Shown here: one piece after another, positions 1-64,000 of the stretch
Layout of the letters: every line of letters begins with the position of its first letter
Position numbering within the stretch: position 1 is the stretch's first letter
Assembly (NCBI GenBank): GCA_965221215.1
Contig: OZ244872.1
Coordinates: 1,867,601 to 1,931,600, forward strand
From: Candidatus Aldehydirespirator sp.
GTDB lineage: Bacteria; Actinomycetota; Acidimicrobiia; Acidimicrobiales; Aldehydirespiratoraceae
Length of the DNA: 64,000 nucleotides
Reading direction: 5' to 3'
Position numbers and translations under genes: made by a program
Notes under the pieces: generated by a model
The model's database searches: none
Seen by the model: only the letters and a program-made list of their open reading frames with translations
What the model was told of the DNA's origin: nothing

Positions 1-2827
1 TCGACCAGCCAGCCCTGTCAAGGACCTGGCTCGCGATGGCGAGGCCCAGGCCGCTGCCACCCGGCTTGGTGGTGAAGCCGAAGTCGAAGACTCGCTCAGC
101 TAGATCCTCGGCGATTCCCGGCCCGGTGTCCCGGTAGATGAGCGCGTCCCCGCGTTTGCTCAACTCGATGAGGCTCTCAGAAGCGTCCGGTCCGGTGCTT
201 TGGATCCAGTACAGGCTGTTGTCGACGAGGTTGATGAACACCGGATAGAACGTCGATGCGTAGCCGGTGATCTTGGCGGCTTCGAACTCGCGGTTTGCGC
301 GGATCTCGGTGTGTGTGGCACGAAGGCGCGCGCGGAAGAGCTCGTTAAGAAAGCGGGCGATGTCACTCCCCTTGATCGTCGTCTTGGTGCGTCTCAGTCG
401 CCGCTGCATCGGCGTCAGCAGCGTGAGGTAGCTGTCGAGATGGTCGAAGTCCCGCCGCAGATCCTCGTAGAGCCCGACCAGCTGAGGATTCTTCTTCGCC
501 CAGGATCCAACCCTTCGCACATCGCTTCGTATGTTGGAGACTGTCGCTCGAAACTCGTGGTCAACCACCGCCAGAGCCAGCCCCAGCTGCACGTATTCGA
601 GTTGGTCGTCGGCCTGGGCTCGAAGTTCGACGATCTCAGCGTCGGCGGCGGCCGCTAGCTCCGTCGGGGCCGGGGCACCGCTGGTGAACACCACATCGCT
701 CGCTCGAAGGAGGTTGGCGACTCGTGACAGCGCCCTGCGGGAGTCGGCGGCCAGCGAGTCCAGGTCCTGCTCGAACTGAGCCTGCTCGCGGATCCAGCCT
801 GTGCTCGCCGAACCGCTCGGACGGGCTATGCCTGCGAGGCGCTTGTCGAAGTCGGCTCGCAGTGTTCGGAGCGCGGCGGTTGCGTTTGCGTTCAACGCCG
901 ACAGCGCTCGGTCGGCATCAGTCTGGGAGGCTGTGATCTCTTCCGTTGCCGCCGCGATCCTCCGCTTGACGAACCGGTCCCGTTCCTGCTCATCGGCCTC
1001 GCGTGCGGCTAGGCGAGCCTCAGTGGCCCCTGCCAGATCGTCGACCAGCTCGAGGGCCGGCCGCACATACGACTCTTCCACATCCGCCGCACCACGTTCG
1101 ACAAACGACAAGTCTTGGCGCATCGGCCCGGACGCTGCGAAGCCCTCCGGCTCGTCGACCTGGAGCGGTGTGACCACCTGGCGCAGGGCTCGTCTGGCCC
1201 GCGCGACCTCTTGCGCCGCTGGCTGAAGGCGATCGGCAGCCGCAAGCTGCGTGCTGAGGTGCTCAACTATCGCTGAAGTCCGTTCCTGGAAATCAGTCTC
1301 GGACAGGTACTCGGCCGCTGATGCCAGCTGTGAACGCAGCCGCCTGCGCCCTGCCGCAGCCTGCCTCTGACGCTCCTTTCGGAGCTTGTCCTCTCGAACT
1401 AGACGTTCGCGGCCCAGCTCGTAAGCGCTGACCTGCGCAGCCTCGCCTCTGAAGTATGTGGCGGCAAGCTGAATGAGGAGGTTGATCAGGAGTTGGCGAA
1501 AGTCGGAGTAGGCACGGCCCGACTTGAAACCCTCCCTGCCCGCCTTCTCCTGTAGGCCAGAGTTCTGCTGGCTCGCAAGGCTCACGGCGCCGAACATCCG
1601 CCGATAGGAGAAGAAGTAGTACGCAGCACCCAAGGAACGGCGCTCCTCGATCTCCAGGTAGTCGAAGTCAGGACGGCCGTAAGGCTGAACCCTGATCCCG
1701 TCCATGTAGACGTACAGGCCACCGAGTCGCCGCAGCTTGGCGTTCATGGAACCAAACGCCTCGGGGTCGAGCCTCGACTCGCTGGCCAAGCCCTGCACCA
1801 CTCCGATTTCGAACGAGAACGGCCCGCAACGCGGCCGCAACGAGTCCGGGCACCTGACATTGAGGTCCGCTGCCTCCTCGTCGAAGATCCTGATCGTGCC
1901 GATGAAGTCGCCGTCCTCGTCGAATTCGCCGTGGATGTGGTGATCTGCTTCCTCAAAGTCCGCCGGTCCGAAGAAGTCGTCGGGCCGCAACAGGCTCTCA
2001 GAGTCGCCGCCGCCCCGGTGATCGACGAAGTCGACGGCGAAGTCGGGGGTAGAGGCCTCGCCGAGCCAGGCGTCGGTGAAGCCGTGCAGCGTTCTCTCGA
2101 ACAGCGATGCTTCCTTAGATCCAGGGGCTCCGATCTCCGCGGCCAGATCCTCCGAAACCGAAGAGACCAGGAACACGGTGCCGGTAGCGCCGAGTGGTCC
2201 CAGGCCGGGGATGGTCCCGTACGGGTCGTCCTGCAACGCGTCCAACGTCGCCTGGATGCCGTCCAGCGCCTGCGTCCACCTCGTCGTTCGACTACGCCGC
2301 CGGAAGCGATTCAGCGCCTCCGCCAGCGGTGCCTTCAGACGGGCCACATCGGCCGCAGTCGGCTGATCGCCGTCGAGTTCCACCAGGCCGACAGGCACTT
2401 CGTCCAAATCGATGCCCGGAAGCTCGAACATCTTCCAGTTGACCAGCGCGGCCACCGCTGGGCAGCCATCCCGCTTGGACACGACCAGGACCTGGCTGCC
2501 GAGAGCACCGATGGCGAACCGGCCGATGCCCTTCTCGCCGAGTTGCACTCTCGGGGTCATCCCTGCGGGTCTTGGCGTCGAGTCGCGCTCCAGCTTCGAC
2601 TCAGTCGCGATCGTGAGCCATGCGCGCTCGAACGTCTCGCGGTCCATCCCGACACCGTCGTCGCTCACCACAAGCACGTTGGGAACTCGGAAGAAGTCGG
2701 CGATCGCGGCGGTGGCGTATGCGTCGTGGGCGTTCTTGAACAGCTCGCTGAGAGCCGTGGGAAGATTGGCGATCTGCTGCCGTCCCAGCATGTCGACCGC
2801 TCGGGCCCGGGCCCGGAAGGCTGTCAT
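1..2827 (-). CDS. Double GHKL ATPase: N-terminal MORC/HSP90-like ATPase module plus C-terminal histidine-kinase-like module (H-box-like + HATPase_c). The 3' end runs off the window.
   Basis: Minus-strand frame is open from ATG 2827..2825 to the window edge. It is absent from the ORF track because no stop lies in the window; the frame was hand-checked at three places. N-terminal motifs: LSELFKNAHDAYA (N-box), VVSDDGVGM (DxGxG), GEKGIGRF. C-terminal motifs: VVDHEFRATVSNIRSD (H-box-like), INLVDNSLYW, YRDTGPGI, KPGGSGLGLAIA. The start overlaps the dcm stop (ATGA). Confidence 0.7.
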   Translation of the reverse strand, partial: MTAFRARARAVDMLGRQQIANLPTALSELFKNAHDAYATAAIADFFRVPNVLVVSDDGVGMDRETFERAWLTIATESKLERDSTPRPAGMTPRVQLGEKGIGRFAIGALGSQVLVVSKRDGCPAVAALVNWKMFELPGIDLDEVPVGLVELDGDQPTAADVARLKAPLAEALNRFRRRSRTTRWTQALDGIQATLDALQDDPYGTIPGLGPLGATGTVFLVSSVSEDLAAEIGAPGSKEASLFERTLHGFTDAWLGEASTPDFAVDFVDHRGGGDSESLLRPDDFFGPADFEEADHHIHGEFDEDGDFIGTIRIFDEEAADLNVRCPDSLRPRCGPFSFEIGVVQGLASESRLDPEAFGSMNAKLRRLGGLYVYMDGIRVQPYGRPDFDYLEIEERRSLGAAYYFFSYRRMFGAVSLASQQNSGLQEKAGREGFKSGRAYSDFRQLLINLLIQLAATYFRGEAAQVSAYELGRERLVREDKLRKERQRQAAAGRRRLRSQLASAAEYLSETDFQERTSAIVEHLSTQLAAADRLQPAAQEVARARRALRQVVTPLQVDEPEGFAASGPMRQDLSFVERGAADVEESYVRPALELVDDLAGATEARLAAREADEQERDRFVKRRIAAATEEITASQTDADRALSALNANATAALRTLRADFDKRLAGIARPSGSASTGWIREQAQFEQDLDSLAADSRRALSRVANLLRASDVVFTSGAPAPTELAAAADAEIVELRAQADDQLEYVQLGLALAVVDHEFRATVSNIRSDVRRVGSWAKKNPQLVGLYEDLRRDFDHLDSYLTLLTPMQRRLRRTKTTIKGSDIARFLNELFRARLRATHTEIRANREFEAAKITGYASTFYPVFINLVDNSLYWIQSTGPDASESLIELSKRGDALIYRDTGPGIAEDLAERVFDFGFTTKPGGSGLGLAIASQVLDRAGWS

Positions 2828-3951
2828 GCGGCTTGCCTTGTGATCTCGGGAGTGCCGTCACCCCTCGGCGCACGCTGGCCTCGGGCGCTGGCGGTCCGCG
2901 TGCCCGCGAACGTCTCGGCGTGCTCCATCAGATGGTGGCCAAAGCGACGTGCGAGCGCGACAGGGACCGCGTTGCCGATCTGTCTCGCCTGTGAGGCCAA
3001 GCTCCCGAAGAACCTGAACTCGGTGGGGAACGTCTGCAGTCGTGCCGCCTCGCGGACACTCAGCGCCCGGTCCTGGTCCGGGTGGCCGAAGCGCCCGTTG
3101 CTGTAGCTGATGCACTTCGTGGTCAAGGTCGGGGCCGCCTTGTCCCAGCTCAACCGGCCGTACACGTCGGTGTGGCCGTCGAAGCCGCCCCGGTGGCAGT
3201 CGGGCCACAGACGCGCGGGCCAGTCCCGGCGGTCGCCTCCCTCGGGCGTCGCACGGATCCGGGAGAGGTTCAAGCTCGACAGCCCCATGGCCCGGTGGCT
3301 GCTCACGTCAGCGTCTTCCTGCCCAGCTGCGATGGGAGGCAGATCGCCGATCCAGTCACGGACCGTAGGGTGGGGGCGCTCGGCGCCGGGACCGTGCGTG
3401 GGGGCTGGCATGTCGATGGGCCCGAGACGGCTCGCCAACAGGACGAACCGCCGCCTTGTCTGGGGCACCCCGTAGTCGGCGCTGGTGATCGTGTCGCAGA
3501 CGACATGGTGCGTCTTGGAGATCTCGTCCACAAACTCCGCTAGAGGGCCCTGCGAGGCGGTAAGGCGCTGCATCCCCGGAACATTCTCCACGAAGATCAA
3601 CTCGGGGTTCAGGGACTCGACGAACCTGAGGAACTCCAGCAGAAGGAATGAGCGGCCGTCGCCGTTGGTCGGCGCGTGGCGGTGGCCGGCGAAGGGCTGG
3701 CAGGGTGCGCACCCCGCGAACAGCCTGATCTGCCTTCCCGACAGCGGCAGCGCAGCTTGAACCTCGTCCGCCTCAAGATCGCGGATGTCCCGTTCGACGA
3801 CGGCAGTCTTCGGAAAGTTCAGCCGGAACGTCGCCGCCGCGTCCGGCTCCCAGTCGATGGCCAGTTCGGGCGCGATACCGGCATGGGCGAAGCCCAGCGA
3901 CGTCCCGCCGCAGCCCGAGAAGAAGTCCGCCAGGACGACATCGGCCCTCAT
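2824..3951 (-). CDS. DNA (cytosine-5)-methyltransferase (Dcm family)
   Basis: 375-aa ORF with the canonical C5-MTase motifs: FFSGCGGTSLGF (I), GCAPCQPFAG (IV, PCQ), FVENVPGM (VI), QTFP, GNAVPV (X). Confidence 0.9.
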   Translation of the reverse strand: MRADVVLADFFSGCGGTSLGFAHAGIAPELAIDWEPDAAATFRLNFPKTAVVERDIRDLEADEVQAALPLSGRQIRLFAGCAPCQPFAGHRHAPTNGDGRSFLLLEFLRFVESLNPELIFVENVPGMQRLTASQGPLAEFVDEISKTHHVVCDTITSADYGVPQTRRRFVLLASRLGPIDMPAPTHGPGAERPHPTVRDWIGDLPPIAAGQEDADVSSHRAMGLSSLNLSRIRATPEGGDRRDWPARLWPDCHRGGFDGHTDVYGRLSWDKAAPTLTTKCISYSNGRFGHPDQDRALSVREAARLQTFPTEFRFFGSLASQARQIGNAVPVALARRFGHHLMEHAETFAGTRTASARGQRAPRGDGTPEITRQAA

Positions 3952-4446
3952 CGGCCCTCATCGGCTCCGCTCGGCAACCCTGCACGCTTGGTGCTGCTCA
4001 TCTTGGTCAATCTAGTGGAGGGCTGCGACAGGTCACCGGCAAGCCGCCCGGCGCTTCCGAGGCTCGCAGTCAGTGAGACCTGGGTACGGACTGGTTTGCA
4101 CTCGGCCCACGACCGAATGTGCCGAGCGATGGCTGGAGGCCGTCGCCATCGTAGACACTACTGACAGGTTGTTGTCCTCATGATGCTCTGATATATCTAG
4201 CTCCATGCTGAGTCACAGCAGGTCTGAGCGCGACGGCAGGACTGCAGTTGGTGCCGATGCCGACGGCGACCTTCTCGACGACTTCTCGGAGTGGGACGAC
4301 TACATCCCCGATGGCATCCACATCTCCGATGCCGAGAGGCAGAGGCTCCATAGGGAGCACGAGAAATACGTTGCTGAACTGATTGAGGAAGTCGGCGAGC
4401 CGACGCCCGAGGAGATGGCGCAGGCGGAGGCCTGGTGGGGCCCGAT

Positions 4447-5889
4447 GGTGGCGTCTCATCGCCGGTGTAATAGCAGCAGGGGCGTAGGTTCCTTCGAGAA
4501 CCTCAACTCAAGAAGGAGACCTACGCCCGTGCCTGCACGAGTATCGCCCACAGAAGCTGTCCGCGCCGAGATCGACGAGTTGTTCGGCTCGGGCCGCGAC
4601 ATCGCCGAGGTGCTCGAGGAGGTGATGCGCCTGTCGGCGCGGCTCGTGTTGCAGCAGGTCCTCGAGGACGAGGTCACCTCCTGGCTGGGCCGGGGCTGGA
4701 ACTCCCGCGCCGGCGGCGGGCGGGCCGGGCAGCGCAACGGCTACGGCGAGGTGACGGTCAAGACCACCGCGGGGCCCCTGGCGCTGAAGCGCCCGAAGCT
4801 GCGCAACACCACCGAGGCGTTCGCGTCGCAGTTGCTGGGCAAGGGCGTGGTGCGCAGCGAGCCGTTGGAGGCGCTGGTGATCTCGGCGTGGGTGCGGGGC
4901 CTGTCAGACCGCGACATCGAGGCCCTGTTGGCGGAGGCGCTGGGACCGGAGGCCGCCTTGTCGAGGTCCACCGCGTCGCGGATCTGCGCGCGGCTGCGCG
5001 ACGAGTTCGACACGTTCCGCAGCTCAGACCTCTCCGATATCGAGCTGGATTACCTGTTCGTTGACGGCAGCCACTTCAAGATGCACGGCGGGTCGCGCGC
5101 TGAGCCGGTGCTGGTCGCCTACGGCATCACCACCCTCGGGCGGCCGGTGCTGCTGGCCGTGGAGCCCGGCGGCGACGAGTCCTATGACGCCTGGGCCGGG
5201 TTCCTCGACGACCTCGCCGAACGGGGGCTGCGGTCCCCGCTGCTGGTCGTCTCAGACGGCGCGGCAGGCCTGATCGGCGCCGTCGAGCAGAAGATGCCGC
5301 AGTCGCTGCGCCAGCGGTGCCTCATCCACCGCGCCCGCAATGTCTTGGCCAAGGTCCCCGCCGGTCGCCGCGACGAACTCAAGGCCGCGTTCTGGGCGAT
5401 CTTCGACCTCGACGACGACATCGAGCCCGGCCAGGAAGCGGTGAGCGCAGCACAAGCCGGCATCGACGGCTTCGCCCGCCGCTACCAGCGCGAGTTCCCC
5501 GCCGCCGTGCGCTGCCTGCTCGCAGACCGCCAAGCGCTCACCGCGCACCTGCGGCTCCCCGCCGCACACTGGCGCAGGATCCGCCACACCAACCTGATCG
5601 AGCGCACCTTCGGCGAGACCCGCCGACGAGTCAAAGTCATCGGCCGGCTCCCCGGCGAAGCGTCCTGCCTCACACTGGTCTGGGCCGTGCTCGACCGGGC
5701 CTCAAACGGCTGGCGAGGCCTCACCTACACACCCGCCATCGCCCGAGCCCTCACCGAGCTGCGCCACCAACTCCACCAACCCGCCCACACCAACACCGAC
5801 CAGCCCGACCACACCGTCACACGCGCCGCCTAACATGACCACCGGAACCTGCGCCCCAACCGCTATTACACCCAATCTGGGACGCCACC
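4447..5889 (+). mobile_element. IS256-family insertion sequence, copy 1 (1443 bp)
   Basis: Imperfect 28-bp terminal inverted repeats, 22/28 matching: GGTGGCGTCTCATCGCCGGTGTAATAGC (4447..4474) versus the reverse complement of 5862..5889. Flanking direct repeat GGGCCCGAT (4438..4446 and 5890..5898). Differs from copy 2 at only two positions seen (5660, 5731). Confidence 0.9.
4529..5833 (+). CDS. IS256-family (Mutator-type) transposase
   Basis: GTG start 7 nt after AAGGAGA. Typical IS256 transposase sequence: VLEDEVTSWLGR.., YLFVDGSHFKM, LVVSDGAAGL, QRCLIHRARNVL, TNLIERTFGETRRRVKVIGRLPGE. Confidence 0.85.
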   Translation: MPARVSPTEAVRAEIDELFGSGRDIAEVLEEVMRLSARLVLQQVLEDEVTSWLGRGWNSRAGGGRAGQRNGYGEVTVKTTAGPLALKRPKLRNTTEAFASQLLGKGVVRSEPLEALVISAWVRGLSDRDIEALLAEALGPEAALSRSTASRICARLRDEFDTFRSSDLSDIELDYLFVDGSHFKMHGGSRAEPVLVAYGITTLGRPVLLAVEPGGDESYDAWAGFLDDLAERGLRSPLLVVSDGAAGLIGAVEQKMPQSLRQRCLIHRARNVLAKVPAGRRDELKAAFWAIFDLDDDIEPGQEAVSAAQAGIDGFARRYQREFPAAVRCLLADRQALTAHLRLPAAHWRRIRHTNLIERTFGETRRRVKVIGRLPGEASCLTLVWAVLDRASNGWRGLTYTPAIARALTELRHQLHQPAHTNTDQPDHTVTRAA

Positions 5890-5928
5890 GGGCCCGATCA
5901 AGGAGCACCTGCAGAAGGGCTCCCACAG

Positions 5929-6315
5929 GTGAGCGTCCTAGTCCTCGACTCGGGTGCAGTCACCAGCCTGGCACGCCGAGACCCTCGACGCGCGGCGAGC
6001 ATTCGCCATTCCGGCGATGGCAGCCCGCAACTCACAGTTGTTCCCGCAGTCGTTCTGGTCGAGTGTCTTTCGGGGCGTCAGCGCACCGACGCGGTGGTCA
6101 ATCGCTTCTTGAAGAAGTGCAAGGTCTTGGACGCTCCCGATGAGAAGCTGGCTCGGCGGGCTGGTGCCCTGCGAGCGCAGGCCGGTCGGGGCTCAGCCGT
6201 TGACGCGGTGGTAGTAGCGCTGGCAGAGCCGGGCGGAGCGGTTCTCACCCACGACATCGAGGATCTGCAAGCGCTGGCCTCCCACGCCCGTGAGGTGACC
6301 GTCTTCGCCGCCTAG
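5929..6315 (+). CDS. PIN-domain toxin (VapC-like)
   Basis: 128 aa with the acidic residues in PIN order: VLVLDSGA, VVLVECL, SAVDAVVVALA, LTHDIEDL. GTG start overlaps the stop of the upstream IS-split gene. Confidence 0.75.
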   Translation: MSVLVLDSGAVTSLARRDPRRAASIRHSGDGSPQLTVVPAVVLVECLSGRQRTDAVVNRFLKKCKVLDAPDEKLARRAGALRAQAGRGSAVDAVVVALAEPGGAVLTHDIEDLQALASHAREVTVFAA

Positions 6316-6554
6316 CCGGTCCGGTCGTCACGATCCGCGAGAGGCTCGCTCTCCAGGCCGAGCGCAGCCATGAAGGCGGCGGCTTCCTCGTCGGAGATCG
6401 TGTCGTCCTGAAGCTCCTCAACAGACTCGACAACGCCCACGCCCTGCGCTTGGGCGAGTTCTTCGAGCGACCGCATGGACCAGAAGTCCTCGCTATCGGA
6501 TCCACCCGCCAATGCCTGGCCGGGCTGGGGCGGCGGCTGTCCGGGCCCGGTCAC
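6312..6554 (-). CDS. Small acidic protein (80 aa), antitoxin-like composition, co-transcribed with the DUF1156 methylase
   Basis: ATGA overlap with the stop of the 932-aa gene. The segment SLEELAQAQGVGVVESVEELQDDTISDEEAAAF recalls short actinobacterial antitoxins (from memory, unverified). Its stop overlaps the PIN stop on the other strand (CTAG at 6312..6315). Confidence 0.5.
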   Translation of the reverse strand: MTGPGQPPPQPGQALAGGSDSEDFWSMRSLEELAQAQGVGVVESVEELQDDTISDEEAAAFMAALGLESEPLADRDDRTG

Positions 6555-9349
6555 AACAGGGCCTGCTGGGACGGGCCGGCAGCCGCGGCTGCGCCGGTGC
6601 GCAGGTTGGGCCAGGCGGTGATGAGGCCGTTGTAGGCGCCGGCCTCGGCGGCCCAGCCGCGGTCGTTGGCCTTCTGGTACAGCAGGTAGGCAAGCTGACG
6701 AGCCCGATCACCGTTGCCGCCGAGGATGTGCAGGAGTTCGGCCGCCTCAGACTCCGAGCGCTCCAGCCCGGCGGCCAGGTGTTGGGTGGCCTCCCACACG
6801 GTGAACCGGTCGTCATGCACCGGCGACCAGTCGGGATCGAGTTCGCTGCGCTCGTACAGGCGGAACTTGCCGGCCCGGGCCTCGCCGATACCAGATTCCT
6901 CGATGCCGGCCAGGGAGGTGTTCTTGGCTCGGGCCACGCTGTCAGCGTCACCTGAGGGACCGGAGTCGTAGCCATGCTCGGCGAACCAAGTGAGTGCGAA
7001 GCGTGTGTCGGCATCGAGTTCGGCTTCCTCGCCGTCGAGCACTTCACCAAGCACATCGTTGATGATGGCCAGCGCGGCCGACACCGGCATCGACGACCCA
7101 TCGGCCTCCACCACCCGGGCATACCGGGAGAACACCTTGATGCCCGGCCCGATGGTGGACTGTGCCATATCCACCGGAGCAATATTGCCCGACTGCAACA
7201 TCCGCACCGCCTCAGGAAGCTCCTGCCGCAACGCGGCAATGAACTCACCACGCGTAGCTAGAACCGCCGAATCAGGCCGTGGTCGGCAGGCAAGCACGAT
7301 CGAGGACGCGAGAGCGTTGGTGCCTCTGGCGAGAATTCGGCCAGGTGACTCGGTACGCATCGGCCACGTAGCGCAGACCTGCAATCCTGCACCGAAGACA
7401 GCCTGCAAGAACGTGTCCCAACCCGTCGTACGAACCTCTCCATCCTTGGATTCGGTCGCCTTGTACGCGTAGTAGATCGTCGCGGGGACATCTGGTGGCT
7501 GATTCTGCGCAACTTGAGCCATGAACTCCGCCATGCCGGACTCGAAGTGTCGCTCGGCTTCCTCCTTTGAGCCTGCCCGGTGGGTATTCGCAATGAGTTC
7601 TTCAGCTTTGGGAGTCAGCAGTGTCGAGCACTCGTCAGGCCACACGTCCGACAGGTTCCTTCGCAGCCAGACGTAGAAGAAATCCGACAAATCGGCGTAG
7701 GAAATGTTGTCATAGTACGGAGGATCAGTCGCGACGACGCCGCCCGCGGATTCTCGAACGCGCGCACGAGCATCCCGCTGGACAGCTACACCTTGGCGAT
7801 CTTGAGAGCCAGCACATGATGGCAGTTCTGCAATGACCCGCTGAACCTTAGAAAGACAGAGTTCCCAGCTGCCTCCTCGTCCTGAGAAGGGACTTGCTTC
7901 CGCGAAGTCCCATGTCATAGGAATCGCCTGGCGGGCGAACACTTCACGGAAGGCCCCTCGATCATTCATCCATGTGACGACGTTCGACCAGAGATTCGTG
8001 CACTTGTCGATGGTGAACGCCAAGTACGTCACGATTGCATCTGCGTACGCATCGGCACCGCGGCCGCCCTCAAACAATCTCATTCCGTTCGTTGCCAAGC
8101 CAGCAGCCTGCGCATGGGATCGTGCCGACATCTTAACCTGGTGAAGAAGACTTGAGAATTCAGTTAGCGCAGTTAGCTGCCGGGGCGTAAACAGCTTCCA
8201 CCATTCGTCTAGTCCGTAGATGGTAATCCAGATATTGCGAGGATCAAGCGCCACGTCGCTGGTAGGAATCCGGGAAGGCAGACCAGCATCTGCGGCCTCG
8301 ATGTCTTCGTTTGAGGCAGCGCGATACACCTTGCCGTTCGAACTCTCTAGAATGACTGCCATCAACTGATGACGCATGCGCCCAGCAAGGCTCTCCGATT
8401 TGATGTAGCTCCCGGGAATGGCGGCACCCGTCGCAATGCAGGTGCCCTTGCCCCTGTCCACCGTTCTACCGTGGGACGGCTCACCGCCTTCCCGAATCTC
8501 ATAGCTAATCGTCATAGCGTCGCGGTCGATGATCGGCGCGATCCAGACCTTGGGCTTGCCGGGCCGTTTGGCGAGCGTCCACGACGCCACTAGCGGCACA
8601 TGGCCCGACCAGCTCGGGTCCGGCGACTCCACGGTGCGGGCCCAGATCCAGGCGATAGGCGTGAGTTGCTCTCCGTTGGGGCCGGTGGCATCGGGGTACA
8701 GGTGCCCGATGCGCTTGTAGGCCTCATTGCGCATCCACTGTCCATACGCCTCGATGTCGGCAGCGAGTCCCTGGGCCCGCTCCCAGGTGGTGAGGGTCTT
8801 GTCGATGTCGGGATGGACCGGTGGCAGCCCAGCGAAGCGGGGCGGGATCTCAATCGTTGCCTTGTTGATCAGCACCGCCACCGGGTTCAGGTCCCCGGCG
8901 AGCGCAGTGAGTCCGAGTCGCTGCGCCTCCAGCGGTATGGCCCCTCCCCCGGCGAAAGGATCCAAGATCGGCGGAGGCCCATCGGGGAAGCACCGGTCGA
9001 TTTCGGCCCGGGCCTCAGCCAGCACGTCAGCGTTGTTCGAGTTCTCCCACTTGACCAGCCGCTCCAGGATCCCAAACAGCCGCTGCCGCTCAGCATCCAT
9101 CTTCTGCTCACGCTCTGCCTTCTGCTCTTCAGTCTCGTCATCGGGGGTCACGAACTCGTCATAGCCCGAGGGATCATCCACCAGCGATGCCCAGATCACC
9201 GCCCGAGCCGCTGCCAGCGGCCGCCGAGCCCACCACAGATGCAGCGTCGACGGATGCCCATGCCGAATCGACTTCTCCCGCGCCGCCTCAGCATTGATCG
9301 CCGCCAACGGCAAAGCCACCTCGATCAACTTCGGCTTGTAGTCTTTCAC
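6551..9349 (-). CDS. DUF1156-type DNA methyltransferase, probably N6-adenine
   Basis: 932 aa. N-terminus MKDYKPKLIEVALPLAAINAEAAREKSIRHGHPSTLHLWWARRP is characteristic of DUF1156. AdoMet motif LDPFAGGGAIPLEAQRLG, then catalytic VATDPPYYDNISYADLSDFFYVWL. Confidence 0.8.
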   Translation of the reverse strand: MKDYKPKLIEVALPLAAINAEAAREKSIRHGHPSTLHLWWARRPLAAARAVIWASLVDDPSGYDEFVTPDDETEEQKAEREQKMDAERQRLFGILERLVKWENSNNADVLAEARAEIDRCFPDGPPPILDPFAGGGAIPLEAQRLGLTALAGDLNPVAVLINKATIEIPPRFAGLPPVHPDIDKTLTTWERAQGLAADIEAYGQWMRNEAYKRIGHLYPDATGPNGEQLTPIAWIWARTVESPDPSWSGHVPLVASWTLAKRPGKPKVWIAPIIDRDAMTISYEIREGGEPSHGRTVDRGKGTCIATGAAIPGSYIKSESLAGRMRHQLMAVILESSNGKVYRAASNEDIEAADAGLPSRIPTSDVALDPRNIWITIYGLDEWWKLFTPRQLTALTEFSSLLHQVKMSARSHAQAAGLATNGMRLFEGGRGADAYADAIVTYLAFTIDKCTNLWSNVVTWMNDRGAFREVFARQAIPMTWDFAEASPFSGRGGSWELCLSKVQRVIAELPSCAGSQDRQGVAVQRDARARVRESAGGVVATDPPYYDNISYADLSDFFYVWLRRNLSDVWPDECSTLLTPKAEELIANTHRAGSKEEAERHFESGMAEFMAQVAQNQPPDVPATIYYAYKATESKDGEVRTTGWDTFLQAVFGAGLQVCATWPMRTESPGRILARGTNALASSIVLACRPRPDSAVLATRGEFIAALRQELPEAVRMLQSGNIAPVDMAQSTIGPGIKVFSRYARVVEADGSSMPVSAALAIINDVLGEVLDGEEAELDADTRFALTWFAEHGYDSGPSGDADSVARAKNTSLAGIEESGIGEARAGKFRLYERSELDPDWSPVHDDRFTVWEATQHLAAGLERSESEAAELLHILGGNGDRARQLAYLLYQKANDRGWAAEAGAYNGLITAWPNLRTGAAAAAGPSQQALL

Positions 9350-9404
9350 GGATGGTCACGGTACCTGGTACTGACCCGACGGATGCAGATACGGAGGTCC
9401 GCTC

Positions 9405-10550
9405 ATGGCGAACGCTACTCCCCGGGACGCACGTGCCGGATTCGCGATCTACCGTCAGAGGGATGGAGCCATCGAGCTTGATGCCATCAATTCTCGACTA
9501 GAAGAATCCGGTTACGGTCGAATCGCGCAACGCACCCTCACTCACTATCGCAATCTTGTGAAGGCCGGATTCAATCGATACATTTCAATCAACCGCTTCG
9601 ATGTCGCTCGAGCCTCCCGACCCTATGAGAACATGTCCACATTGAGCCGGTATCGATACCACGCTGTCGGCCAAGAGATCATTGTAATCTTCTCGAAGAA
9701 CAGCGAGATACTTGAAGTCCAAGGCCAAATGATCGAGTCGGGCGATGTGGGTGCAGTTCTGACGTTCTCCAACGAGGAGTCTCTTCAAAAACTACGACAG
9801 TATACGCCCCGCCCTGGTGTGTACCTCACTCTACACAAGGTCAATTCACCCACTAGTATCAGCGCAACAGTCATCGAATGCGACCTTGAGAGCAGTCCAG
9901 TTCTTCTTGAAGTCGAGTACACAACGCTTGTCTCCCTAGCTGAGATCGAAGATTCGGTTCCATCGCACAGCGTCTTGGCAGAGTTCACGCTCATTTCTGG
10001 TACCGATGGCCTGGAGGCTATGGATGTCATCGGAAGACGCCTGCACAACTTCTTTGATCTTCTTGAAGGCATGCGCGCGCTGTTGAACGAAGCTGGCCGA
10101 TACTCGGGTGACGATATGTATGCCGCTCCTCCGGTGGTACACGAAATCCGAATTTCTTCACCGGCTGTTTTGCTTCTTCAAGTGTCACATGATCTCATTT
10201 CACTTGTGCCTTGGCCCTTGTTGATCGCGCTGTTTCCGGCGTGGCGCAAGACTTGGTACAAGGGAACTCGAGAGAAACGAGAAGCGAAGTTGGCAGATGT
10301 GGAGCGACAAAAGGCCGAGTTGGAACTGAAAGCAAGGAAGATGGAGACGAGCCTGCACTCTCAAATCGTTGAAAACATGCGTGCCCAAATGCCCGGAGCT
10401 AGTATTCCTGATTCTGTAATAGAACAGATCTGGCTTTCGGCTATTCTTCCATCCTATCGTGCGCTCTCGCGCTCCGACGTTCAAAAAATCATTGTCGAAC
10501 AAGATGACGAAACTGAAGTCTCCAAAGATGGCTCTGACGATGATGGTTGA
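9405..10550 (+). CDS. Hypothetical protein (381 aa) with one predicted TM segment followed by a charged coiled-coil; lower-GC gene
   Basis: ATG is 8 nt after GGAGG. Hydrophobic LISLVPWPLLIALFPAW, then KGTREKREAKLADVERQKAELELKARKME and an acidic tail. No recognisable catalytic motif. GC is visibly lower than the flanks. Confidence 0.6.
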   Translation: MANATPRDARAGFAIYRQRDGAIELDAINSRLEESGYGRIAQRTLTHYRNLVKAGFNRYISINRFDVARASRPYENMSTLSRYRYHAVGQEIIVIFSKNSEILEVQGQMIESGDVGAVLTFSNEESLQKLRQYTPRPGVYLTLHKVNSPTSISATVIECDLESSPVLLEVEYTTLVSLAEIEDSVPSHSVLAEFTLISGTDGLEAMDVIGRRLHNFFDLLEGMRALLNEAGRYSGDDMYAAPPVVHEIRISSPAVLLLQVSHDLISLVPWPLLIALFPAWRKTWYKGTREKREAKLADVERQKAELELKARKMETSLHSQIVENMRAQMPGASIPDSVIEQIWLSAILPSYRALSRSDVQKIIVEQDDETEVSKDGSDDDG

Positions 10551-10568
10551 TGCTGCTGCGCGTGGTTG

Positions 10569-10924
10569 CTAACTTTCATCAGCAAATATTGGCCTGATCT
10601 GTAATTCAAACTTAAGCGATTCGTCGTCATGAACGGACTCGCGTACCGGTTCATCGGGATACACATCCACGGTTCGACCAGTCGCATCCATCCAGTCGAC
10701 GAGAGCGTCGGCCCAGCGGCCTTCCATAAGAGCGTCGCGGATTGCAGCAAGGTGGGTCCCTAGCTGCTTGGGTTCTGTGGAGGCAATCAACTCGAGGGCG
10801 ATTGTCTGGTTGAGGCCCTCCTCGTCCCGTGCGATGAAGACCTCCGGCTCTGTCCCATCTTCGTGGACGACAGCATAGAAGACCCGCTGTAGGCGACGCT
10901 CCCGGTCAACGGATTCATCGCTCA
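10569..10924 (-). CDS. Hypothetical protein (118 aa) immediately downstream of the SPPY methyltransferase
   Basis: Start chosen at MSDESVDRERR.., 5 nt after the stop of the upstream MTase. The longer 156-aa ORF would overlap that gene. No recognisable motif. Confidence 0.45.
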
Positions 10925-10929
10925 TCGTC

Positions 10930-12462
10930 TCACGAGTCGCCTCGGGCGAAGCCAGCGAGCCTCGGGAGGTCGTCGGATGAGAGCATCCGGATGACGTCTC
11001 GCACCGGCTTGTCAGGTCCGATGAGCGTCTGGAGCGCACGGTGCCCGGCGCTGGTCGGCGCGGGCCGATCGGTGGTCAGAAGCACAATCGGAGTGTCCGG
11101 CTCGACCGAATGCAGCACGGCCGCCTTGCCGAGTGCTTTCCAGAGAGTGTCCGTGCGGCGCAACCCGGGACGTTGCGTGACACTGAATGCCCCTGACACA
11201 TCGAAGAACCACTTGCGACCAGACCGGTCTCGAGCCTCAAAGTTGACCTCGACGCCGCAGGGCTTCTTCACCTTCTCTCCAACAACCTCGAAGCCGCACT
11301 GGAGCAGCACCGCTTTGGCCATCACTTGGGCCTTGCGTCCCTCCCGCCCGGCCCTCGCCTGAAAGTCGCCCGGCACGCTGGAATCAGGACGGGTAGCGAC
11401 ATGCGGGGAACTGCCGTTCGACGAGGCCAACGACTCGACGAGGTCCAGGAAGAACTGGCGATCGCTCCTGCGTCTGGTCGACGGCGACGCGGTCACCGAC
11501 CAGCCCACCCCATCGGATCGCTCCTCAAGCCTTTGCCGCTCATCGGCGATACGCCGTTCGGCCAACTCGATGTAGGAGGCGTCGGTGTCGAAGCCGGCGT
11601 AGCGACGGCCGGTGCGGACGGCGGCGACTGCCGTCGTGCCAGCCCCGACGAAAGGGTCGAGGATCAGGTCGCCGCGGTAGGTGTAGAGCTCGATCAGCCG
11701 CTCGGGCAACTCCACGGGAAACGGCGCAGGATGCTCGACGCGCGTAGCCGAAGCCGGGGGTATTTCCCAGACGTCTGTCGTGGCCTCCATGAACTCATCG
11801 ACATAGGCGGAGCCATCCGAGGGCCAGCCTTTCTCGGCGCGCGCGGCGGGTGGCAGCGCCCGGTCGAAGCGGCCCTTGGACGCGATCACCACCCGCTCCG
11901 TGAGGTCTCGCAGCACAGGATTGCCGGGCTGTTGGAAGCTGCCCCACGCGCAGCTGCCAGTGGCGCCCTTGGCCTTCTGCCAGACCACCTCGCCTCGCAG
12001 CAGCAGTCGCAGGCGGTCCTGCAGTATCGCGATCACATCTGCGGACAGGGAGCGATATGGGCGCCGCCCCAGGTTGGCGATGTTCACTGCAATGCGCCCG
12101 CCAGGCTCAAGCTTCCGCACGCACTCCCTGAAGACGTCCTCCAGCATCTTGAGATAGTCGACGTAGCTGGCAGGAACGTGGCCGTGCCCCACGGCCTGCT
12201 CGTACTCCTTGCCCGCGTAATAGGGCGGCGAGGTCACGACGAGAGCAACCGAATCGTCCGCTACATCGCCACACGCGTCCATGTCACGGGCATCGCCCAC
12301 CCAGAGACAGTCAGCGCTCGCATGGGGCTTGATCTCATCATCGTCACAGATCTCTGGAACCGGGAACCGCTCGTAGAACGCCGAAGCGTCGTGAGCCTCC
12401 CGGCGGCTCACGCCGAAGCTCGACGTAGACGTGCCGCGCCTACGGCCGTTCGATGCACTCAC
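10930..12462 (-). CDS. Beta-class N4-cytosine/N6-adenine DNA methyltransferase (SPPY) with a ~190-aa C-terminal extension of unknown function
   Basis: LVVTSPPYYAGKEYE (motif IV) precedes LILDPFVGAGTTAVAAVRTGRRYAGFDTD (motif I), which is the beta order. The C-terminal part (..GVEVNFEARDRSGRKWFFDVSGAFSV..RTDTLWKALGK..) matches no domain I recognise. Confidence 0.8.
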   Translation of the reverse strand: MSASNGRRRGTSTSSFGVSRREAHDASAFYERFPVPEICDDDEIKPHASADCLWVGDARDMDACGDVADDSVALVVTSPPYYAGKEYEQAVGHGHVPASYVDYLKMLEDVFRECVRKLEPGGRIAVNIANLGRRPYRSLSADVIAILQDRLRLLLRGEVVWQKAKGATGSCAWGSFQQPGNPVLRDLTERVVIASKGRFDRALPPAARAEKGWPSDGSAYVDEFMEATTDVWEIPPASATRVEHPAPFPVELPERLIELYTYRGDLILDPFVGAGTTAVAAVRTGRRYAGFDTDASYIELAERRIADERQRLEERSDGVGWSVTASPSTRRRSDRQFFLDLVESLASSNGSSPHVATRPDSSVPGDFQARAGREGRKAQVMAKAVLLQCGFEVVGEKVKKPCGVEVNFEARDRSGRKWFFDVSGAFSVTQRPGLRRTDTLWKALGKAAVLHSVEPDTPIVLLTTDRPAPTSAGHRALQTLIGPDKPVRDVIRMLSSDDLPRLAGFARGDS

Positions 12463-15393
12463 GGCCCGTCAGGCCTGCGGATGTTGCCCGCGTGGCTGTG
12501 CAGCATGATCGGGAAGCCGTTGAGAGTCACGGCAAGAAGCTACAGGTCCTATGCGACACCGACTCTGGAGCCGAGGATCCTCGCGGTAGGGAGGCTCGGC
12601 TCGCACATCAGGACTTTACCGCGTGTGAGGCTCAAATGCCAGTATTGTAATTTCGCTCGACGTAGCTCGGACCCACAGACCAGACACAGATGGACCGTGT
12701 CGAACAGTGCGTTTGATGCTACCTGACAGCCGAGACTGAGCCACGCAGATCAGGTCGGTGGGGTGGCGTAGGTGAGGAGGTCGGCGACGTTGAGGGGGAC
12801 GCTGGTCTGGGCCGGGTGCAGGGTCACGTTCTTGAACGGCTCGACCAGGTAGTGGACCTCGGGTTCGGCGTCGGGGTCTTCGGGGACGGAGACCACGGCC
12901 AGTCGCCAGCGTTCGCGGTTGTTTTGGGACTGGCCTACCTGGCGGCGGCTGACGCTGATCTGTTCGGTTTGGGGTAGGTGGCCTTTGACCTCGATGAAGT
13001 AGCACGCTCCGGTGGCGGGGTCGATGGACAGTACGTCGTAGCCGGGGTTGCCGTGGGCCTGTTCCTCGGGGACCCGGCCCAGTTTCTGTTCGGCCTTCAT
13101 CACTGCGGCTACGGCTCGGCGGTCGGTTTCGGCCTTCTTGGCGGGGTCGACGGAGATGACGGTTCGGCCGGCCAACTCGTCGAGCAGCCCTTGGGGCACT
13201 ACGACCGCGGCTGCAACGATGGTGGGCGGGCTGTTGTGGAGGTCGTCCTCTTGGGTCAGCTCCAGGCGTCGTCGGGCGAGGCGGGCCTGCAGTTCGTCGG
13301 CTCTGGCCCGGGCGCGGCCTGAGTTAATACGGGGTTTCTTGCCTGCTATCTCCTGGGCCTTGATCTCCTCGGTGCGCCGGTCCCAGTAGCGGATCTCGGA
13401 CTCCAGGCGCTCCCGCACTGCATTCCAGACCTTGGAGATCCGGGCGTGGGTGATGGCGGCGACCTCGTCGAAGTGCGGGCCGGCCAGGTGCTCGATGGCC
13501 CAGGACCGGGCCGTGTCCTCGGCGGTTCGGTCTGCCCATTCGAGGTCTAGCTGCCCGTCCAGGAGTGTCTGCTGGTCCTGGGTCAGGGGCGCGTAGTTGA
13601 GGTAGGGCTCATCGCCGGGGTCTCCGACATTGCCGGCGCGGTCGATCTCGACGTAGTGGAACCGGCGTGACACCACTTGGCGGGTGCCGTGGACCTCGCG
13701 TCCGTCGGTGATGGTGTGGTCCAGGTAGACGAGCAGACGTGGATCGGTTGACGGATCGCTGTCGTCTACCAGCACCGCGCCCTGCCGCAGGGTCGAGCCG
13801 AAGTCGGCCATGGCCTTGTTCACCACCGCCGCCAGCAGCGGCGTGCCAGGGGAGATCAGATCGGCCCGCATCGATGCGCCCGGTGGGCTATCGCTGGCGC
13901 GGTTCGGCTGGATGTGGGCCTTGTCGAAGGTCACCCGCTCGTAGCGGTCATGCACCGGCCCGAGGTCGGCCTCGGCGTGGGCCCGGACCGCGGCCGGCAC
14001 CCGGGTGATCTCGAAACGGCCGTGCTCGCGCCCTGCGATCCGTCCGCTGTAGAGGCGCAGGGCCTCGGTGAAGAACGACTCCACGAACCAGGGCTGCAAC
14101 CGGCGGGCCCGAGCGATCTCCATGTCGCGGCGGATCTTGTCGTTGGCGGCAGGATCGGCCAGCCCGGCCACCAGTGCCCGCTCGTCGAGCACACCCTGCA
14201 TCTGGCGCCCGATGTCATCGTCGATCACCTCGTCCATCCACTCGACATGGGCAGGATCCTCATCAGAGGCGATGGCCCGCATCAGCAGGTCGCGCAGCGA
14301 AATGTTGATCTGGGCGTCGCCCAGCACGTCGTACACCTGGTCGCCGTAGACGCCGCGCTGCTCCTCGATCTTGGCGAACAGCCTCTCGAACACCTTGCCC
14401 TCGCGGGTCTCGAACGCGACCAGGTTCCACAGATGGCACGGCCGATGCTGGCCGATGCGGTGCACCCGCCCGAAGCGCTGCTCGATGCGGTTGGGGTTCC
14501 AGGGCAGGTCGTAGTTGACCACCATGTTGGCTGCCTGAAGATTGACGCCCTCGCCGGCCGCGTCGGTGGCCACCAGCACCCGCGCCGTGGGATCGACCCG
14601 GAACCGGTCCTGGATGCCGCGGCGGTCGTGGCGCTTGATCCCGCCGTGGATCCTGACCACCGCCTCCGGCCGGCCCAGCTCGGACTCGATCCGCTCGGCG
14701 ACATAGTCGAGCGTGTCCTTGTGCTCGGAGAACACGATCAGCTTGCGGGCCGAATCTGAGCCGGCGCTCAAATCCAGACCAGAGTCGGACGAGTCCGAGA
14801 GAGCGCCCGTTGCGAAGCGGTCAGAGCGCAACAGGCCCCGCAGCTGGAGCCACTTGGTGTCGACGCCGCTGCGGCGCACGCCGTCGGCCAGCTTCACCAA
14901 CTCCTTGAGCTCCTCGACCTCGGCCTCCAGCTCTTCGGCGGTGCCGGCCGCGGTGGCCGCGTCGATCACGACGTCCTCCAGGTCCTCGCGCTCGGCATCG
15001 TCGTAGTCGTCGAAGTCAAAGTCCTCCAGATCAGCGATCTTCACGCCCTTCGGCAGATCGATCACTGGCACCGGACTGCCGGAAGCAGCCAGACGGCGCA
15101 ACTCCGCGGCCTGGTCGTTCAAGCGGTCCCGGCGGCGGCGCAGGGAGTGGTAGATGGCCGCGGGGGACGATGCCAGGCGGCGCTGGAGACCGGCCAGCGC
15201 GAAGCCGACAATGATCCCGCGGCTCTTGTCGCCCTCCTCGCTCATCCGCGCCGCCCGGTTCATGCCGTTGCGCACGTAGTCGGTGACTTCCTTGTACAAC
15301 TCGGCCTCGGACTCCGAGAGCTCGAAGTTGAGGCTGTGAGCGTGGCGCTGAGGGAACAGGCGCTTGCCCTCAAAGGTCCGCAGGTTCTCCTTG

Positions 15394-16836
15394 GGTGGCG
15401 TCTCATCGCCGGTGTAATAGCAGCAGGGGCGTAGGTTCCTTCGAGAACCTCAACTCAAGAAGGAGACCTACGCCCGTGCCTGCACGAGTATCGCCCACAG
15501 AAGCTGTCCGCGCCGAGATCGACGAGTTGTTCGGCTCGGGCCGCGACATCGCCGAGGTGCTCGAGGAGGTGATGCGCCTGTCGGCGCGGCTCGTGTTGCA
15601 GCAGGTCCTCGAGGACGAGGTCACCTCCTGGCTGGGCCGGGGCTGGAACTCCCGCGCCGGCGGCGGGCGGGCCGGGCAGCGCAACGGCTACGGCGAGGTG
15701 ACGGTCAAGACCACCGCGGGGCCCCTGGCGCTGAAGCGCCCGAAGCTGCGCAACACCACCGAGGCGTTCGCGTCGCAGTTGCTGGGCAAGGGCGTGGTGC
15801 GCAGCGAGCCGTTGGAGGCGCTGGTGATCTCGGCGTGGGTGCGGGGCCTGTCAGACCGCGACATCGAGGCCCTGTTGGCGGAGGCGCTGGGACCGGAGGC
15901 CGCCTTGTCGAGGTCCACCGCGTCGCGGATCTGCGCGCGGCTGCGCGACGAGTTCGACACGTTCCGCAGCTCAGACCTCTCCGATATCGAGCTGGATTAC
16001 CTGTTCGTTGACGGCAGCCACTTCAAGATGCACGGCGGGTCGCGCGCTGAGCCGGTGCTGGTCGCCTACGGCATCACCACCCTCGGGCGGCCGGTGCTGC
16101 TGGCCGTGGAGCCCGGCGGCGACGAGTCCTATGACGCCTGGGCCGGGTTCCTCGACGACCTCGCCGAACGGGGGCTGCGGTCCCCGCTGCTGGTCGTCTC
16201 AGACGGCGCGGCAGGCCTGATCGGCGCCGTCGAGCAGAAGATGCCGCAGTCGCTGCGCCAGCGGTGCCTCATCCACCGCGCCCGCAATGTCTTGGCCAAG
16301 GTCCCCGCCGGTCGCCGCGACGAACTCAAGGCCGCGTTCTGGGCGATCTTCGACCTCGACGACGACATCGAGCCCGGCCAGGAAGCGGTGAGCGCAGCAC
16401 AAGCCGGCATCGACGGCTTCGCCCGCCGCTACCAGCGCGAGTTCCCCGCCGCCGTGCGCTGCCTGCTCGCAGACCGCCAAGCGCTCACCGCGCACCTGCG
16501 GCTCCCCGCCGCACACTGGCGCAGGATCCGCCACACCAACCTGATCGAGCGCACCTTCGGCGAGACCCGCCGACGAGTCAAAGTCATCGGCCGGCTCCCC
16601 GGCGAAACGTCCTGCCTCACACTGGTCTGGGCCGTGCTCGACCGGGCCTCAAACGGCTGGCGAGGCCTCACCTACACCCCCGCCATCGCCCGAGCCCTCA
16701 CCGAGCTGCGCCACCAACTCCACCAACCCGCCCACACCAACACCGACCAGCCCGACCACACCGTCACACGCGCCGCCTAACATGACCACCGGAACCTGCG
16801 CCCCAACCGCTATTACACCCAATCTGGGACGCCACC
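15394..16836 (+). mobile_element. IS256-family insertion sequence, copy 2 (1443 bp)
   Basis: Same ends and inverted repeats as copy 1, same orientation. Flanked by the 8-bp direct repeat TCTCCTTG (15386..15393 and 16837..16844). Confidence 0.9.
15476..16780 (+). CDS. IS256-family (Mutator-type) transposase
   Basis: Same frame and start context as copy 1. One amino-acid difference seen (GRLPGETS versus GEAS). Confidence 0.85.
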   Translation: MPARVSPTEAVRAEIDELFGSGRDIAEVLEEVMRLSARLVLQQVLEDEVTSWLGRGWNSRAGGGRAGQRNGYGEVTVKTTAGPLALKRPKLRNTTEAFASQLLGKGVVRSEPLEALVISAWVRGLSDRDIEALLAEALGPEAALSRSTASRICARLRDEFDTFRSSDLSDIELDYLFVDGSHFKMHGGSRAEPVLVAYGITTLGRPVLLAVEPGGDESYDAWAGFLDDLAERGLRSPLLVVSDGAAGLIGAVEQKMPQSLRQRCLIHRARNVLAKVPAGRRDELKAAFWAIFDLDDDIEPGQEAVSAAQAGIDGFARRYQREFPAAVRCLLADRQALTAHLRLPAAHWRRIRHTNLIERTFGETRRRVKVIGRLPGETSCLTLVWAVLDRASNGWRGLTYTPAIARALTELRHQLHQPAHTNTDQPDHTVTRAA

Positions 16837-17945
16837 TCTCCTTGACCAGCCGTCGCATAACGTCGCTGACATCGGGCACGGCCGGGCCGTCACCGTCGGT
16901 GTCTGCCCCCGATCCGCCGCCACCGCCGTCTCGCAGCCGGCCCGCGAAGCGCTCGGGATCGATCAGTGTCATGAAGGCCAGGAAGTCCTCGTTCTTGCCG
17001 TTGTGGGGCGTGGCCGTCAGCAGCAGCAGATGGCGGGTGCACTCCCGCAGCGTCTCCCCCAGCACGAACCGCTTGGTGCGTCGCAACTCGTCGCCGTAGC
17101 GGTGAGCCGACATCTTGTGGGCCTCGTCCACGATCACCAGATCCCAGTCCGAAGCCTGGACCTTGGCCATCAGCTCCTCAGAGCGCGACATCTGGTCCAC
17201 CCGGGCGATGAGCAGGTTCTTCTCAGTGAACGGGTTGCCGGTTCGAGAGGCTTCCACGGCTGCCCGCGACATCAGGTCGAAGGACAGGCCGAACTTCTCC
17301 CACAACTCGTCCTGCCACTGCTCCACCAAGCTCCCAGGCGCCACGATCAAACAGCGGGCCACATCGCCCCGCAGCACCAACTCACGGATCAACAACCCCG
17401 ACATGATCGTCTTGCCCGCACCCGGATCGTCGGCCAGCAGGAACCTCAACGGCCTCTGGGCAAGCAGCCGGTTGTAGACAGCGTCGATCTGATGCGGGTA
17501 GGGATCAATGTTGGACGTGTCCACCGCTGCGAACGGATCAGCGAGATGGGCCTGTCGCATGCGGCGGGCCTCCGACGCCAGACGGAACATCGCGCCGTCG
17601 GCATCGAAACTCCACCGCCGCTCGGACACCTCCGCCAGCCCGGCCAGGTCGTCGACCAAGATGATCCGGTCACCGAGACCCCCGTCAGCCGTCTTGTACG
17701 TGAGCGTGGCCGAGTTGGCGCCGTGCATCTCCACAGCAACCACCGTCACATCCGCGTCAGCCACCACCCCTGACAGCCGCATCCCCGCAGCAAGATCACC
17801 GAAGCCGAGCGTCACACCGCCGATCCCCCGCACTGAGTCCACCCATGCACCGCTGCCTGCTCCCGGCCGCCGAAACGGCGATTAGATCCGCCAGCAGGCT
17901 ACGCATCCCGTGTGACGCCGACGAGCGGGAACAGGCCCCGGACTG

Positions 17946-20237
17946 TCAGCCGGTCGCGGCGAGACCCCGGCACATGGCGTGGAGGCGCTCCGGGGTGACG
18001 GGCAGCGACGTCACCGCGCCGGGGCGGCCGAGGGCGTCGTCGATGGCGGCAGCCACCACCGCGCCGCAGGCGTTGGTGCCGCCCTCGCCCGCGCCCTTGA
18101 CACCAAGCGGGTTGAGCGGGCTGGGGGCGTCCTCCGACAGCAGGATCTCCAACTCGGGCATCTCGGCCGCGGTGGGCATCAGGTAGTCCATGAACGTGGT
18201 CGCCTGGGGCTGGCCGATCTCGTCGTAGCTGAAGTCCTCGAACAGCGCCCCACCGAAGCCCTGGGCCGCCCCGCCCACGATCTGGCCCTCCACCAGCATC
18301 GGGTTGATGGCCCGACCGACGTCGTAGGCGATCACGTAGCGCTCGAACGACAGGCGGCCCGTGTCGGGGTCGATCACGGCCACGCCGGCGTGCAGCCCGT
18401 AGGGGTAGTTCATGTGGCTGGTGGTGTACCACTCCTCGGCCACCAGCCCGGGCCGGCCCCTTGCGAGGGGCGATGCCGGGCCCAGGGCCGACGCGATCTC
18501 GCCCAGCGTGACGGCCTGGGCGGGCGAGCCGGCCACGCTCACCGCGCCGTCGGTGAGCACCAGGTCGTCTGCGCTGGCCTCGAGCATCTCGGCGGCCGCC
18601 TCTAGGGCCCGTCGTCGCAGCGCCACGCTGGCATCGTGGGTGGCGGTTCCGGCCATCACCGTGGCCCGGCTGGCGAAGGCGCCCATCCCGTAGGACATCT
18701 GATCGGTCTGGCCGTGGACCACCGAGATGCTGTGGAGGCCGACGCCGAGAATCTCCGAGCAGATCTGGGCCATCACCGTCTCGAAGCCCTGGCCCACCGA
18801 CGCCTCTCCGGTGGTGACGGTTACCCGGCCCGAGCCGTCGACCTCGATTCGGCTCCCCGCGAAGGGCCCGAGGCCGGATTTCTCCACGAAGAAGCCGAGT
18901 CCGAGCCCGGCCAGCTCGCCGGCCGCCCGCCGCTGCGCCAGCGACTCGGCCAGCGCCGGATAGTCGACGTGGTCCAACACCCGGTCGAGCATCGTCTCGT
19001 AGCGGCCCGAGTCGTATACCACCGGCGTGCCGAGGGCGTCGATGCCGCGCTCGAAGGGCATCTCGTCGGATCCGATCAGGTTGCGGCGCCGGACCTCGGC
19101 CCGGTCGATGCCCAGTTCGGCTGCAATGGCGTCCATGGCCCGCTCCCGCACGAACGTGCTCTCGTAGCGTCCCGGCGCCCGGTAGGTGCCCGCCGGAGTC
19201 TTGTTGGACAGCCTCACCCGGCCGGTGACGCGATAGTTCGGGATCCGGTACGGGCCGGGCAGCATGGCCGCGGCCAGCGTCGCCACCGTCGCCCCGTGGG
19301 TGCGGACATAGGCGCCCTGGTCGCTGACGAACTCCACGTCGAGGCCCTCGATCACTCCCCGGGCGTCGGTCGCCACCCGCAGCCGGTGCAGCTGATCGCG
19401 CGAATGGTTGGCCGCCACCAGATGCTCCTGACGGTCCTCGATCCACTTCACCGGCCGGCCGAGGCGCAGCGCGGCCAGCGCCACCAGCACGTCCTCGGGG
19501 TACAGCTCGCCCCGCACGCCGAACCCGCCGCCCACATGGGCCTCGCGCAGCACCACCCGCGACGGCGGCAGGCCCAGCATCTGTGCCAGGGCGTCGCGGT
19601 TCTGGAACGGGACCTTGGCCGCGCCCAGAAACTCGAGCGTCTGCGTGTCGCGGTGGTACACGGCCAACGCGCCCCGACACTCCAGGGGCACGCCGGTGTG
19701 GCGCCCCACCCGGAACTCGGCCGCCAGGGTGTGCTCGGCTCGGGCGAAGGCCGCGTCGAGGTCGCCGGTGGCCTCGGTGAAGACGTAGGCCTCGGTGTCG
19801 AGCCCTTTGTCGAAATCACCGAGCGGGCCGGCCGCGTCGAGCACCGGCGGCAGCTCCGCCACCTCCATCACCACCAGCTCGGCGCCGTCCTCGGCGGTGT
19901 ACGGGTCAGCTGCGAACACCGCGGCGACGGGCTCGCCCACGTAGCGCACCCGGCCCTGGGCCAGGATGGGCTGGCGGTAGGGCACCATCTGATCGACGCC
20001 CACCTGCCTGAAGTCGATGGGCGGCACGTCGGCCACGTCGGCGCCGGTCCAGACCGCGGCCACTCCCGGCACGGCCAGGGCCTCGGCGGCATCAATCGAG
20101 GTGATCGTGCCGTGGGCCGCGTGGGATCGCACGACGCGCATGTGGAGTTGGTGCGGCAGGTCGATGTCGGCCACGAACCGTCCCTCGCCCCGCAGCAGGG
20201 GCCGATCCTCAAGGCGGGGAACCGACTCACCGATCAC
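17946..20237 (-). CDS. Xanthine dehydrogenase/CoxL-family molybdopterin-binding large subunit
   Basis: 763 aa. N-terminus IGESVPRLEDRPLLRGEGRFVADI is typical of the family. Lies in an operon with FeS and FAD subunits. Confidence 0.85.
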   Translation of the reverse strand: MIGESVPRLEDRPLLRGEGRFVADIDLPHQLHMRVVRSHAAHGTITSIDAAEALAVPGVAAVWTGADVADVPPIDFRQVGVDQMVPYRQPILAQGRVRYVGEPVAAVFAADPYTAEDGAELVVMEVAELPPVLDAAGPLGDFDKGLDTEAYVFTEATGDLDAAFARAEHTLAAEFRVGRHTGVPLECRGALAVYHRDTQTLEFLGAAKVPFQNRDALAQMLGLPPSRVVLREAHVGGGFGVRGELYPEDVLVALAALRLGRPVKWIEDRQEHLVAANHSRDQLHRLRVATDARGVIEGLDVEFVSDQGAYVRTHGATVATLAAAMLPGPYRIPNYRVTGRVRLSNKTPAGTYRAPGRYESTFVRERAMDAIAAELGIDRAEVRRRNLIGSDEMPFERGIDALGTPVVYDSGRYETMLDRVLDHVDYPALAESLAQRRAAGELAGLGLGFFVEKSGLGPFAGSRIEVDGSGRVTVTTGEASVGQGFETVMAQICSEILGVGLHSISVVHGQTDQMSYGMGAFASRATVMAGTATHDASVALRRRALEAAAEMLEASADDLVLTDGAVSVAGSPAQAVTLGEIASALGPASPLARGRPGLVAEEWYTTSHMNYPYGLHAGVAVIDPDTGRLSFERYVIAYDVGRAINPMLVEGQIVGGAAQGFGGALFEDFSYDEIGQPQATTFMDYLMPTAAEMPELEILLSEDAPSPLNPLGVKGAGEGGTNACGAVVAAAIDDALGRPGAVTSLPVTPERLHAMCRGLAATG

Positions 20238-20271
20238 GACAATCCTGTGCTTCGAGCCGAGCGAGTTCCGA

Positions 20272-20751
20272 TCACGGCCGCATCTGGTCGCGGGCCGCGT
20301 GCACCGAGGTGATGATGTTCTGGTAGCCGGTGCAGCGGCACAGGTTCGAGGCCAGCACCTCGCGCAGCTCTTCGTCGCCTATGTCGGGGCAGGATTCGAG
20401 CACCGAAGTGGCCAGCATCAGGAACCCGGGGGTGCAGAAGCCGCACTGCAGCCCGTGGTGCTCCCAGAAGGCCTGCTGGATGGGATGGAGGCGGTCGCCG
20501 TCGGCGAGGCCCTCCACGGTGCGGATCTCGACGCCGGGGCACTGCACCGCGAACATCAGGCACGACCGCACCGGCTCGTCGTCGACCAACACGGTGCAGG
20601 CACCGCACACGCCGTGCTCGCAGCCGAGATGGGTTCCGGTCAGCCCGCAGTCCTCGCGCAAGGTGTCGGCCAGGGTCTTGCGCGGCTCCACCGCCACCTG
20701 CCGCTGCTCACCGTTCACGGTGAGGGTCAAATCGACACGCTCAGCGTTCAT
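20272..20751 (-). CDS. (2Fe-2S)-binding small subunit (CoxS-like)
   Basis: 159 aa with CEHGVCGACTVLVD.. and NLCRCTGY cysteine motifs. Confidence 0.9.
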   Translation of the reverse strand: MNAERVDLTLTVNGEQRQVAVEPRKTLADTLREDCGLTGTHLGCEHGVCGACTVLVDDEPVRSCLMFAVQCPGVEIRTVEGLADGDRLHPIQQAFWEHHGLQCGFCTPGFLMLATSVLESCPDIGDEELREVLASNLCRCTGYQNIITSVHAARDQMRP

Positions 20752-20754
20752 GTT

Positions 20755-23115
20755 TCAGCCTCCTGTGGCCACGGTCTCGGCCACCGTTGCGGGCACGGCT
20801 TGGCGGATCAGCTCACGCACCCGCGACGGCGTGGCCGGCATCTCGTTCACCTCGATCCCCAGCGGCACCAGCGCGTCCGAGATGGCGTTCAGCACTGCGG
20901 CGGGGGCGCCGATGGCACCGCCCTCGCCCACGCCCTTGGCCCCGGTGATCGAAGCGTCGGTGACGGTCTGGATGTGAGTCACCTCGATGTCGGGAATCTC
21001 GCACGCGGTCGGCGGCAGGAAGTCCATCAGTGAGGCGGTCAACAGGTTGCCGTCGCCGTCCACCACCAACTCCTCGTAGAGGGCGTTGGCGATCCCCTGG
21101 GTGACACCGCCGTGGATCTGCCCCTCCACGATCATGGGGTTGACCTCCACCCCGGCGTCGGCGATCACCACGAAACGCTCCAGGCACACCGCGCCGGTGT
21201 CGGGATCCACCTCGACCAGCGCGGCGTGGCAGGCGTTGGAGAAGGTGCCGGCCGGGTCGTAGGTGGCCGACACCGCTAGTCCGGGCTCCATGTCGCCGGG
21301 CAGGCGGTGGCTGCTGTGATGGGCCAGACGGGCGATCTCGGGCAGGGCCATGCCGATGCTGGTGCCCGCCACGGTGGCCGATCCCTGCTGTAGGCGAATG
21401 TCTTCGGGGCTGGCCTCAAGATGGTGGGCCGCGATCGCCTTGAGCCGCTCGGCCAGACGCTGCCCGGCCAGCTTGGCCGCCCCGCCCGCGATGACCATCG
21501 ACCGGCTGGCGAAGGTGCCCCACCCGTAGGGGGTGGCGTCGGTGTCGCCGTGGACCACCGCCACCTGCCGGGGCTCGACGCCGAGCTCGTCGGCCAGAAG
21601 CTGTGACAGGGCGGTGGCCAGTCCCTGGCCGTGGGGAGAGGCGCCGATGCGGGCGGTTACGTCGCCGGACGGGTTCATCTCGAGCTGCACCGTCTCGTAG
21701 CCGGGGGTGATCTCCATGGCCCGGGCCGCGAAGGCGGGGGTGCCGTAGCCGGTGCGCTCACCGAACACCGAGAACCCGATCCCGAGGTAGCGGCCCTCGG
21801 CGGTGGCCTGCTGCTGGCGGCGGCGGAATCCTTCGAGGTCGACCGCCTCGACGGCCGCTTCGAGGGTCTGTGTGTAGGAGCCGGGATCAACCGGGAGACC
21901 GGTGGGCATCGCGTAGGGGAACTCGGTGACCAGGTTGGCCCGGCGGACCTCGACAGAATCGAGGCCGAGCCGGCGGGCGGCGGTGTCGATGAGGCGCTCC
22001 ATGGCCAGGGTCAGCACCGGGCGCGACACGCCCCGGTAGGGGGCGATGGGGCACAGGTTGGTGGTCACCGCCCGGGAGCGCACCCGGTACTGCGACAGCC
22101 GGTACGGGCCGGGGAGCTCGGCCAGGGCCATGAGGGGCTCCACGCCGAAGGTGACCGGATAGTTGCTGTAGGCCCCGATGTTGCACACGATGTCGGCGTC
22201 GAGGCCGAGCAGGGCGCCGCCGCTGGTGAAGGCGCCGGCAAGCCGGTAGCTGTGGTCTCGGCTGTGCCACGAGGCCAGCAGGTTCTCGGATCGGTCCTCG
22301 ATCCAGGCGATGGTCGTGTTGAGCAGGCGGGCGGCGGCCACCAGCGCCACGTACTCGCGGGGCACGCACATCTTCTGCCCGAAGGCCCCTCCCACCTCGG
22401 GAGTCACCACTCGAAGCTCGGCCTCGGGGACATTCAGGACGTCGGCCAGCGCGGTGCGCAGCATGTGGGGCATCTGGTTGGCGGCGGTGAGCGTGGTGCG
22501 GCCGGTGCCGGGGTCGTGGGCCGCCAGCGCGCCCCGAGCCTCGATGGGCAGCGCGTTCTGCCGGTGGGCCCGGATCTCGATCTCGACGATCTCGTCGGCC
22601 GCCTCGAAAGCCGCTTCGATGTCGTCGGTGGCGAAGCGGGCGTCGAGCACCACGTTGTTGCCCATCGGCATGTCGAGGCCGTCGTGGACTGCGGGCGCGG
22701 CCGGGTCGGTGGCCGCCGCCGCGTCGAGCACCGGGCGGGTCGCCTCGATGTCGACGATCACCTGCTCGGCCAGGTCCTCGGCCTCGGCCCGCGAGCCGGC
22801 CACCACCAGGGCCACCGGCTCGCCCTGATGGCGCACCGCGTCCGACGCCAGCACCGGCGTCTCCAACGGCACGAAGTCGGGCCGGTCGAGCCGGGCGCAG
22901 ATGGTCCCGATCCCCGAGAAGCTGGCCGCGGTAAACACCGGGGCACCGGCCGGGGCCTCGATCGAGCGGATCGTTCCCGCCGGAACCGGGCTGCGCACGA
23001 AGGCGGCATGGCGGGCGCCGGTGTGATTGTCGGCCACATCGGCCACGAACCGGCCCAGTCCCCGCACCAGAGCCGGGTCCTCGAACCGTCGAATCGACCG
23101 GCCCGTCCAGCTCAC
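20755..23115 (-). CDS. Second molybdopterin-binding large subunit (CoxL/aldehyde-oxidase family)
   Basis: The 892-aa ORF is trimmed to the GTG at 23115, which overlaps the upstream stop (GTGA). It begins VSWTGRSIRRFEDPALVRGLGRFVADV. Confidence 0.8.
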   Translation of the reverse strand: MSWTGRSIRRFEDPALVRGLGRFVADVADNHTGARHAAFVRSPVPAGTIRSIEAPAGAPVFTAASFSGIGTICARLDRPDFVPLETPVLASDAVRHQGEPVALVVAGSRAEAEDLAEQVIVDIEATRPVLDAAAATDPAAPAVHDGLDMPMGNNVVLDARFATDDIEAAFEAADEIVEIEIRAHRQNALPIEARGALAAHDPGTGRTTLTAANQMPHMLRTALADVLNVPEAELRVVTPEVGGAFGQKMCVPREYVALVAAARLLNTTIAWIEDRSENLLASWHSRDHSYRLAGAFTSGGALLGLDADIVCNIGAYSNYPVTFGVEPLMALAELPGPYRLSQYRVRSRAVTTNLCPIAPYRGVSRPVLTLAMERLIDTAARRLGLDSVEVRRANLVTEFPYAMPTGLPVDPGSYTQTLEAAVEAVDLEGFRRRQQQATAEGRYLGIGFSVFGERTGYGTPAFAARAMEITPGYETVQLEMNPSGDVTARIGASPHGQGLATALSQLLADELGVEPRQVAVVHGDTDATPYGWGTFASRSMVIAGGAAKLAGQRLAERLKAIAAHHLEASPEDIRLQQGSATVAGTSIGMALPEIARLAHHSSHRLPGDMEPGLAVSATYDPAGTFSNACHAALVEVDPDTGAVCLERFVVIADAGVEVNPMIVEGQIHGGVTQGIANALYEELVVDGDGNLLTASLMDFLPPTACEIPDIEVTHIQTVTDASITGAKGVGEGGAIGAPAAVLNAISDALVPLGIEVNEMPATPSRVRELIRQAVPATVAETVATGG

Positions 23116-23972
23116 GCCAAGGCCTGGCTCAGCGCTCGGGTGACCATGGTTCGCACCAGATCTCTGCGATAGTCGGCCGAACCGTGGATGTCGCCGGTGG
23201 GGTCGACCTCCTCGGCTGCCGCGGCCGCGGCCGCTGCCACCGACTCCGGCGTGGCCGCACGGCCGCTGAGGGCAGCCTCGGCGTGGGTCGCCCGCACCGG
23301 TCCTCCGGCCACGCCGCCCAGCACGATCCGGGCACCGGCGACCGAGTCGCCGTCGCGCTCCACCGCGGCGACGGCCAAGACGATGGCGAAGTCGCCCCAG
23401 CGGCGGGCGAACTCGGCCATGCCGACGCCCCACGAGTCGCCGAGCCTCGGCAGCCGAGCCCCGACCAGCAGTTCGTCGGGCGCCAGGCAGGTGGTGAAGG
23501 CCATCTGCTCGAAGAAGTCGCCTGCGCCCACCGCTCGGTCGCCGTCGGCGCTGCGGCAGTGCATCTCAGCGTCGAGGGCGCAGGCCAGTGCACACCATTC
23601 GGCCGCCGGGTCGGCGTGGGCGAGGCTTCCGCCGAAAGTGCCGCGCACCCGGATCGGGTAGTGGCCCACCCAGCGGCCGGTGCGGGCCAGCAGCACACCC
23701 AGGGGCCCGGGGATCGTGTTGTGTTCCAGATCCAGGTGGCGCACCCGGGCCCCGACGGTCACACCGCCGGGGTCGTCCAGTTCGATGCGGTCCAGTCCGG
23801 GCACCCGGGCGATGTCGACCAGCACCGCGGGTCGGGCCAGCCGGAAGTTCATGGCCGGCACGAGGCTCTGACCGCCGGCCAGCACCTTGGCTTCATCCTG
23901 ATGCTCGCGCAGCAGGCTGAGGGCCTCGTCCAGTGTTTGGGGCGCGTGATAGTCGAAGGCGGCGGGCTTCAC
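23112..23972 (-). CDS. FAD-binding molybdopterin dehydrogenase medium subunit (CoxM-like)
   Basis: MKPAAFDYHAPQTLDEALSLL..KVLAGGQSLVPAMNFRLARP. Confidence 0.85.
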   Translation of the reverse strand: MKPAAFDYHAPQTLDEALSLLREHQDEAKVLAGGQSLVPAMNFRLARPAVLVDIARVPGLDRIELDDPGGVTVGARVRHLDLEHNTIPGPLGVLLARTGRWVGHYPIRVRGTFGGSLAHADPAAEWCALACALDAEMHCRSADGDRAVGAGDFFEQMAFTTCLAPDELLVGARLPRLGDSWGVGMAEFARRWGDFAIVLAVAAVERDGDSVAGARIVLGGVAGGPVRATHAEAALSGRAATPESVAAAAAAAAEEVDPTGDIHGSADYRRDLVRTMVTRALSQALA

Positions 23973-23984
23973 GGCGGCGGCGGG

Positions 23985-24359
23985 TCAGGCGAACCCGAGG
24001 AAGCGCAGCAGGTTCCAGTCGGGCGGGCAGGGGCCGCCGATGCTGACGATCCGCTCGCCCCGGTCGGCCATGACCGCGTGCTCCACTCCGGCGGGCACAT
24101 GGATGACCTGGCCGGCCTCGAACTCGAGCCGGGCGTCGTTGGTGAGGTCGCTCACCGTGCCCCGGCCCTCGAGGCAGAAGATGGTGTCCTCGGATTCGTC
24201 GTGGGTGTGGGGGACGTTCTCCTCGCCCGGCTCGAGCACGACGTAGTTCATGTTGGCCGTCTCGGCGCCCACCCCGGGCCACACCACGAACCGGGCGTCG
24301 CTGGAGATGATGGGCGCATACAGGCTGGGCTCGTCGCGGTGGAACACACGAATAGCCAA
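23985..24359 (-). CDS. Cupin-domain protein
   Basis: 124 aa with PHTHDESEDTIFCLEG..HVPAGVEH. Confidence 0.7.
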   Translation of the reverse strand: MAIRVFHRDEPSLYAPIISSDARFVVWPGVGAETANMNYVVLEPGEENVPHTHDESEDTIFCLEGRGTVSDLTNDARLEFEAGQVIHVPAGVEHAVMADRGERIVSIGGPCPPDWNLLRFLGFA

Positions 24360-24362
24360 GGG

Positions 24363-24737
24363 TCAGCCCTCCAGATGCTCGTACAGGGCCGGGTCGGGCG
24401 GGCAGGGACCACCGATCAGGAGGGCGCCGCCATCTCCGGCCTCGATCCGGTAGGTGGTGCCTGCGTCGATGTGAAGCATTGCCCCCACCCCGATCGCGAA
24501 GCTCTCGCCGCCGTCGGGATCATCCGCGGTCGCCGATCCTTCGCACAGGTGATACACGGCATCCGACGGATGCTTGAGAATGCTGGTCCGCCCGCCGCCG
24601 TCGAGGCGGAGCAGGTGCATAGACCGGTGCACGGCCCCGACCCCGGGCCAGACCACGGCTCGGGCCTGTCCCCCCCGCTCAACGATGGGCAACTCGGGAC
24701 AAGCCTCGCCGCTGTCCAAAACCCGCACTGCGTCCAC
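24363..24737 (-). CDS. Cupin-like protein (tandem paralogue)
   Basis: 124 aa, same size and the same C-terminal GGPCPPD motif as its neighbour. Confidence 0.55.
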   Translation of the reverse strand: MDAVRVLDSGEACPELPIVERGGQARAVVWPGVGAVHRSMHLLRLDGGGRTSILKHPSDAVYHLCEGSATADDPDGGESFAIGVGAMLHIDAGTTYRIEAGDGGALLIGGPCPPDPALYEHLEG

Positions 24738-24885
24738 AACCGAACGTTAGAGGCCAGGCAAGCAGGCAGGCGAATCCGGTTCGTGCCGGCGTGGCCGTGT
24801 CCCGAGCCGACCGGTGAGTCATTTGATCCGACAGGGTGGCGACGGACGCTACCGGCACGGGAGGGCAGTGGTGTATCGTTGGTGT

Positions 24886-25095
24886 ATGGCTAGAACCAAC
24901 ATCGACATCGACGAAGCGGCATGCGCGTCGGTGATGAACAGATACGGGCTGCGCACGAAGCGCGAAGCCGTCAACCTGGCATTGCGAGCTGTCGCTGCTA
25001 AGCCCATGAGCCTTGAGGAGGCCCTGGAGATGCAGGGCACGGGCTGGGAGGGAGACCTCGACGAGATACGCGCCCGCCGGCACGAATGGACCTGA
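24886..25095 (+). CDS. vapB: VapB-type antitoxin (MRTNIDID family)
   Basis: MARTNIDIDEAACASVMNRYGLRTKREAVNLALR. The ORF is trimmed to the ATG at 24886. It overlaps vapC by 10 nt. Confidence 0.8.
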   Translation: MARTNIDIDEAACASVMNRYGLRTKREAVNLALRAVAAKPMSLEEALEMQGTGWEGDLDEIRARRHEWT

Positions 25096-25487
25096 TTCTC
25101 GTCGACACATCAGCCTGGGTGGAGTATCTCCGAGGCACCGACAGCCCGGCTCACGTCGCAACACGAACGGCACTGCTCGGCGATGCCCTCGCCACCTGCG
25201 ATGCGGTTCGAATGGAGCTGCTCGCCGGTGCCCGCAGCGAGCGACACGCCCGCGACTTGAACTCACTGCTGGCGCGCGCTGTCAGCCTCGACACGGCCGC
25301 GACCGACTACGAGTTCGCCGCCTCGATCTACCGGCAGTGCCGCCGAGGCGGCGAAACTCCCCGGTCGTTGATCGACTGCCTGATCGCGGCGGTCGCTATC
25401 CGAACCGGCACACCCGTGCTGCACACCGACCGAGACTTCGACATGATCGCACGGCACAGCCCCCTCGGAACCGTCGCCAACCGCTGA
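25086..25487 (+). CDS. vapC: VapC PIN-domain toxin
   Basis: MDLILVDTSAWVEYL.., ..DCLIAAVAI.., LHTDRDF. Confidence 0.85.
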   Translation: MDLILVDTSAWVEYLRGTDSPAHVATRTALLGDALATCDAVRMELLAGARSERHARDLNSLLARAVSLDTAATDYEFAASIYRQCRRGGETPRSLIDCLIAAVAIRTGTPVLHTDRDFDMIARHSPLGTVANR

Positions 25488-25494
25488 CCTCGGG

Positions 25495-25683
25495 CTACTC
25501 GAGTCTCAGTGCTCGGGTCGGGCAGGCCTCCACCGCCAGTTCAGCGTCCTCGGCCAGTTCGGTGCCGGGCTCGTCGACGAGGACGTGGCAAAGCATGTCG
25601 TCTCGCACCTCGAACACGTCGGGCGCGAGCATCTCGCAGTTCCCGCTGCCGATGCACTTGTCCGCCTCAAGCAAGATCCTCAT
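25495..25683 (-). CDS. Small single-cluster ferredoxin
   Basis: 62 aa: CIGSGNCEMLAPDVF...ACPTRAL. GGAGG lies upstream of the ATG. Confidence 0.8.
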   Translation of the reverse strand: MRILLEADKCIGSGNCEMLAPDVFEVRDDMLCHVLVDEPGTELAEDAELAVEACPTRALRLE

Positions 25684-26099
25684 CCGCCCCCACCTCCGGC
25701 AACCGCAAGAACGTTAGCTCTCTCGTGACCAACCCGACCGTGGGACCGACCAGTGCCGGGCACCTCAGACAGCGGCATTCCGGGCTGCGGTGCGGTAGGC
25801 CGCCAACTCGTCTGAATCAAGTTCTTCCGGTGGAGCGAGGTGGTAGTGGTGCTCACGGGCAATGGTGGCCCACCGTCGAAACTGTGCCGCGACCGCGGCC
25901 TGGCCATGACACCACACGGCCTGCGATCCTCGTTCCGCAGCTGGTGCGCCGAGCAAGGCATCAACCGCGAAGTTGAACCTTCCCGGAAGTAATGCAGGCT
26001 CTTGTTGTGAGTCTCAGCTTGGCGGTCAGCGCGCGGCTCAAGCGCCAACCCGGACTCCCCGAGAACACGAGAGTGAAACGATCCGCGTAGCATCTCATC

Positions 26100-26492
26100 A
26101 TGCGGTCCCCCAAGAGGCGACGGCCTAGGAGGCGTGAGAGGTTCGTGCCGCCGGGAACTGATCTTGCAGCAATAGCTTCTCGCGTCAAGTACGTCGGGAG
26201 TCCCGAGCACAAGGATGCGGTCACGCAGTCGGGTGTGCCACGTCCGCGCGGCGATGCCTCCATCTGCCCCCGCGAGTACAAGGATTTTCAGCTTGCGACG
26301 AGCTGGCTGCGCTCCGCCATCCGTGATGGTTCGACCGGTGGACTGTGGGAGGGCGGCTTTCCGCGCTACGCGTGGCACAAGGAGGCAGCAACCGTGTTCG
26401 AGGCACGGCTCGTGAACCGCGGCGACGGTTCATACAAGGGGTACCCCCTCCACGACGATGAGTGGCCTCCACACATGGTGGACTCGCGATGA
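26100..26492 (+). CDS. Hypothetical basic protein (130 aa); candidate toxin/effector
   Basis: RRRPRRRERF N-terminus; conserved-looking blocks YVGSPEHKD, GGFPRYAWHK, FEARLVNRGDGSYKGYPL. The stop overlaps the start of the next gene (ATGA). Confidence 0.5.
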   Translation: MRSPKRRRPRRRERFVPPGTDLAAIASRVKYVGSPEHKDAVTQSGVPRPRGDASICPREYKDFQLATSWLRSAIRDGSTGGLWEGGFPRYAWHKEAATVFEARLVNRGDGSYKGYPLHDDEWPPHMVDSR

Positions 26493-27790
26493 CTGGTCTC
26501 GAGTTCATTTCGGACTGGCAGGACGGGGAGGGACTGCGGGGAGCCGAGTTGGCCGCAACTTTCGCGTCGCTGAGAATTGACGTACGGGGCCGGCCTCTGA
26601 CGCAGGTCCTCGACCATCGGGCGCGCACTGTGCGGGACCACATCTTCGTTCCGCTCTATCCCATTGCTGAGTGGCTGGCCTCCAACTGGTGGTTCCTCGT
26701 GCACGAGCACGAGAACCGAGTCAAGCGAGAGGATCCGGCCTTCCGCCACCGGCACTCGTTGGGTGCGAGCACCGACGGCTATGCCCTCCCGAACCTGACG
26801 ATCATCGCATCAGGCGGGAGGACCAGCCTCACATGGGGTGACCAAGGGCCCGGATGGGCCGCTGTTCGGTTCCTGGACCGAGGATCGGCGGCAGTCGAGC
26901 GGGACCAGTTCATGCAAGGGTGCACCGAGTTCATCGACAGAGTGATTCGAAGGCTCGTCTCGCACGACATCTCCTCGACGTTCCTGCAAGAGGAATGGGA
27001 TGCAGTTCAGAACGCGGACGAAGACGAGCATGCATTCTGCGAGATGTCAGCCGGGCTGGGCTGGGATCCCTACGATCTGGACGACACCATGAGAGGGCAG
27101 GTGGTAGAACTCGCCGAACGCTTGGGCGAGTTGCGCAGCGAAGCCGTCGCCGTCATCGACTCGGTCACACCCTCACGAGACTGTTCGGCCCTGCTGGCCG
27201 CTATCGAGGCCGCGAAGCCGAACGAGCTCCCGCTGCCGCGTTTCAAGCCTGTCACGCGAGGCGCTGGGTTCCAGCAGCGGCCCCCGTGGGACGTTGGCTA
27301 CGCACTCGCCCGAAGGGCGCGGAGCGAGTTCGGGCTCGACGGCCAGCCGATTGCCAGCACAGAGTCGCTGGCCCACGCGCTGGGACAGGACCTCGGAGCG
27401 CTGAGGCGAGCAACCAGGCCCCTCGAACTCTTGAGTCCTCTGGAACTCGTGGACGGCGTAGTGACGCAGGGGGCTTCGGGCGATGTGGCGCTCGGCTTGA
27501 GGGAACGGGGAGAAGCCAGCATGCGCTTCCTTCTCTGCCGGGCGCTGGGCGAGGCGTTCTACTCTCGCAGAGATGCGCTCCTGACCAAGGGAGCGACCGC
27601 GCGACAAAGGCTCAACCGAGCATTCGCGGCCGAGTTCCTCGCCCCGTCTGCGAGTCTCGCGAAGCGGATCGCGCATCCGACTGTGGACGGGGAGCAGGTA
27701 GACGACCTAGCCGAGGAGTTCGGCGTGTCGACGCGGGTGATCCAACACCAACTCGAAAACCACCGGATTGCAGAATTCGCCCACAACTGA
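26489..27790 (+). CDS. Hypothetical protein (433 aa) with a degenerate ImmA/IrrE-like C-terminal region lacking HExxH
   Basis: The C-terminal RLNRAFAAEFLAPSASL..EEFGVSTRVIQHQLENHRI parallels NAFAAALLMPESKV..FEVSYETLVYRLHNLQII of the genuine ImmA at 51591..52826. The HELGH position reads LCRALGEAF. Confidence 0.55.
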   Translation: MTGLEFISDWQDGEGLRGAELAATFASLRIDVRGRPLTQVLDHRARTVRDHIFVPLYPIAEWLASNWWFLVHEHENRVKREDPAFRHRHSLGASTDGYALPNLTIIASGGRTSLTWGDQGPGWAAVRFLDRGSAAVERDQFMQGCTEFIDRVIRRLVSHDISSTFLQEEWDAVQNADEDEHAFCEMSAGLGWDPYDLDDTMRGQVVELAERLGELRSEAVAVIDSVTPSRDCSALLAAIEAAKPNELPLPRFKPVTRGAGFQQRPPWDVGYALARRARSEFGLDGQPIASTESLAHALGQDLGALRRATRPLELLSPLELVDGVVTQGASGDVALGLRERGEASMRFLLCRALGEAFYSRRDALLTKGATARQRLNRAFAAEFLAPSASLAKRIAHPTVDGEQVDDLAEEFGVSTRVIQHQLENHRIAEFAHN

Positions 27791-27894
27791 AGAGCCCCCT
27801 CCTTTGGCGCGCAATGATGCCATCTGGGGGTGACACTCGCTGAGGCCGGAAGGTTGAGCCTCCAAACTTGTTTAGCACCCTCGTTGTGCTCGCG

Positions 27895-29169
27895 CTAGGG
27901 GTTGGGGTGGACTTCTGCGAAACGGTTTATTCTTCGCAGTTCTGGGAACAGCATCCACCAGGCGGCTACTACCGCCAGGGTGCCGACCCCGCCGAAGATG
28001 ACGGCGCCGGCCACTCCGAGCAGCGCCCCGGCGACGCCGGACTCGAAGGCGCCGAGTTCGTTGGAGGCCCCGACGAAGGTGTACTCGACGGCCATGACCC
28101 GGCCCCGCATGTTCTCGGGGGTTGCCAGGGGCACCAGCGTGCTGCGCACGAACACGCTCACCGAGTCGGCGCCGCTCAGCGCCAGCAGCGCGATGAACGC
28201 CACCGCATACGAGCGGGTGAGGCCAAGCACGATGGTTCCCAGACCGAACACCGCCACCGCGGCCATCAGCGCCAGGCCCACCCGCTGCGCCAGGGGCCGC
28301 ACCGCCAGCACCGCCATCGTGGACAGGGCCCCGATCCCCACCGCGGCCCGCAGCCAACCCAGCCCCACCGCCCCCACGCCGAGGCGCTCCTCGGCGATGG
28401 CGGGCAGCAGCGCCACCGCTCCCCCGAACAGCACCGCGAACAGGTCGAGGGAGATGATGCCCAACACCACCCGGTTGCGCCGGATGAAGCGGAGCCCCTG
28501 AAGGGCATGGACGAGCACCGCCCGCACCCCGCCGGTGACCGCCGTGGAGCGGGCCACGCCACTGGCCGGCACCACCGCCAGCAGCGAGGCGGCAGCCAGT
28601 GCAGCGGCGGCTGCCAGCAGGTAAGGCGCGGCCACGTCGGCCACGAAGACGAAGCTGAACACGACCGGCCCCACCACGAAGCCGGCCTGCCAGCCCGACA
28701 TGCACATCGCCACCATCCGCTCGACCGCGCCGGGCGGCGCCAGGTCCACCGGCATGACCCGGCTGGCCGCGCTCAGCACCGAGCGGGCACAGCCGAAGAC
28801 CACAACCAGGGCGAAGATCGGCACCACCGACGCAGGATCCGACGCCACGTAGAAGTACAGCCCCGCCGACGCGGCCGCTTCGCCCACCAGCCCGCAGGCG
28901 TACATCACCCGCCGGTCGAATCGGTCCGACAGCACTCCGCTGAGCGGCGCCAGCAGCAGGGTGGGCACGAACTCCGCCAGCCCGAGCAGGCCGAGGTCGA
29001 GCGGCTCGCCGGTCATGTCGTACACCTGCTTGCCCAGGATCGTGATCTGGCCCACGGTCATGGCTGCGGTCAAGAAGATGACGACCGGCAGGGCCCAGAG
29101 CCGCGGGCCGATCCGACCTGACGACCCGGCGCCGCCCGCCGGTGAGTCGTCGTCCCGCATCGGCCCCAA
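27895..29169 (-). CDS. MFS transporter
   Basis: 424 aa, multi-pass hydrophobic, with LSGVLSDRFDRRVM (MFS loop motif). Confidence 0.8.
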   Translation of the reverse strand: MGPMRDDDSPAGGAGSSGRIGPRLWALPVVIFLTAAMTVGQITILGKQVYDMTGEPLDLGLLGLAEFVPTLLLAPLSGVLSDRFDRRVMYACGLVGEAAASAGLYFYVASDPASVVPIFALVVVFGCARSVLSAASRVMPVDLAPPGAVERMVAMCMSGWQAGFVVGPVVFSFVFVADVAAPYLLAAAAALAAASLLAVVPASGVARSTAVTGGVRAVLVHALQGLRFIRRNRVVLGIISLDLFAVLFGGAVALLPAIAEERLGVGAVGLGWLRAAVGIGALSTMAVLAVRPLAQRVGLALMAAVAVFGLGTIVLGLTRSYAVAFIALLALSGADSVSVFVRSTLVPLATPENMRGRVMAVEYTFVGASNELGAFESGVAGALLGVAGAVIFGGVGTLAVVAAWWMLFPELRRINRFAEVHPNP

Positions 29170-29175
29170 CGCTAC

Positions 29176-29318
29176 GAGGCCGAGAGGGCGCGCAGATAGG
29201 TGAGAGCCGATCGCGTCGCGGCGGGGTCATTCCCGCTCTTGTTCGCTGCGCTCACGGGCCACTCGGGCCACGGCCTCGCCCGTATGAGCCGGATTCGGTC
29301 ACCTATTCGCTCGGCCTC
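29176..29318 (-). repeat. MITE/REP-like intergenic element, copy A (short variant)
   Basis: Ends GAGGCCGAGAGGGCGCGCAGATAGGTGAGAGCC / TCACCTATTCGCTCGGCCTC. Shares the core GGGGTCATTCCCGCTCTTGTTCGCTGCGCTCACGGGCC with copies B-E. Confidence 0.8.
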
Positions 29319-29347
29319 TGAGCGCCCGCCTCTAGCCTGCGGGCGCA

Positions 29348-31456
29348 ATGGCCCTGCCCGCTCTTGGCAGCTTCCTGCCCGACACGCCCGGCGCCGACGA
29401 GCTGCTCGACGCCTTCATCGACTGGTCGCTGGCGGCCGGCCTCGAGCTGTACCCGCACCAGGAGGAGGCGGTGCTGCGCCTGCTGGCCGGCGAGAACGTG
29501 GTGCTGTCCACCCCCACCGGCTCGGGCAAGTCGCTGGTGGCGCTGGCCGGAGCGTTCGCCATGCTGGCCCAGCGGCGCCGCACCGTCTACACCGCACCCA
29601 TCAAGGCGCTGGTGAGCGAGAAGTTCTTCGGGCTAACCGCGGCCCTCGGCCCGGCCAATGTGGGCATGGTCACCGGCGACGCCTCCGTCAACGGCGACGC
29701 TCCGGTGGTGGCCTGCACCGCGGAGATCCTGGCCCAGCGGGCCCTGCGCTCGGGTCCCGACACCGCCGCCGACCTGGTGGTGATGGACGAGTTCCACTAC
29801 TACGGCGACCGCGACCGCGGCTGGGCCTGGCAGGTGCCGCTGCTGGAGATGCCCAACGCCCGGTTCCTGCTGATGTCGGCCACCCTGGGCGACACCGCCG
29901 GGCTGCGCCGCGACCTCACCGCCCGAACCGGGCGAGACACCGCGCTGGTGGCATCGGCCGAGCGGCCCGTCCCCCTCGACGTCGAATACCGCGAGACCCC
30001 GCTGCACGTCTCCATCGAGGAGCTGCTCTCCACCGGCCGCGCCCCCACCTACATCGTGCACTTCACCCAGCGCGAGGCCGCCGCCCGGGCCCAGAGCCTC
30101 ACCAGCCTGCGGGTGCTCGACACCGACGAGAAGGCCGCCGTCAAAGAGGCGGTGGGCGGGTTCCGCTTCGACACGCCCATCGGCAAGGATCTGCGCCGCT
30201 TCGTGCTGGCCGGCATCGGCCTCCACCACGCCGGCATGCTGCCCAAGTACCGGCTGCTGGTGGAGAAGCTGGCCCAGCAGGGCCACCTGAAGCTGATCTG
30301 CGGCACCGACACCCTCGGGGTGGGCGTGAACGTCCCCATCCGCACCGTGCTGTTCACCCAGCTCTACAAGTACGACGGCCGGCGCACCCGGGTGCTGTCG
30401 GTGCGGGACTTCCAGCAGATCGCGGGCCGGGCCGGAAGGCGGGGCTTCGACACCGTCGGCAGCGTGTGGGTGCAGGCCCCCGAGCATGCGGTGGAGAACA
30501 AGCGGGCCGAGATGCGGGCCGCGGGCGACCCCAAGAAGCTGCGCAAGCTGGTCCGCAAGAAGCCGCCCGATAGGGGCTACGCCCACTACGACGAAAAGAC
30601 CCTGGCCCGGCTGTGGGAGGGCGCCCCCGAGACGCTCGAGTCCAGCTTCGACGTGACCCACGCCATGATGCTCAACGTGCTGGACCGGCCCGGCGACGGC
30701 TGCGCGGCCATGAAGCGCCTGCTGGTCGACAACCACGAGCCCCGCCCCCGCCAGCGCCGCCACATCCGCAAGGCGGTGGGGGTGTTCCGGTCGCTGATCG
30801 ACGCCGAGATCGTGGAGGTGCTGCCCGAGCCCGACGCCTCGGGCCGCCCGGTGCGGGTGAACATCGACCTCCAGGACGAGTTCAGGCTCAACCAGCCGCT
30901 GGGGCTGTTCGCGGTGGAGGCCGTCTCGGTGTTGGACCGCGAGGCCTCCGACTACGCCCTGCAGGCGCTCAGCGTGGTGGAGTCGGTCCTGGAGGACCCG
31001 ATGGCGGTGCTGCTGGCCCAGCGGGACGCAGCCCGAGACGCGCTGATGACCCGCATGAAGGAGCAGGGCGTGGAGTACGAGGAGCGCATGGCTCGGCTGG
31101 CCGAGGTGACCTGGCCCAAGCCCGAGGCCGAGTTCATCGAGCCCGCCTTCGCCACCTTCGCCCGCCACCATCCGTGGGTGGGACATCTGCGGCCCAGCCC
31201 CAAGTCGGTCGTGCGCGACATGGTGGAGCACGCCGACACCTTCAACCAGTACGTGAGCCGCTACGGGCTGAAGCGCTCCGAGGGCCTGGTGCTGCGCTAC
31301 CTGACCGACTGCTACAAGGCGCTGGTGCAGACCGTGCCCGCGGTCGCCGTGGACGACCGTCTGGCCGAGGTGACCGACTGGCTGGGCACGCTGGTCCGCG
31401 ATGTGGACTCGAGCCTGCTCGACGAATGGGAGCGGCTGCGCACCGTGAGCGCATAG
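29348..31456 (+). CDS. Ski2-like DEAD/DEAH-box helicase (HelY-like / DUF3516-type)
   Basis: 702 aa: TPTGSGKS, VMDEFHYY, MSATL, GIGLHHAGMLPKYR, GVNVPIRTV, QIAGRAGRRG. Confidence 0.85.
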   Translation: MALPALGSFLPDTPGADELLDAFIDWSLAAGLELYPHQEEAVLRLLAGENVVLSTPTGSGKSLVALAGAFAMLAQRRRTVYTAPIKALVSEKFFGLTAALGPANVGMVTGDASVNGDAPVVACTAEILAQRALRSGPDTAADLVVMDEFHYYGDRDRGWAWQVPLLEMPNARFLLMSATLGDTAGLRRDLTARTGRDTALVASAERPVPLDVEYRETPLHVSIEELLSTGRAPTYIVHFTQREAAARAQSLTSLRVLDTDEKAAVKEAVGGFRFDTPIGKDLRRFVLAGIGLHHAGMLPKYRLLVEKLAQQGHLKLICGTDTLGVGVNVPIRTVLFTQLYKYDGRRTRVLSVRDFQQIAGRAGRRGFDTVGSVWVQAPEHAVENKRAEMRAAGDPKKLRKLVRKKPPDRGYAHYDEKTLARLWEGAPETLESSFDVTHAMMLNVLDRPGDGCAAMKRLLVDNHEPRPRQRRHIRKAVGVFRSLIDAEIVEVLPEPDASGRPVRVNIDLQDEFRLNQPLGLFAVEAVSVLDREASDYALQALSVVESVLEDPMAVLLAQRDAARDALMTRMKEQGVEYEERMARLAEVTWPKPEAEFIEPAFATFARHHPWVGHLRPSPKSVVRDMVEHADTFNQYVSRYGLKRSEGLVLRYLTDCYKALVQTVPAVAVDDRLAEVTDWLGTLVRDVDSSLLDEWERLRTVSA

Positions 31457-31526
31457 CGGCCCTCCGGGCAGGGTCGCCGCCGACGTTCTCTGAGCTATCA
31501 ACCCCGTGATGCGAGCGGGTCGCCGG

Positions 31527-32387
31527 TCACGATCCGGCGGTTGAGGGGCGGCGGGTGGCCCGGCTCACCAGCTCGACCAGGCTCGGGCAGCCCTCGATCT
31601 TGGAGAACCGGCGGTCGACGTACACCAGCGTGGCGAAGATCAACACGAACGACACCAGATAGTTGGCCACGAAGCGGATGGCCACGAACCAGCTCACCCC
31701 GGAGTTGTTGTAGAGCCAGATGTCCCACACCGACGAGCCGAGCTCGTAGAACGCGATCACCCAGGTGACGTCGCGCAGGGTGGCTGCGAAGCGTCGGTCC
31801 AGTCTCAGGGCCTCGGGGAAGTCGGGGACGAAGCGCACGGCCCACAGCGCGAAGGGCTTGCCGACCACGATCGTGGCCACCGCGGCCAGACCGATCAGGA
31901 TCTTGGTGCCGATGCCGATGCCGAAGTAGACCGCCTCCGAGCTGACCCCGAAGTCCACCAGCTCGCGCTCCACCGCCACGGCGATGCCGGCCCGGACCAC
32001 CAGGTAGGCGGTGATGATGGGCAGCCACTTGCCGATGGGCAGGCCCCGCCGCACCCGGCTGTAGGCGGCCTTGATCGACCATGCCGTGGCCGCGATCACC
32101 GCCACCTCGATGTTGTTGAGGCCGGCCACCTGGACTGCATCCAGGTTGTAGAACACCAGGAACAGCACCACCGGCATCAGCTGGTCGAGTTGGCTGCTGC
32201 GGCTGGGCGCCAGGCGCCGAGACTGCGCTATCGCCGGTTCGGCCACCGGTGGTGTCTCGGCCGGGGTCAGGGAGTGCTCGCTATCAGGGCGCTCGGTTTC
32301 GTAGGGATCGATGTCGGGGGAGCGCTCGGTGTCGGAGGGATCGATGTCGAAATGCTCCCGGTGCGCCTCGGTGGCCGGATCGTTCAC
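31527..32387 (-). CDS. Integral membrane protein, function unknown
   Basis: Trimmed to the GTG at 32387, which overlaps the upstream stop (GTGA). Several hydrophobic spans. Confidence 0.6.
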   Translation of the reverse strand: MNDPATEAHREHFDIDPSDTERSPDIDPYETERPDSEHSLTPAETPPVAEPAIAQSRRLAPSRSSQLDQLMPVVLFLVFYNLDAVQVAGLNNIEVAVIAATAWSIKAAYSRVRRGLPIGKWLPIITAYLVVRAGIAVAVERELVDFGVSSEAVYFGIGIGTKILIGLAAVATIVVGKPFALWAVRFVPDFPEALRLDRRFAATLRDVTWVIAFYELGSSVWDIWLYNNSGVSWFVAIRFVANYLVSFVLIFATLVYVDRRFSKIEGCPSLVELVSRATRRPSTAGS

Positions 32388-33115
32388 GGAGCGAGCGCGG
32401 CCCAGGCTCGGGCGACCTGCTCGTCGCCCATCACCGACAGCGAGGCATCGTCGAGCGGCAGACGGTTCCACATGGCCAGGAACAGCGAGCTTCCCGGCCC
32501 CCGCACCGCGGCGTCGCCCTTGGCGTGGACGCGCTCCATGACGACCTCGTCGCCGTCGGCGTGAACGATCCACTCGCCGTCGCCGTCGGTGCGGTGCACA
32601 TGCAGGCTGCCCGTCGGCAGGTCCCGGCGCTTGCGCCGCTGGGCGTTGGGCAGCACGAACTCGAAGAACTCGTCCACCCCGTCACGGCCGTGCTCGCTGT
32701 CCACCGGGGTGGTCGCGCCCACCGCGTTCTCGGCGTCCCAGCGGTGAATGCTGGTCTCGTGCAGCATCCGGCGGAAGTAGAAACCGGCATCGGGCCGGGG
32801 CGACCAGTTCCACACCGGCGTGTCGGGGTCGATGCCGGCCAGAGCGTCTACGAGCCGGTCGAGGGCGTCGGCCGCGAAGTCGACTGCCGAGTCGTCGTCG
32901 GGCACCTGGGGCATCTGCTCACGAGTCATCGGCTCGGTGGCGCGGCCGGCCACGTAGCCGCCCACCAGGGCGTACACCCATCCCATGTGCCCGGCCAAGT
33001 CCCGCAGCGTCCAGTCGCCGCAGGTGGGCACGGCCGCGCCGAGGTCGGAGCGGGCCACCTCGATCAGGCGCCGCCCGTCGAGCTCGATCTGGTTGACGGT
33101 TGCCTCAGAGTCCAT
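32384..33115 (-). CDS. DinB/maleylpyruvate-isomerase-like mycothiol-dependent enzyme family protein
   Basis: MDSEATVNQIELDGRRLIEVARSDLGAAVPTCGDWTLRDLAGHMG is typical of the TIGR03083-like N-terminus. Confidence 0.6.
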   Translation of the reverse strand: MDSEATVNQIELDGRRLIEVARSDLGAAVPTCGDWTLRDLAGHMGWVYALVGGYVAGRATEPMTREQMPQVPDDDSAVDFAADALDRLVDALAGIDPDTPVWNWSPRPDAGFYFRRMLHETSIHRWDAENAVGATTPVDSEHGRDGVDEFFEFVLPNAQRRKRRDLPTGSLHVHRTDGDGEWIVHADGDEVVMERVHAKGDAAVRGPGSSLFLAMWNRLPLDDASLSVMGDEQVARAWAALAP

Positions 33116-33221
33116 GGCCAACAGTCTGGCCTCCCAACCCGCTAGTGCGACACCCCCGTCCGCTCGGCCTCCCAACCTCCTGGTCGCGACACACGCGCTC
33201 GCGGTGAGGCAAGCTGGGGCG

Positions 33222-34013
33222 ATGGGTACCTATGCGATCAGCGGCTCAGCCTCGGGCATGGGCGCGGCCACCCGGTCACGGCTCGAAACCGCCGGACACC
33301 GTGTGATCGGCATCGACTTGCACGACGCAGAGGTGTGCGCCGACCTGGCAACGGCCGAGGGCCGGGCCGAAGCGGTCGACGCCGTCGTCGATGCGGCCGG
33401 TGGAGTGCTCGACGGGGCGGTGTCAGCCGCGGGGCTCGCTCCGCCCGCGGCGGCAGAGCTCATTGCCCGGGTCAACTACTTCGGGTCGGTGGCGCTGCTG
33501 GAGGGGCTGCGGCCCGCGCTGGCCGCCTCGGGCTCGGCCCAGGTGGTGCAGTTCGGATCCAACTCGTCGACCATCACGCCGAATCTGCCCGACGAGTTGG
33601 TGGCCGCCTATCTCGAGGGACGCGAGGACGACGCAGCGGCCATCGTGAGCGAAGTCGATGCGACCTTCGCCCAGATTGTCGCCTACGCAGGCGCCAAGCT
33701 GGCGATCACCCGCTGGTGCCGCGGAACCGCAGTGTCGCAGCCATGGGCGGGCAGCGGCATCCGGCTGAACGTGATCGCGCCGGGGCCGGTGGACACCCCG
33801 CTGCTGCGCCGGGTGCTGGCCGACGAGGTGTACGGCCCGATCGCGGAGTCGATTCCGATGCCGGTGGCCGAGACGCCCGACGCCGACACGCTGGCGCAGT
33901 GGGTGGAGTTCCTGCTGTCGCCGGCGGCGAGGTTCGCATGCGGCTCGGTGCTCTTCGTGGACTGCGGCATCGACGCCCTGCTCCGCGCCGACGACTGGCC
34001 CAACCCCTTCTGA
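33222..34013 (+). CDS. SDR-family oxidoreductase
   Basis: AISGSASGMGAAT glycine-rich motif, YAGAK active-site motif. Confidence 0.75.
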   Translation: MGTYAISGSASGMGAATRSRLETAGHRVIGIDLHDAEVCADLATAEGRAEAVDAVVDAAGGVLDGAVSAAGLAPPAAAELIARVNYFGSVALLEGLRPALAASGSAQVVQFGSNSSTITPNLPDELVAAYLEGREDDAAAIVSEVDATFAQIVAYAGAKLAITRWCRGTAVSQPWAGSGIRLNVIAPGPVDTPLLRRVLADEVYGPIAESIPMPVAETPDADTLAQWVEFLLSPAARFACGSVLFVDCGIDALLRADDWPNPF

Positions 34014-34088
34014 GCGCTCACGCCAGTGGTGGGACTCGACAGACAACCGCGCGCATCGCAAGACCGCGCCACTGCCCCCTCTGAGCGG

Positions 34089-34613
34089 TCACACCATGCG
34101 TCTGAACAGTTCGGCCGCTAGGAGGCTCAACTCGTCGGAGCAGCGGTCGAAGTCGTCCTGATCGCTGGCGGCGGGATCGACGATCTCCTCCCACGGCTCC
34201 GGTTCCAGCGTGTCCAAGCCCAAGGCTCTCACCCTTTGAGCGAGGTCTCCGACGCCGGGCGGGGCCAGATCGCGGGCCAACCGGCGCAGCGACCCGGTGA
34301 TCGGGGCTGCCTCGGGCAGATTGCGGCGGATCCAGCGCAGGTGCAGCGGTTCCATCACCACCACCAGATCGGCATCGACCGCGTGGTCGGGGCCGAACTG
34401 GCGCGACCGGTGGGCGTGATCGACGAGCCCGTGGCGGGCCAGCGCCAACCGGGTGAACACCCCCATGGGGTGGCCTTCCAGCACCAGGGTGCCCGCGCTG
34501 CGAACGTCGATGGCATCGTCGGCGTCGAGGTCCCGCAGCATCGCTGCGGCCATGGGAGACCGGGCCGCGTTGCCGGTGCACACCATGTAAACCACCGGCC
34601 GCTCCCCCATCAC
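34089..34613 (-). CDS. Low-molecular-weight protein-tyrosine phosphatase / ArsC-like
   Basis: VYMVCTGNAARSPMAA (CX5R-S P-loop). Confidence 0.8.
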   Translation of the reverse strand: MMGERPVVYMVCTGNAARSPMAAAMLRDLDADDAIDVRSAGTLVLEGHPMGVFTRLALARHGLVDHAHRSRQFGPDHAVDADLVVVMEPLHLRWIRRNLPEAAPITGSLRRLARDLAPPGVGDLAQRVRALGLDTLEPEPWEEIVDPAASDQDDFDRCSDELSLLAAELFRRMV

Positions 34614-34646
34614 CTGAACTCGCTCTTGCGAATGTCTCGGGAGTGG

Positions 34647-34976
34647 TCAGGCTCGGCTGTCCGCCGGTGACCGGCGCACGGCTCGAGTGATGCGCCACAT
34701 GATGAAGGCGACCGCCACGGCCACCGCCGCCAGGGTGACGAACTGGAGGGACCCGCCCCGGTCGCCGGAGTGCTGGGGGTCTGGTCCGGGATCAGGGGAA
34801 CCGATGATCCGGTCGGCACCGGAGGGAACCTCGTACACCGGCCGCAGACCGTCGCTGCTGTCAGCGGGCAGGGACTCGTCCTCGCCCTCGTGGGCAGCCG
34901 CACCAGAATGGGCGCCGAGCACGAGGGCGCCAACCACTGCCGCCAGCACTATCGCTCGGCAAGTGCGTCCCGTCAT
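34647..34976 (-). CDS. Small secreted/anchored protein (109 aa)
   Basis: Trimmed to the ATG at 34976. N-terminal signal-like AIVLAAVVGALVLGA and C-terminal TM FVTLAAVAVAVAFIMW. The longer ORF would read through repeat copy B. Confidence 0.45.
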   Translation of the reverse strand: MTGRTCRAIVLAAVVGALVLGAHSGAAAHEGEDESLPADSSDGLRPVYEVPSGADRIIGSPDPGPDPQHSGDRGGSLQFVTLAAVAVAVAFIMWRITRAVRRSPADSRA

Positions 34977-34977
34977 G

Positions 34978-35135
34978 GAGGCCGAGCGAATAGGCGAGCG
35001 AGTCCGGCCCATACAGGCGAGGCCGTGGGCTGTGACGCTGGGGTTTGGGCGGCCCGTGAGCGCAGCGAACAAGAGCGGGAATGACCCTGCTTCGACGCGA
35101 CTGGCTCTCACCCCACAGCGCTCCCTCTTGGCGTC
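34978..35135 (+). repeat. MITE/REP-like intergenic element, copy B (long variant)
   Basis: GAGGCCGAGCGAATAGGCGAGCGAGTCCGGCCCATACAGGCGAGGCCGTGGGCTGTGACGCTGGGGTTTGGGCGGCCCGTGAGCGCAGCGAACAAGAGCGGGAATGACCC... Confidence 0.8.
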
Positions 35136-35343
35136 GGGAGGATTGTCGGGCACGGAACTCTCCAGTGGACTCACCGACATCGGCCATGACGCTACCGCTG
35201 CCGAGGTAACGGGCAGCGTCAGAGGCCGAGCGACGGGAAGCGGCTCAATCCCGATAAATCTGATCGGGATTGTGTTGTATTGGGGTTGGCCGTGCGCTAC
35301 CCTCGCAAATCCTGACTTGTCTTATCGGAATTATCGGAATCAG

Positions 35344-36000
35344 ATGACCAGTACGCCACCGTCCTATCCCGTGAACCTGTGCCTCACCGGACATCACGTC
35401 CTGGTGGTGGGCGGCGGCCCGGTCGCGGCCCGCAAGGTGGAGGGGCTGCTGCAGGCGGGCGCCTGGGTGACGGTGGTCGCCCCAGCCGCCAGCGCCGCCA
35501 TCGCCGAGAATCCTGAGGTGGTCTGGCACCGGCGGGCCTATCAGCCCGGCGAGTCGGGCGCCTACCGGCTGGTGGTGACGGCCACCAGCGACCCGGCGGT
35601 CAACGCCATGGTGGCTCGGGACTGCGAAGCGGCCAACGTCTTCGTCAACTCGGCCGACGATCCGGACAACTGCACCTTCACGCTGCCGTCGGTGGCCCGG
35701 CGCGGCGACCTGCAGGTGGCGGTCTCCACCGGCGGGCGCAGCCCCGCGCTGGCCCGCTGGCTCCGACAGCGGATCGAGCGAGAGATCGACTCGGGCTACG
35801 CCACCCTGCTGGAACTGCTGGCCGAGACCCGCGGCGACGCCAAAGCCGCGTTCGGCACCTCGGAGCTGCCCGGCTGGGAGGACGCGCTCGACGGCGGGCT
35901 CCTCGAATTGGTGAGGGTCGGGCGCACCGTCGAGGCCCGAGCCCTGCTGCGGCGCCACCTCGGACTCGTCCCCGACGACGCACAGGCTCTGGCGTCGTGA
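35344..36000 (+). CDS. Precorrin-2 dehydrogenase / sirohydrochlorin ferrochelatase (siroheme synthase N-terminal type)
   Basis: VLVVGGGPVAARKVEGLLQAGAWVTVVAP, then SADDPDNCTF and AVSTGGRSPALARWLR. Confidence 0.8.
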   Translation: MTSTPPSYPVNLCLTGHHVLVVGGGPVAARKVEGLLQAGAWVTVVAPAASAAIAENPEVVWHRRAYQPGESGAYRLVVTATSDPAVNAMVARDCEAANVFVNSADDPDNCTFTLPSVARRGDLQVAVSTGGRSPALARWLRQRIEREIDSGYATLLELLAETRGDAKAAFGTSELPGWEDALDGGLLELVRVGRTVEARALLRRHLGLVPDDAQALAS

Positions 36001-36090
36001 CGCTCACCTCTCCCACGCCGGCTGCCGACAGCTTGCCCACCGCCCCCGACGCAATCACCCGACAGCCCTGACCGCGCTAGGAGCCGTGCT

Positions 36091-37908
36091 ATGACCCTGC
36101 TGGAGCCCCGCATCGCCCCCACGACGCCCCCGCCTCCGCCCGCCGACGGCCCGGTAGACCCCGCCATCGGTGCCGATGTCGACAAGTACCGCCAGCAGTA
36201 TGCGCTCTTCGAGGCGGGCGAGCTGAGCGACGAGGTGTTCCGGGTCTTCCGGCTCACCAACGGCATCTACGGTCAGCGCCAGGGCGGCACCAACCAGATG
36301 GTCCGGGTGAAGGTGCCCTACGGGTCGATCAGGCCCGAGCAGCTTGAAATGATCGGCTGGCTGGTCGACAACTACAGCCGGGGCTGGGGCCACATCACCA
36401 CCCGCCAGAACATCCAGTTCCACTTCGTGCAGCTCGACCAGATTCCCGAGGTGCTGGAGCATCTGGCCTCGGTCGGCCTCAGCACCCGGGAGGCCTGCGG
36501 CGACACTGTCCGCAACATTCAGGGCTGCCACCTGGCCGGCGCCTGCCCCCATGAGCAGCTCGACATAACCCCGTGGGCCGAGGCCGCCTACCGCCACTTC
36601 GTGCGCAACCCGATCAGCCAGCGGCTGCCCCGCAAGTTCAAGATCAACTTCTCGGGCTGCGAGACCGACTGCGGCCAGGCCATGTTCAACGACGTGGGCG
36701 TGATCGGCGTGGCGCGCCGCACCGACCGCGGCGAGGTCGAGCGGGGCTTCAGGGTGTTCATCGCGGGCGGCCTCGGCACCACCCCCCATCCGGCTCTGGC
36801 CCTCGAGGACTTCACTCCCCGAGAGGAGCTGCTGCCCACCATCGAGGCCTGCCTGCGGGTGTTCGACCAGGCCGGCAACCGCGACAACAAGCTGCGGGCC
36901 CGCATGAAGTGGCTGGTCGACACCCTCGGCTTCGAGGAGGTCCAGCGCCGCGTGTTGACCCAGCGCAAGTTCCTGGTGGCGTCCACCTCTTGGCCGGGCG
37001 GGATCCCCGCCGAGGTGCAGATCGACGGCGACGACCCCGCCGGCGCAATCGATCCGGCCTCGGCCACCGCCATCGGCCACGGCACGCCGGTCACCATCGG
37101 CACCGGGACCGCCTACCAGCGGTGGGAGCGGGCCAACGTGGTGCGGGGCACGCGCGACGGCACCGTCTCGGTCTACGCCCAGGCCTATCTGGGCGACATC
37201 ACCGGCGACCAGTTCCGGGCCCTGGCCGCCCTGCAGCGCGACCTCGGCGCCGACGTGCGGCTGACCAACCGCCAGAACGCAGTGTTCCGGGGCCTGCACC
37301 CCGACGACCTGGCTGCGGTCCACGACCGACTAGCCGCCATCGACATGGCCCGACCCGGCGCGGAGCTGGCCCGAGACGTGGTGGCCTGCCCTGGCTCGGA
37401 TACCTGCAACCTGGCCGTCACCCAGAGCCGCGGCCTCGGCGACGCCATCGGCCGGCGCCTCGAGGACGAGGGCCTGGCCGAGGTGGGCGGCATCCGCATC
37501 AACATCTCCGGCTGCCCCAACTCCTGCGGCCAGCACCACGCGTCGGACATCGGCTTCTTCGGGGCCGAGCGGCGGGCCAACGGACGCAGCGCCCCCGGCT
37601 ACCAGATGCTGCTCGGCGGCTACATCGGCGCCCAGCAGATGCACTTCGGCGAGAAGGCCCTGCGCCTGCCCGCCCGCAACGCCCCCGAGGCCGCCGTCCG
37701 GGTGATCCGCCGCTTCGTCGGCGAGCGCCGGGCCACCGAGAGCTTCCGGAACTGGATGGAGCGCGTCGGCGGCGTCCGGGCCGTGGCCGAGCAACTCAAG
37801 GATCTCGACGAGTTCCCCGCCTTCGAGACCGACCCGTCGTTCTACGTGGACTTCGACGAGACCGGTCCCTACACGGTGCAAACCGGCGCCTCGGAGTGCG
37901 CCACCTGA
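36091..37908 (+). CDS. Ferredoxin-dependent sulfite (nitrite/sulfite) reductase
   Basis: 605 aa with two NIR_SIR repeats. Siroheme/4Fe-4S cysteines TACPGSDTCNLA and SGCPNSCGQHH. Confidence 0.85.
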   Translation: MTLLEPRIAPTTPPPPPADGPVDPAIGADVDKYRQQYALFEAGELSDEVFRVFRLTNGIYGQRQGGTNQMVRVKVPYGSIRPEQLEMIGWLVDNYSRGWGHITTRQNIQFHFVQLDQIPEVLEHLASVGLSTREACGDTVRNIQGCHLAGACPHEQLDITPWAEAAYRHFVRNPISQRLPRKFKINFSGCETDCGQAMFNDVGVIGVARRTDRGEVERGFRVFIAGGLGTTPHPALALEDFTPREELLPTIEACLRVFDQAGNRDNKLRARMKWLVDTLGFEEVQRRVLTQRKFLVASTSWPGGIPAEVQIDGDDPAGAIDPASATAIGHGTPVTIGTGTAYQRWERANVVRGTRDGTVSVYAQAYLGDITGDQFRALAALQRDLGADVRLTNRQNAVFRGLHPDDLAAVHDRLAAIDMARPGAELARDVVACPGSDTCNLAVTQSRGLGDAIGRRLEDEGLAEVGGIRINISGCPNSCGQHHASDIGFFGAERRANGRSAPGYQMLLGGYIGAQQMHFGEKALRLPARNAPEAAVRVIRRFVGERRATESFRNWMERVGGVRAVAEQLKDLDEFPAFETDPSFYVDFDETGPYTVQTGASECAT

Positions 37909-37928
37909 ACGGACTGGGACGACGCCGC

Positions 37929-37960
37929 TCCGGTTGGCTTGCAGCCGACAACCAACCGGA
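37929..37960. terminator. Hairpin between convergent genes
   Basis: TCCGGTTGG (37929..37937) pairs with CCAACCGGA (37952..37960), with a 14-nt loop. No T-tract. Confidence 0.35.
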
Positions 37961-38003
37961 GTGCGCCACCTGAGCGAGCTGACAGACGGTCGAAGCCGCT
38001 GGG

Positions 38004-39020
38004 CTATCCGGCGGGTCGGGCAGCGATGTCGACGGCCACGGGGTGATGGCAGGCGACGTAGTGGTCGCCGTCGCCAATCGGCTCGCTGACCGGCTCGACC
38101 TCGCGGCACACCTCGGTTGCCCGCGGGCAGCGGGTATGGAACCGGCAGCCGCTCGGGGGCGCGGTCGCCGACGGCAGCTCGTCGCCGATGTCGCCCTCTT
38201 CGGCGGCCACCGCCGCGGCGGGCTCGGGGATGGAGGCCAGCAGCGCCCGGGTGTAGGGATGGGCGGGGCGAGAGTAGATCTCGGCGGTGCTGCCGATCTC
38301 GCACACCTTGCCCAGATACATGACCACTATCCGGTCGCTGACGTTCTTCACCACCGCCAGATCGTGCGAGATGAACAGCACCGTCAGCCCGTAGCGGCGC
38401 TTCATGTCTTGGAGCAGGTTCAGGATCTGGGCCTGGATCGACACGTCGAGCGCCGACACCGGCTCGTCGCAGATCAGCACCTTGGGGTCGAGGGCCAGGG
38501 CCCGGGCGATGCCGATGCGCTGGCACTGGCCGCCGGAAAACTCGTGGGGTCGCCGGTCGCCGTGGCGGGCCTCCACCCCGACCGCCTCCATGAGCTCGTC
38601 GATGCGGTCGCGGCTCCATGATCCGATGTCGTCGCCCCACACGGCCAGGCCCTCGGCGATCACGTCGCGGACCCGGCGGCGGGGGTTGAGCGACGAGATC
38701 GGATCCTGGAAGATCATCTGCAGGCGGGGCCGCACCCGGCGCAGCTCCTCGCCCTCGAGGCCGGCGAGGTCCCGACCCTCGAACAGCACCTCTCCGGCGG
38801 TGATGTCGACCAGGCGGATGATGGCCCGGGCCACCGTCGACTTGCCGCACCCGGACTCGCCCACGATGCCGAGCGTCTCGCCCTCGGCCACATCGAAGCT
38901 CACGCCCGACACGGCGTGAACAACCCGCCCGCGGCCTGCACCGAAGTGCACCACAAGGTCCTTGACCGCCAAGAGCATGTCTTCGCGGCCCCGCAGCTGC
39001 GCCCGGCCGCTGCCGGCCAT
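38004..39020 (-). CDS. Oligo/dipeptide ABC transporter ATP-binding protein (OppF/DppF-like)
   Basis: GESGCGKST, LSGGQCQRIGIARAL, ICDEPVSALD. Trimmed to the ATG at 39020 (ATGA overlap). Confidence 0.85.
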   Translation of the reverse strand: MAGSGRAQLRGREDMLLAVKDLVVHFGAGRGRVVHAVSGVSFDVAEGETLGIVGESGCGKSTVARAIIRLVDITAGEVLFEGRDLAGLEGEELRRVRPRLQMIFQDPISSLNPRRRVRDVIAEGLAVWGDDIGSWSRDRIDELMEAVGVEARHGDRRPHEFSGGQCQRIGIARALALDPKVLICDEPVSALDVSIQAQILNLLQDMKRRYGLTVLFISHDLAVVKNVSDRIVVMYLGKVCEIGSTAEIYSRPAHPYTRALLASIPEPAAAVAAEEGDIGDELPSATAPPSGCRFHTRCPRATEVCREVEPVSEPIGDGDHYVACHHPVAVDIAARPAG

Positions 39021-40072
39021 CAGCGGTCGCCCCCGACCGACATTCCTGCCGAGGTCACTCCCGCGGCCCGGTTGGCCGACATGGCGGCCGCGCCCCGCTC
39101 GGTGCCCGCCGGATGCAGGCAGGCAAAGCGGTGAAGTCCCAGCAGGCCATCCAGCTCGGGAATGCTGTTGAGACAGTCGCTTTGGGCGTAGGCGCAGCGG
39201 GGCGCGAAGGCGCACGCCTCGGGCGGGTCGATCGACTCCGGCGGTCGGCCCGGGATCGGATCGAGCCGGTGATGGACGGGATCCTCGATGCGGGGGATCG
39301 ACCGCAGCAGCGCCTCGGTGTAGGGGTGGCGCATGTCGGCGAAGAGGGTGTCGGCGTCGGCGGTCTCCACCACCCGGCCCGCGTACATCACCGCCACATC
39401 GTCGGCCCGGCCTCGGGCCACCCCCAGGTCGTGGGTGATGAGGATCATCGACATCCCCCGGTGGCGCCGCAGGTCGTCGAGCAGGTCGAGCAGATGCTTC
39501 TGCACGGTGACGTCCACCGCGGTGGTGGGCTCGTCCGCGATCAGCAGCCGGGGCCGGCAGGCCAGCGCCATGGCGATGACCACCCGCTGGCGCAGCCCGC
39601 CCGACAGCTCGTGCGGATACTGCCGCACCCGCCGGGCCGGCTCGGGCACGCCCACCGTGTCGAGCAGCTCGACGGCCTCGGATCGGGCCTCGGACCGGGA
39701 CCGGCCCAGGTGGTAGCGGAGGGTCTCGGCGATCTGCTCGCCCACCCGTTTGACCGGATTGAGCGAGGTCATTGGATCCTGGAACACCATGGTCATCTGC
39801 ACGCCGAAGAAGTGCTTGGTTCCCGCCGCGGCCAGGGCCCGCACGTCGTGGCCGTCGTAGGTCACCTCGCCGCTCACCCGCGCGGTGCGGGGCAGCAGGT
39901 TCATCAGCGTCTTGGCCGTGACCGACTTGCCCGACCCCGACTCCCCCACGATGGCCAGGGTCTGGCCCTCATGCAGGTCGAAGCTCACGCCGTTGACGGC
40001 GTTGACGTCGCCCCGCTCGGTCGCGAACCGCACATGCAGGTCGCGCACCGACAACAGCGGATCACCGGTCAT
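39020..40072 (-). CDS. Oligo/dipeptide ABC transporter ATP-binding protein (OppD/DppD-like)
   Basis: GESGSGKSV, LSGGLRQRVVIAMAL, IADEPTTAVD. Confidence 0.85.
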   Translation of the reverse strand: MTGDPLLSVRDLHVRFATERGDVNAVNGVSFDLHEGQTLAIVGESGSGKSVTAKTLMNLLPRTARVSGEVTYDGHDVRALAAAGTKHFFGVQMTMVFQDPMTSLNPVKRVGEQIAETLRYHLGRSRSEARSEAVELLDTVGVPEPARRVRQYPHELSGGLRQRVVIAMALACRPRLLIADEPTTAVDVTVQKHLLDLLDDLRRHRGMSMILITHDLGVARGRADDVAVMYAGRVVETADADTLFADMRHPYTEALLRSIPRIEDPVHHRLDPIPGRPPESIDPPEACAFAPRCAYAQSDCLNSIPELDGLLGLHRFACLHPAGTERGAAAMSANRAAGVTSAGMSVGGDR

Positions 40073-40139
40073 CAGCGCGCCCACGCCCACCGATCGCACC
40101 GCGAATGCAGCGCGGGCGCAACCCGTCGCTTCGGATCCA

Positions 40140-40964
40140 TCAGAAGGCCAGCTCTTTGACGTCGAAGTGCTGGCGTATGCGGTCGCCGGCGAAGTTCAGC
40201 GAGAGCACGGTGGCGAACATCACCGCCACCGGGAACATCGTCACATGGGCGGCGTTCTGCAGGTCGCGCAGACCGGAGCCGTCGACGATCATCTTGCCCC
40301 ACGAGATGGCGTTGTCGCCGGCCACCGACAGTCCCAGGAAGGCGAGCGAGCCCTCGGCCACTACGGCCACGGCCATGCCGAGCAGGGTCAGCGCGCCCAT
40401 GGGGATGACCACGTTGGGCAGCAGCTCTCGCACGATGATCCGGCCGTGGGTGGCCCCGAGCACCCGGGCCGCGGCCACGAACTCGCGCTCGGCGAACACC
40501 AGCGTGGAGGCCCGCGACAGCAGGCCTACGGGTGCTACCGCCAGGATCCCGATGGTGAGGCTCACCACCAGCAGGCTGCGCTCGAGGGTGACGGTTATCA
40601 GGATGGCCAGCACCAGCGCCGGGAACGACAGCAGCACGAAGAACACGAAGCCCACGCCCTGATCCAGCCGGCCCCGGAAGTAGCCGGCCAGGATCCCCAG
40701 CCCGCCCCCCACCACCATCCCGAACACGATGGCGAAGCCGCCCACGGCCAGGCTGATGCGGGCGCCGTGCACGGTGCGCGAGAACACGTCGCGGCCCAGC
40801 GCGTCGGTGCCGAACCAGGCGTCGGCGGAGGGCGCCTCCCGGGGTCCGCCGAAGGCCACCTCGGTGGGGTCGGCTATGGGCAGCAGCGGCGCGAAGGTGG
40901 CCACCAGCGCCATGATCGCCAGCCACCCCACCGCCAGCCAGAAGCAGAATCCTAGACGCCTCAC
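40140..40964 (-). CDS. ABC transporter permease (OppC/DppC-like)
   Basis: Trimmed to the GTG at 40964, which overlaps the OppB stop. Multi-pass, with the EAA-loop-like FAEREFVAAARVLGA. Confidence 0.8.
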   Translation of the reverse strand: MRRLGFCFWLAVGWLAIMALVATFAPLLPIADPTEVAFGGPREAPSADAWFGTDALGRDVFSRTVHGARISLAVGGFAIVFGMVVGGGLGILAGYFRGRLDQGVGFVFFVLLSFPALVLAILITVTLERSLLVVSLTIGILAVAPVGLLSRASTLVFAEREFVAAARVLGATHGRIIVRELLPNVVIPMGALTLLGMAVAVVAEGSLAFLGLSVAGDNAISWGKMIVDGSGLRDLQNAAHVTMFPVAVMFATVLSLNFAGDRIRQHFDVKELAF

Positions 40965-41959
40965 CGGGCCCGCACCCTCGGATCCAGCCAGCTGTAGAGC
41001 AGGTCCACCAGGAAGTTGAGCACCACGAAGGTGACCGCCACCACCATCACGATGGCCAGCACCACCGGGAAGTCGTCGCGGATCACCGCGGTCACGATCT
41101 CCCGGCCGATCCCCGGAATGCCGAAGATCTGCTCCACCACCAGCGACCCGCCGATCAGGGTGCCGGTGCTGACCCCGAAGACGGTCACCACCGAGAACAG
41201 CGACGGCCGCAGGGCGTGGCGGAACATGATGCGCATCGGCGGCAGCCCCTTGGCTCGGGCCATGTGCACGTAGTCCTCCTGCAGGGTGGTGATCAGGTCG
41301 GTGCGCAGCAGCCGCTGGTAGCTGGCCGCCAGCGGCAGGCCGAGCGTGAGGGCGGGCAGCACCATGGAGAAGAGCAGCCCGGAGACGCTGTCGCTCTCGT
41401 AGGCCGACGGGAAGATCTGCCAGCGCAGCGCCAGCAGGTACAGCAGCACCACCCCCAGCGCGAAGTTGGGCACCGACAGCAGGCCGAACGACGCCACGGT
41501 GGAGCCTCGGTCGAAGGCCCGGTTGGCCCGGTAGGCGGCTGCCACGCCCCACGGGACGGCCAGCCCCAGCGCCACAGCCTGGGCCATCGCCAGCAGGATC
41601 ACCGTCTCGGGCAGCTTCTCGCGGATCACCTGGCTCACCGGCTGGTCGTTCTGGAACGAGGTGCCGAAGTCGCCGGTGGCCATGTCGCGCAGCCACAGCA
41701 GATAGCGCGCCGGCACGGCCCGGTCGAGGTGGAATTCGGCTCGGGCCGCGGCCACGGTGTCGCAGTCCCGGCTGGCGGCGTCCACCATGGTGTCCTCAGC
41801 GGTGCCGGCCTCGATGGCGTCGCAATCCAGCTCGGCCAGCACGCCCACCACGTTCACGAGCGGGTCGCCCAGCAGGTTCATGGCCGCGAAGCCCAGGAAG
41901 GTCACCGCGAACAGCACGGCGAACAGCAGCGCCACCCGGCGCAGCACGAACCTGGCCAC
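40961..41959 (-). CDS. ABC transporter permease (OppB/DppB-like)
   Basis: 332 aa: MARFVLRRVALLF.., ..EDYVHMARAKGL. Confidence 0.85.
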   Translation of the reverse strand: MARFVLRRVALLFAVLFAVTFLGFAAMNLLGDPLVNVVGVLAELDCDAIEAGTAEDTMVDAASRDCDTVAAARAEFHLDRAVPARYLLWLRDMATGDFGTSFQNDQPVSQVIREKLPETVILLAMAQAVALGLAVPWGVAAAYRANRAFDRGSTVASFGLLSVPNFALGVVLLYLLALRWQIFPSAYESDSVSGLLFSMVLPALTLGLPLAASYQRLLRTDLITTLQEDYVHMARAKGLPPMRIMFRHALRPSLFSVVTVFGVSTGTLIGGSLVVEQIFGIPGIGREIVTAVIRDDFPVVLAIVMVVAVTFVVLNFLVDLLYSWLDPRVRAR

Positions 41960-41989
41960 CAGTCCCCCGCCCCCCGGTCGCCCAAATTG

Positions 41990-43798
41990 TCAGTTAAGCC
42001 AGACCTGGTGCAGCCAGATCCGTCCCTGATTGTTGCAGAAGAGCGGGTCGCCGGCGGGCCCCGTGGCCCCGCAGACGTTGTGGACGTTGTCGCGGGCGCC
42101 GACGGTCCAGTTGGTGTGGGTGAGCAGGATGGACTCGTAGGCGTCGCGGTTGATCGCCTGGATGCGGTGCCAGATCTCCACTCGCCGGTCGAGGTCGTCG
42201 ATGGCGCGCTGCTCGTACATCAGATCGTCGCGCTCGGGGTCGCAGTGGCGGCTGAAGTTGAGCGAGATGAAGCTGATCGACCCGCACTCCATGAAGATGA
42301 CGTCGTTGTCGGGGTCGACCGCCCCGAAGGCCGAGCTCAGCGCTACGTCGTAGTTTCCCAGCGCCACGTCGACGATCAGCTCGTCGAGGTGCTTCACCGT
42401 GGTGTCGACGTTGAAGAACTCTCCCCAAGTGGCTGCCAGCAGATCGCGGGCCCGGTCGCTCTCCACCGACGGGCCGGGAAGGCCGAGGCGCATGTTGATC
42501 CTGCCCTCCGAGCAGTTCTGGGGATGCTCGGCGCAGTGCTCGGCCACCAGCGGCCCGGCCCGCTCGGCCATGTTCGTCTCCTGGGCGACCTCGGGGTTGC
42601 GCCAGATCAGGTCGGGATGGAAGATCGACTCGGCCGCCGGTGCCACCCCCTCGCCCAGCAGCTCCACGTAGAGGTCTTGGTCGGTGGCGAACGTGAGCGC
42701 CTGGCGGGCCCGGATGTCGGAGAAGACCGGGCTCCTCGTGTTGATGAACAGCACAGACTCGTCGGCCCGCACGTTCTCAATGGTGGTCACCCCCCGATCG
42801 GCCGCGTCGCGCAGCGTCACGATGGCCCCCGTGCTGGCGGTGACCATCAGGTCGAGCTCTCCCGCGATCAGCCGCTGGGCGGCCGCGCTCGAGTCGGGGA
42901 TGGGGTACACCTCGATGCGGTCGAGATAAACGTCGATCAGATCGGCGGCCCAGTAGTCGGGGTTGCGCACCAGCACCGTCACCTCGTCCTGGATGCGGCT
43001 CTGCACCATGAACGGGCCGGTGCCGACCGGCATTTGGTTGAGCGCGGGATCGGCGGCGGCCCGCTGTAGCCACTCCGACGGCAGGACCATCCCGATCTGA
43101 GTCGTGAAGGCGTTGGGCAGGTGGGCCGAGGGCCGCACGCCGACGAACTCGACGGTGTGGTCGTCGATCTTGCGGATGGGCTCGTCGGGGTCGAATCCGG
43201 GCTGGAACGCAATCGAGATCAGGGGGTCGGCCAGCTGTGCCTGGAACGTGGCCACCACATCGTCGGCGTCGAGCCCGGTCCCGTCGTGGAAGCGCACCCC
43301 CTCGCGCAGCTTCATCCGCCAGACGCTGCCGTCGCCGATCTTGGTCCACGACTCGGCCAGGAACGGGATCCAGTTGCCGTCGGCGTCGAAGTAGGCCAGC
43401 GGGTCGAAGACCGGCCCGGCCATCAAGAAGACGGGGGTCGAGATGGCGTTGGCCGCCGGGTTGAGGCCGTCGCCCTCGGCGTAGGCGCCCACTCTCAGCG
43501 TGCCGCCGTAGACGGGGCCCGGCTCGCCGCCGTCGGCGGGCGGCGCAGTGGTGGTCGTGGTGTCCACCGGCGCCACCAACAGCTCCGACTCGTCCGGTGG
43601 GTTCTGCTCAACAACCGCGGGCGCCTCGTCAGCCTCGCCGCCAGAGGCCGTCGGCTCGGCCGCAGCGGGCTCAGAAGTCGGGGGGGCTTGGGGCTCGCCG
43701 CTGCCGTTTCCGCCGCCGCACGCCGCCGCCGCAAGGGCGAAGGCGACCACGGCCGCGAGCCCGACCCTCCGAGGAATGCGGCTCCGTCGAGCAGCCAT
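41990..43798 (-). CDS. ABC substrate-binding lipoprotein, family 5 (peptide/nickel)
   Basis: Lipobox LAAAACGGG. Paralogue of the next gene. Confidence 0.8.
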   Translation of the reverse strand: MAARRSRIPRRVGLAAVVAFALAAAACGGGNGSGEPQAPPTSEPAAAEPTASGGEADEAPAVVEQNPPDESELLVAPVDTTTTTAPPADGGEPGPVYGGTLRVGAYAEGDGLNPAANAISTPVFLMAGPVFDPLAYFDADGNWIPFLAESWTKIGDGSVWRMKLREGVRFHDGTGLDADDVVATFQAQLADPLISIAFQPGFDPDEPIRKIDDHTVEFVGVRPSAHLPNAFTTQIGMVLPSEWLQRAAADPALNQMPVGTGPFMVQSRIQDEVTVLVRNPDYWAADLIDVYLDRIEVYPIPDSSAAAQRLIAGELDLMVTASTGAIVTLRDAADRGVTTIENVRADESVLFINTRSPVFSDIRARQALTFATDQDLYVELLGEGVAPAAESIFHPDLIWRNPEVAQETNMAERAGPLVAEHCAEHPQNCSEGRINMRLGLPGPSVESDRARDLLAATWGEFFNVDTTVKHLDELIVDVALGNYDVALSSAFGAVDPDNDVIFMECGSISFISLNFSRHCDPERDDLMYEQRAIDDLDRRVEIWHRIQAINRDAYESILLTHTNWTVGARDNVHNVCGATGPAGDPLFCNNQGRIWLHQVWLN

Positions 43799-43832
43799 GC
43801 CAAATCGCCCTTCGATGCCCAGCCCGCGGCCG

Positions 43833-45659
43833 CTAGCTCAGCCAGACTTGATGCAGCTGCACCCTGCCCTGGTTGTTGCAGAACAGTTCCTCGCCGGTGG
43901 GGGCGGTCTGTCCGCAGATGTTGTGCACGTGCTCCCCCGCGCCGATGGTCCAGTTGGCGTGGTTGAAGAAGATGTAGATGTACGAGTCCTTGAGGTCCTG
44001 CTGGATCTGGTGCCAGATCTCCACCCGCCGGTCGAGATCGTCGGTCGCCCTCTGTTCGAACATGAGGGCGTCGCTCTCGGGGTCGCAGTTTCGGGGCCAG
44101 TTGATCGAGATGAATCCGATCGAGCTGCACTGGATCCACAACATGTCGTTGTCGGGATCGACCGCGCCGAACTGCCTCCAGGTGACCACGTTGTAGGCCC
44201 CGATGGCTACCTCTGTGATGTGGTTGTCTTGGAGCAGTTCCTGCTGGGTGACGTTGAAATAGTCCTCCCAGCCGTCGATCAGCAGATCCGCGATGCGGGT
44301 CTGCACCACCGACGGGCCCGAGTACTGCAACTCCATGTTGATCTTCCCGTCGCTGCAGTTGGAGGGGAAGTCCGCGCAGTAGGCGGCCACGAGCGGCCCG
44401 GCCCGCTCAGGCATGTTGGTCTCCTGTTTCACGTTCGGGTTGTGCCATATCAGGTCCGGGTGAAACATCGTGTCGGCCGGCGGGGCGGTTCCCTGGCGGA
44501 TCAGGGCCACATAGGCGTCGCGGTCGGTGGCGAACGTCAGCGCCTGGCGAGCCCGTATGTCGTCGAACGGGGGGCTCTGCGTGTTCATCATGGCGAAGTC
44601 CTCTTCGCCCCGAAGGTTCTCGATGGTTCTCACCCCCTCGGCGTCGCGCAGCGTGAGGATGGCGTCGGCGGTGCTCGTCACCATCAGATCGAGCTCACCG
44701 GCCGCGAGCCGTTCCGCGGCGATCACCGAGTCGGTGATGGGATAGATCTCTATGCGGTCGAGGTATATGTCGGTGATGTCTGCAGCCCAGTAGTCGGGGT
44801 TGCGCACCAGCACCGTCACCTCGTCCTGGATCCGGCTGTCGACCATGAAGGGGCCGGTACCGGGCGGGGACTGGTTGAGGGTCGGATCCTCGATGGCCCG
44901 GGCCAGCCACTCCGAGGGCGGGATCATGCCGAGCTGGCTGGTGACGAACTGGGGGAAGTGGACGGTCTTGTCGAGCGGGTTGAACTGAACCGTGAGGTCG
45001 TCGATCTTCACAACGCCGCCCGTGTCGGCAAACATGGGCCGGACCGCCAGCGAGACCTCGAGGTCGCGAAGCTGGGCCTCGTAGGCCGCCACCACATCGT
45101 CGGCGTCGAACTCGGTTCCGTCGTGGAAGCGCACCCCCTCGCGCAGCTTCATCTCCCAGGACTCGCCGCCGTTGATCGGGGTGAACGACTCGGCCAGATA
45201 CGGGATCCAGTTGCCCTGCGGATCCCAGTAGGCGACCGGCTCGAACACGGGATACGTCATCACGTAGGCCGAGACTGCGAAGTTGCCAGAAGTCGGGTTC
45301 AGGCTGTCGCCCTCGGCCTCGACCGCAACCCGCAGCGTGCCCCCGAACTGCGGCTGCGGCTCGGCCGGCGCATCCTCCACCGCTTCGGTAGCGGTGTCGC
45401 CGGTGGTTGGCGGGGCGGTGGTAGTGGTGGTGTCCACCGGAGCGACCAGCGGCTCTTGCGGCTCCGGCTCGGCCGCCGGCGCTGGAGCCTCGGCACTGTC
45501 GGCCCCATCGGCAACGTCGGCCGTCTCGGTGGTCTCCACCGCGGCCGGCAGCTGCGGCTCGCTGTCGGCACCGCCGCCGCATGCGGCCGCAATCAGCGTG
45601 AGCGCAAGGATCGGCGCCAACCAGGCTGGCAGTAGCTTGCAGGTCAGTCGTGCAGCCAT
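43833..45659 (-). CDS. ABC substrate-binding lipoprotein, family 5 (tandem paralogue)
   Basis: Trimmed to the ATG at 45659 (MAARLTCKLLPAWLAPILALTLIAAACGGG). Long blocks are identical or near-identical to 41990..43798, e.g. LVRNPDYWAAD, DIRARQALTFATD. Confidence 0.8.
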   Translation of the reverse strand: MAARLTCKLLPAWLAPILALTLIAAACGGGADSEPQLPAAVETTETADVADGADSAEAPAPAAEPEPQEPLVAPVDTTTTTAPPTTGDTATEAVEDAPAEPQPQFGGTLRVAVEAEGDSLNPTSGNFAVSAYVMTYPVFEPVAYWDPQGNWIPYLAESFTPINGGESWEMKLREGVRFHDGTEFDADDVVAAYEAQLRDLEVSLAVRPMFADTGGVVKIDDLTVQFNPLDKTVHFPQFVTSQLGMIPPSEWLARAIEDPTLNQSPPGTGPFMVDSRIQDEVTVLVRNPDYWAADITDIYLDRIEIYPITDSVIAAERLAAGELDLMVTSTADAILTLRDAEGVRTIENLRGEEDFAMMNTQSPPFDDIRARQALTFATDRDAYVALIRQGTAPPADTMFHPDLIWHNPNVKQETNMPERAGPLVAAYCADFPSNCSDGKINMELQYSGPSVVQTRIADLLIDGWEDYFNVTQQELLQDNHITEVAIGAYNVVTWRQFGAVDPDNDMLWIQCSSIGFISINWPRNCDPESDALMFEQRATDDLDRRVEIWHQIQQDLKDSYIYIFFNHANWTIGAGEHVHNICGQTAPTGEELFCNNQGRVQLHQVWLS

Positions 45660-45751
45660 TCGGATTGCCTTCCGTGCGGGGCCGGTCATCGAGCCGTCAA
45701 GGGGCCATCTTGTCAGAGGGGTATGACACCCCGCCAGGGAAGTGCATGCGG

Positions 45752-46663
45752 TCAGTCGCGCTCCATCTCGGCCATGCGCCGCTCGAGGTCGGCGATCATC
45801 GGGTTGGGCTCCTGGCCGACGGCGCCCGGCAACAGCTCGGCGATCTCGGCCGGTGTCCATCGGTCGCCCGACGACCACATCGAGCGCACCTCCTGCGGCT
45901 GGTTCCATACCGAGATCCGCCTGCCCACCACCGTGTAGATCTGGGCGTTGACGCTCCGGCCGGCGTCGCTGAGGAGATACACCGCCATGGGCGCCACTGC
46001 TTCGGGCTCGCCCGTCTCGAACTCGAAGGGAACTTTCTCGCTCATGCGGGTGCGGGCCACCGGCGCGATGCAGTTGGCGTTGATCGACGGCCCGCCCCGC
46101 AGGCGTATCGAGGCCGCGGTCATGGCCGCCGAGCGGGTGAGGCTGACGATGCCGCCCTTGGCCGCCGAGTAGTTGGCCTGAGCGGTGGAGGCCGAGAAGG
46201 CTCCCGAGGTGAACCCGACCAGCGAGCCGCCCGACGGCTGCTTGCGCATGCGGGCCAGCGCGGCGCGGTACACGTTGAAGTGCCCCTTGAGGTGGACGGC
46301 CACCACCTGGTCCCACTCGTCCTCGCCCATGTTGAACAGCATCCGCTCCCGCAGCACCCCCGCAGGGCACACCACGCCGTCGATGCTCCCCCACTGATCG
46401 CAAGCCGCTGCCACGATGGCGGCGCCCACGTCGAACCGCGACACGTCGCCAGCCACCGCGATGGCCTCGCCGCCCGCGGCCCGGATCTCGTCCACGGCCG
46501 CCTCGGCCACCGCGCTGGAGGGATCCGAGCCGTCGAGTGCGACGCCGTAGTCGGCCACCACCACGTTGGCGCCCTCGGCCGAGCAGGCCAGCGACACCGC
46601 CCGTCCGATGCCGCCCCCACCGCCGGTGACCGCGACAGTCTTGCCCTCGAGGTGCCCGCTCAC
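45752..46663 (-). CDS. SDR-family oxidoreductase
   Basis: KTVAVTGGGGGIGRA, YSAAKGG. Confidence 0.75.
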   Translation of the reverse strand: MSGHLEGKTVAVTGGGGGIGRAVSLACSAEGANVVVADYGVALDGSDPSSAVAEAAVDEIRAAGGEAIAVAGDVSRFDVGAAIVAAACDQWGSIDGVVCPAGVLRERMLFNMGEDEWDQVVAVHLKGHFNVYRAALARMRKQPSGGSLVGFTSGAFSASTAQANYSAAKGGIVSLTRSAAMTAASIRLRGGPSINANCIAPVARTRMSEKVPFEFETGEPEAVAPMAVYLLSDAGRSVNAQIYTVVGRRISVWNQPQEVRSMWSSGDRWTPAEIAELLPGAVGQEPNPMIADLERRMAEMERD

Positions 46664-46723
46664 GCTGTGTCGCTGGGATGCAGCGTCGCCGGGATTCAGC
46701 CTCAGGTGCTCAGGGTCGCCCTC

Positions 46724-48022
46724 TCAGCTTTTGCCCTCGCCGCCGCGACGGCGCAGCGAGGCCAGGATGTCCACCCCGGTGGCGGCCTCGATCTGCTCGG
46801 TCATGGCCACCAGCGAAGCCGGAAGCTGGCTCATCAGCCCCGGAATCCCCCCTCGGGACCCGCCGTCTCCGCTGCTGTCGCCGTTGCCGCCCGCACCGGT
46901 GTCCACCACCGCCACCCGGTCGATGCTCACGTTCTGCACGGTGGCGACGATCTTGTCGACCAGGTCCGGCAGCATGTTGAGCACCAGCACGTCGTGGCCG
47001 TCGGCGCCGGCCGCCTGGTACTGGTCGGTGAGCCGCTTGAACACCTCGACCTGGGCCTTGCCGTCCTCGACGATGGTGGCCGCCTCGGCCTGGGCCTGGA
47101 GCTGGCGGGCCTCGAGGTCGGCGCGGGCCGGCACCACCACGTCGGCCTCCACCCGGCGCTTCTCCAACTCGATGCGCTCGGTCTCCAGATCCTGGCTGGC
47201 CACCGCCTTGGCCGTCTCGCCGGCCACCAGCGCCTCCTCCTCGCGGGCCCGGGAGATGGCCTCGAGCTCGGCGGTGCGCACCCGCAGCGCGTTCTGCTCC
47301 TCCACGATGGTCTTGTCGGCCTCGATCTGGGCCACCTGGGCGGTGCGGCGGGCGGCCGCCTCGGCCTGCTCGGACTCTGCGGTGCGGTTGGCCTCGGCCA
47401 CCCGGGCGTCGCGGATCACCTCGGCGGTGAGGCGCCGGCCCACCGACTCGAGGTAGTTCACGTCGTCGGTGACGTTCTGGATCTTGAGCACGTCGAGCTC
47501 GAGTCCCAGCGTCTTGATGTCGTCGTCGGCCTCGTCGATGAGCTGCTGGCCGAACTTGAGCCGGTCCTCGTTGACCTCTTCGGGCGACATGGTGGCCAGC
47601 ACGCCCCGCAGGTTGGCCTCCAGGGTCTCTTTGGCGATCTTGCCGATGTGGGTGTGGTCGACGTGCAGGAAGCGCTCGGCCGCATTCTCAAGCAGTCCCT
47701 CGCCGCTCGACACCTTGACGTTGGCGATGCCCATCACGTTGAGGGGTATGGCGCCGCGCGAGTAGGCGTTCTGCACGGCCACCTCGAGCGGGATGGTGTT
47801 GAGGTCCATCCAGGCCACCCGCTCGATGAGGGGGATCCGCAGCGTGCGCCCGCCCTTGAGGATCCGGTAGCCCACGGTGCGCCCGTCGGACAGGGTCCGC
47901 TTGCGGCCCGAGATCACCGCCACCCGGTTGGGCGGGCAGATCACGATCAGCGACCGCACGATCAAGATCACAAAGAGAACGGCCAGCGCCACAGCGATTC
48001 CGGCCACCAGTGCTGAAGACAT
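46724..48022 (-). CDS. SPFH/flotillin-family protein
   Basis: N-terminal TM, a band-7 region (VISGRK..GYRILKGG..IPL) and a long Ala/Glu-rich coiled coil. Confidence 0.8.
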   Translation of the reverse strand: MSSALVAGIAVALAVLFVILIVRSLIVICPPNRVAVISGRKRTLSDGRTVGYRILKGGRTLRIPLIERVAWMDLNTIPLEVAVQNAYSRGAIPLNVMGIANVKVSSGEGLLENAAERFLHVDHTHIGKIAKETLEANLRGVLATMSPEEVNEDRLKFGQQLIDEADDDIKTLGLELDVLKIQNVTDDVNYLESVGRRLTAEVIRDARVAEANRTAESEQAEAAARRTAQVAQIEADKTIVEEQNALRVRTAELEAISRAREEEALVAGETAKAVASQDLETERIELEKRRVEADVVVPARADLEARQLQAQAEAATIVEDGKAQVEVFKRLTDQYQAAGADGHDVLVLNMLPDLVDKIVATVQNVSIDRVAVVDTGAGGNGDSSGDGGSRGGIPGLMSQLPASLVAMTEQIEAATGVDILASLRRRGGEGKS

Positions 48023-48118
48023 TGCGTCTACCTCCCACGCGTGCCGCGGGCCTCGAACCCACGGCCCGGCCGAGCGTAACCAGCCCCTCCCAGCCCCACA
48101 AGGGCGCGTTCAGGCCCA

Positions 48119-48216
48119 GAGGCCGAGCGAGTTAGTGAGCGAGTCCGGCCCATACGGGCGAGGCCGTGGCCCGAGCGGCCCGTGAGCGCTGCGAACAAGA
48201 GCGGGAATTCGCGCGG
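48119..48216 (+). repeat. MITE/REP-like element, copy C (short variant, 3'-truncated)
   Basis: GAGGCCGAGCGAGTTAGTGAGCGAGTCCGGCCCATACGGGCGAGGCCGTGGCCCGAGCGGCCCGTGAGCGCTGCGAACAAGAGCGGGAAT. Lies between nfeD-like and the flotillin gene. Confidence 0.75.
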
Positions 48217-48756
48217 CTATTCCAGTTCAGGGTCGAGGCGGGTGACGAGGGCGACGCCGCCCTCGATGCGCACCACGATGACCCTCGCCCCGGCCTCGAT
48301 GGCCCGGCCATCGTCGAGGGGATCGATGGGGGCGGCGGTCATCTGGGTGCGGGCGCCGGCCACGGTGAGCACGATGCGGCCCCGATGCTCGTTCGACATC
48401 GGCAGCGACACGCGGGCGATGCTGCCCTCGATCTCCTGGTCGCTCACGTCACTGGAGGCCTCGCTGCGGCGCAGGTAGGCGAAGGCGGCGCTGTTGAGCG
48501 CGCCGGCCAGCACCCCGACCACCAGGGCCAGCAGAAGCGTGAACACCGCGCCGGTTCCGAGCCACTCCGACGCCAGCCCGGTGGCGCCGAAGAACGTGGC
48601 CACGAAGGCGAGACTGCTCAGCGGTATCACCGACAACACGTCAGACAGCCCGTCCATCTCCGCGCCCGCGTCCGCCTCGGCGTCGCCGCCGCTGAACACG
48701 AACCACAGCAGCACCGGCGCCCCCGCCGCCAGCATGAAGGCATACAGCCAAGTCAT
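48217..48756 (-). CDS. NfeD-like membrane protein
   Basis: Three to four TM spans plus a C-terminal OB-like GRIVLTVAGARTQM..VIVVRIEGGVALV. Sits upstream of the flotillin gene, the classic pairing. Confidence 0.7.
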   Translation of the reverse strand: MTWLYAFMLAAGAPVLLWFVFSGGDAEADAGAEMDGLSDVLSVIPLSSLAFVATFFGATGLASEWLGTGAVFTLLLALVVGVLAGALNSAAFAYLRRSEASSDVSDQEIEGSIARVSLPMSNEHRGRIVLTVAGARTQMTAAPIDPLDDGRAIEAGARVIVVRIEGGVALVTRLDPELE

Positions 48757-48780
48757 CGGGCCGCTCCAGCCCCCGCCGTC

Positions 48781-48860
48781 CGACGGGTGCCTACTACGCC
48801 AATCGCCGCCGCTTCACGGGTGCCTACTACCCCAGTCGCCGCAGACTCACGGGTGCCGAG
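48781..48860. repeat. 33-bp tandem direct repeat, about 2.4 units
   Basis: CGACGGGTGCCTACTACGCCAATCGCCGCCGCT / TCACGGGTGCCTACTACCCCAGTCGCCGCAGAC / TCACGGGTGCCGAG, in the divergent spacer between nfeD-like and the cyclase gene. Confidence 0.8.
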
Positions 48861-48942
48861 GGCCGGGGCGAACATGGGCCAAAGCTAGTATCGCCACCGT
48901 GAGGTCCGCACCGGGTTTCTGCTGGCGGGCACCGCAGGCGCG

Positions 48943-49905
48943 ATGAGCTTCACCGACGCCTTCTTCGCGGTGCGCGACGAGGTGCGCAACTGGGGGCGCT
49001 GGGGCGACGCCGACCGCCTCGGCACGCTCAACCTGATCACCGACGACGCGGTGGCCCACGCCGCCTCGCTGGTGCGCACCGGCCGGCGGGTGTCGTGCGC
49101 ACTCGATCTCAGTCACTCCGGCGGCGTGCAGACCGGCCAGATGCACGGGCGGATCAACCCGCTGCACACCATGGTCAAGATCCACAGCCCCGACCTGGGC
49201 GACGCCGACGGCACCGGAATGGTCGCCCACTTCTCCGACGACATCGTGACCATGCCCCTTCAGGCCGCCACTCACTGGGACGGCCTCTCCCATGTGAGCT
49301 ACGACAACACCCTCTACAACGGGGTGCCGGTCTCGTCGATCAATCCCACCGGCGGCGCCACCGTGCTCGGGATCGAGAACGTCCGCCACCTCACCGGACG
49401 GGGCGTGCTGCTCGACGTTTGCGCGGCCAAGGGCGTCGACCGGCTCGCCAGCGATCACGAGGTCACCGGCGACGACCTAGACGAGGCGGCCGAGCACGCC
49501 GGGGTGGCCATGCGGCCCGGCGACATCGTGCTGCTGCGCACCGGTCGGATCCAGGTGTTCCGCGAGATGGGGGCGCAGCCCTATGTGACCGGGCCCGAAG
49601 CCGACGGGACCAGCCCGGGGCCCGGCTTCGACGCGGTGCGCTGGTTCTGGCGCAACGACGTGGCCGCGGTGGCCAATGACACCTACATCTTCGAGATCTT
49701 CCCCGGCCCGAGTTGGGACGACGCTCTGGGCGTGCACTGCCTGCATGTGGTGGACATGGGCATGACCCAGGGCCAGAACTGGGATCTGGAAGCCCTGGCG
49801 GAGGCCTGCGCCGAGGAGGGCCGCTACGAGTTCCTGCTGCAGGCCAACCCGGAGCCCTTCGTGGGCGGCTGCGGCTCCCCCGTCAACCCGGTGGCCGTCC
49901 TATGA
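48943..49905 (+). CDS. Cyclase-family protein (kynurenine formamidase-like fold)
   Basis: 320 aa: WGDADRLGTLNLIT..THWDGLSHV. Confidence 0.65.
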   Translation: MSFTDAFFAVRDEVRNWGRWGDADRLGTLNLITDDAVAHAASLVRTGRRVSCALDLSHSGGVQTGQMHGRINPLHTMVKIHSPDLGDADGTGMVAHFSDDIVTMPLQAATHWDGLSHVSYDNTLYNGVPVSSINPTGGATVLGIENVRHLTGRGVLLDVCAAKGVDRLASDHEVTGDDLDEAAEHAGVAMRPGDIVLLRTGRIQVFREMGAQPYVTGPEADGTSPGPGFDAVRWFWRNDVAAVANDTYIFEIFPGPSWDDALGVHCLHVVDMGMTQGQNWDLEALAEACAEEGRYEFLLQANPEPFVGGCGSPVNPVAVL

Positions 49906-50861
49906 GCCCCGCTCCTCGGGCCATGACTAACGACCGGGCCGCTGGACCGGAGGTTGCAGTGGTGGGCAGCGCCAACCTCGACCTGGTGGTGGAGGTGGAG
50001 GCGGTGCCGGTGGCGGGCGAGACGGTCCGCGGCGGTGACCTGCGGCGCATCCCCGGCGGCAAGGGCGCCAACCAGGCCGTGGCCGCGTCTCGCCTCGGAC
50101 GGCGGGTCGCCATGATCGGACGGGTCGGCGACGATGACGCGGGCGCGATGCTGCGCGCCGCCATGGACTCCAGCGGCGTCGACACTGCCGGGCTGCTGAC
50201 CACCGGGGGCACCGCCAGCGGCACCGCCCTGATCGCGGTGGGCGCCGACGGCGACAACGCCATCGTGGTGAGTCCGGGCGCCAACCGCCGCCTCAGCTCC
50301 GACGATGTGCAGAGCGCGGCGGAAGTGCTCGGCGCCGCTGCGGTGGTGCTGCTGCAACTCGAGGTGCCGCTGGAGGCGGTGGCGGCCGCGGTGCGCTGCG
50401 CCCAGGGCACGGTGGTGCTCAACCCCGCACCGGCGCCGGCGGCGCCGCTTCCCGCCGATCTGCTCGACGGGGTGGACGTGATCGTCCCCAACCAGACCGA
50501 GCTGGCCACCATGGCGAGACACGCCGGACTCTCCCCTATCGGCGGCGTCGACCCCGAGACCGCGGTGGCGCTGGCCCGGGGTCTGCCGGTGGCGGCTGCG
50601 GTGGTGACCCTGGGCGCGGCCGGTGCCATGGTGGTCACCCCCACCGATGCCACCCATGTGCCCGCGCCGACGGTAGTGCCCGTCGACAGCACCGCAGCGG
50701 GCGACGCCTTCTGCGCGGCGCTGGCCGACGCGCTCGTGTCCGGCGCCGATCTGGTGCGCGCCGCGGAGTGGGCCGTCAAGGTGGGAGCGGCCACCACGCT
50801 GCGCCACGGCGCCCAGCCCTCCCTGCCAACCCCCGCCGACATAGAGCACTTGCTGAGCTAA
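49902..50861 (+). CDS. rbsK: Ribokinase (PfkB family)
   Basis: VVGSANLDLVV, PGGKGANQAVAASRLG, DSTAAGDAF. ATGA overlap with the upstream gene. Confidence 0.8.
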   Translation: MSPAPRAMTNDRAAGPEVAVVGSANLDLVVEVEAVPVAGETVRGGDLRRIPGGKGANQAVAASRLGRRVAMIGRVGDDDAGAMLRAAMDSSGVDTAGLLTTGGTASGTALIAVGADGDNAIVVSPGANRRLSSDDVQSAAEVLGAAAVVLLQLEVPLEAVAAAVRCAQGTVVLNPAPAPAAPLPADLLDGVDVIVPNQTELATMARHAGLSPIGGVDPETAVALARGLPVAAAVVTLGAAGAMVVTPTDATHVPAPTVVPVDSTAAGDAFCAALADALVSGADLVRAAEWAVKVGAATTLRHGAQPSLPTPADIEHLLS

Positions 50862-50990
50862 GAGGGCGCTCAAATAGGCGAGAGCCAGTCGTGTCGCAGC
50901 GGGGTCATTCCCGCTCCTGTTCTCTGCACTCATGGGCCACCCAAACCCCAGCGTCATCGAGCTGACAGCCGGATAAGCCCGGTTCATTTC
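50862..50990 (-). repeat. MITE/REP-like element, copy D (long variant, one end diverged)
   Basis: AGAGGGCGCTCAAATAGGCGAGAGCCAGTCGTGTCGCAGCGGGGTCATTCCCGCTCCTGTTCTCTGCACTCATGGGCCACCCAAACCCCAGCGTCA... Confidence 0.7.
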
Positions 50991-51016
50991 AGATATGTCA
51001 GCGGGTCGGGTCCAGG

Positions 51017-51568
51017 TCAAGCCTCAAAATAGGCACGATCTCGAACACCCCGATGAACAGGTCGCAGCGAGCGGCCCACCTTCTCGATGGCATTCGCGAT
51101 GTCACGGGCTTCGGTCGCCGAGATGTCGCCGTTGGCTACAGCCGTTTGGAGGATCTGGATCGAGTCGATCACTCTGCCCGGGCCGAGCGAGGGTCGCCGG
51201 GCAGCAAACTCGTAGGCACCGTTGTCGTCGGTGGCGAACTGTCCCCAGAGCTTCTCGGCGAAGTAGATGCCCTCGGCTTCGCCACGATCCCCCCTTGGCG
51301 GCTCCCGTCCGTCGTTGAGACCCACCTGAAGGCGGTACACGTCACCCATTTCGGCAACGCTTGGCACGGCAGGGTCTCCGAGCCAGGCCGCGGCAAGGAC
51401 GTCGGCACAGTGGCTCTTGCCTGCATGCATGGCTGACTTGATCTCGGCGCGGATTCCCTCTGTCCATCTGGGCTCCGGCCGGTGGCCGTGGCAGTCCCGC
51501 AGCACATCCAGTCGCTGGACAGCCGCGAAGTGGCGAAGCGTGACAGCGTCATGGATCACCGGGTCCAT
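51017..51568 (-). CDS. PIN-like nuclease-domain protein (DUF4411-like), partner of XRE-ImmA
   Basis: 183 aa with acidic positions in PIN order: VIHDAVTLRHF, DRGEAEGIYFA, FATDDNGAYEF. Lies 22 nt downstream of the ImmA gene. Confidence 0.55.
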   Translation of the reverse strand: MDPVIHDAVTLRHFAAVQRLDVLRDCHGHRPEPRWTEGIRAEIKSAMHAGKSHCADVLAAAWLGDPAVPSVAEMGDVYRLQVGLNDGREPPRGDRGEAEGIYFAEKLWGQFATDDNGAYEFAARRPSLGPGRVIDSIQILQTAVANGDISATEARDIANAIEKVGRSLRPVHRGVRDRAYFEA

Positions 51569-51590
51569 GCTCCGATGGTACGAGCCGGTT

Positions 51591-52826
51591 TCAGGCTGCT
51601 ACGGGATCCTCGTCAAATGCCTGGATCGCGATGTCTGGAGGATCCTGAGGGGTCGAGTAGTCGCTATCGATGGCGCTTGCCGCCTCCGGTCCGATGGAGT
51701 TGAGCGCCTCGATCATGTTGTCCACGTCAACGTCGAGTAGCTGCGCCAGGGGCCCAGCCCCGACGGTTCCATCCAACGCGCCTCGCAGACACCGCGCGGC
51801 GAGCAGTGCGGGCGGGCGCCTCTCGGGCCTGGCTCCCCGCGCTGCAAGCAGGCTGCGAGCCATCCCGTCGTCCTCAAGGTGCTCGACCAATCCGGTCCAG
51901 CCGATGCTCCGCAAGCGATCTCGTCCGTGGGCGTTGATGATCTGGAGGTTGTGCAGGCGATAGACGAGCGTCTCGTAGCTGACTTCGAATCTTATAAGCA
52001 TCCGTGCCAGAGACTCCGCCCCGCGACCGTGCTCCTTGATGATTCCGAGAACTTTGGACTCTGGCATCAACAGTGCAGCGGCGAACGCATTGGCCAGCCG
52101 TTCCTCATTGGATCGGGCCCGCAGATCCCGGTCAATGTTGATCATTGCCCCATCGCCGCTGAGTACGTGCCCCAACTCGTGAGCCAGCGTGAACAGAGCC
52201 CGAGATCTGAGCTGGTCGGCGTTCACCAGTATGAACGAGAACTCGACATCGGTGATCGACAAGCCGAGCGGTGAATCCTTGCCTAGGCGCTCGACCATTA
52301 CATCCACGCCCAAGCTGTCCTCAATGGCCGAGGCCAACTCAGTCAGACGATCCTCTCCCTCGGTAGCCGGATCGAGACGATGCAAGGCCCAGTCGGCTAG
52401 AGCGTTGGCGTGTTCCAGCCATCTGGGATCGCGGCTTGGAAGCCCGCCAATTTGGGCAGCGGCAGGATGCCCGCCGTCGCTCAGCACTTGGTGCAGTTCC
52501 GCCAGAGCTGTGATTCGCATCCGAGTGCTCCGGCTACCGCCGTCATCGCCGTTGGTGCGGTGAGCGACCGGAAGCCGCCCCAAGAGCGAGTGGGGCTCGA
52601 GGATGGCCAGTTGTGACACACCCAGGAAGTTCGCGATGGCAGCGAGTTCGGAGGCCTTCACGTTTCGCCGGCCGTGTTCGAGGTTGGACACGGCGCTGGC
52701 GTCTACCCCCAGCGCGTCCGCGAGATCCGCGGCCTTGAGTCCCGCAGCCTCTCTCAGCCGCCGGATCTGGCGACCGATGGACACCTCCACAGCGACAGTA
52801 TGGGCCGCATCTTGTGGAAATCGCAA
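51591..52826 (-). CDS. XRE-family HTH fused to an ImmA/IrrE (COG2856) zinc metallopeptidase
   Basis: HTH IGRQIRRLREAAGLKAADLADALGVDASAVSNLEHGRR; peptidase FTLAHELGHVL; NAFAAALLMPE. Confidence 0.85.
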   Translation of the reverse strand: MRFPQDAAHTVAVEVSIGRQIRRLREAAGLKAADLADALGVDASAVSNLEHGRRNVKASELAAIANFLGVSQLAILEPHSLLGRLPVAHRTNGDDGGSRSTRMRITALAELHQVLSDGGHPAAAQIGGLPSRDPRWLEHANALADWALHRLDPATEGEDRLTELASAIEDSLGVDVMVERLGKDSPLGLSITDVEFSFILVNADQLRSRALFTLAHELGHVLSGDGAMINIDRDLRARSNEERLANAFAAALLMPESKVLGIIKEHGRGAESLARMLIRFEVSYETLVYRLHNLQIINAHGRDRLRSIGWTGLVEHLEDDGMARSLLAARGARPERRPPALLAARCLRGALDGTVGAGPLAQLLDVDVDNMIEALNSIGPEAASAIDSDYSTPQDPPDIAIQAFDEDPVAA

Positions 52827-52909
52827 GTACTCCTGCGCGTGAGCTGCCCTGTCGTCGGATCAAGTCGTATGTTCTGGAGTGGACAAGAGAGCCTGAGGGC
52901 CGCTATGCG

Positions 52910-53713
52910 CTAGCGGCTAAGGACGAGGGTGGACCATTCGCCTTCGGTGCGGCGCTCCACTTCCGCCAGAGGGTGCAGGAAGCCCGCGGCCTGAGAGCAC
53001 TGCGACGGCGAGAGGCCCCCGACGGCGAGCCAGCCACCCGGTGCGGTGTGCGACACCAGTTCGTCGGCGAGCGCCGCGACACCCGCTCTGGCGATGTTGG
53101 CCACCACGGCGTCGAAGCGACCCGCGATGTCCGCAAGAGGGGCGAGCGTCGTTTCCAGCTGAGAGCTCACGGCGTTGATGGCCGCGTTGCGCTTCGCTGC
53201 TTGGACCGCCTCATCGGCGATGTCGACCGCCACGACCCGGGCTGCGCCCAGCCGCAGAGCGCACAACCCCAGAATCCCGCTGCCGCAGCCGACGTCGAGC
53301 ACCCGCTCGCCACCGGTGATCCGCTCCAGCAGCACCTCGATCATCTGACGGGTGGTGGGATGGTGGCCGTTGCCAAACCCGCCGAAGCCCAACTCGACCA
53401 GCCCCGGCCGGTCGCGACGATCATGCTCCGACCAGGCCGGACAAACCGTGAGCCGGCCGCCAAAACACACGGGTCGAGTGTCGGCGATCCACCTCGGCAG
53501 CGCCGCGCCGCCCTGAGGCTTCGTCACCGCCACCAGGCCCTCGGCCCGAAGCGACGCCGCCATCCCAGCCGCACCGGTTGCATCGTCAAGTGTCGCCAGC
53601 ACCACCCGCCGAGCGCGGCCGGGCTCCACCACCTCCAGCGAACGCACACCAAGCGCCATGAGCCGCCCAACAACCCCAGCCAAATCGCCAACAGTGGTAG
53701 CCACCACAATCAT
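52910..53713 (-). CDS. Class I SAM-dependent methyltransferase, PrmA-like
   Basis: VLDVGCGSGILGLCALRLGAARVVAVDI; FDAVVANI. Start trimmed to MIVVATT because the first 10 codons of the ORF derive from the adjacent remnant. Confidence 0.65.
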   Translation of the reverse strand: MIVVATTVGDLAGVVGRLMALGVRSLEVVEPGRARRVVLATLDDATGAAGMAASLRAEGLVAVTKPQGGAALPRWIADTRPVCFGGRLTVCPAWSEHDRRDRPGLVELGFGGFGNGHHPTTRQMIEVLLERITGGERVLDVGCGSGILGLCALRLGAARVVAVDIADEAVQAAKRNAAINAVSSQLETTLAPLADIAGRFDAVVANIARAGVAALADELVSHTAPGGWLAVGGLSPSQCSQAAGFLHPLAEVERRTEGEWSTLVLSR

Positions 53714-53720
53714 CACCCCA

Positions 53721-53900
53721 GTGTCGCAGCGCGACAGCCTCATGGATCACCGGACCCACGCTTCGATGGCACAAGCCGGCGAACACACTGGCCAGCCGCT
53801 CCTCATCGGATCGCGCCCGCAGGTCCCGGTCGACGTTGATCGTTGCGCCGTCACCGTTGAGGACGTGCCCCACTCGTGAGCCCGGTTGAACAGAGCTCTG
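53721..53900 (-). pseudogene. Decayed remnant of a second PIN-like/ImmA module
   Basis: 53721..53778 aligns to 51530..51590 (PIN-like 5' end plus spacer). 53779..53900 aligns to 52081..52205 (ImmA interior, HELGHVLNGDGATINVDRDLRARSDEERLA). About 80% identity by eye, with roughly 490 bp missing between the two segments. Confidence 0.7.
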
Positions 53901-53968
53901 GATCCACCAGGCGACAGAGGACCTCCAGGAAGCAGCGTGTCACAGGTGGTGCGTACAGTCCGGGCTCG

Positions 53969-56040
53969 ATGAGCGACGAGTCTGAACTTGCGAATGAGGC
54001 GCTGAGCCTGCTGCGGCGGCTGACCAGTGATCCCGCATCTCAGTTCCGGGCCGACCAACTCGAAGCGATCCTGGCGTTGGCGGGTGATCGGAGCCGGGTG
54101 CTGCTGGTGCAGCGGACGGGCTGGGGCAAGAGCGCGGTGTACTTCATCGCTACCCGGCTGCTGCGCGACCGTGGGCTTGGCCCCACGCTGTTGGTGTCGC
54201 CGCTCCTGGCGCTCATGCGCAACCAGATTGAGGCTGCTGAGCGTCTCGGGGTCAGAGCCGTCACCATCAACAGCTCGAACCGTGACGAGTGGGACGAGGT
54301 CGCAGGGCTGATCGAGGCAAACGCAGTAGATGTGTTGCTGATCTCGCCTGAGCGACTGGCGAACCGGCAGTTCCGCTCCCAGGTGCTGCCCATCGTCGGT
54401 CGGCGGAGCGGACTACTCGTGATCGATGAGGCCCACTGCATCTCTGACTGGGGCCATGACTTCAGGCCCGATTATCGGCGGCTGGCACGGGTGCTCGATC
54501 TGCTGCCAACCGGCGTGCCAGTGCTGTGCTGTACCGCCACTGCCAATGATCGTGTGGTGGATGACGTGACTGCCCAACTCGGAGCCGACTTCGTGCCAGT
54601 GAGGGGCACTCTTGCTCGCCGCGGCCTGCGACTCCACGCGCTGGACAAGCCGATTCAGGCGGAACGGCTGGTGTGGCTCGCCGCCGCCATCAACGATCTG
54701 CCCGGCACCGGCATCGTCTATTGCCTCACGGTCGCGGACGCCGAGCGGGTCTCAAGCTGGCTCCAGACGCAGGGCATTTCTGCGGTTGCCTACAGCGGTG
54801 ATAGCGACGACGACCACCGGCGCGCTGTCGAACAGGATTTGCTCGACAACAACGTGAAGGCTGTGGTGGCTACATCGGCTCTGGGTATGGGATTCGACAA
54901 GCCTGACCTTACGTTCGTGATCCACTACCAGTCACCGGGTTCGCCGGTGGCCTACTACCAGCAGGTCGGCCGCGCCGGACGGGGCCTCGCCGAATCATGG
55001 GGGATTCTGCTGCGGGGCACCGAGGACGCCGACATCCAGGACTACTTCATTGAGTCGGCATTCCCGCAGGCTGCTCTGGCTGAACGTGTCGTGGACCGCC
55101 TCGAGGGCACCGCCGTTTCCATGACGACGCGGGAGATCCTCGCGGAAGTGAACGTGAGGCCGGGCCGACTGGAGAACCTTCTCAAGATCCTCGAAGTGGA
55201 GGGGCGGTGGAGCGTGAGGGCCGAGGGTGGCTGCGGACGCTCCAGCCGTGGACGTTCGATACCGAGCGAGTCGCTTCGGTCACCGCGCTACGCCGGGCCG
55301 AGCAAGAGCAGATGCGCAGGTACATCACCACCGACCAATGCCGGATGCAACTGTTGCGCGGCTACCTCGACGACCACGATCCCGCACCGTGCGGGATCTG
55401 CGACAACTGCACCGGCGAGAGCATGGATCGGGCCTTCGATCCGGCCGTCGTACAGCAGGCCGTCGAATTCCTGCGCAAGTCCGAGCGGGTCATCGAGCCG
55501 CGCAAGCAGCTTCCGGACGGAAAGCGGACCGCGTTGGATGAGAGGCTTGAGGAGGGGCGCGCCCTGGCCATGTGGGGAGATGGCGGCTGGGGCCGGCTGG
55601 TGCGTAGCGGCAAACAACAAGATGGACGGTTCGACGACCAACTCGTTAGGGCGGCACGCGATCTGATCCGCGGTCGCTGGCGACCCGAGTCCGAGCCGGA
55701 GTGGGTGGCGTTCGTGCCCTCGCTGCGTCACCCCGAACTCGTGTCGGACTTCGCTCATCGGCTGGCGCAGGCGCTCGGGCTGGACTGCCTAGATGCCGTC
55801 GTCAAGGTCAGCGATACCAAGCCGCAGAAGACGATGCAGAACAGCCAACAGCAGTATCGCAATGTTGTGGACGCGTTCGAGATCAGCGGTGAAGTACCGT
55901 CGGGTTCAGTGCTGCTCGTAGACGACATGGTCGACTCGCGCTGGACGCTCACCGTTGTGGGCTCGCTGCTGCGTGAAGCAGGAGCCGGCCCGGTGTTCCC
56001 GTTCGCCTTGGCGGACACGGGCGGGAGGTCAGGCGCTTGA
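53969..56040 (+). pseudogene. RecQ-family helicase fused to a C-terminal ComF-like phosphoribosyltransferase domain; frameshifted
   Basis: QRTGWGKSAVYF, VIDEAHCISDWGHDFRPDY, TATAN, SALGMGFDKPD, YYQQVGRAGR. The frame breaks after ..KILEVEG at the G-run 55201..55204 and resumes in the +1 frame (EREGRGWLRT..CGICDNC..VLLVDDMVDSRWT). Confidence 0.75.
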
Positions 56041-57038
56041 GGCACGACGACTCGCTGGCCACGATCTTGCTCGTAAGCCGCCTCTGCACCGACGGGGTGC
56101 GACCGCTCAAGGCGTCAGAATACTGGAGCCTGCGCGATTGCAACCGCGCTGATGGGCGGCAACAGGCGGGCCCGGGATCGCTGCTTGGACGGGGCGCGGA
56201 TCAACTCGTGCGCGATCACGGTCTGCCCGAGGATCTTGGCGAGCGCATTGCTGAGCTCATGGACCGTGCCACGGCGGTTGCCTTCGAATTGGACCGACTG
56301 GAGCAGTCAGGCATCAAGACACTCACGGCGTTCGATCAGCACTACCCGCGTGCGTGGCTTGAGAGGCTCCGTGCCAAGGCACCGCCGCTGGTGCACGCCG
56401 CCGGCGCGCTCGAACTGCTCGATGCGCCCGGGCTGGGTGTGGTCGGCAGCCGCGACGTGTCCCAAGCAGGGGGCGAGGTGGCCATAGAGGTTGCTCGGCT
56501 CGCAGCATGTCGGGGCCTGCCGCTCACGTCGGGCGGCGCCTGCGGCGTCGACCAACTTGCCATGAATGCCGCCTTCGAGTCTGGCGGAGCCGTCGTCGGC
56601 ATGCTGGCCGAAGCGCTGTCGCGCAAGTTGAAGAGCCCCGACGTGCGAAGGGCCGTGTACGAGGGCAGCACGGTCATGTGCACGCCCTACAGTCCCAGTG
56701 CCCCCTTCAGCGCGGGCAACGCCATGGGTCGCAACAAGCTCATCTATGCGCAGGCTGCGCTCACGGTGGTTGTAGCGAGCGACGATGGGACTGGGGGTAC
56801 ATGGTCGGGCGCCGTCGAAGCCCTCAAGCACGGCTACGGGCCGGTCGCCGTGTGGCGAGGCGACGGGGAAGGTCCTGGCAACGATCCCCTTCAGCAGCGA
56901 GGCGCCCTGCCTGTGTCCAGCCTCGAAGACGTCGAGGCACTTCTTGAGGCCACCCAAGCACCATCAGCGGAATCGCCCCAGTCGCCGACGAGCACTGCCG
57001 AACAGCAGCCGCTGTTCGTCACGATGTCGCCCCTGTAG
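56037..57038 (+). CDS. DprA/Smf-like (SLOG-fold) protein
   Basis: GVVGSRDVSQAGGEVA..LTSGGACGVDQLAMNAA..GNAMGRNKLIYAQA..VVVASDDGTGGTWSGAVEAL. TTG start overlaps the RecQ-PRTase stop (TTGA). Confidence 0.75.
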   Translation: MRHDDSLATILLVSRLCTDGVRPLKASEYWSLRDCNRADGRQQAGPGSLLGRGADQLVRDHGLPEDLGERIAELMDRATAVAFELDRLEQSGIKTLTAFDQHYPRAWLERLRAKAPPLVHAAGALELLDAPGLGVVGSRDVSQAGGEVAIEVARLAACRGLPLTSGGACGVDQLAMNAAFESGGAVVGMLAEALSRKLKSPDVRRAVYEGSTVMCTPYSPSAPFSAGNAMGRNKLIYAQAALTVVVASDDGTGGTWSGAVEALKHGYGPVAVWRGDGEGPGNDPLQQRGALPVSSLEDVEALLEATQAPSAESPQSPTSTAEQQPLFVTMSPL

Positions 57039-57086
57039 TGCTGGGCCACGAGTGGGTCGGCGTCGCGTCGGCGACCTCACTGCTGG

Positions 57087-57524
57087 CTACTCGCGGTGGT
57101 GGGACTCTATGTTTGAGTCGAGGGTGTGGTAGTCGGCGGCGTCGTCTACGAAGATGGCCCACTCGGTGTGCAGGCCGGTGGGCAGGTCCATGGTGCCAGC
57201 GCAGATGGCAATGTGGTCGGTCTGGCGAGGTAGACCCTCCGCTACCTGCCAGAACAGTGAGCTTCCGCATTCTCGGCAGAAGCCGTAGGCCACGTTGGGA
57301 TCGTCGGCGGGGTGATGCCAGGCCAGGCTGGCATCGGACAGGAGCCTGAGGTCGGAGCGCTTGCATCCCGATCCAGCCATGTAGTGGCCGGTCCAGCGGC
57401 GGCAGCGCCAGCAATGGCAGTTCCAGACCTGGCGGATCGGGCCGTGCACCTCGTAGCTGACCGCGCCGCACAGGCAGTGGCCCGAGGGCGGCGAGTCTGG
57501 CTCCAACCGGGGGTTCTCGCTCAC
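57087..57524 (-). CDS. GFA/CENP-V family zinc-binding protein
   Basis: CLCGAVSYEV..WNCHCWRCRR..FCRECGSSLF. Confidence 0.8.
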   Translation of the reverse strand: MSENPRLEPDSPPSGHCLCGAVSYEVHGPIRQVWNCHCWRCRRWTGHYMAGSGCKRSDLRLLSDASLAWHHPADDPNVAYGFCRECGSSLFWQVAEGLPRQTDHIAICAGTMDLPTGLHTEWAIFVDDAADYHTLDSNIESHHRE

Positions 57525-57622
57525 GCCAGCACCTCCCTGTTCTGTGACCGGCAGCGGTAGGGTCGCGATTGTTGCACGGCCCGGGGCGCCTACGCTCTCG
57601 GCCCGAGTTGCGGAGGGTGATC

Positions 57623-59350
57623 ATGGCAGAGCGCGAACGCTGCTACGACTATGTGATCGTGGGCGGGGGCTCAGCCGGCTGCGCCCTCGCCAACCGGCTC
57701 AGCGCCGACCCTGGCACCTCGGTGCTCGTGCTGGAGGCGGGCCGGCGGGACTGGCGCTTCGACGTGTACATCCATATGCCGGCGGCGCTGTCGTTTCCCA
57801 TCGGCAACCGCTTCTACGACTGGCAGTACAGCTCCGAGCCCGAGCCCCACATGGGCGGCCGCCGCGTTTACCACGCCCGCGGCAAAGTGCTGGGCGGATC
57901 ATCGAGCATCAACGGCATGATCTTCCAGCGGGGCAATCCCCTCGACTACGAGCGCTGGGCCGCCGATGAGGGGATGCAGCGCTGGGACTATGCCCACTGC
58001 CTGCCCTACTTCAAGCGCATGGAACTCTGCCTGGCCGGCGACGACCCGAGCGGCCCCGGCCCCGACCGAGACCCCCGAACCGAGGATCCCGCCGATTCGG
58101 GCGGCGACCACCACGTCGCGGGCGGCGGCGTCTACCGGGGCGACCGGGGTCCGCTGGTGCTGGAGCGAGGTCCGGCCGCCAACCCGCTGTTCGAGGCCTT
58201 CCTGGCCGCCACCGAGCAGGCCGGCCACCCCCGCACCGCCGACGTGAACGGCTACCGCCAGGAGGGTTTCGCCGCCTTCGACCGCAACGTCCACCGGGGC
58301 CGGCGCCTCAGCGCGTCGCGGGCCTATCTGCACCCGGTGCTCGACCGGCCCAACCTCACCCTCGTCACCCGGGCCCTCACCACCAGGATCATCTTCGAGG
58401 GCAACCGGGCGGTGGGTGCGGCCTACACCAAGGCCGGCCGCAGCCGCACGGTGCGAGCCGGCGAGGTGATCTGCTGCGGCGGCGCCATCAACTCGCCGCA
58501 GCTTCTGCAGCTCAGCGGCGTCGGCCCGGCCGGGCTGCTGCACCGCCACGGCATCGACGTGGTGGCCGACGTGCCCGCGGTCGGCGCCAACATGCAGGAC
58601 CACCTGGAGGTGTATATCCAGTACGCCTGCAAGCAGCCGGTGTCGATGCAGCCCAACCTGGCCAAGTGGCGGCATCCCTGGATCGGTCTGCAGTGGCTGG
58701 CCCGCCGCGGCCCGGCGGCCACCAACCACTTCGAGGCGGGCGGCTTCATCCGCAGCAACGACGAGGTCGCCTACCCCAACCTCATGTTCCACTTCCTGCC
58801 CATCGCCATCCGCTACGACGGCTCCACGCCCGCCGGCGGCCACGGCTACCAGGTGCATGTCGGGCCGATGTACAGCAACTCGCGGGGGACGGTGGCCATC
58901 GTGTCGGACGACCCCCGAACCAAGCCCGCGCTGCGCTTCAACTACCTGTCCACCGACGAGGACCGCCGCGAGTGGGTGGAGGCCGTCCGCCACGCCCGCC
59001 ACATCCTCACCCAGCCGGCCATGGACCCGTTCAACGGCGGCGAGGTGTCGCCCGGACCCGGAGTCGGCACCGACGAGGAGATCCTCGACTGGGTGAGACG
59101 CGACGCCGAGACCGCCCTGCACCCGTCGTGCACCGCCCGCATGGGCCTCGGCGACGACTCGGCGCTGCACCCCGACTCGCTCGAGGTCCACGGCACCAGG
59201 GGCCTGCGGGTGGTGGACGCCTCGTCAATGCCGTATGTGACCAACGGCAATATCTACGCGCCGGTGATGATGCTGGCCGAGAAGGCCGCCGACCTGATCC
59301 TGGGCAACACCCCGCCAGCTCCCGAGCCGGTGGACTTCTACCGGGTGTGA
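57623..59350 (+). CDS. GMC-family oxidoreductase (choline dehydrogenase-like)
   Basis: [34 protein letters not shown]-terminal HPSCTARMG. Trimmed to the ATG at 57623. Confidence 0.85.
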
Positions 59351-59364
59351 CCTAAATCACACCC
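59343..59364 (+). terminator. Perfect 8-bp hairpin spanning the GMC oxidoreductase stop codon
   Basis: GGGTGTGA-CCTAAA-TCACACCC. No strong T-tract. Confidence 0.35.
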
Positions 59365-59460
59365 GCTTTGACCCTTGATTCCTTGCAATCCACACCCGTG
59401 ACCGAGACAATTCTCCATAGCGCCGAGACGCGGCGCACGCAGCGCAAAGGAGGACTGCAA

Positions 59461-59610
59461 ATGCGTTCCATTCCCCTGAGCAACGCCAGAGTCGGTGCCA
59501 ACTCTGTGTGGCGCGACGCGCTGGGACCCGGCTATGCCGTGGGCGCAGCCGAGAGCTTGTTGCGGGTTACCGGCGACGCCGCCGCCCGCCCCTACCGGAG
59601 CAGCCGCTGA
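59461..59610 (+). CDS. Small ORF (49 aa) with a strong Shine-Dalgarno sequence, function unknown
   Basis: AAAGGAGG is 6 nt before the ATG. MRSIPLSNARVGANSVWRDALGPGYAVGAAESLLRVTGDAAARPYRSSR. Followed by the hairpin GAGGGG-TGCGAG-CCCCTC at 59638..59655. Confidence 0.35.
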   Translation: MRSIPLSNARVGANSVWRDALGPGYAVGAAESLLRVTGDAAARPYRSSR

Positions 59611-59774
59611 CTCAGTAGTCGCACAAGACGAATCCCCGAGGGGTGCGAGCCCCTCATCTGATCTCGAGGCCCCGCCGGTATTGGCAATCCCCCAGCCGAT
59701 ACGGCGAGGGCCTCGACGCGTCGCCCCGTCCCACCCGGTGGATGCCGTTGTTGTGCTCGGATCTCACGGGCCGC

Positions 59775-60584
59775 TCAGGCCGCGGCCTCGCTCTGCTCGG
59801 CCTGTAGGGCCGCGGCGATGGCCTTGCGCACCGCGATGGGACTCTCGACCTGCATGAAGTGGCCCACCCGGTCGAGATACACGGCGGGTCCGAAGGCTTC
59901 GATCATGCCGGCCGCCGCCCGATTGGGCGTCATCTTGTCCTCGCGGCCCAGCACGAGCGTGACCGGACACTGCACCCTGGCCGCGGCCGCCTCGGCGCCG
60001 TCGTAGGCGTTGCAGGCGGCCAGATCGCGGGCCAGCACTCCCTCGGGGGCCCGGTCCAGCAGCGAAGTGTTGCCGCCGATCAGCCACATGCCCGGCGAGG
60101 CGTGCCCGCCGGTGTGGGCTCGGCTGCCGATGCCCCACGAGGTGATGAGTCGCCCGGCCACCGGGTCGTCGGCATCGGCGGCCGATTGCAGGGCGGGATG
60201 CACGGGCATGGCCCCGGCGGTGCCGAGAAGCACCAGCGACCGGACCGCCTCAGGCCGCCGCGCGGCCGCCTCTAGCGCCACGAACGTGCCCATCGAGTGC
60301 CCCACCAGGTGCGCGGGCGCCAGGCCCAGGGCCTCGGTGGCGCCGGCCAGCCACTCGCCCATCTCGCCGATGCCGGCCAGCGCGGGGCCCTCGCTGCCGC
60401 CGTGTCCGGGCAGGTCGACCGCGGCGGCCCGGTAGCCGTGGTGCGCGATCCAGCGGGTCTGGAGTTGCCAGACCGTGCGGTCGCCGCCCGAGCCGTGCAC
60501 CAGCACCACTGCGGGCTCGTCTCCGTCGATGCTGCGGCCCCCGGTGGCGCAGCGCACCACCTTCCCGTCGATCAGCGCCTCCAC
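59775..60584 (-). CDS. Alpha/beta hydrolase
   Basis: VVLVHGSGGD, nucleophile elbow GHSMGT. Confidence 0.8.
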   Translation of the reverse strand: MEALIDGKVVRCATGGRSIDGDEPAVVLVHGSGGDRTVWQLQTRWIAHHGYRAAAVDLPGHGGSEGPALAGIGEMGEWLAGATEALGLAPAHLVGHSMGTFVALEAAARRPEAVRSLVLLGTAGAMPVHPALQSAADADDPVAGRLITSWGIGSRAHTGGHASPGMWLIGGNTSLLDRAPEGVLARDLAACNAYDGAEAAAARVQCPVTLVLGREDKMTPNRAAAGMIEAFGPAVYLDRVGHFMQVESPIAVRKAIAAALQAEQSEAAA

Positions 60585-60686
60585 TGTCAGCCGATCCTGT
60601 CGGGCGTGTCCCTCGTCAGCGCCTCAGAGCAGCGCCCCAGGGTCGCTTCGCAGAGCAGGCCCATCGAACTTGAACCGTGACCCTCG

Positions 60687-61979
60687 TCAGCGTTGCGAGG
60701 CCTTGAGGGCCCGCTCCAAGTCCTCGATGATGTCGCGGGGATCCTCCAACCCGACCGAGAGCCGCACGAGGTCCTCCCCCACCCCGGCCGCGGCCAGATC
60801 GGTGGCCGACATCTGCTGGTGGGTGGTGCTGGCCGGGTGGATCACCAGCGTCTTGGCGTCGCCCACGTTGGCCAGATGGGAGGCCAGCCGGACCGCGGCG
60901 ATGAACTTGGCCCCCGCGTCGCGGCCCCCGGCGATGCCGAAGCTCAAGATGGCCCCGGTTCCCCTCGGGTAGAGCCGGCGGGCCAGGCCGTGGTCGGGAT
61001 GGTCCGGCATGGACGGATATTTGACCCAGGTGACCGCGTCGTTGGCGGCCAGCGCCTCGACCACCGCCTCGGTGTTGGACACATGGCGCTGCATCCTCAG
61101 CGGCAGCGTCTCGACGCCCTGAAGGATCTGGAAGGCGTTGGCCGGGCTCATGCAGGCGCCGAAGTCGCGCAGCCCCTCGGCTCGGGCCCGGCTGATGAAG
61201 GCGCCGGGGCCGAACTCGTCGCTGAAGCTGATGCCGTGGTAGCCGGCGTAGGGCTCGGTGATGGTTGCGAACAGCCCCGAGGCGTCCCAGTCGAAGTGGC
61301 CGCCGTCCACGAGCATGCCGCCGAGGGCCACACCGTGGCCGCCCAGGAACTTGGTGGCCGAGTGCATCACGATGTCGGCGCCGTGCTCGAAGGGCCGGAT
61401 CAGGTACGGAGTGGAGAAGGTGGCGTCCACCATCAGCGGCAGGCGGTGACGGTGGGCGACGTCGGCCACCGCGGCGATGTCGAGCACCTCGATGCCGGGA
61501 TTGCCGAGGGTCTCGGCGAAGACGAGGCGGGTGTCGTCGCCGATGGCGGCCTCGAACTCGTCGGGCCGGCGGGGGTCCACCAGCGTGGCGGTGATGCCGA
61601 ACCGGGGCAGGGTCAGGTTGAGCATGTTGTGGGTGCCGCCGTAGATGTTGCGGCTGGCCACGATGTGTCCGCCGGTGTCCATGAGGGTGGCCACGGCCAG
61701 GAAGAAGGCGGCCTGCCCGCTGGCGGTGGCCACCGCTCCCACCCCGCCCTCTAGAGCCGCTACCCGCTCCTCGAGCACGGCCACGGTGGGGTTGGAGATC
61801 CGAGAATAGATGTGGCCGGGGATCTCGAGGTTGAACAGCCCGGCCGCGTGGTCGGTGTCCTCGAAGGAATACGAGGTGGTGAAGTAGATGGGCACGGCCC
61901 GCGCCCCGGTGGCGGGGTCGCTGTGCTGGCCGGCGTGGAGGCTGAGGGTGTCGAAGCGAAGGAAGTCAGGCTCTACCAC
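60687..61979 (-). CDS. metY: O-acetylhomoserine/O-acetylserine sulfhydrylase (PLP-dependent)
   Basis: [21 protein letters not shown] (PLP lysine), [15 protein letters not shown]. Confidence 0.85.
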
Positions 61980-61991
61980 ACCGCGAGCCTA

Positions 61992-62143
61992 GAGGCCGAG
62001 CGAATAGGTGAGCGATTCCGGTCCATACGGGCGAGGCCGTGGGCTGTGATGCCCGGGGTTTGGGCGGCCCGTGGGCGCAGCGAACAAGAGCGGGAAAGAC
62101 CCCGCCGCGACGCGACCGGCTCTGGCCCATTTGCGCGCCCTCC
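61992..62143 (+). repeat. MITE/REP-like element, copy E (long variant)
   Basis: GAGGCCGAGCGAATAGGTGAGCGATTCCGGTCCATACGGGCGAGGCCGTGGGCTGTGATGCCCGGGGTTTGGGCGGCCCGTGGGCGCAGCGAACAAGAGCGGGAAAGACCCC..GCGCGCCCTCC. Confidence 0.8.
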
Positions 62144-62205
62144 TAGGTGTTCTGAGCGCAGAAGGTTGCAGCAGCGTGACGGAGTGGCCCAACTAGGCTC
62201 GCACG

Positions 62206-62994
62206 GTGCAGGCGGAGGCAGTGGCGGCGGCCCGCCAACTGGTCGACTCGGCCCAGCGGGTGACCGTGCTCACCGGGGCTGGCGTCTCCACCGACAGCGG
62301 CCTGCCCGACTTCCGCGGACCGAAGGGCCTGTGGACGCGTGACCCGGCAGCCGAGCGAGCCTCGAACATCGATGTCTACGTGTCAGATCCCGAGGTCCGC
62401 CGCAGCAACTGGGCCCGCCGGGCCTCCGGGGCGCTGTGGGCCGAAGTCGAGCCCAACCGGGGCCACGAGGCGCTGGTCCACCTCGAGCGGCGGCGCAAGC
62501 TCCATCTGCTCATCACCCAGAACGTGGACGAGCTCCACCAGCGGGCTGGCAGCGACCCCGCGCTGGTGGTGGAGATCCACGGCACCACCCGCAAGGTGCA
62601 GTGCCTGTCGTGCGAATACCGCGACGACATGGCGGTGGCCCTCGAGCGGGTGCGCGCCGGCGAGGAGGATCCCGACTGCCCGCGCTGCGGATGGCTCCTG
62701 AAGTCGGCCACCGTGTCGTTCGGCCAGAGCCTCAACCCCCTCGACCTGGCCCGGGCCGAGCGGGCCGCCCTCGAATGCGACCTGTTCCTGGCGGTGGGCA
62801 CTACCCTGGCCGTGTCGCCCATCAACATGACCGCGCCGGTGGCCGTGCAGTCGGGGGCCCGCCTGGTGATCGTGAACGGCGAGCCGACCGAGTTCGATGC
62901 CCTGGCCGACGTGCTGGTGGGCGGCTCCATCAGCGAGGTCCTGCCCGCCATCTGCGGCCTGGACGCTCGGCCTCTTGTTGACAGGTTCTTGTGA
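62206..62994 (+). CDS. NAD-dependent protein deacylase (Sir2 family)
   Basis: VLTGAGVSTDSGLPDFRGPKGLW, QNVDELH, zinc ribbon CLSC..CPRC. Confidence 0.85.
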   Translation: MQAEAVAAARQLVDSAQRVTVLTGAGVSTDSGLPDFRGPKGLWTRDPAAERASNIDVYVSDPEVRRSNWARRASGALWAEVEPNRGHEALVHLERRRKLHLLITQNVDELHQRAGSDPALVVEIHGTTRKVQCLSCEYRDDMAVALERVRAGEEDPDCPRCGWLLKSATVSFGQSLNPLDLARAERAALECDLFLAVGTTLAVSPINMTAPVAVQSGARLVIVNGEPTEFDALADVLVGGSISEVLPAICGLDARPLVDRFL

Positions 62995-63085
62995 TCTCAA
63001 TACGGTCAGAAGCAGCCGTCTTCCGGCTGATTTGCAACCGAGGCGCTCCCGGCGCCCGCCACTATTGGAGTATTGGAGAAACATC

Positions 63086-63739
63086 ATGACTGCGCCTGTC
63101 AACCTCCCACCGACCATCGCCAACTCCGAGGTGATCACGCTGATCCCGTGGCTCGACCAGCGCGTCGACGCCTTCGGCCACGATCCGAGATCGACCTACG
63201 TCGAGCAGTTCTGGCTGGCCACGCTGGGACCGGCCACCACCTGGTTCCTGCGCCATTGCGCCGATCTGCTCGACGAGGTGGCCAGCACGGCCGTCAACCT
63301 GCGGGAGACGGCCAGCGCCCTCGGAATCGGCCACGAGGGCGGCGCCCGCAGCGCCATGGCCCGCACGGTGGGCCGAGCCTGCCGGTTCCGGGCGGCCCGG
63401 TCGGTGGGATCAAACACCCTGGCCGTCCGCCTCCGGCTGCCCCAGCTCAGCCGCCGCCAGCTGAATCGACTGCCCAAGCCGGTGCAGCGACGCCACACCG
63501 AGTTCCTGGAGAACTATCTGTGCCCGGACATCGTGGTTCGACAGCAGCCGCGGGCCCGGCGGCTGGCCTCGGGGCTGATCGAGTGCGGCGACACCATCAG
63601 CGAGGCCGAGCGGCAGCTGGCCGGCATGGAGTTCCATCCCGCCGTGATCGCCGAAGCGGTGCAGTGGGCCTGGTGCCTGCACCACGGCCCGACCCTGGAC
63701 TCGGCAATGCCTGCTGAGAGCGAGCCCAACTTGGTGTGA
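63086..63739 (+). CDS. Hypothetical protein (217 aa)
   Basis: ORF trimmed to the ATG at 63086. No motif recognised. Confidence 0.45.
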   Translation: MTAPVNLPPTIANSEVITLIPWLDQRVDAFGHDPRSTYVEQFWLATLGPATTWFLRHCADLLDEVASTAVNLRETASALGIGHEGGARSAMARTVGRACRFRAARSVGSNTLAVRLRLPQLSRRQLNRLPKPVQRRHTEFLENYLCPDIVVRQQPRARRLASGLIECGDTISEAERQLAGMEFHPAVIAEAVQWAWCLHHGPTLDSAMPAESEPNLV

Positions 63740-63776
63740 TCCGGCCGGCTCGCTCGGCCTCTCTAGCTCGGCCTCT

Positions 63777-64000
63777 CTAGCGGGCCGCGTTGAACGTGGA
63801 GGCCAGCTCCACCAGGGTGCGCACCCCGAAACCGGTGCCACCCTTGGCGATCTCGCCGTCGTGGGACTCGGCCCGGGCCGGGCCGGCGATGTCGAGGTGC
63901 ACCCAGGGAATGTCGTCGGCCACGAACTGCTGCAGAATCAGTCCCGCGGTCAGCGCGCCGCCATGGTTGCCGCCGATGTTCTTCATGTCGGCCACGTTGG
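63777..64000 (-). CDS. pepA: Leucyl aminopeptidase (M17), C-terminal part; 5' end beyond the window
   Basis: ..NIGGNHGGALTAGLILQQF..WVHLDIAGPA..GGTGFGVRTLVELA. Confidence 0.75.
   Translation of the reverse strand, partial: NVADMKNIGGNHGGALTAGLILQQFVADDIPWVHLDIAGPARAESHDGEIAKGGTGFGVRTLVELASTFNAAR

Follow-up and report, generated by a model that had tools for sequence, protein, structure and literature searches.

A cytosine methylase and a MORC/Hsp90-like ATPase–histidine kinase as two genes of a three-gene cassette in an Acidimicrobiia-like genome

The region analysed here lies at the left end of the window, by which we mean the whole stretch of 64,000 nucleotides, and contains two of the three genes of a cassette that comprises a cytosine methylase, a MORC/Hsp90-like ATPase–histidine kinase and an unusual response regulator. 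With a probability of roughly 60%, we read them as genes one and two of a mobile, self-contained cassette that provides a methylation-gated, two-component-type defence. The earlier note on this DNA had known of no characterised system in which a GHKL ATPase is fused to a HisKA-like unit and coupled to Dcm. This novelty did not hold up, as the architecture was published in 2021 in a comparative-genomics study of HEF_HK/Response_reg_2 elements (Bellieny-Rabelo, Pretorius & Moleleki 2021, Genome Biol Evol, PMC8011034), and its signature domains are in Pfam as PF19191 and PF19192. Because the three-gene cassette was described there, the pair in the window is a member of a known, functionally unexplained family, and our literature search turned up no experiments on any of its members.

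The methylase and the ATPase–kinase

The features are as follows, all on the minus strand.

3952..4039, minus strand: upstream region with the conserved element CACTAGATT (homology to the related loci L011 and L012)
2824..3951, minus strand: C5 cytosine DNA methyltransferase (Dcm), 375 aa (Pfam and NCBIfam)
2824..2827, minus strand: ATGA overlap of the dcm stop and the large-gene start, translational coupling (read directly)
2..2827, minus strand: paraMORC-type GHKL ATPase fused to a histidine-kinase transmitter (open frame and three Pfam domains)
2138..2827, minus strand: N-terminal GHKL (Bergerat-fold) ATPase domain, aa 1-230 (Pfam HATPase_c_3)
1517..2137, minus strand: transducer (S5-like) middle domain, beta-rich, aa 231-437 (Foldseek alignments)
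668..1516, minus strand: long alpha-helices, about 280 aa, aa 438-720 (AF2 secondary structure)
389..589, minus strand: HEF_HK (DHp / H-box) domain, aa 747-813 (Pfam PF19191)
2..382, minus strand: CA domain (HATPase_c, ATP-binding and catalytic), aa 816-942, incomplete at the window edge (Pfam HATPase_c)

Dcm matches Pfam DNA_methylase (E=1.2e-47) and, above its cutoff, the NCBIfam model dcm TIGR00675 (E=7.1e-37), and carries the motifs PCQPF (aa 83), ENV (aa 122), QTRRR (aa 164), RE..RLQTFP (aa 300) and GNAVP (aa 326). The ATG of the large gene occupies 2827..2825 and the TGA of dcm 2826..2824, and thus the two genes overlap as ATGA, just as the earlier note had reported; most Acidimicrobiia relatives have the identical 4-nt overlap (dcm ending at 10004, the kinase-like gene starting at 10001). 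Upstream of dcm, homology with L011 and L012, which sit in other contexts, begins at window position 4038/4039, and 3952..4039 is presumably the promoter or leader of the cassette. A consensus promoter scan of this upstream region returned nothing at its threshold; within it, GTGACC-16 nt-TAGATT is a weak candidate promoter.

The large gene, previously described as encoding more than 940 aa, indeed runs for 942 aa without a stop, its frame open to window position 2. Given that full-length homologues have 947-966 aa (about 962), only some 20 C-terminal residues are missing. Its GHKL motifs are found as they had been quoted, namely ELFKNAHDA (aa 28-36), SDDGVGM (aa 55-61) and GEKGIGRF (aa 97-104), and Pfam HATPase_c_3 covers aa 24-124 (E=5.8e-12, 46.2 bits against a cutoff of 25). 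The key residues E28, N32, D35, D56, G58, G60 and G97-K99-G100-G102 are kept in all of the 118 family representatives (at 30-40% identity) ungapped at those columns. An AF2 model of moderate confidence (mean pLDDT 75.3) places a variable helical insert at about aa 150-210 of this domain, and in Foldseek the N-terminal half of the model aligns over 460-530 columns to Hsp90/GRP94, the SMCHD1 ATPase module, MORC2 and MORC3 (E ~1e-10). The Pfam and Foldseek matches bear out the MORC/HSP90 type that had been assigned to this module; Hsp90, SMCHD1 and MORC score alike, and the match cannot tell MORC from Hsp90 ancestry. As in paraMORC and MORC proteins, intact ATP-binding motifs are followed by an S5-like transducer (model pLDDT 75). 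The latter contains the motif E-K428-x-G-R431-E432-G-F, a candidate gamma-phosphate sensor, of which all 119 sequences share K428, R431 and E432. Beyond the transducer, the model consists of helices at aa 438-459, 467-510, 513-530, 534-550, 567-605, 610-665 and 678-716. This stretch is the least conserved part of the protein (block conservation 0.22-0.40) and, going by the model, presumably forms a coiled-coil arm for signal transmission.

The C-terminal part has the hallmarks of a classical sensor histidine kinase, that is, a DHp histidine followed by the N, G1 and G2 boxes of a CA domain. The HEF_HK domain PF19191 scores 83.3 bits against a cutoff of 24.1 (E=1.7e-23) and includes the H-box-like motif noted earlier, VVDHEFRATVSNIRS (aa 754-768). 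His757 (codon at 557..559), the first residue of the H-E-F motif H757-E758-F759, is invariant in 119/119 sequences and is a candidate phospho-acceptor. According to a 2026 preprint, the conserved T/N at His+4, which is linked to phosphatase activity, is missing from PF19191, and His+4 here is Ala761. The N box is INLVDNSLYW, containing N870, the G1 box DTGPGI (aa 900-905) and the G2 box GGSGLGLAI (aa 923-931); HATPase_c matches at aa 860-939, cut by the edge (E=1.9e-12, 48 bits against a cutoff of 26.4). In the family alignment N870, G924, G926 and G928 are invariant, while residue 900, the G1-box Asp, is an Asp in 78 sequences and an Asn in the other 41. A PDB profile search returned histidine-kinase catalytic cores (3a0r and ZraS 9jfj, E down to 4.4e-12) and Foldseek returned HK853, YycG, ZraS and CusS. 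The transmitter is therefore complete, as had been proposed, and the C-terminal half is kinase-like in profile searches. Judged by sequence, the catalytic residues of both ATPase sites and the histidine are intact.

The third gene and the linkage of the cassette

The third cassette gene is not in the window, and we infer from relatives that it lies just past the left edge and encodes a Response_reg_2 protein; no response-regulator-like ORF occurs elsewhere within the window. A Response_reg_2 gene is found in every close relative (L001-L009, L011-L014 and L038). In the nearest ones (88-94% identity) it encodes 510-528 aa and overlaps the stop of the large gene, and in the closest it is followed by HmaC. 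The receiver-like protein conserves an acidic pair D15-D16, D95, D100, T132 and K169-P170, with a conserved Asp in LLILD, and ends in an orphan domain with the motif C..x.CD ... SR.G, whose residues include C393, C398 and D399. The orphan domain gave no Pfam, PDB-sequence or Foldseek match; it is modelled at a pLDDT above 90 and is conserved across phyla, including invariant Cys, Asp and Arg residues. A recognisable DNA-binding output domain was not found in the receiver-like protein.

The three genes are linked across phyla. In a census of loci drawn from Acidimicrobiia, Gammaproteobacteria plasmids and IMG/VR contigs, a C5 methylase adjoins the kinase-like gene in 32/32 loci fetched, so that the pairing for which the earlier note had proposed a co-occurrence test is syntenic throughout. 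The receiver-like gene comes next in 27/29 assessable loci, both exceptions having a disrupted kinase-like gene, and in two loci the gene order is shuffled with all three genes kept. Vsr is found at the trio in 10/32 loci, in some directly downstream of the receiver-like gene. The three genes co-diverge (Spearman r 0.67-0.83 between pairwise identities) and are the only conserved ones, the flanks differing completely between loci. Among four decayed loci (L007, L010, L014 and an E. coli remnant), there is no case in which kinase and receiver are intact and Dcm is lost. In the E. coli remnant exactly Dcm and the N-terminal ATPase are gone and the rest is intact in ~560 genomes, which represent a single clonal event.

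The cassette is located in defence islands and mobile elements, with Hma near the trio in the window, L002 and L012, a short pAgo/SIR2 in L002 and Type I R-M in L020, and with an ssrA-integrated island as the E. coli locus; L001 and L018 have housekeeping or transport genes around the trio and not a defence island. Neighbouring genes in the window are HmaB (6551..9349) and a split HmaA, and the window also contains an N6_N4 MTase. The window copy is thus flanked within an Hma system by hmaB and, probably on the side beyond the edge, by hmaC.

Nuclease searches and comparison with known systems

The earlier note saw neither nuclease nor Vsr in 1..3951, and we found the same. A tblastn search with an approximate Vsr query gave no Vsr across the window, and the same query found Vsr in three related loci. 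The linker of ~450 aa, which had been suggested as a place for a hidden nuclease, contains none and consists of the GHKL transducer domain and the long helices (AF2, Foldseek); a nuclease fold was not found for the large protein among the 50 Foldseek matches listed. An ordinary restriction enzyme just beyond the edge, which the earlier note had also considered, is absent from the nearest relatives, where Response_reg_2 comes next and then HmaC or unrelated genes.

Three assignments were rejected. Membership in a Type II R-M system finds no endonuclease partner and no nuclease fold in the large or the receiver-like protein; the BbrUII/HgiDII family (NF050001) reaches 53.3 bits against a cutoff of 550, over profile positions 9-127 of 659 only; and Dcm and the large protein have no match to the HmaA, HmaB or HmaC models. 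PADLOC contains no model for a Dcm/kinase/receiver system and matched the large protein to REase_II families only.

The closest likeness is to the HEF_HK/Response_reg_2 elements themselves, whose "group 1" architecture (174/222 sequences), HATPase_c_3 + HEF_HK + HATPase_c, is identical here (PMC8011034). Those elements show 91.6% linkage to Response_reg_2 genes and have a C5 methylase upstream; a soluble protein, the upstream methylase, a downstream Response_reg_2 gene in close relatives and Vsr in a minority are shared. Nothing essential differs, the window copy being Hma-nested in an Acidimicrobiia-like genome with its third gene past the edge. The paraMORC, or prokaryotic MORC, GHKL ATPases of restriction-modification operons (Iyer, Abhiman & Aravind 2008, PMC2292703) have in common an N-terminal GHKL domain with an S5-like transducer, an operon with a cytosine methylase, an occasional Vsr and a sporadic, laterally mobile distribution. 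However, they are partnered by SF-II helicases or end in a nuclease or TIR domain, whereas here the protein ends in a histidine-kinase transmitter and is partnered by a receiver-like protein. Eukaryotic MORC2/MORC3, SMCHD1 and Hsp90 share the fold of the first 460-530 residues (Foldseek probability 1.0) and the ATP-binding motifs, but at an identity of only 10-15%, and the large protein lacks CW, chromo-like and hinge domains and is instead fused to a bacterial transmitter. The BbrUII/HgiDII enzymes are related to the large protein in their N-terminal GHKL domain and likewise pair with a C5 methylase, yet the similarity ends after ~120 residues with a score far below cutoff, and the large protein has no nuclease domain.

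A precedent in logic is Detocs, reportedly described by Rousset et al. in 2023 as an anti-phage, defensive two-component system of a soluble histidine kinase and a receiver-effector. That system is said to combine a buffer receiver with a nucleosidase effector and to lack a methylase. Compared by description, both follow the order sensor, His-to-Asp transfer, effector, but the sensors differ and Dcm is present only here.

Probable methylation-gated defence and its alternatives

It has been speculated that the pair regulates the expression or activity of an R-M system or of Dcm (PMC8011034), in which case it would be a cytoplasmic regulatory two-component system and not an immune effector. By sequence, both the transmitter and the receiver module are genuine, R-M genes are enriched up to ten genes away from the pair (PMC8011034), and further methylases or R-M-like systems lie nearby (the N6_N4 MTase and HmaB in the window, the Type I system in L020). 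We nevertheless consider this unlikely, in that no DNA-binding output domain is recognisable in the receiver-like protein, no single restriction enzyme is consistently near while the three genes are kept amid differing flanks, and a 960-aa ATPase clamp would be an odd sensor for simple gene regulation. MORC2, MORC3 and SMCHD1 compact or silence DNA in eukaryotes, and the clamp itself might likewise be the effector, entrapping, compacting or silencing unmethylated DNA, with the His-Asp relay tuning or resetting it and the receiver acting as modulator or phosphate sink. [quoted passage not shown]

That the large protein is the endonuclease of a conventional Type II (GHKL-type) R-M pair, as in BbrUII/HgiDII, is highly improbable. 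It is translationally coupled to a C5 methylase and matches the NCBIfam BbrUII/HgiDII model on aa 10-130 (E=1.7e-14) and PADLOC REase_II PDLC03419 (E=1.8e-09) and PDLC03485 (E=0.00071) in the same stretch, but these matches are limited to the GHKL domain, and every segment in AF2 and Foldseek is ATPase, transducer, helices, DHp or CA. Even more improbable is an accessory role of the large protein in methylation-linked repair, where it would, much as MutL does, assist the very-short-patch correction of T:G mismatches that arise from 5mC deamination. MutL stimulates Vsr in E. coli, the PDB profile search gave weak similarity to PMS2/MutL N-termini, and Vsr adjoins some trios; the window and 22/32 loci lack Vsr, however, which accompanies many C5 methylases whatever their partners, and we know of no role for a histidine kinase and a receiver in VSP repair.

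Methylation-gated defence is the preferred reading. In its favour are the linkage and co-divergence of the three genes, the conserved residues, the defence contexts and the decay patterns; the Asn that replaces the G1-box Asp in a third of the family and the settings of L001 and L018 speak against it, as does the missing PADLOC model. In the scheme that we infer, Dcm would mark the host's own DNA with 5-methylcytosine, and the N-terminal Hsp90/MORC-like ATPase clamp would act as a sensor, most plausibly of DNA without the mark, although Hsp90-like folds bind proteins too. ATP would drive the clamp to dimerise, and the long helices would carry this change to the DHp/CA core, which would autophosphorylate on His757 and hand the phosphate on to the receiver-like protein, at the conserved Asp in LLILD. 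The trio holds no known effector domain and the orphan C-terminal domain has no match; we assume that this domain is the effector, and it may restrict the invader or arrest the cell.

The dcm/kinase-like pair and its published family

The methylase and kinase-like genes at the left edge of the window belong to a published, Pfam-catalogued family known from comparative genomics only, and are thus no discovery. HEF_HK (PF19191) and Response_reg_2 (PF19192) were defined by Bellieny-Rabelo, Pretorius and Moleleki (Genome Biol Evol 2021, PMC8011034), whose 'group 1', accounting for 174 of 222 sequences, has the architecture HATPase_c_3 + HEF_HK + HATPase_c. Because this is the architecture found here, the GHKL-kinase fusion coupled to Dcm, of which the earlier note knew no characterised example, was already in print as a purely computational finding. 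The same paper reports linkage to Response_reg_2 in 91.6% of 644 regions, with C5 methylase genes usually upstream and Vsr genes often downstream, and its authors propose an ancestry in the paraMORC ATPases of Iyer, Abhiman and Aravind 2008 (PMC2292703). No experimental characterisation of any family member was found in the literature searched. The Shedu protein VcSduA/paraMORC3 was considered as a member of the same family and ruled out on architecture: its GHKL domain is joined to a DUF4263 nuclease, whereas that of the large protein here is joined to HEF_HK and HATPase_c.

Features of the pair in the window
2824..3951, minus: dcm, C5 cytosine methylase, 375 aa (Pfam DNA_methylase E=1.2e-47; NCBIfam dcm above its cutoff)
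2..2827, minus: kinase-like gene encoding the large protein, cut by the window edge
2827..2824, minus: ATGA overlap of the dcm stop TGA (2826..2824) with the kinase-like ATG (2827..2825), read directly
aa 24-124 of the large protein: HATPase_c_3 (Pfam E=5.8e-12)
aa 747-813: HEF_HK (Pfam E=1.7e-23)
aa 860-939: HATPase_c (Pfam E=1.9e-12)

The overlap claimed in the earlier note is therefore real, and its gene of more than 940 aa is a frame of 942 aa without a stop down to window position 2. Since full-length homologues have about 962 aa, the window copy lacks only some 20 residues; as far as they lie inside the window, both genes are intact. The dcm start codon lies within a perfect tandem duplication of 10 bp (3939..3962, minus), GATGAGGGCC GATGAGGGCC GATG, by which three ATGs are set 10 nt apart; only the middle one (3951) is in frame, and relatives carry the repeat in imperfect form. 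A promoter and terminator consensus scan upstream of dcm returned nothing at the tool threshold, and a conserved element there is a weak candidate for a promoter element.

Structure and conservation of the large protein

The GHKL, H-box, N, G1 and G2 motifs quoted in the earlier note are all present at the spacing it gave, and its GHKL plus histidine-kinase anatomy holds in both Pfam (HATPase_c_3, HEF_HK, HATPase_c) and Foldseek. A structure was predicted with AF2 for a homologue 94% identical to the large protein (mean pLDDT 75.3).

Domains of the large protein in the AF2 model
~aa 1-230: GHKL domain
~aa 264-430: beta-rich domain
aa 438-716: six long helices
aa 721-811: DHp, two helices
aa 816-958: CA domain, alpha/beta

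By Foldseek, the N-terminal half resembles Hsp90/GRP94, the SMCHD1 ATPase module, MORC2 and MORC3 over 460-530 columns (E about 1e-10), and the C-terminal part resembles HK853, YycG, ZraS and CusS over about 235 columns. It had been suggested that a nuclease might be concealed in a linker of about 450 aa. This was rejected, since AF2 and Foldseek identify the stretch as a GHKL transducer domain followed by a helical arm; no nuclease fold is among the 50 Foldseek matches listed.

Conservation was computed over 118 full-length representatives of 30-40% identity. Invariant among them are the N-terminal ATP-site residues E28, N32, D35, D56, G58, G60, G97, K99, G100 and G102, the transducer motif K428/R431/E432, and, in the kinase part, His757, N870 and the G2 glycines; hence both ATPase sites and the phospho-acceptor histidine are under selection. 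The G1-box Asp900 (nt 128..130) is replaced by Asn in 41 of 119 representatives and is Asp in the window. Variation is found in the helical arm and in an insert at aa 150-210. The HEF_HK H-box is devoid of the T/N at His+4 that has been associated with phosphatase activity.

The three-gene cassette, its surroundings and its decay

The window ends before the gene that follows the pair in relatives, and neither exact-protein look-ups with Dcm and HmaB nor a 40-nt exact scan of metagenome contigs yielded sequence from past the edge. In the four nearest (L038, L012, L002 and L001; 88-94% protein identity), a Response_reg_2 gene of 510-528 aa overlaps the kinase-like stop by 4 nt, and none of the four has an ordinary restriction endonuclease after the trio. 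Judged from these relatives, the missing partner is probably a receiver-like protein and not a nuclease. To assess the linkage more broadly, ORFs were called in the loci fetched, from Acidimicrobiia genomes, Pantoea and Pseudoalteromonas megaplasmids, a distant relative of 40% identity and 15 IMG/VR contigs, and searched with profiles built for the census. The synteny with C5 methylases on which the earlier note's proposal depended was borne out, the methylase adjoining the kinase-like gene in 32 of 32 loci (about 22 distinct loci among those counted). The receiver-like gene follows the kinase-like gene in 27 of the 29 assessable loci; in the two exceptions (L010 and L034) the kinase-like gene is disrupted or truncated. 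Two loci (L021 and L028) have a shuffled gene order and retain all three genes. Vsr occurs in 10/32 loci at varying positions, and the flanks of the trio have no other gene in common, so the trio itself is the unit of inheritance.

The family comprises 675 clusters at 50% identity (E<=1e-30), most of which measure 950-1000 aa and align over their whole length, and spans phyla. Divergence is correlated among the three genes of the cassette (Spearman r of 0.67-0.83). Within the Acidimicrobiia clade, conservation of the Dcm target-recognition region equals that of the methylase core, hence no swaps have taken place there. Partial correlations of this region with stretches of the kinase-like and receiver-like proteins, computed to find a specificity reader, lie between -0.15 and 0.32 and gave no guidance. 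Two Streptomyces loci (L015 and L016) carry a shorter paralogous family of 713 aa, about 36% identical at both ends, which retains the GHKL as well as the kinase end; neither locus showed a neighbouring Dcm or receiver-like gene.

In relatives, the first 170 residues of the receiver-like protein are predicted to adopt a receiver-domain fold and retain the receiver signature, namely the D15-D16 acidic pair, LLILD100, T132 and K169-P170; the only Foldseek matches of the protein in PDB and BFVD are weak ones to receiver domains (NtrX, LuxO and isolated receivers). In the predicted structure a helical region, partly of low confidence, comes next, followed at residues of about 370-500 by a beta-rich domain with a C-terminal helix (pLDDT >90). 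This last domain is an orphan, matched neither in Pfam nor among PDB sequences nor, by Foldseek against PDB and BFVD, in structure. Pfam at E<=10 gave no nuclease or effector domain for six C-terminal fragments or for three full-length receiver-like proteins, a PADLOC scan of the receiver-like protein nothing, and a PDB sequence profile search 0 matches. Residues G, C...C-D, F and R.G of the orphan domain are invariant across phyla, within the motif hhC.Q..CD..R ... SR.G.D.SEW. A profile search with it retrieved short, Pfam-less proteins only, and no new fusion partner. Of two such proteins examined, one represents a piece of a split receiver-like gene, as in Hoeflea (L039), and the other, cut by contig ends, adjoins ScoMcrA-like HNH genes. 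The orphan domain is the obvious candidate for an effector. Receiver-like gene fragments at contig ends lie beside a convergent ScoMcrA-like gene (DNA-SBD_ScoMcrA + HNH_2) in L040-L042, whose contigs all break inside the cassette; this agrees with the HNH_2 association reported in 2021 (PMC8011034).

In the window the pair is surrounded by a helicase-methylase-ATPase (Hma) defence system, which is interrupted by IS256-family elements with a Mutator-type transposase.

Features upstream of dcm
4447..5889: IS256-family element, copy 1, 1443 bp, about 500 bp upstream of dcm
5929..6315, plus: PIN-domain (VapC-like) ORF between IS and hmaB (Pfam E=6.6e-07)
6312..6554, minus: small ORF adjoining the PIN gene
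6551..9349, minus: HmaB (PADLOC E=0)
10930..12462, minus: extra N6_N4 methylase
12750..15299, minus: HmaA C-terminal part with NOV_C nuclease-like domain, split off by the second IS copy
15394..16836: IS256-family element, copy 2, splitting hmaA
16649..17842, minus: HmaA N-terminal part, split off by the second IS copy

The relatives L012 and L002 likewise have hmaB upstream, and in both an HmaC gene (HEPN_Swt1 + DUF499; PADLOC HmaC E=1.8e-275) starts 5 nt after the receiver-like gene, placing the trio between hmaB and hmaC. This nesting may be functional or may only reflect a common island history. L002 also carries a SIR2-APAZ + short pAgo system directly upstream of hmaB (1518..4825; PADLOC E about 1e-195), which confirms the locus as a defence island. 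The two IS copies have the same orientation and are 99.86% identical. Copy 1, with 46-nt imperfect terminal inverted repeats and the 9-bp target duplication GGGCCCGAT, is a clean insertion relative to L002 that split a small divergent ORF and spared the 88 bp upstream of dcm common to relatives. A 542-aa ORF at 4205..5833 was rejected as a gene, being a chance in-frame fusion of the disrupted host ORF start with the transposase. Together the copies bracket about 9.5 kb holding the PIN gene, hmaB, the N6_N4 methylase and the 3' part of hmaA; such a pair might work as a composite transposon or favour deletion.

In several relatives the cassette has decayed. The receiver-like gene is truncated in L007 and split in Hoeflea; the kinase-like gene is disrupted or truncated in L034 and interrupted by about 1 kb in L010, where dcm is also frameshifted; and L014 has frameshifts in both the kinase-like and receiver-like genes. 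Among the genome records concerned are OY/OZ-type accessions, in which sequencing errors are possible. A remnant (L036 and L037) is present in 573 of 5426 complete E. coli genomes (about 10%), mostly at >=99% identity. It has no dcm, a kinase-like gene without the N-terminal ATPase (572-615 aa) beside an IS3 fragment, and an intact receiver-like gene of 582 aa; an integrase at ssrA is its neighbour, and the annotation of AJ304858 calls it a 'remnant integrative element'. The IMG/VR copy L024, compared by megablast, has no match in E. coli genomes. None of four decayed loci (L007, L010, L014 and the E. coli remnant) combines intact kinase and receiver genes with loss of Dcm.

A probable restriction-like device built on signalling

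Given the obligatory methylase linkage, the mobility of the cassette and its location in defence islands, the trio is most likely an R-M-like device for telling self from non-self that is built on signal transduction. The islands concerned hold Hma in the window, Hma as well as short pAgo/SIR2 in L002 and Type I R-M in L020; that of E. coli is an ssrA island carrying an integrase. While the domains, residues and linkage of such a device can be read from the genes, we infer its signal, phosphotransfer and output as follows. Self DNA would be marked by Dcm, and unmarked DNA would, most plausibly, be sensed by the MORC/Hsp90-like clamp. The helical arm would carry the signal onward, leading to phosphorylation of His757 and transfer of the phosphate to the receiver Asp, upon which the orphan domain would act as the output. 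The few decay patterns are compatible with this mechanism.

Four other explanations compete with the R-M-like reading. The genes might form a regulatory two-component system, or they might serve as an accessory to repair. Alternatively, the clamp rather than the orphan domain might be the effector, or the large protein might be a restriction enzyme of the GHKL type, a label offered by existing models (NCBIfam BbrUII/HgiDII and PADLOC REase_II), which match the GHKL domain only, with scores far below cutoff.

A more ambitious form of the signalling-based reading is that the trio is an innate immune system of a new, epigenetic class, in which an ATP-driven, MORC/SMCHD1-like clamp reads cytosine methylation and passes the result through a His-to-Asp phosphorelay to a new effector fold, the C..x.CD domain. 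We hold this as a tentative proposal, with a probability of roughly 0.3. If this is true, methylation-linked MORC/SMCHD1 silencing would have a counterpart in prokaryotes, which might even be its forerunner, and the trio would be the first restriction-like system to use signal transduction instead of a methylation-sensitive nuclease.

The family unites DNA methylation, a MORC/Hsp90-type clamp and a phosphorelay, which are usually separate, and its protein set ends in a domain without detectable relatives. It is there, and in the function of the whole family, that the remaining interest lies. That function, if shown, would constitute a signalling-based variant of restriction-modification logic and would offer a tractable bacterial model of how MORC-type ATPases are coupled to DNA methylation.

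Follow-up and report, generated by a model that had tools for sequence, protein, structure and literature searches.

The window, that is the whole 64-kb stretch of DNA that was analysed, contains at its left end two core genes of an Hma system, hmaA and hmaB, on the minus strand, together with other genes and two insertion sequences. Hma is an anti-phage locus made up of a helicase, a methylase and an ATPase. The features are as follows.

1 to 2857, minus strand: GHKL paraMORC-like ATPase/histidine-kinase-like protein (HATPase_c_3, HEF_HK and HATPase_c), truncated at the window edge, near residue 952 of roughly 963
2824 to 3951, minus strand: Dcm C5-cytosine DNA methyltransferase (TIGR00675 dcm, E = 7e-37; PADLOC DruM/MTase_II)
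4447 to 5889, plus strand: IS256-family copy A, at the 3' end of a putative VapB-like antitoxin gene that starts at 4205; target duplication GGCCCGAT or GGGCCCGAT
5929 to 6315, plus strand: VapC-like PIN toxin (weak NCBIfam VapC match), convergent with the 80-aa ORF
6312 to 6554, minus strand: 80-aa ORF, C-terminal remnant of a protein of about 300 aa (by alignment to ORFs of relatives)
6551 to 9349, minus strand: hmaB, 932-aa DUF1156 N6-adenine DNA methyltransferase with DPPY at residue 542 (Pfam DUF1156; PADLOC HmaB)
9405 to 10550, plus strand, opposite to the hma genes: 381-aa protein (c381) of an uncharacterised family, with a low GC content of 0.51
10569 to 10925, minus strand: 118-aa acidic ORF (c118), conserved in position directly downstream of the SPPY methylase
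10930 to 12462, minus strand: SPPY methylase (MT510), 510-aa beta-class N4/N6 DNA methyltransferase with SPPY at residue 78 (N6_N4_Mtase, E = 1e-35; PADLOC MTase_II)
12750 to 17815, minus strand: hmaA, SNF2/NOV_C helicase-nuclease, in two parts
12750 to 15393, minus strand: 3' part of hmaA, Helicase_C lobe and C-terminal NOV_C (DUF3883) PD-(D/E)XK nuclease (Pfam Helicase_C, NOV_C)
15394 to 16836, plus strand: IS256-family copy B, 1443 bp, Transposase_mut (E = 1e-68), inside hmaA, with an 8-bp target duplication
16845 to 17815, minus strand: 5' part of hmaA, N-terminal region and SNF2 N-lobe, about residues 1-324 (Pfam SNF2-rel_dom/ResIII)

The first-pass annotation had reported a DUF1156-type DPPY methylase and an SNF2 helicase with a DUF3883-like tail. 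Both are present, and Pfam and PADLOC profile searches of the locus ORFs identified them as HmaB and HmaA. hmaB is located downstream of hmaA on the same strand and matched its PADLOC model over the full length at 1049 bits. hmaA is split at about residue 324 by copy B, whose target duplication TCTCCTTG was found at 15386-15393 and 16837-16844. After removal of the IS and one target duplicate, hmaA was a single ORF of about 1204 aa, of which residues 7-1201 were covered by the PADLOC HmaA match at 1290 bits; a GTG at 17842 offers an alternative start further upstream. The reconstructed protein contains DEAH at residue 230 and GYDV...IEVKG at residues 1108-1128, and is 94-95% identical to the intact HmaA of the related loci L006, L066 and L088. 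The two IS copies are 99.86% identical and both of their sites are empty in L088/L089. The interruption of hmaA is recent: an IS has broken the nuclease-helicase arm, and hmaB is intact. The restriction arm carried by hmaA is most likely dead owing to the IS; since hmaA is interrupted, the system as a whole is probably restriction-dead.

Three genes lie between hmaA and hmaB. The 381-aa ORF, the SPPY methylase and the 118-aa ORF were placed there correctly by the first-pass annotation, but the 80-aa ORF that it listed with them is downstream of the DUF1156 gene. Full-length homologues of MT510 were found at 58-91% identity. Its C-terminal domain of about 145 aa (residues 370-510) is conserved and gave no Pfam, PADLOC, PHROG or PDB sequence match; the structural model (pLDDT 66-92) has a helix/three-strand/helix/strand topology, and the domain is putatively restriction-endonuclease-like. 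c118 matched no family in PADLOC, NCBIfam, Pfam and PHROG searches, and it is kept in the same position in L007, L012, L084 and L088 at 59-79% identity. In all four of these loci the whole cassette of MT510, c118 and c381 immediately precedes hmaB and keeps its place and orientation, with c381 degraded in L088.

Homologues of c381 formed 114 clusters in one search and 324 clusters at 50% identity, all of about 380 aa and mostly from Acidimicrobiia-type metagenomes. The family has no Pfam, PADLOC, NCBIfam or PHROG match. In the AF2 model (pLDDT 85.8) the N-terminal domain is helical; PilZ/YcgR-like beta-barrels in tandem and a long coiled coil are also predicted. The earlier description of this ORF as a membrane/coiled-coil protein is therefore borne out for the coiled coil but not for the membrane. 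The best PDB matches in Foldseek were PilZ domains (E ~2e-3), aligned over a barrel of about 100 residues with a TM-score to the target of ~0.5-0.76. Pfam detected PilZ in none of 38 divergent family members, and the canonical PilZ motifs RxxxR and (D/N)xSxxG were not evident in the conserved columns.

The genes downstream of hmaB also recur in relatives. Residues 11-72 of the 80-aa ORF align to the tail of 295-337-aa ORFs in L084, L066, L046 and L031. In relatives this protein of about 300 aa precedes a PIN protein of about 137 aa between hmaB and hmaC; the PIN partner was lost in the window, and the same 80-aa remnant is found in L088 at 84% identity. The VapC-like protein is 94% identical in L088, and a VapC/antitoxin pair between hmaB and hmaC recurs in L008, L032, L033, L044 and L045. 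Dcm is 88% identical and syntenic in L088/L089. The GHKL gene is followed by a Response_reg_2 gene in L015, L017, L022, L030 and L089, and hmaC comes next in all of them but L022, where a transposase follows the Dcm/GHKL cargo. Response_reg_2/HEF_HK two-component-like elements linked to Dcm and paraMORC ATPases were described by Bellieny-Rabelo et al. 2021 (PMC8011034). Like them, the window has Dcm followed by a HATPase_c_3, HEF_HK and HATPase_c protein, and its relatives carry a Response_reg_2 gene, some also an HNH gene. It differs in that the element is nested in Hma between hmaB and hmaC, and in that Response_reg_2 lies off the window.

The region is one Hma system of the ordinary three-gene type with other defence genes nested in it. 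Hma was described by Payne et al. 2021 (PMC8565338), bears that name in PADLOC and is alternatively called the Type-1 DUF499-centred BREX-related (BR) system (PMC12839542). In canonical plasmid loci the helicase and the DUF1156 gene are followed by a HEPN_Swt1+DUF499 protein, which matched PADLOC HmaC at 864-1135 bits, and DUF3780 is annotated in none of them. The window agrees with the canonical system in its SNF2 helicase with a C-terminal NOV_C/PD-(D/E)XK nuclease and in its DUF1156 N6-methylase, and strand and order also match. Along the minus strand hmaA comes first, followed by cargo, hmaB, further cargo and, most likely, hmaC. All close syntenic relatives have the HEPN_Swt1+DUF499 HmaC, and the source genome probably has it too. 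The locus differs in its IS-split hmaA and in that hmaC is outside the window, at an inferred position next to the cargo. The curated PADLOC Hma set admits no pseudogenes, and here not all core genes are intact.

According to published roles, HmaB would mark host DNA. Recognition of the invader would fall to HmaC, in which a STAND-like DUF499 ATPase carries a Swt1-type HEPN RNase at its N-terminus, and restriction of the invading DNA to HmaA, whose SNF2 translocase is joined to a PD-(D/E)XK nickase. Antiviral activity of HmaA was demonstrated experimentally for the Halomonas meridiana homologue, and a methylation role of HmaB was not demonstrable in that one experimental study (PMC11232893).

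The first-pass annotation treated Hma and the NCBI 'anti-phage-associated' DUF1156/DUF499/DUF3780/phospholipase-D-helicase cluster as one system, and it expected DUF3780 because of this merger. These are two systems and must be kept apart: DUF3780 defines the Type-2 BR system and never occurs in Type-1 (definitions in PMC12839542). Both share a homologous core of DUF1156-type methylase, DUF499 ATPase and SNF2-type helicase, but Type-2 requires a standalone DUF3780 and an N-terminal HKD/PLD nuclease on the helicase, and the window has neither. The methylase scored 108 bits against the 1000-bit cutoff of NF042963 (DUF1156_antiphage), and the helicase, through its helicase core only, 163 bits against the 1100-bit cutoff of NF042964 (the PLD anti-phage model). 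Pfam gave no DUF3780 match for the 80-, 118- and 381-aa ORFs or for other small window ORFs tested. Type 3 BREX and DISARM class 1 are likewise methylase, helicase and ATPase defence systems, and the helicase core gave partial but strong matches to DrmD (376 bits, PADLOC) and BrxHII (303 bits). HmaA was by far the best model, however, and PglZ, BrxA/B/L, DrmA/B/C and DUF1998 are all absent from the window. For DISARM membership the DrmD-like core scored 346 bits against the 610-bit NCBIfam cutoff, with DrmA and DrmB absent from the ORF map.

No window ORF matched HmaC or DUF499 in Pfam and PADLOC searches, and tblastn with three HmaC proteins over the 64-kb window found nothing. The first-pass annotation was right on this point, and the orphan ORFs that it proposed to check as DUF499 or DUF3780 matched neither. 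Its further claim that the locus lacks the ATPase partner does not follow, because the left window edge cuts the locus: only 6550 bp remain after hmaB, the last gene is truncated, and the presence of HmaC beyond the edge is unreadable from the window. For the same locus, the span 6312-17842 covers only a part. Of the 60 related loci whose downstream flank measures 9 kb or more, 53 encode HmaC downstream of hmaB, on the same strand and at a distance of 13 bp to 9.3 kb. The gap between hmaB and hmaC is widest in the three loci in which homologues of Dcm and GHKL occupy it.

Window positions 1-17919 are collinear, at 82-90% nucleotide identity, with JGI contig Ga0393978_000024, the closest syntenic relative, in which the order is HmaA, MT510, c118, a c381 remnant, HmaB, c80, VapBC, Dcm, GHKL, Response_reg_2 and HmaC. 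The hmaC of this collinear relative, L089, begins 1.65 kb past the point where the window ends. A 1082-aa HmaC, P0487 (PADLOC HmaC, 946 bits), is attributed to the source genome, an attribution that was inferred and not made by accession; P0001 and P0116 are 100% identical to the 381-aa protein and the SPPY methylase of the window. P0487 is 96%, 94% and 91.5% identical to HmaC of L006, L066 and L089, and these loci, its nearest relatives, also encode the HmaA proteins that are 94-95% identical to that of the window. Because of the collinear relative and P0487, the apparent loss of the ATPase is most likely a window-edge artefact. Judged from these sequence comparisons, the most likely place of hmaC is about 1.65 kb outside the window, to the left of position 1, with the cut GHKL gene and a Response_reg_2 gene preceding it. 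An exact-DNA metagenome scan bearing on this adjacency found nothing. We consider the whole best explained, with a probability of about 0.8, as an IS-broken Hma system with nested independent cargo and with hmaC just beyond the left edge. A missing partner gene beside a window edge should not be taken as a new variant.

It is improbable, though less so than the other alternatives, that the locus is a truly decayed two-gene remnant in which hmaC was deleted, leaving an IS-broken hmaA, an orphan hmaB and cargo, with the HmaC of the genome coming from a second Hma locus. Such a history would agree with the 64-kb window being free of any HmaC trace, with the decay downstream of hmaB and with the two IS copies. 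Seven of the 60 relatives have no HmaC within 10 kb, including L022 with the same Dcm/GHKL cargo, and 19% of hmaA neighbourhoods are without hmaC (PMC11232893). Several related genomes have two Hma loci (e.g. OZ220743.1, OZ243946.1, OZ220727.1), so P0487 could come from a second locus. However, the window stops within the very cargo that precedes hmaC in L015, L017, L030 and L089, the 18 kb from its left edge are collinear in full with a contig that reaches hmaC 1.65 kb further on, and the closest relatives of P0487 are the loci closest for the window HmaA. Both IS copies have matched target duplications, and therefore an IS-mediated deletion is not evident. The suggestion of a decayed locus in the first-pass annotation holds for the IS in hmaA, the 80-aa remnant and the IS in the VapB gene, but most likely not for loss of the ATPase.

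The second suggestion was an undescribed Hma variant, in which the nested SPPY methylase with its nuclease-like tail, the 118-aa and the 381-aa proteins would replace HmaC as sensor or effector alongside HmaA and HmaB. The conserved cassette upstream of hmaB in four loci, its three parts without a known family and the at least 11 c381 clusters that putatively share a contig with an MT510 homologue could be read in this way. We regard this as very unlikely. Replacement of HmaC by the cargo is not supported, because the same cargo (SPPY methylase, 118-aa and 381-aa genes; Dcm/GHKL) occurs in the HmaC-bearing loci L012, L084, L015, L017, L030 and L088/L089. Full-length HmaC stands beside the cassette itself in L012, L084 and L088/L089, and L007 has an N-terminal HmaC match only (residues 1-177). 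MT510 occurs beside hmaC without c118 or c381 in L017, L023, L024 and L030, c381 homologues are found unaccompanied in housekeeping neighbourhoods as well as in those of DISARM/McrBC and type I RM, and c381 has decayed in the closest relative, where the locus is otherwise preserved.

Chance juxtaposition of an unrelated methylase and helicase in a defence island has next to no probability. Several defence-type modules and IS elements are indeed mixed in this region, and its GC content is uneven. Yet each of the two proteins is matched from end to end by a PADLOC model specific to the system, and of 61 related loci with 9 kb or more of flank upstream, 43 show HmaA and HmaB in collinear arrangement, with order and strand unchanged, as do three plasmids from other phyla. 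The genes are thus syntenic in relatives, which the first-pass annotation had proposed to check. In a further locus, L016, hmaA is downstream of hmaC.

The other genes of the IS-broken Hma locus are independent modules inserted in two inter-gene junctions, which are known hotspots of insertion, and each module was also found by itself elsewhere. There are four: the methylase/118-aa/381-aa cassette, the remnant of the ~300-aa/PIN pair, VapBC, and the RM-linked two-component-like Dcm/paraMORC-HEF_HK/Response_reg_2 element. The roles given to these genes are putative. The cargo had been singled out as unrelated, but nesting of defence genes is a published property of Hma. Embedded genes were reported in 62.7% (bioRxiv 10.1101/2024.01.29.577857) and 66.5% (PMC11232893) of Hma loci. 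The window departs from the published pattern in the opposite strand of the 381-aa gene, against 96.7% co-oriented embedded genes (same preprint), and in that its nested genes match none of the PADLOC HEC/PDC candidate families; with the HEC/PDC models of PADLOC-DB v2 the 80-, 118- and 381-aa proteins and the methylase C-terminal domain had no match at E<=0.01. With at least four separate modules in one locus, the window illustrates clearly how Hma junctions serve as such hotspots in sponge-type Acidimicrobiia.

A modest novelty is possible, limited to c381 with its uncharacterised family and to the C-terminal domain of MT510; the 118-aa ORF is likewise unrecognised by any library. Structural models, proposed as a check in the first-pass annotation, were obtained for the 381-aa protein and for the methylase domain. 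There is perhaps a small chance that the cassette upstream of hmaB is an undescribed defence module, and that the 381-aa family is a stand-alone effector or sensor that moves between defence loci, with a nucleotide signal as its possible trigger. Under the 'guilt-by-embedding' reasoning of the literature, all three unrecognised parts (c381 and its family, c118 and the C-terminal domain of MT510) make reasonable defence-gene candidates.

Open reading frames of the window were mapped by ORF listing combined with a GC3 filter and protein family scans. The GC content of the window is high (about 0.68) and dips to 0.55 around 9-11 kb. The genes of the locus at its left end are as follows.

17815..12750, minus strand: hmaA, the helicase gene, with SNF2-rel_dom, Helicase_C and a NOV_C (DUF3883) tail, interrupted by an insertion sequence (IS) of 1443 bp
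12462..10930, minus strand: MT510, a 510-aa SPPY beta-class DNA methylase with N6_N4_Mtase at residues 72-302 and about 190 further residues
10925..10569, minus strand: c118, a 118-aa ORF without family match
9405..10550, plus strand: c381, a 381-aa ORF of GC 0.51 without family match
9349..6551, minus strand: hmaB, a 932-aa DUF1156 methylase with DPPY at residue 542, PADLOC HmaB
6554..6312, minus strand: c80, an 80-aa ORF, gene remnant
5929..6315, plus strand: VapC-like PIN gene with a weak NCBIfam VapC match
4447..5889, plus strand: second IS copy, at the 3' end of a small antitoxin-like gene starting at 4205
3951..2824, minus strand: Dcm C5-methylase, TIGR00675
2857..<1, minus strand: large GHKL protein (HATPase_c_3, HEF_HK and HATPase_c), cut by the left end of the window

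Family scans found core genes of the xanthine-dehydrogenase family on the right side of 17842. Tandem paralogous molybdopterin large-subunit genes of this family lie at 17946-20237 and 20755-23433, accompanied by a 2Fe-2S subunit gene (20272-20751) and an FAD subunit gene (23112-23972), all on the minus strand. These genes (17946-23972) are the core-genome border of the island and adjoin the start of hmaA.

The DUF1156 protein matched PADLOC HmaB over its full length at 1049 bits. It scored 108 bits against the NCBI 'anti-phage-associated DUF1156' equivalog (cutoff 1000), and the helicase scored 163 bits against the PLD anti-phage model (cutoff 1100). By definition, Hma comprises a helicase, a methylase and an ATPase (PMC8565338). 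A 2026 survey renamed it the Type-1 DUF499-centred BREX-related system and kept it separate from Type-2, the only one of the two with DUF3780 and an HKD/PLD-helicase (PMC12839542). Since Type-1/Hma and Type-2 differ and DUF3780 belongs to Type-2 only, a DUF3780 gene is not expected at this locus; the first-pass annotation, which looked for one, had merged the two types. In annotated plasmids of Arthrobacter, Thermus thermophilus HB8 (pVV8) and Gloeocapsa, the canonical order is helicase, DUF1156 methylase and an approximately 1100-aa 'Swt1 family HEPN' protein, with further genes interspersed among the three core genes. The last protein consists of HEPN_Swt1 and DUF499 (Pfam) and matched PADLOC HmaC at 864-1135 bits. 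The locus belongs to a known system type, one known to host other defence genes. The first-pass observation is partly confirmed, in that the genes are present, and its interpretation as a decayed locus or an undescribed variant is mostly unsupported: the type is known, DUF3780 was never to be expected, and the lack of the ATPase most likely reflects where the window ends.

No HmaC was found within the 64-kb window by tblastn with three HmaC proteins, the best E value being 0.4. Only 6550 bp separate hmaB from the end of the window, which falls inside a gene. We surveyed 80 related loci from one-per-species genomes, mostly Acidimicrobiia MAGs and many of them sponge-associated as judged from their names, and mapped the window proteins and HmaC onto each. 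The best match of HmaB among these representative genomes had 80% identity. Sixty loci extended 9 kb or more past hmaB; 53 of them encoded HmaC on the same strand, with a gap between the two genes of 13 bp to 9.3 kb. The three widest gaps (L015, L017 and L030) contained homologues of the Dcm and GHKL genes of the window (65-66% identical), followed by a Response_reg_2 gene, an HNH gene, an MT510 homologue (L017 and L030) and hmaC. Several Acidimicrobiia genomes had two separate Hma loci each, namely OZ220743.1 (L020, L043), OZ243946.1 (L036, L037), OZ220727.1 (L014, L046), JAJEHD01 (L004, L011) and CBDCSK01 (L007, L019). Four loci (L019, L021, L036 and L037) had hmaB but neither hmaA nor hmaC in the surrounding 10 kb.

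The closest relative was reached through P0115, an MT510 homologue (91% identical) on the JGI contig Ga0393978_000024 (loci L088/L089). Positions 1-17919 of the window are collinear with this contig at 82-90% nucleotide identity, and the encoded proteins are 94% (HmaA), 91% (MT510), 79% (c118), 78% (HmaB), 84% (c80), 94% (VapC), 88% (Dcm) and 85% (GHKL) identical. Past the 963-aa GHKL gene, the contig continues with a Response_reg_2 gene (528 aa) and next a HEPN_Swt1+DUF499 gene (1085 aa); the latter begins 1655 bp beyond the equivalent of window base 2. The database proteins P0001 and P0116, 100% identical to c381 and MT510 of the window, are recorded on a contig of 3,368,850 bp. A search with the HmaC of L066 followed by cluster listing gave P0487, recorded on a contig of exactly that size; it is 1082 aa long and matched PADLOC HmaC at 946 bits. 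P0487 is 96%, 94% and 91.5% identical to the HmaC of L006, L066 and L089, the loci whose HmaA is nearest to that of the window. An exact 51-nt sequence of the window gave 0 matches in a scan of metagenome contigs. From the comparisons with the relatives and with P0487 we infer, with a probability of about 0.8, that in the source genome hmaC lies next to the window on its left side, an adjacency deduced and not read. The ATPase that had been reported as missing is therefore best explained by the window edge, given the 6550 bp after hmaB, the position of hmaC in L089 and P0487.

The two 1443-bp IS copies, at 4447-5889 and at 15394-16836, are 99.86% identical, with 2 differing positions, and both encode a Transposase_mut (IS256-family) protein according to Pfam. 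Both copies end in inverted repeats (GGTGGCGTC.../...GACGCCACC), and each is flanked by its own matched target duplication of 8-9 bp, which is TCTCCTTG for the copy in hmaA and GGCCCGAT or GGGCCCGAT for the copy in the antitoxin gene. No third copy of the element was found within the 64-kb window. Deletion of hmaC mediated by the IS was rejected, as the target duplications are matched on both copies and neither site is occupied in L088. Removal in silico of the IS and one 8-bp duplicate restored hmaA to a single open frame of about 1204 aa, whose product gave a full-length PADLOC HmaA match of 1290 bits and shares 94-95% identity with the intact orthologues of L006, L066 and L088. The restored frame, the full-length match, the identity to intact orthologues and the empty sites in L088 indicate that the insertion in hmaA was recent and simple. 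It cuts HmaA at about residue 324, between both helicase lobes; in the restored protein the motifs for nuclease and helicase are intact, consistent with recent inactivation. Decay of the locus (the IS in hmaA, the remnant c80 and the IS in the antitoxin gene) is real but ordinary.

In the view taken in the literature, HmaB would methylate host DNA, HmaC would sense the invader, with its HEPN RNase possibly serving as a last-resort effector, and HmaA would translocate along foreign DNA and nick it. Defence against T4 in Halomonas needed both the helicase and nuclease activities of HmaA, and protective methylation by HmaB could not be shown in that study (PMC11232893). In the present genome hmaB is full length, as hmaC would be if P0487 is correctly placed by the match in contig size (3,368,850 bp), and hmaA is split. 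Because of this split, restriction by HmaA has most likely been lost.

Nested genes, taken in the first pass for an unrelated cargo, are a published hallmark of Hma. Embedded genes were found in 62.7% of 1485 Hma systems, many of them defence systems, and 96.7% were co-oriented with the flanking system (bioRxiv 10.1101/2024.01.29.577857). An independent survey found insertions in 66.5% and termed the region a defence-gene insertion hotspot (PMC11232893). In our own set of loci, junctions exceeded 500 bp in 31 of 43 cases for hmaA-hmaB and in 29 of 53 for hmaB-hmaC, and the junctions of the window fit this hotspot pattern. The nested modules are probably functionally independent of Hma.

The remaining interest lies in an uncharacterised nested cassette, chiefly in the 381-aa family. 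Immediately upstream of hmaB, L007, L012 and L084 carry MT510, c118 and c381 arranged and oriented as in the window; so does L088, where c381 is degraded. Full-length HmaC stood alongside the cassette in L012, L084 and L088/L089, and in L007 HmaC was matched over its N-terminal 177 residues only. At least 11 c381 clusters lie on contigs equal in size to those of an MT510 homologue, often 3-19 kb, an indirect sign of linkage. MT510 without c118 or c381 was located right before hmaC in L017, L023, L024 and L030. Lone c381 homologues occurred within a DISARM/McrBC island in Ilumatobacter nonamiensis (L087), adjoining a type I RM system and a reverse transcriptase (L090), and amid housekeeping genes (L085/86, L092). 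No match in Pfam, PADLOC, NCBIfam or PHROG was found for c80, c118, c381 (38 divergent members included) or the C-terminal domain of MT510.

The c381 family is compact, with 324 clusters at 50% identity and full-length members almost all of about 370-420 aa. A good AF2 model (pLDDT 85.8) has an N-terminal helical domain (residues 1-75) holding the invariant family residues R43, H47, Y59, N63 and D66, followed by beta-barrels (86-200 and 244-261) and, at 289-356, a long coiled coil. The best PDB matches by Foldseek were PilZ/YcgR-type barrels (E about 2e-3), a likeness at the level of fold without c-di-GMP motifs. A PDB sequence search with the c381 profile returned noise only, and nothing informative came from Foldseek against viral structures. 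As no convincing transmembrane helix is seen in the model, the reading of c381 as a membrane protein was rejected. The GC content of c381 (0.51) is far below that of the genome (about 0.68-0.72). The gene is intact in the window (9405-10550) and reduced in L088 to a fragment (11858-12304) of residues 13-161 only, with the neighbouring MT510 and c118 kept in both, which indicates gain or loss of c381 on a short time scale.

MT510 is a beta-class N4/N6 methylase (SPPY), whose C-terminal domain (about residues 365-510) is kept in every full-length homologue listed. AF2 modelled the protein as a whole poorly (pLDDT 50.6); the C-terminal domain (pLDDT 66-92) was modelled as helix, three strands, helix and strand, the layout of restriction-endonuclease-like folds. 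The D...(D/E)xK signature was not evident in this domain, Foldseek with the MT510 model returned methylase matches only, from the methylase core, and a PDB sequence search with the domain gave noise. The domain thus appears restriction-endonuclease-like in predicted topology only.

Residues 11-72 of c80 align with the C-terminal tail of a protein of about 300 aa, which is followed by a PIN protein of about 137 aa between hmaB and hmaC in L084, L066, L046 and L031. The larger protein has no Pfam family, and its C-terminal 50 or so residues resemble an antitoxin-type tail; intact cassettes lie at 12813-14240 in L066 and 5751-7052 in L084. Since the cassette is at several stages of decay in L009, L010, L088 and the window, and residues 11-72 match this tail, c80 is a gene remnant. 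Being the tail of another gene, it was rejected as a stand-in for DUF3780.

Beyond hmaB, the Dcm C5-methylase and a paraMORC-like protein of >952 aa (HATPase_c_3, HEF_HK and HATPase_c) occupy 1-3951 on the minus strand. In relatives the next gene after the paraMORC-like protein encodes a Response_reg_2 protein, often with an HNH protein too. The Dcm and GHKL genes, with the off-window Response_reg_2 gene, match RM-linked two-component-like elements (PMC8011034), here nested in an Hma locus between hmaB and hmaC. An opposite-strand VapC/antitoxin pair recurs between hmaB and hmaC in L008, L032, L033, L044 and L045. In the window, a VapBC-like pair (4205-6315, plus strand) is convergent with hmaB. 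The IS replaces the last codons of the VapB-like antitoxin and might unbalance the toxin-antitoxin pair; with the 8-bp duplication removed, the antitoxin frame continues into vapC.

What the first reader, a model, noticed from the sequence alone, without database searches (positions are those of the whole stretch)
26100..27790. Translationally coupled pair: a 130-aa basic protein plus a 433-aa pseudo-ImmA protein (candidate novel toxin/immunity or sensor module)
**What is seen**
- The two genes overlap by ATGA.
- They sit in a small accessory patch next to vapBC.
- The small protein has an arginine-rich N-terminus and blocks that look family-defining: YVGSPEHKD, GGFPRYAWHK, FEARLVN..GSYKGYPL.
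- The GGFPRY..F..R..N stretch faintly recalls microbial RNase (RNase Sa/T1-type) core motifs. This is a weak impression only.
- The large protein has a distinctive N-terminal domain (..LYPIAEWLASNWWFLVHEHE..).
- Its C-terminal region parallels the ImmA/IrrE peptidase found elsewhere in this window, but the zinc-binding HExxH is replaced by LCRALGEAF, so it is probably a non-catalytic derivative.

**Why it matters**
- I do not recognise this pairing as a described system.
Basis: partly seen in the sequence, partly recalled or inferred. Interest (0 to 1): 0.6.

Follow-up and report, generated by a model that had tools for sequence, protein, structure and literature searches.

The report
Toxin–antitoxin pair with dead ImmA protease
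A mobile two-gene cassette encodes a small basic protein that is probably a toxin and a large partner that is probably its antitoxin; the partner's ImmA/IrrE-type protease domain has lost its catalytic residues in every relative examined, making this a new variant of the known Rosmer-type defence/toxin–antitoxin systems.

Summary
Two co-directional genes, 26100-26492 (130 aa, pI 10.1) and 26489-27790 (433 aa, pI 5.4), overlap by ATGA.

- **Linkage:** every relative of the small gene with enough downstream sequence to judge has the large gene next to it (81/81 loci). No third gene is conserved.
- **Mobility:** DNA homology to related genomes stops at 26020-27794, and GC is 64.6% against about 70.7% in the flanks, so it behaves as a mobile cassette.
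- **Large protein:** a confident model shows an N-terminal double beta4-alpha domain (tentatively Whirly/PUR-like), a helical middle and a C-terminal ImmA/IrrE/CapP-like fold. HExxH is replaced by R-A-x-x-E, and 0 of 159 homologues have HExxH.
- **Small protein:** a new family with only weak RelE/ParE-like hints. The RNase Sa/T1 idea is not supported.
- **Polarity:**
  - The small gene is decayed in 18/76 loci where the large gene is intact; the reverse occurs in 1/58.
  - A relative of the large protein sits directly downstream of a validated TumE toxin.

Most likely this is a toxin-first type II toxin–antitoxin or defence module. It is closest to RosmerTA but fails that family's zinc-peptidase criterion. 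I rate it a new variant of a known kind. Toxicity and mechanism are untested.

The parts
26020..26099 (+). Conserved upstream region of the cassette. It contains a -10-like TAGCAT (26088-26093) 6 nt before the ATG and has no Shine-Dalgarno, so the mRNA is probably leaderless.
   Evidence: DNA similarity to related loci starts at 26020-26081. TAGCATCTCATCATG is conserved in 7 loci whose coding regions are only 72-92% identical. The consensus sigma-70 scan found nothing. The promoter and leaderless reading is inference.
26100..26492 (+). Small gene: 130 aa, pI 10.06, with an Arg-rich N-terminal tail (9 K/R in the first 16 residues). It is the putative toxin and belongs to a new family.
   Evidence: The AF2 model has pLDDT 74.7: helix 22-28, low-confidence conserved loop 35-59, helix 63-76, strands 90-95, 98-106 and 111-117, helix 124-127. 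There are no Pfam, NCBIfam, PADLOC or PDB hits.
26477..26492 (+). Coupling junction: SD-like GGTGGA (26477-26482) inside the small gene, then the ATGA stop/start overlap (26489-26492).
   Evidence: In relatives the gap between the two genes ranges from -37 to +72 nt by tblastn hit ends, and the gene calls for the most distant pair (L080) show a 4-bp overlap.
26489..27790 (+). Large gene: 433 aa, pI 5.39. It is the putative antitoxin or sensor.
   Evidence: The AF2 model has pLDDT 89.4 and pTM 0.84.
26489..26968 (+). N-terminal domain (aa 1-160): two beta-beta-beta-beta-alpha repeats, tentatively a Whirly/PUR-like fold. It carries the invariant YP.AEW..NWWF motif.
   Evidence: Foldseek matches are MRP1/2 (prob 0.66), PURA (0.57), PBF-2 and CdiI 5ffp (0.87), all with E>0.02. 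Foldseek gives no query ranges, so assigning these matches to aa 1-160 is my inference from topology. No Pfam hit.
26969..27445 (+). Helical middle region (aa 161-319), the most variable part of the protein.
27446..27787 (+). C-terminal ImmA/IrrE (Peptidase_M78)-like domain, catalytically dead.
   Evidence: Pfam PF06114 matches aa 354-422 at E=1.6e-4. PADLOC RmrA and CapP match aa 374-419. Foldseek gives CapP 7t5t and IrrE 3dti. hhalign to the window's active M78 protein is.
27524..27553 (+). Degenerate active-site helix R346-F-L-L-C350-R351-A-L-G-E355. R351, A352 and E355 occupy the positions of His, Glu and His of HExxH.
   Evidence: R351 is universal across 159 homologues, and none of them has HExxH.
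27614..27646 (+). Invariant N376-RAFAAEFLAP-386, equivalent to the (E)xxANxFAxxLLxP motif of M78 peptidases. Q373 falls where I would expect the third zinc ligand Glu.
   Evidence: The ligand assignment rests on my knowledge of IrrE, and the alignment is gapped at that point.

Best explanation
This is a self-contained, horizontally mobile, toxin-first type II toxin–antitoxin-like module of the Rosmer kind.

**Proposed roles**
- The 130-aa basic protein is the toxin. Its target is probably nucleic acid or translation, but this is the weakest step: it rests on an Arg-rich N-terminal arm and faint RelE/ParE (BECR-fold) resemblance.
- The 433-aa acidic protein is its cognate antitoxin.

**Proposed mechanism**
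- The antitoxin neutralises by stable binding, not by proteolysis. Its ImmA/IrrE-fold domain has lost the zinc ligands and the catalytic Glu in every relative examined.
- I infer that the dead peptidase groove holds a segment of the toxin as a pseudo-substrate. The candidate is the highly conserved loop 33-59 (GSPEHK...DASxCP), which is modelled with low confidence.
- I infer that the N-terminal Whirly/PUR-like domain either contributes to toxin binding or senses a trigger such as single-stranded nucleic acid that releases the toxin.
- The biological role would be addiction or abortive-infection defence.

**Shown versus inferred**
- Shown:
  - gene structure
  - obligatory linkage
  - co-divergence of the two proteins
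  - cassette mobility
  - the dead active site
  - the asymmetry of decay
  - partner swap with a validated toxin
- Inferred:
  - toxicity
  - neutralisation by binding
  - the binding interface
  - the sensor function
  - the target
For: **Linkage and co-evolution**
- In loci picked by the small gene, 81/81 with enough downstream sequence have the large gene directly downstream on the same strand. Three more could not be judged.
- In loci picked by the large gene, 70/79 have the small gene directly upstream, and most of the others keep remnants of it.
- No third gene is conserved across 163 loci.
- Pairwise identities of the two proteins co-vary (r=0.87 over 114 pairs). The small protein is the more conserved in 99.5% of comparisons (59% against 41% mean identity), as is usual for toxin against antitoxin.
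- The small protein is basic (pI 10.1) and the large one acidic (pI 5.4).

**Polarity**
- With an intact large gene, the small gene is destroyed in 18/76 genome loci:
  - deletions
  - 5' truncations
  - nonsense codons in L015 and L061
  - frameshifts in L045 and L064
- An intact small gene with a truncated large gene occurs in 1/58 loci (L134), and that small gene carries W69C and Y90N. My automatic, over-strict classification gave Fisher p = 3e-5; I did not recompute it for the hand-corrected count of 18/76.
- On Rhizobium etli plasmid pRetIE4771b, a homologue of the large protein sits 6 nt downstream of a TumE toxin.
  - The homology is hhalign probability 99.4% over 361 columns, with the same dead motif and an added N-terminal wHTH.
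  - The upstream gene hits Pfam PF20126 at 29.2 bits, above the cut-off of 23.4.
  - TumE is experimentally toxic and is neutralised by diverse antitoxins (PMC10584680).

**Homology to known antitoxins**
- Close relatives hit PADLOC RmrA at up to E=3.6e-8 over the whole M78 region.
- Foldseek gives CapP at probability 1.0 and IrrE at 0.77.
- ImmA-domain proteins are an established antitoxin hub, with the toxin gene first in 58% of cases (PMC10440598).

**Dead enzyme**.

**Mobility and defence context**
- Homology with relatives is confined to 26020-27794.
- Cassette GC is 64.6% against 70.7% in the flanks.
- The cassette sits next to vapBC and what looks like an integrase remnant (the remnant has no Pfam hit).
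- Distant pairs lie in defence-type neighbourhoods:
  - between two restriction endonucleases and an integrase on A. tumefaciens pAt2
  - after DptH and before a patatin-like gene on a Massilia plasmid
  - near an ApeA-HEPN gene in soil contigs

**Toxin fold hints**
- The Foldseek top list is dominated by ParE, RelE, HigB and CdiA-CT toxins.
- One family member hits DUF4258, which is listed among RelE/ParE-superfamily families in PMC11980606.
Against: - No experiment shows toxicity or neutralisation.
- The fold assignment of the small protein is not significant:
  - The best Foldseek E-value is 0.25 with TM about 0.3.
  - The DUF4258 hit is 19.7 bits, below the cut-off of 25, in 1 of 66 members.
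  - BFVD was uninformative.
- One locus (L134) has a full-length small gene beside a truncated large gene.
- The large gene stays intact long after the small gene is lost, which means it may have a function of its own.
- The N-terminal Whirly/PUR assignment rests on weak Foldseek matches (prob 0.57-0.87, rmsd 8-12 Å).
- No complex model could be made, so the interface is conjecture.
- The pattern scan found nothing in IMG/VR, so there is no direct phage link.
Confidence: 0.62

Rival explanations
1. The pair is a regulatory switch of the ImmR/ImmA, DdrO/IrrE or CapH/CapP type. The small protein would be a nucleic-acid-binding regulator. The large pseudo-protease would be an anti-regulator that sequesters it instead of cleaving it, and the pair would control other genes.
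For: - The large protein has an M78 fold closest to CapP and IrrE.
- The small partner is about 130 aa, similar in size to those repressors (from my own knowledge), and has a very basic N-terminus.
- The genes are adjacent and translationally coupled.
- The large gene survives without the small one.
Against: - The small protein has no HTH, either in Pfam or in the model.
- No target gene is conserved next to the pair in 163 loci, and the pair moves as a bare 1.8-kb cassette.
- Frequent inactivation of the small gene alone fits a costly toxin better than a regulator.
- A relative of the large protein pairs with the validated TumE toxin.
Confidence: 0.12
2. The polarity is reversed. The large COG2856-like protein would be the toxin or effector and the small protein its antitoxin, as was once predicted for Xre-COG2856 pairs.
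For: COG2856 proteins were predicted to be toxins in PMC2701414 (found; I did not open the paper, so the content of the prediction is from my own knowledge). The large protein is the more complex component.
Against: - The large gene remains intact in 18 loci where the small gene is destroyed, which would be lethal or strongly selected against if the large protein were an unneutralised toxin.
- The catalytic residues are absent.
- ImmA-domain proteins were shown to be antitoxins in Rosmer systems (PMC10440598).
- The charge pattern (basic small, acidic large) points the other way.
Confidence: 0.04
3. The pair is an interbacterial polymorphic-toxin and immunity pair. The small protein would be an exported effector and the large protein its immunity protein, with orphan immunity genes accumulating.
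For: - Foldseek matches the large protein to a CdiI immunity protein (5ffp, prob 0.87) and the small protein weakly to a contact-dependent inhibition (CDI) system entry (7m5f chain C).
- L068 carries an extra orphan paralogue of the large gene.
- Loci with the large gene but only remnants of the small gene resemble orphan immunity genes.
Against: - The small protein is a free-standing protein of about 130 aa.
  - Its Arg-rich N-terminus is not followed by a hydrophobic stretch, so I see no signal peptide.
  - All 150 listed relatives are at most 546 aa, so it is not a toxin tip on a large delivery protein.
- No secretion or delivery gene is conserved nearby.
Confidence: 0.05

Closest known systems
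RosmerTA (RmrT toxin + RmrA antitoxin with an ImmA/Zn-peptidase domain); node D25 'ImmA/Rosmer' of the NetFlax toxin–antitoxin network
   Same: - Two-gene module with a small toxin of no known family and a larger partner carrying an ImmA/IrrE-fold domain.
- The toxin-first order is common in this group (58%) (PMC10440598).
- Relatives of the large protein hit PADLOC RmrA at up to E=3.6e-8.
- Distant members lie in defence-island or mobile-element contexts.
   Different: - HExxH is replaced by RAxxE in every member, whereas RmrA is described as a Zn-peptidase.
- There is no N-terminal HTH. Instead there is a 160-aa double beta4-alpha domain and a helical region.
- The window protein's own RmrA match is partial (aa 374-419, 17.7 bits).
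- The small protein matches no PADLOC model, including any RmrT model the library holds.
ImmA/ImmR, IrrE/DdrO and CapP/CapH protease–repressor pairs (Peptidase_M78, COG2856)
   Same: The protease-domain fold is shared: Foldseek CapP 7t5t and IrrE 3dti, Pfam PF06114 at the cut-off. The gene is adjacent to a small partner gene.
   Different: The catalytic site is dead. The partner is not an XRE-type HTH repressor. There is no regulon next to the pair. The window carries a separate canonical HTH+M78 protein at 51591-52826 for comparison.
TumE–TumA toxin–antitoxin superfamily (PMC10584680)
   Same: A homologue of the large protein (with an added wHTH) occupies the partner slot next to a TumE toxin on a Rhizobium etli plasmid. 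This shows that the large family behaves as an exchangeable antitoxin.
   Different: The small protein here is unrelated to TumE (hhalign probability 0.1%). In most TumE pairs the toxin gene lies downstream of its partner (PMC10584680); here the toxin is first.
RelE/ParE (BECR-fold) toxins, including DUF4258
   Same: The predicted core is helix, helix, three-stranded antiparallel sheet and a short C-terminal helix. The Foldseek top list is ParE, RelE and HigB. One member hits DUF4258. Conserved basic and aromatic residues lie on or next to the sheet strands (R89, R103, Y112, K113, Y115).
   Different: Nothing is statistically significant. The most conserved motifs (Y.GS.[EY]HK, DASxC) lie in an N-terminal loop that I do not recognise from RelE/ParE. 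The Arg-rich N-terminal arm is also extra.

Membership tests
RosmerTA (RmrT/RmrA) | Two adjacent co-directional genes: a toxin plus an antitoxin carrying an ImmA-type domain | tested here: met
   ATGA overlap. M78-like C-terminal domain. Linkage in 81/81 loci.
RosmerTA (RmrT/RmrA) | Match to RmrA profile models | tested here: inconclusive
   The window protein hits PDLC03955 at E=4e-4 (17.7 bits) over aa 374-419 only. Relatives score better: P0176 at E=3.6e-8 over aa 275-446, P0130 at 2e-5, P0223 at 1.4e-5. Distant members give no hit.
RosmerTA (RmrT/RmrA) | Antitoxin is a Zn-peptidase (HExxH) | tested here: not met
   R351, A352 and E355 align to His, Glu and His. 0 of 159 homologues have HExxH.
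RosmerTA (RmrT/RmrA) | Toxicity of the T component, neutralisation by the A component, and phage defence | not testable with these tools
   Only indirect evidence exists: decay asymmetry and defence-island context of distant members.
Peptidase_M78 (ImmA/IrrE, COG2856) | M78 fold and Pfam PF06114 match | tested here: inconclusive
   21.9 bits against a cut-off of 22, covering profile positions 51-122 of 123. The Tistrella relative scores 29 bits. Foldseek gives CapP at probability 1.0 (E=0.012) and IrrE at 0.77.
Peptidase_M78 (ImmA/IrrE, COG2856) | HExxH zinc site plus a downstream Glu ligand | tested here: not met
   Invariant Q373 sits about where the third ligand is expected, but the alignment is gapped there.
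Peptidase_M78 (ImmA/IrrE, COG2856) | Partner is an XRE-type HTH repressor that is the protease substrate | tested here: not met
   The small protein has no HTH in Pfam or in the model.
RelE/ParE superfamily (BECR fold), including DUF4258 | Profile match to a member family | tested here: not met
   The window protein hits 0 Pfam families. 1 of 66 relatives hits DUF4258 at 19.7 bits, below the cut-off of 25. There is no PDB sequence hit.
RelE/ParE superfamily (BECR fold), including DUF4258 | Fold: N-terminal helices packed on a 3-4-stranded antiparallel sheet | tested here: inconclusive
   The topology is compatible. The top Foldseek hits are ParE, RelE and HigB, but the best E-value is 0.25 and TM is at most 0.36.
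Microbial RNase (barnase / RNase Sa / T1, PF00545) | Profile match and collinear Glu-Arg-His catalytic motifs | tested here: not met
   1 of 66 members hits at E=0.12. The 'YKGYPL' resemblance to Y[HY]E[YW]P lacks the Glu, and the order of conserved residues differs. This comparison rests on my own knowledge of those sequences.
TumE toxin (PF20126) | Small protein homologous to TumE | tested here: not met
   hhalign of A4 against the R. etli TumE gives probability 0.1%.
Whirly/PUR-like nucleic-acid-binding fold (N-terminal domain of the large protein) | Repeated beta-beta-beta-beta-alpha units, and structural match to Whirly/PUR/MRP proteins | tested here: inconclusive
   The model has two such units with pLDDT mostly 75-96 (block 91-100 averages 68). 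Foldseek gives MRP1/2 at 0.66, PURA at 0.57 and CdiI at 0.87, with rmsd 8-12 Å. Nucleic-acid binding cannot be tested here.

The most novel reading that the evidence does not exclude
The pair would be a previously undescribed abortive-infection system in which a catalytically dead ImmA protease has been converted into a pseudo-substrate clamp.
- The dead peptidase groove would hold the conserved flexible loop of a new toxin family.
- The Whirly/PUR-like N-terminal domain would detect single-stranded phage nucleic acid and release the toxin.
- The cassette would be traded across at least ten bacterial phyla. The close copies come largely from uncultured lineages whose names suggest marine-sponge symbionts.
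Probability: 0.15. Interest if true: 0.75.

Novelty: new variant of a known kind. Interest (0 to 1): 0.55.

Why it matters
- **Mechanism of ImmA-domain antitoxins.** These proteins are a hub of toxin–antitoxin and phage-defence systems, but how they neutralise toxins and sense infection is not settled.
  - A large natural family in which the peptidase is dead throughout, yet the pairing is strictly kept, argues that neutralisation in this branch needs binding and not proteolysis.
  - That gives a clean system to separate the two roles.
- **New components.** The finding adds a new and widespread putative toxin family (739 clusters at 50% identity) and a new N-terminal domain to the catalogue.
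- **Horizontal transfer.** It documents transfer of one 1.8-kb cassette among very distant phyla.
- **Testability.** Copies on plasmids of cultured Agrobacterium, Rhizobium, Sphingomonas and Tistrella make it directly testable.

Tried and rejected
**Searches that gave nothing useful**
- Pfam, NCBIfam, PADLOC and PHROGs on the small protein found nothing.
- PDB sequence searches with profiles A1, A2 and A4 found nothing usable.
- Foldseek of the small-protein model against BFVD was uninformative.
- The IMG/VR pattern scan for the large protein returned no stretch. It only tests two exact peptide patterns.
- Rfam on 25600-29400 gave no hit.
- The consensus promoter/terminator scan found no sites.

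**Ideas considered and dropped**
- P0161 and P0163 (552-553 aa) looked like small+large fusions. Their N-terminal extension is unrelated sequence from an upstream alternative start, as in L009.
- A conserved third gene: clustering of all ORFs in 163 loci found only the two genes and their shadow ORFs.
- An HExxH elsewhere in the large protein: none in the C-terminal 160 residues of 159 homologues.
- RNase Sa/T1 membership: rejected.
- A Tat or signal-peptide reading of the Arg-rich N-terminus: rejected because no hydrophobic stretch follows (sequence).

**Not attempted or not possible**
- Inter-protein covariation (DCA), because 114 pairs is too few.
- A model of the complex, because the structure tool takes single chains only.
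Full report
**1. What is there**

The window carries two co-directional ORFs.
- The small ORF is 26100-26492 (ATG, 130 aa).
- The large ORF starts at ATG 26489 and ends at 27790 (433 aa). An upstream GTG at 26462 would add 9 residues.

The stop codon of the first gene and the start of the second share ATGA (26489-26492). An SD-like GGTGGA sits 7 nt upstream at 26477-26482. Homologues of both proteins start at the positions of these ATGs.

The small protein is very basic: pI 10.06, with 9 K/R in the first 16 residues. The large one is acidic, pI 5.39.

Neighbours are as follows.
- VapB and VapC-PIN lie at 24814-25487.
- A ferredoxin lies at 25495-25683 on the minus strand.
- An ORF at about 25840-25992 looks like an integrase C-terminal remnant; it has no Pfam hit.
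- An MFS transporter lies at 27895-29169 on the minus strand.
- A DEAD/DUF3516 helicase lies at 29348-31456.

**2. It is a discrete, mobile two-gene cassette**

- DNA similarity between the window and the closest related loci (L030 89%, L021 92%, L001 86%, L003/L002 74%, L004 72%) begins at 26020-26081 and ends at 27780-27794. That is the two genes plus about 80 nt upstream.
- Cassette GC is 64.6%, against 70.7% and 70.9% in the flanks.
- Upstream, TAGCAT-CTCATC-ATG is conserved in seven loci and there is no Shine-Dalgarno. I read this as a -10 box for a leaderless mRNA, which is inference. The consensus scan found no sigma-70 site.
- Clustering all ORFs of at least 80 aa from 163 related loci found only the two genes and their shadow ORFs as recurrent. 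There is no third component.

**3. Linkage**

- A genome scan with the large protein gave 249 matches, of which 79 loci were kept. In 70 of them the small gene lies immediately upstream on the same strand.
- A metagenome scan with the small protein gave 80 loci, and a look-up of a distant small homologue gave 4 more. All 81 with enough downstream sequence to judge carry the large gene directly downstream; 3 could not be judged.
- Across 114 intact pairs the pairwise identities of the two proteins correlate (Pearson 0.87). The small protein is the more conserved in 99.5% of comparisons, with mean identity 59% against 41%.

**4. The large protein**

The AlphaFold2 model is confident, with pLDDT 89.4 and pTM 0.84. 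It shows three regions.

- **aa 1-160: two beta-beta-beta-beta-alpha units.**
  - This part carries the invariant P-L-Y-P-x-A-E-W-x-x-x-N-W-W-F block.
  - Foldseek matches with this kind of topology are the Whirly/PUR-fold proteins MRP1/2 (prob 0.66), PURA (0.57) and PBF-2, and a CdiI immunity protein (5ffp, 0.87).
  - All have poor rmsd, and Foldseek reports no query ranges. The fold label and its assignment to aa 1-160 are therefore tentative.
- **aa 161-319: a variable helical region.**
- **aa 320-433: an ImmA/IrrE-like domain.**
  - Foldseek: CapP 7t5t at probability 1.0, IrrE 3dti/3dte at 0.77/0.69.
  - Pfam: Peptidase_M78 at 21.9 bits against a cut-off of 22.
  - PADLOC: RmrA and CapP match aa 374-419. 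Closer relatives hit RmrA at up to E=3.6e-8 over the whole domain.

A profile alignment to the window's own active HTH+M78 protein (51591-52826, Pfam E=1.5e-20) puts R351 on the first His, A352 on the catalytic Glu and E355 on the second His.

Conservation of this site differs with distance.
- R346, F347, C350, R351 and E355 are invariant in the close family.
- In distant members only the Arg at the first-His position stays universal.
- None of 159 homologues has HExxH.

**5. The small protein**

- It has no hit in Pfam, NCBIfam, PADLOC, PHROGs or PDB sequences.
- The family is large: 739 clusters at 50% identity with E<=1e-3.
- Across the broad family the near-invariant positions are Y31, G33, S34, H37, K38, C56, L70, P88, W92, G110 and Y112.
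- The model (pLDDT 74.7) gives these elements:
  - helix 22-28
  - a low-confidence but highly conserved loop 35-59
  - helix 63-76
  - three antiparallel strands (90-95, 98-106, 111-117)
  - a short C-terminal helix
- Foldseek finds nothing significant (best E=0.25). However, the top of the list is ParE1, ParE2, ParE, RelE2, RelE, HigB and an entry for a contact-dependent inhibition (CDI) system.
- One of 66 members (P0373, aa 60-93) hits DUF4258 at 19.7 bits. That family is counted in the RelE/ParE superfamily in PMC11980606.

I take this as a hint of a BECR-type fold and nothing more. The RNase Sa/T1 idea finds no support (one member at E=0.12).

**6. Which is the toxin?**

Three independent lines point to the small protein.

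- **Decay asymmetry.**
  - Among 76 genome loci with an intact large gene, the small gene is destroyed in 18. The lesions are:
    - complete or internal deletions (L009, L022, L031, L037, L040, L048, L057, L065, L070, L074)
    - 5' truncations that keep only the 3' end overlapping the large gene's start (L046, L049, L053, L058)
    - nonsense codons (L015, L061)
    - frameshifts (L045, L064)
  - Among 58 loci with an intact small gene and full room, the large gene is truncated once (L134). That small gene has substitutions at conserved W69 and Y90.
  - My automatic, over-strict classification gave Fisher p = 3e-5. I did not recompute it for the hand-corrected count of 18/76.
  - Some decay events are probably shared by descent, so the number of independent events is lower than 18.
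- **Partner swap.**
  - On Rhizobium etli pRetIE4771b a 529-aa protein has an N-terminal wHTH and a region homologous to residues 43-427 of the large protein. hhalign gives 99.4% over 361 columns, with the same dead motif LARAVGD and RAFAAE.
  - It lies 6 nt downstream of a TumE toxin gene, which scores 29.2 bits against a cut-off of 23.4.
  - TumE is experimentally toxic and is neutralised by diverse antitoxins (PMC10584680).
- **General signatures.** The small protein is basic and the large one acidic, and the small protein is the more conserved.

**7. Comparison with known systems**

'Toxin of unknown family plus antitoxin with a Zn-peptidase (ImmA) domain' is the RosmerTA configuration (bioRxiv 10.1101/2022.05.11.491447). 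In the NetFlax network it is the D25 ImmA antitoxin hub, which is toxin-first in 58% of cases and enriched in phage-defence systems (PMC10440598).

The present pair works like that class, and its C-terminal domain is homologous to RmrA. It fails the defining zinc-peptidase criterion, lacks the usual HTH, and has a different N-terminal domain and a toxin family absent from PADLOC. I therefore call it a new variant of a known kind and not a member.

**8. Distribution and context**

- The 79 closest genome loci come from metagenome-assembled genomes of the following groups:
  - Acidimicrobiia (including Ca. Aldehydirespirator, Ca. Poriferisodalis and Ca. Spongiisocius)
  - Dehalococcoidia
  - Ca. 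Binatia
  - Latescibacterota
  - Acidobacteriota
  - Gemmatimonadaceae
  - Spirochaetia
  - Rhodothermales
  - Thermodesulfobacteriota
  - Gammaproteobacteria
- Identity of the large protein is 45-90% across these phyla, which implies horizontal transfer. The genus names suggest sponge-associated communities, but I did not verify the sample origins.
- The window itself is closest to Ca. Aldehydirespirator in Acidimicrobiales (88% protein identity for the large protein).
- More distant pairs occur in a range of other metagenome contigs and on plasmids of cultured bacteria:
  - A. tumefaciens cl001 pAt2, between two restriction endonucleases and an integrase
  - a Massilia plasmid, between DptH and a patatin-like gene, where the small gene is truncated
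  - Tistrella pTM2
  - Sphingomonas p01 and Rhizobium sp. Pop5, where the small proteins are 176-180 aa (hhalign 98%)
- A soil-contig pair lies near an ApeA-HEPN gene.
- The pattern scan found none in IMG/VR.

**9. Mechanism and confidence**

- Most likely (0.62): the small protein is a toxin held inactive by stoichiometric binding to the large protein.
  - The dead peptidase groove and/or the N-terminal domain would form the binding site.
  - The module would act as an addiction or abortive-infection element.
- The target of the toxin (RNA or translation) is a weak inference.
- Rivals: a regulator/anti-regulator pair (0.12), an interbacterial toxin/immunity pair (0.05) and reversed polarity (0.04).
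- None of this has been tested experimentally. The decisive experiments are listed separately.

Noticed in passing
window 29170-29347 (+), 61991-62142 (-), 34978-35136 (-), 48114-48208 (-), 50861-50940 (+); also L030 4656-4744, L018 15475-15637, L003 16039-16124: This is an intergenic repeat family of about 150 nt with five copies in the window (77-90% identical) and copies in related Acidimicrobiales genomes. Its ends are imperfect inverted repeats (AGAGGGCGCGCAGATAGGTGAGAG ... CGCTCACCTATTCGCTCGGCCTCT). It looks like a MITE or a structured RNA element. Rfam gave no hit for the one copy that was scanned.
   Followed up: partly
window ~25840-25992 (+): A short ORF ends in ...RSSFRSWCAEQGINREV, which looks like the C-terminal remnant of a tyrosine integrase, immediately upstream of the cassette. 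It has no Pfam hit. A 63-nt stretch (25897-25959) matches L030 4146-4208.
   Followed up: partly
L068 6005-7396 (-), next to 4739-5791 (+): A second, divergent paralogue of the large gene (463 aa, 28% identity, same dead motif) has no small partner. It lies head-to-head with a complete pair and next to an integrase-like ORF. This is an 'orphan antitoxin' arrangement.
   Followed up: partly
window 51591-52826 (-): This is a canonical XRE-HTH + Peptidase_M78 protein with an intact HELGH (Pfam E=1.5e-20). It was used here as the active comparator; its own partner and function were not examined.
   Followed up: partly
L040 7555-7812, L053 7638-7784, L057 7824-7970: In three Acidobacteriota loci where the small gene is degraded, a conserved 48-aa double-CxxC zinc-ribbon ORF (MTCPRCRTKMKVAAHRPHKQEKWRCPKCGKVRMK...) lies just upstream of the large gene.
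   Followed up: no
L007 and L008 (both from OZ220743.1, about 20 kb apart): Two complete copies of the pair occur in one Acidimicrobiales genome. Both show about 60% identity to the window's large protein.
   Followed up: no
L165 3696-3938 (Massilia sp. H6 plasmid): The annotated small partner is only 80 aa. It keeps the C-terminal core (GFPKNIW...EAQLEN...YHGYPMP) but lacks the N-terminal Y.GS.EHK/DASxC half. It is either a truncated pseudogene or a minimal variant.
   Followed up: no
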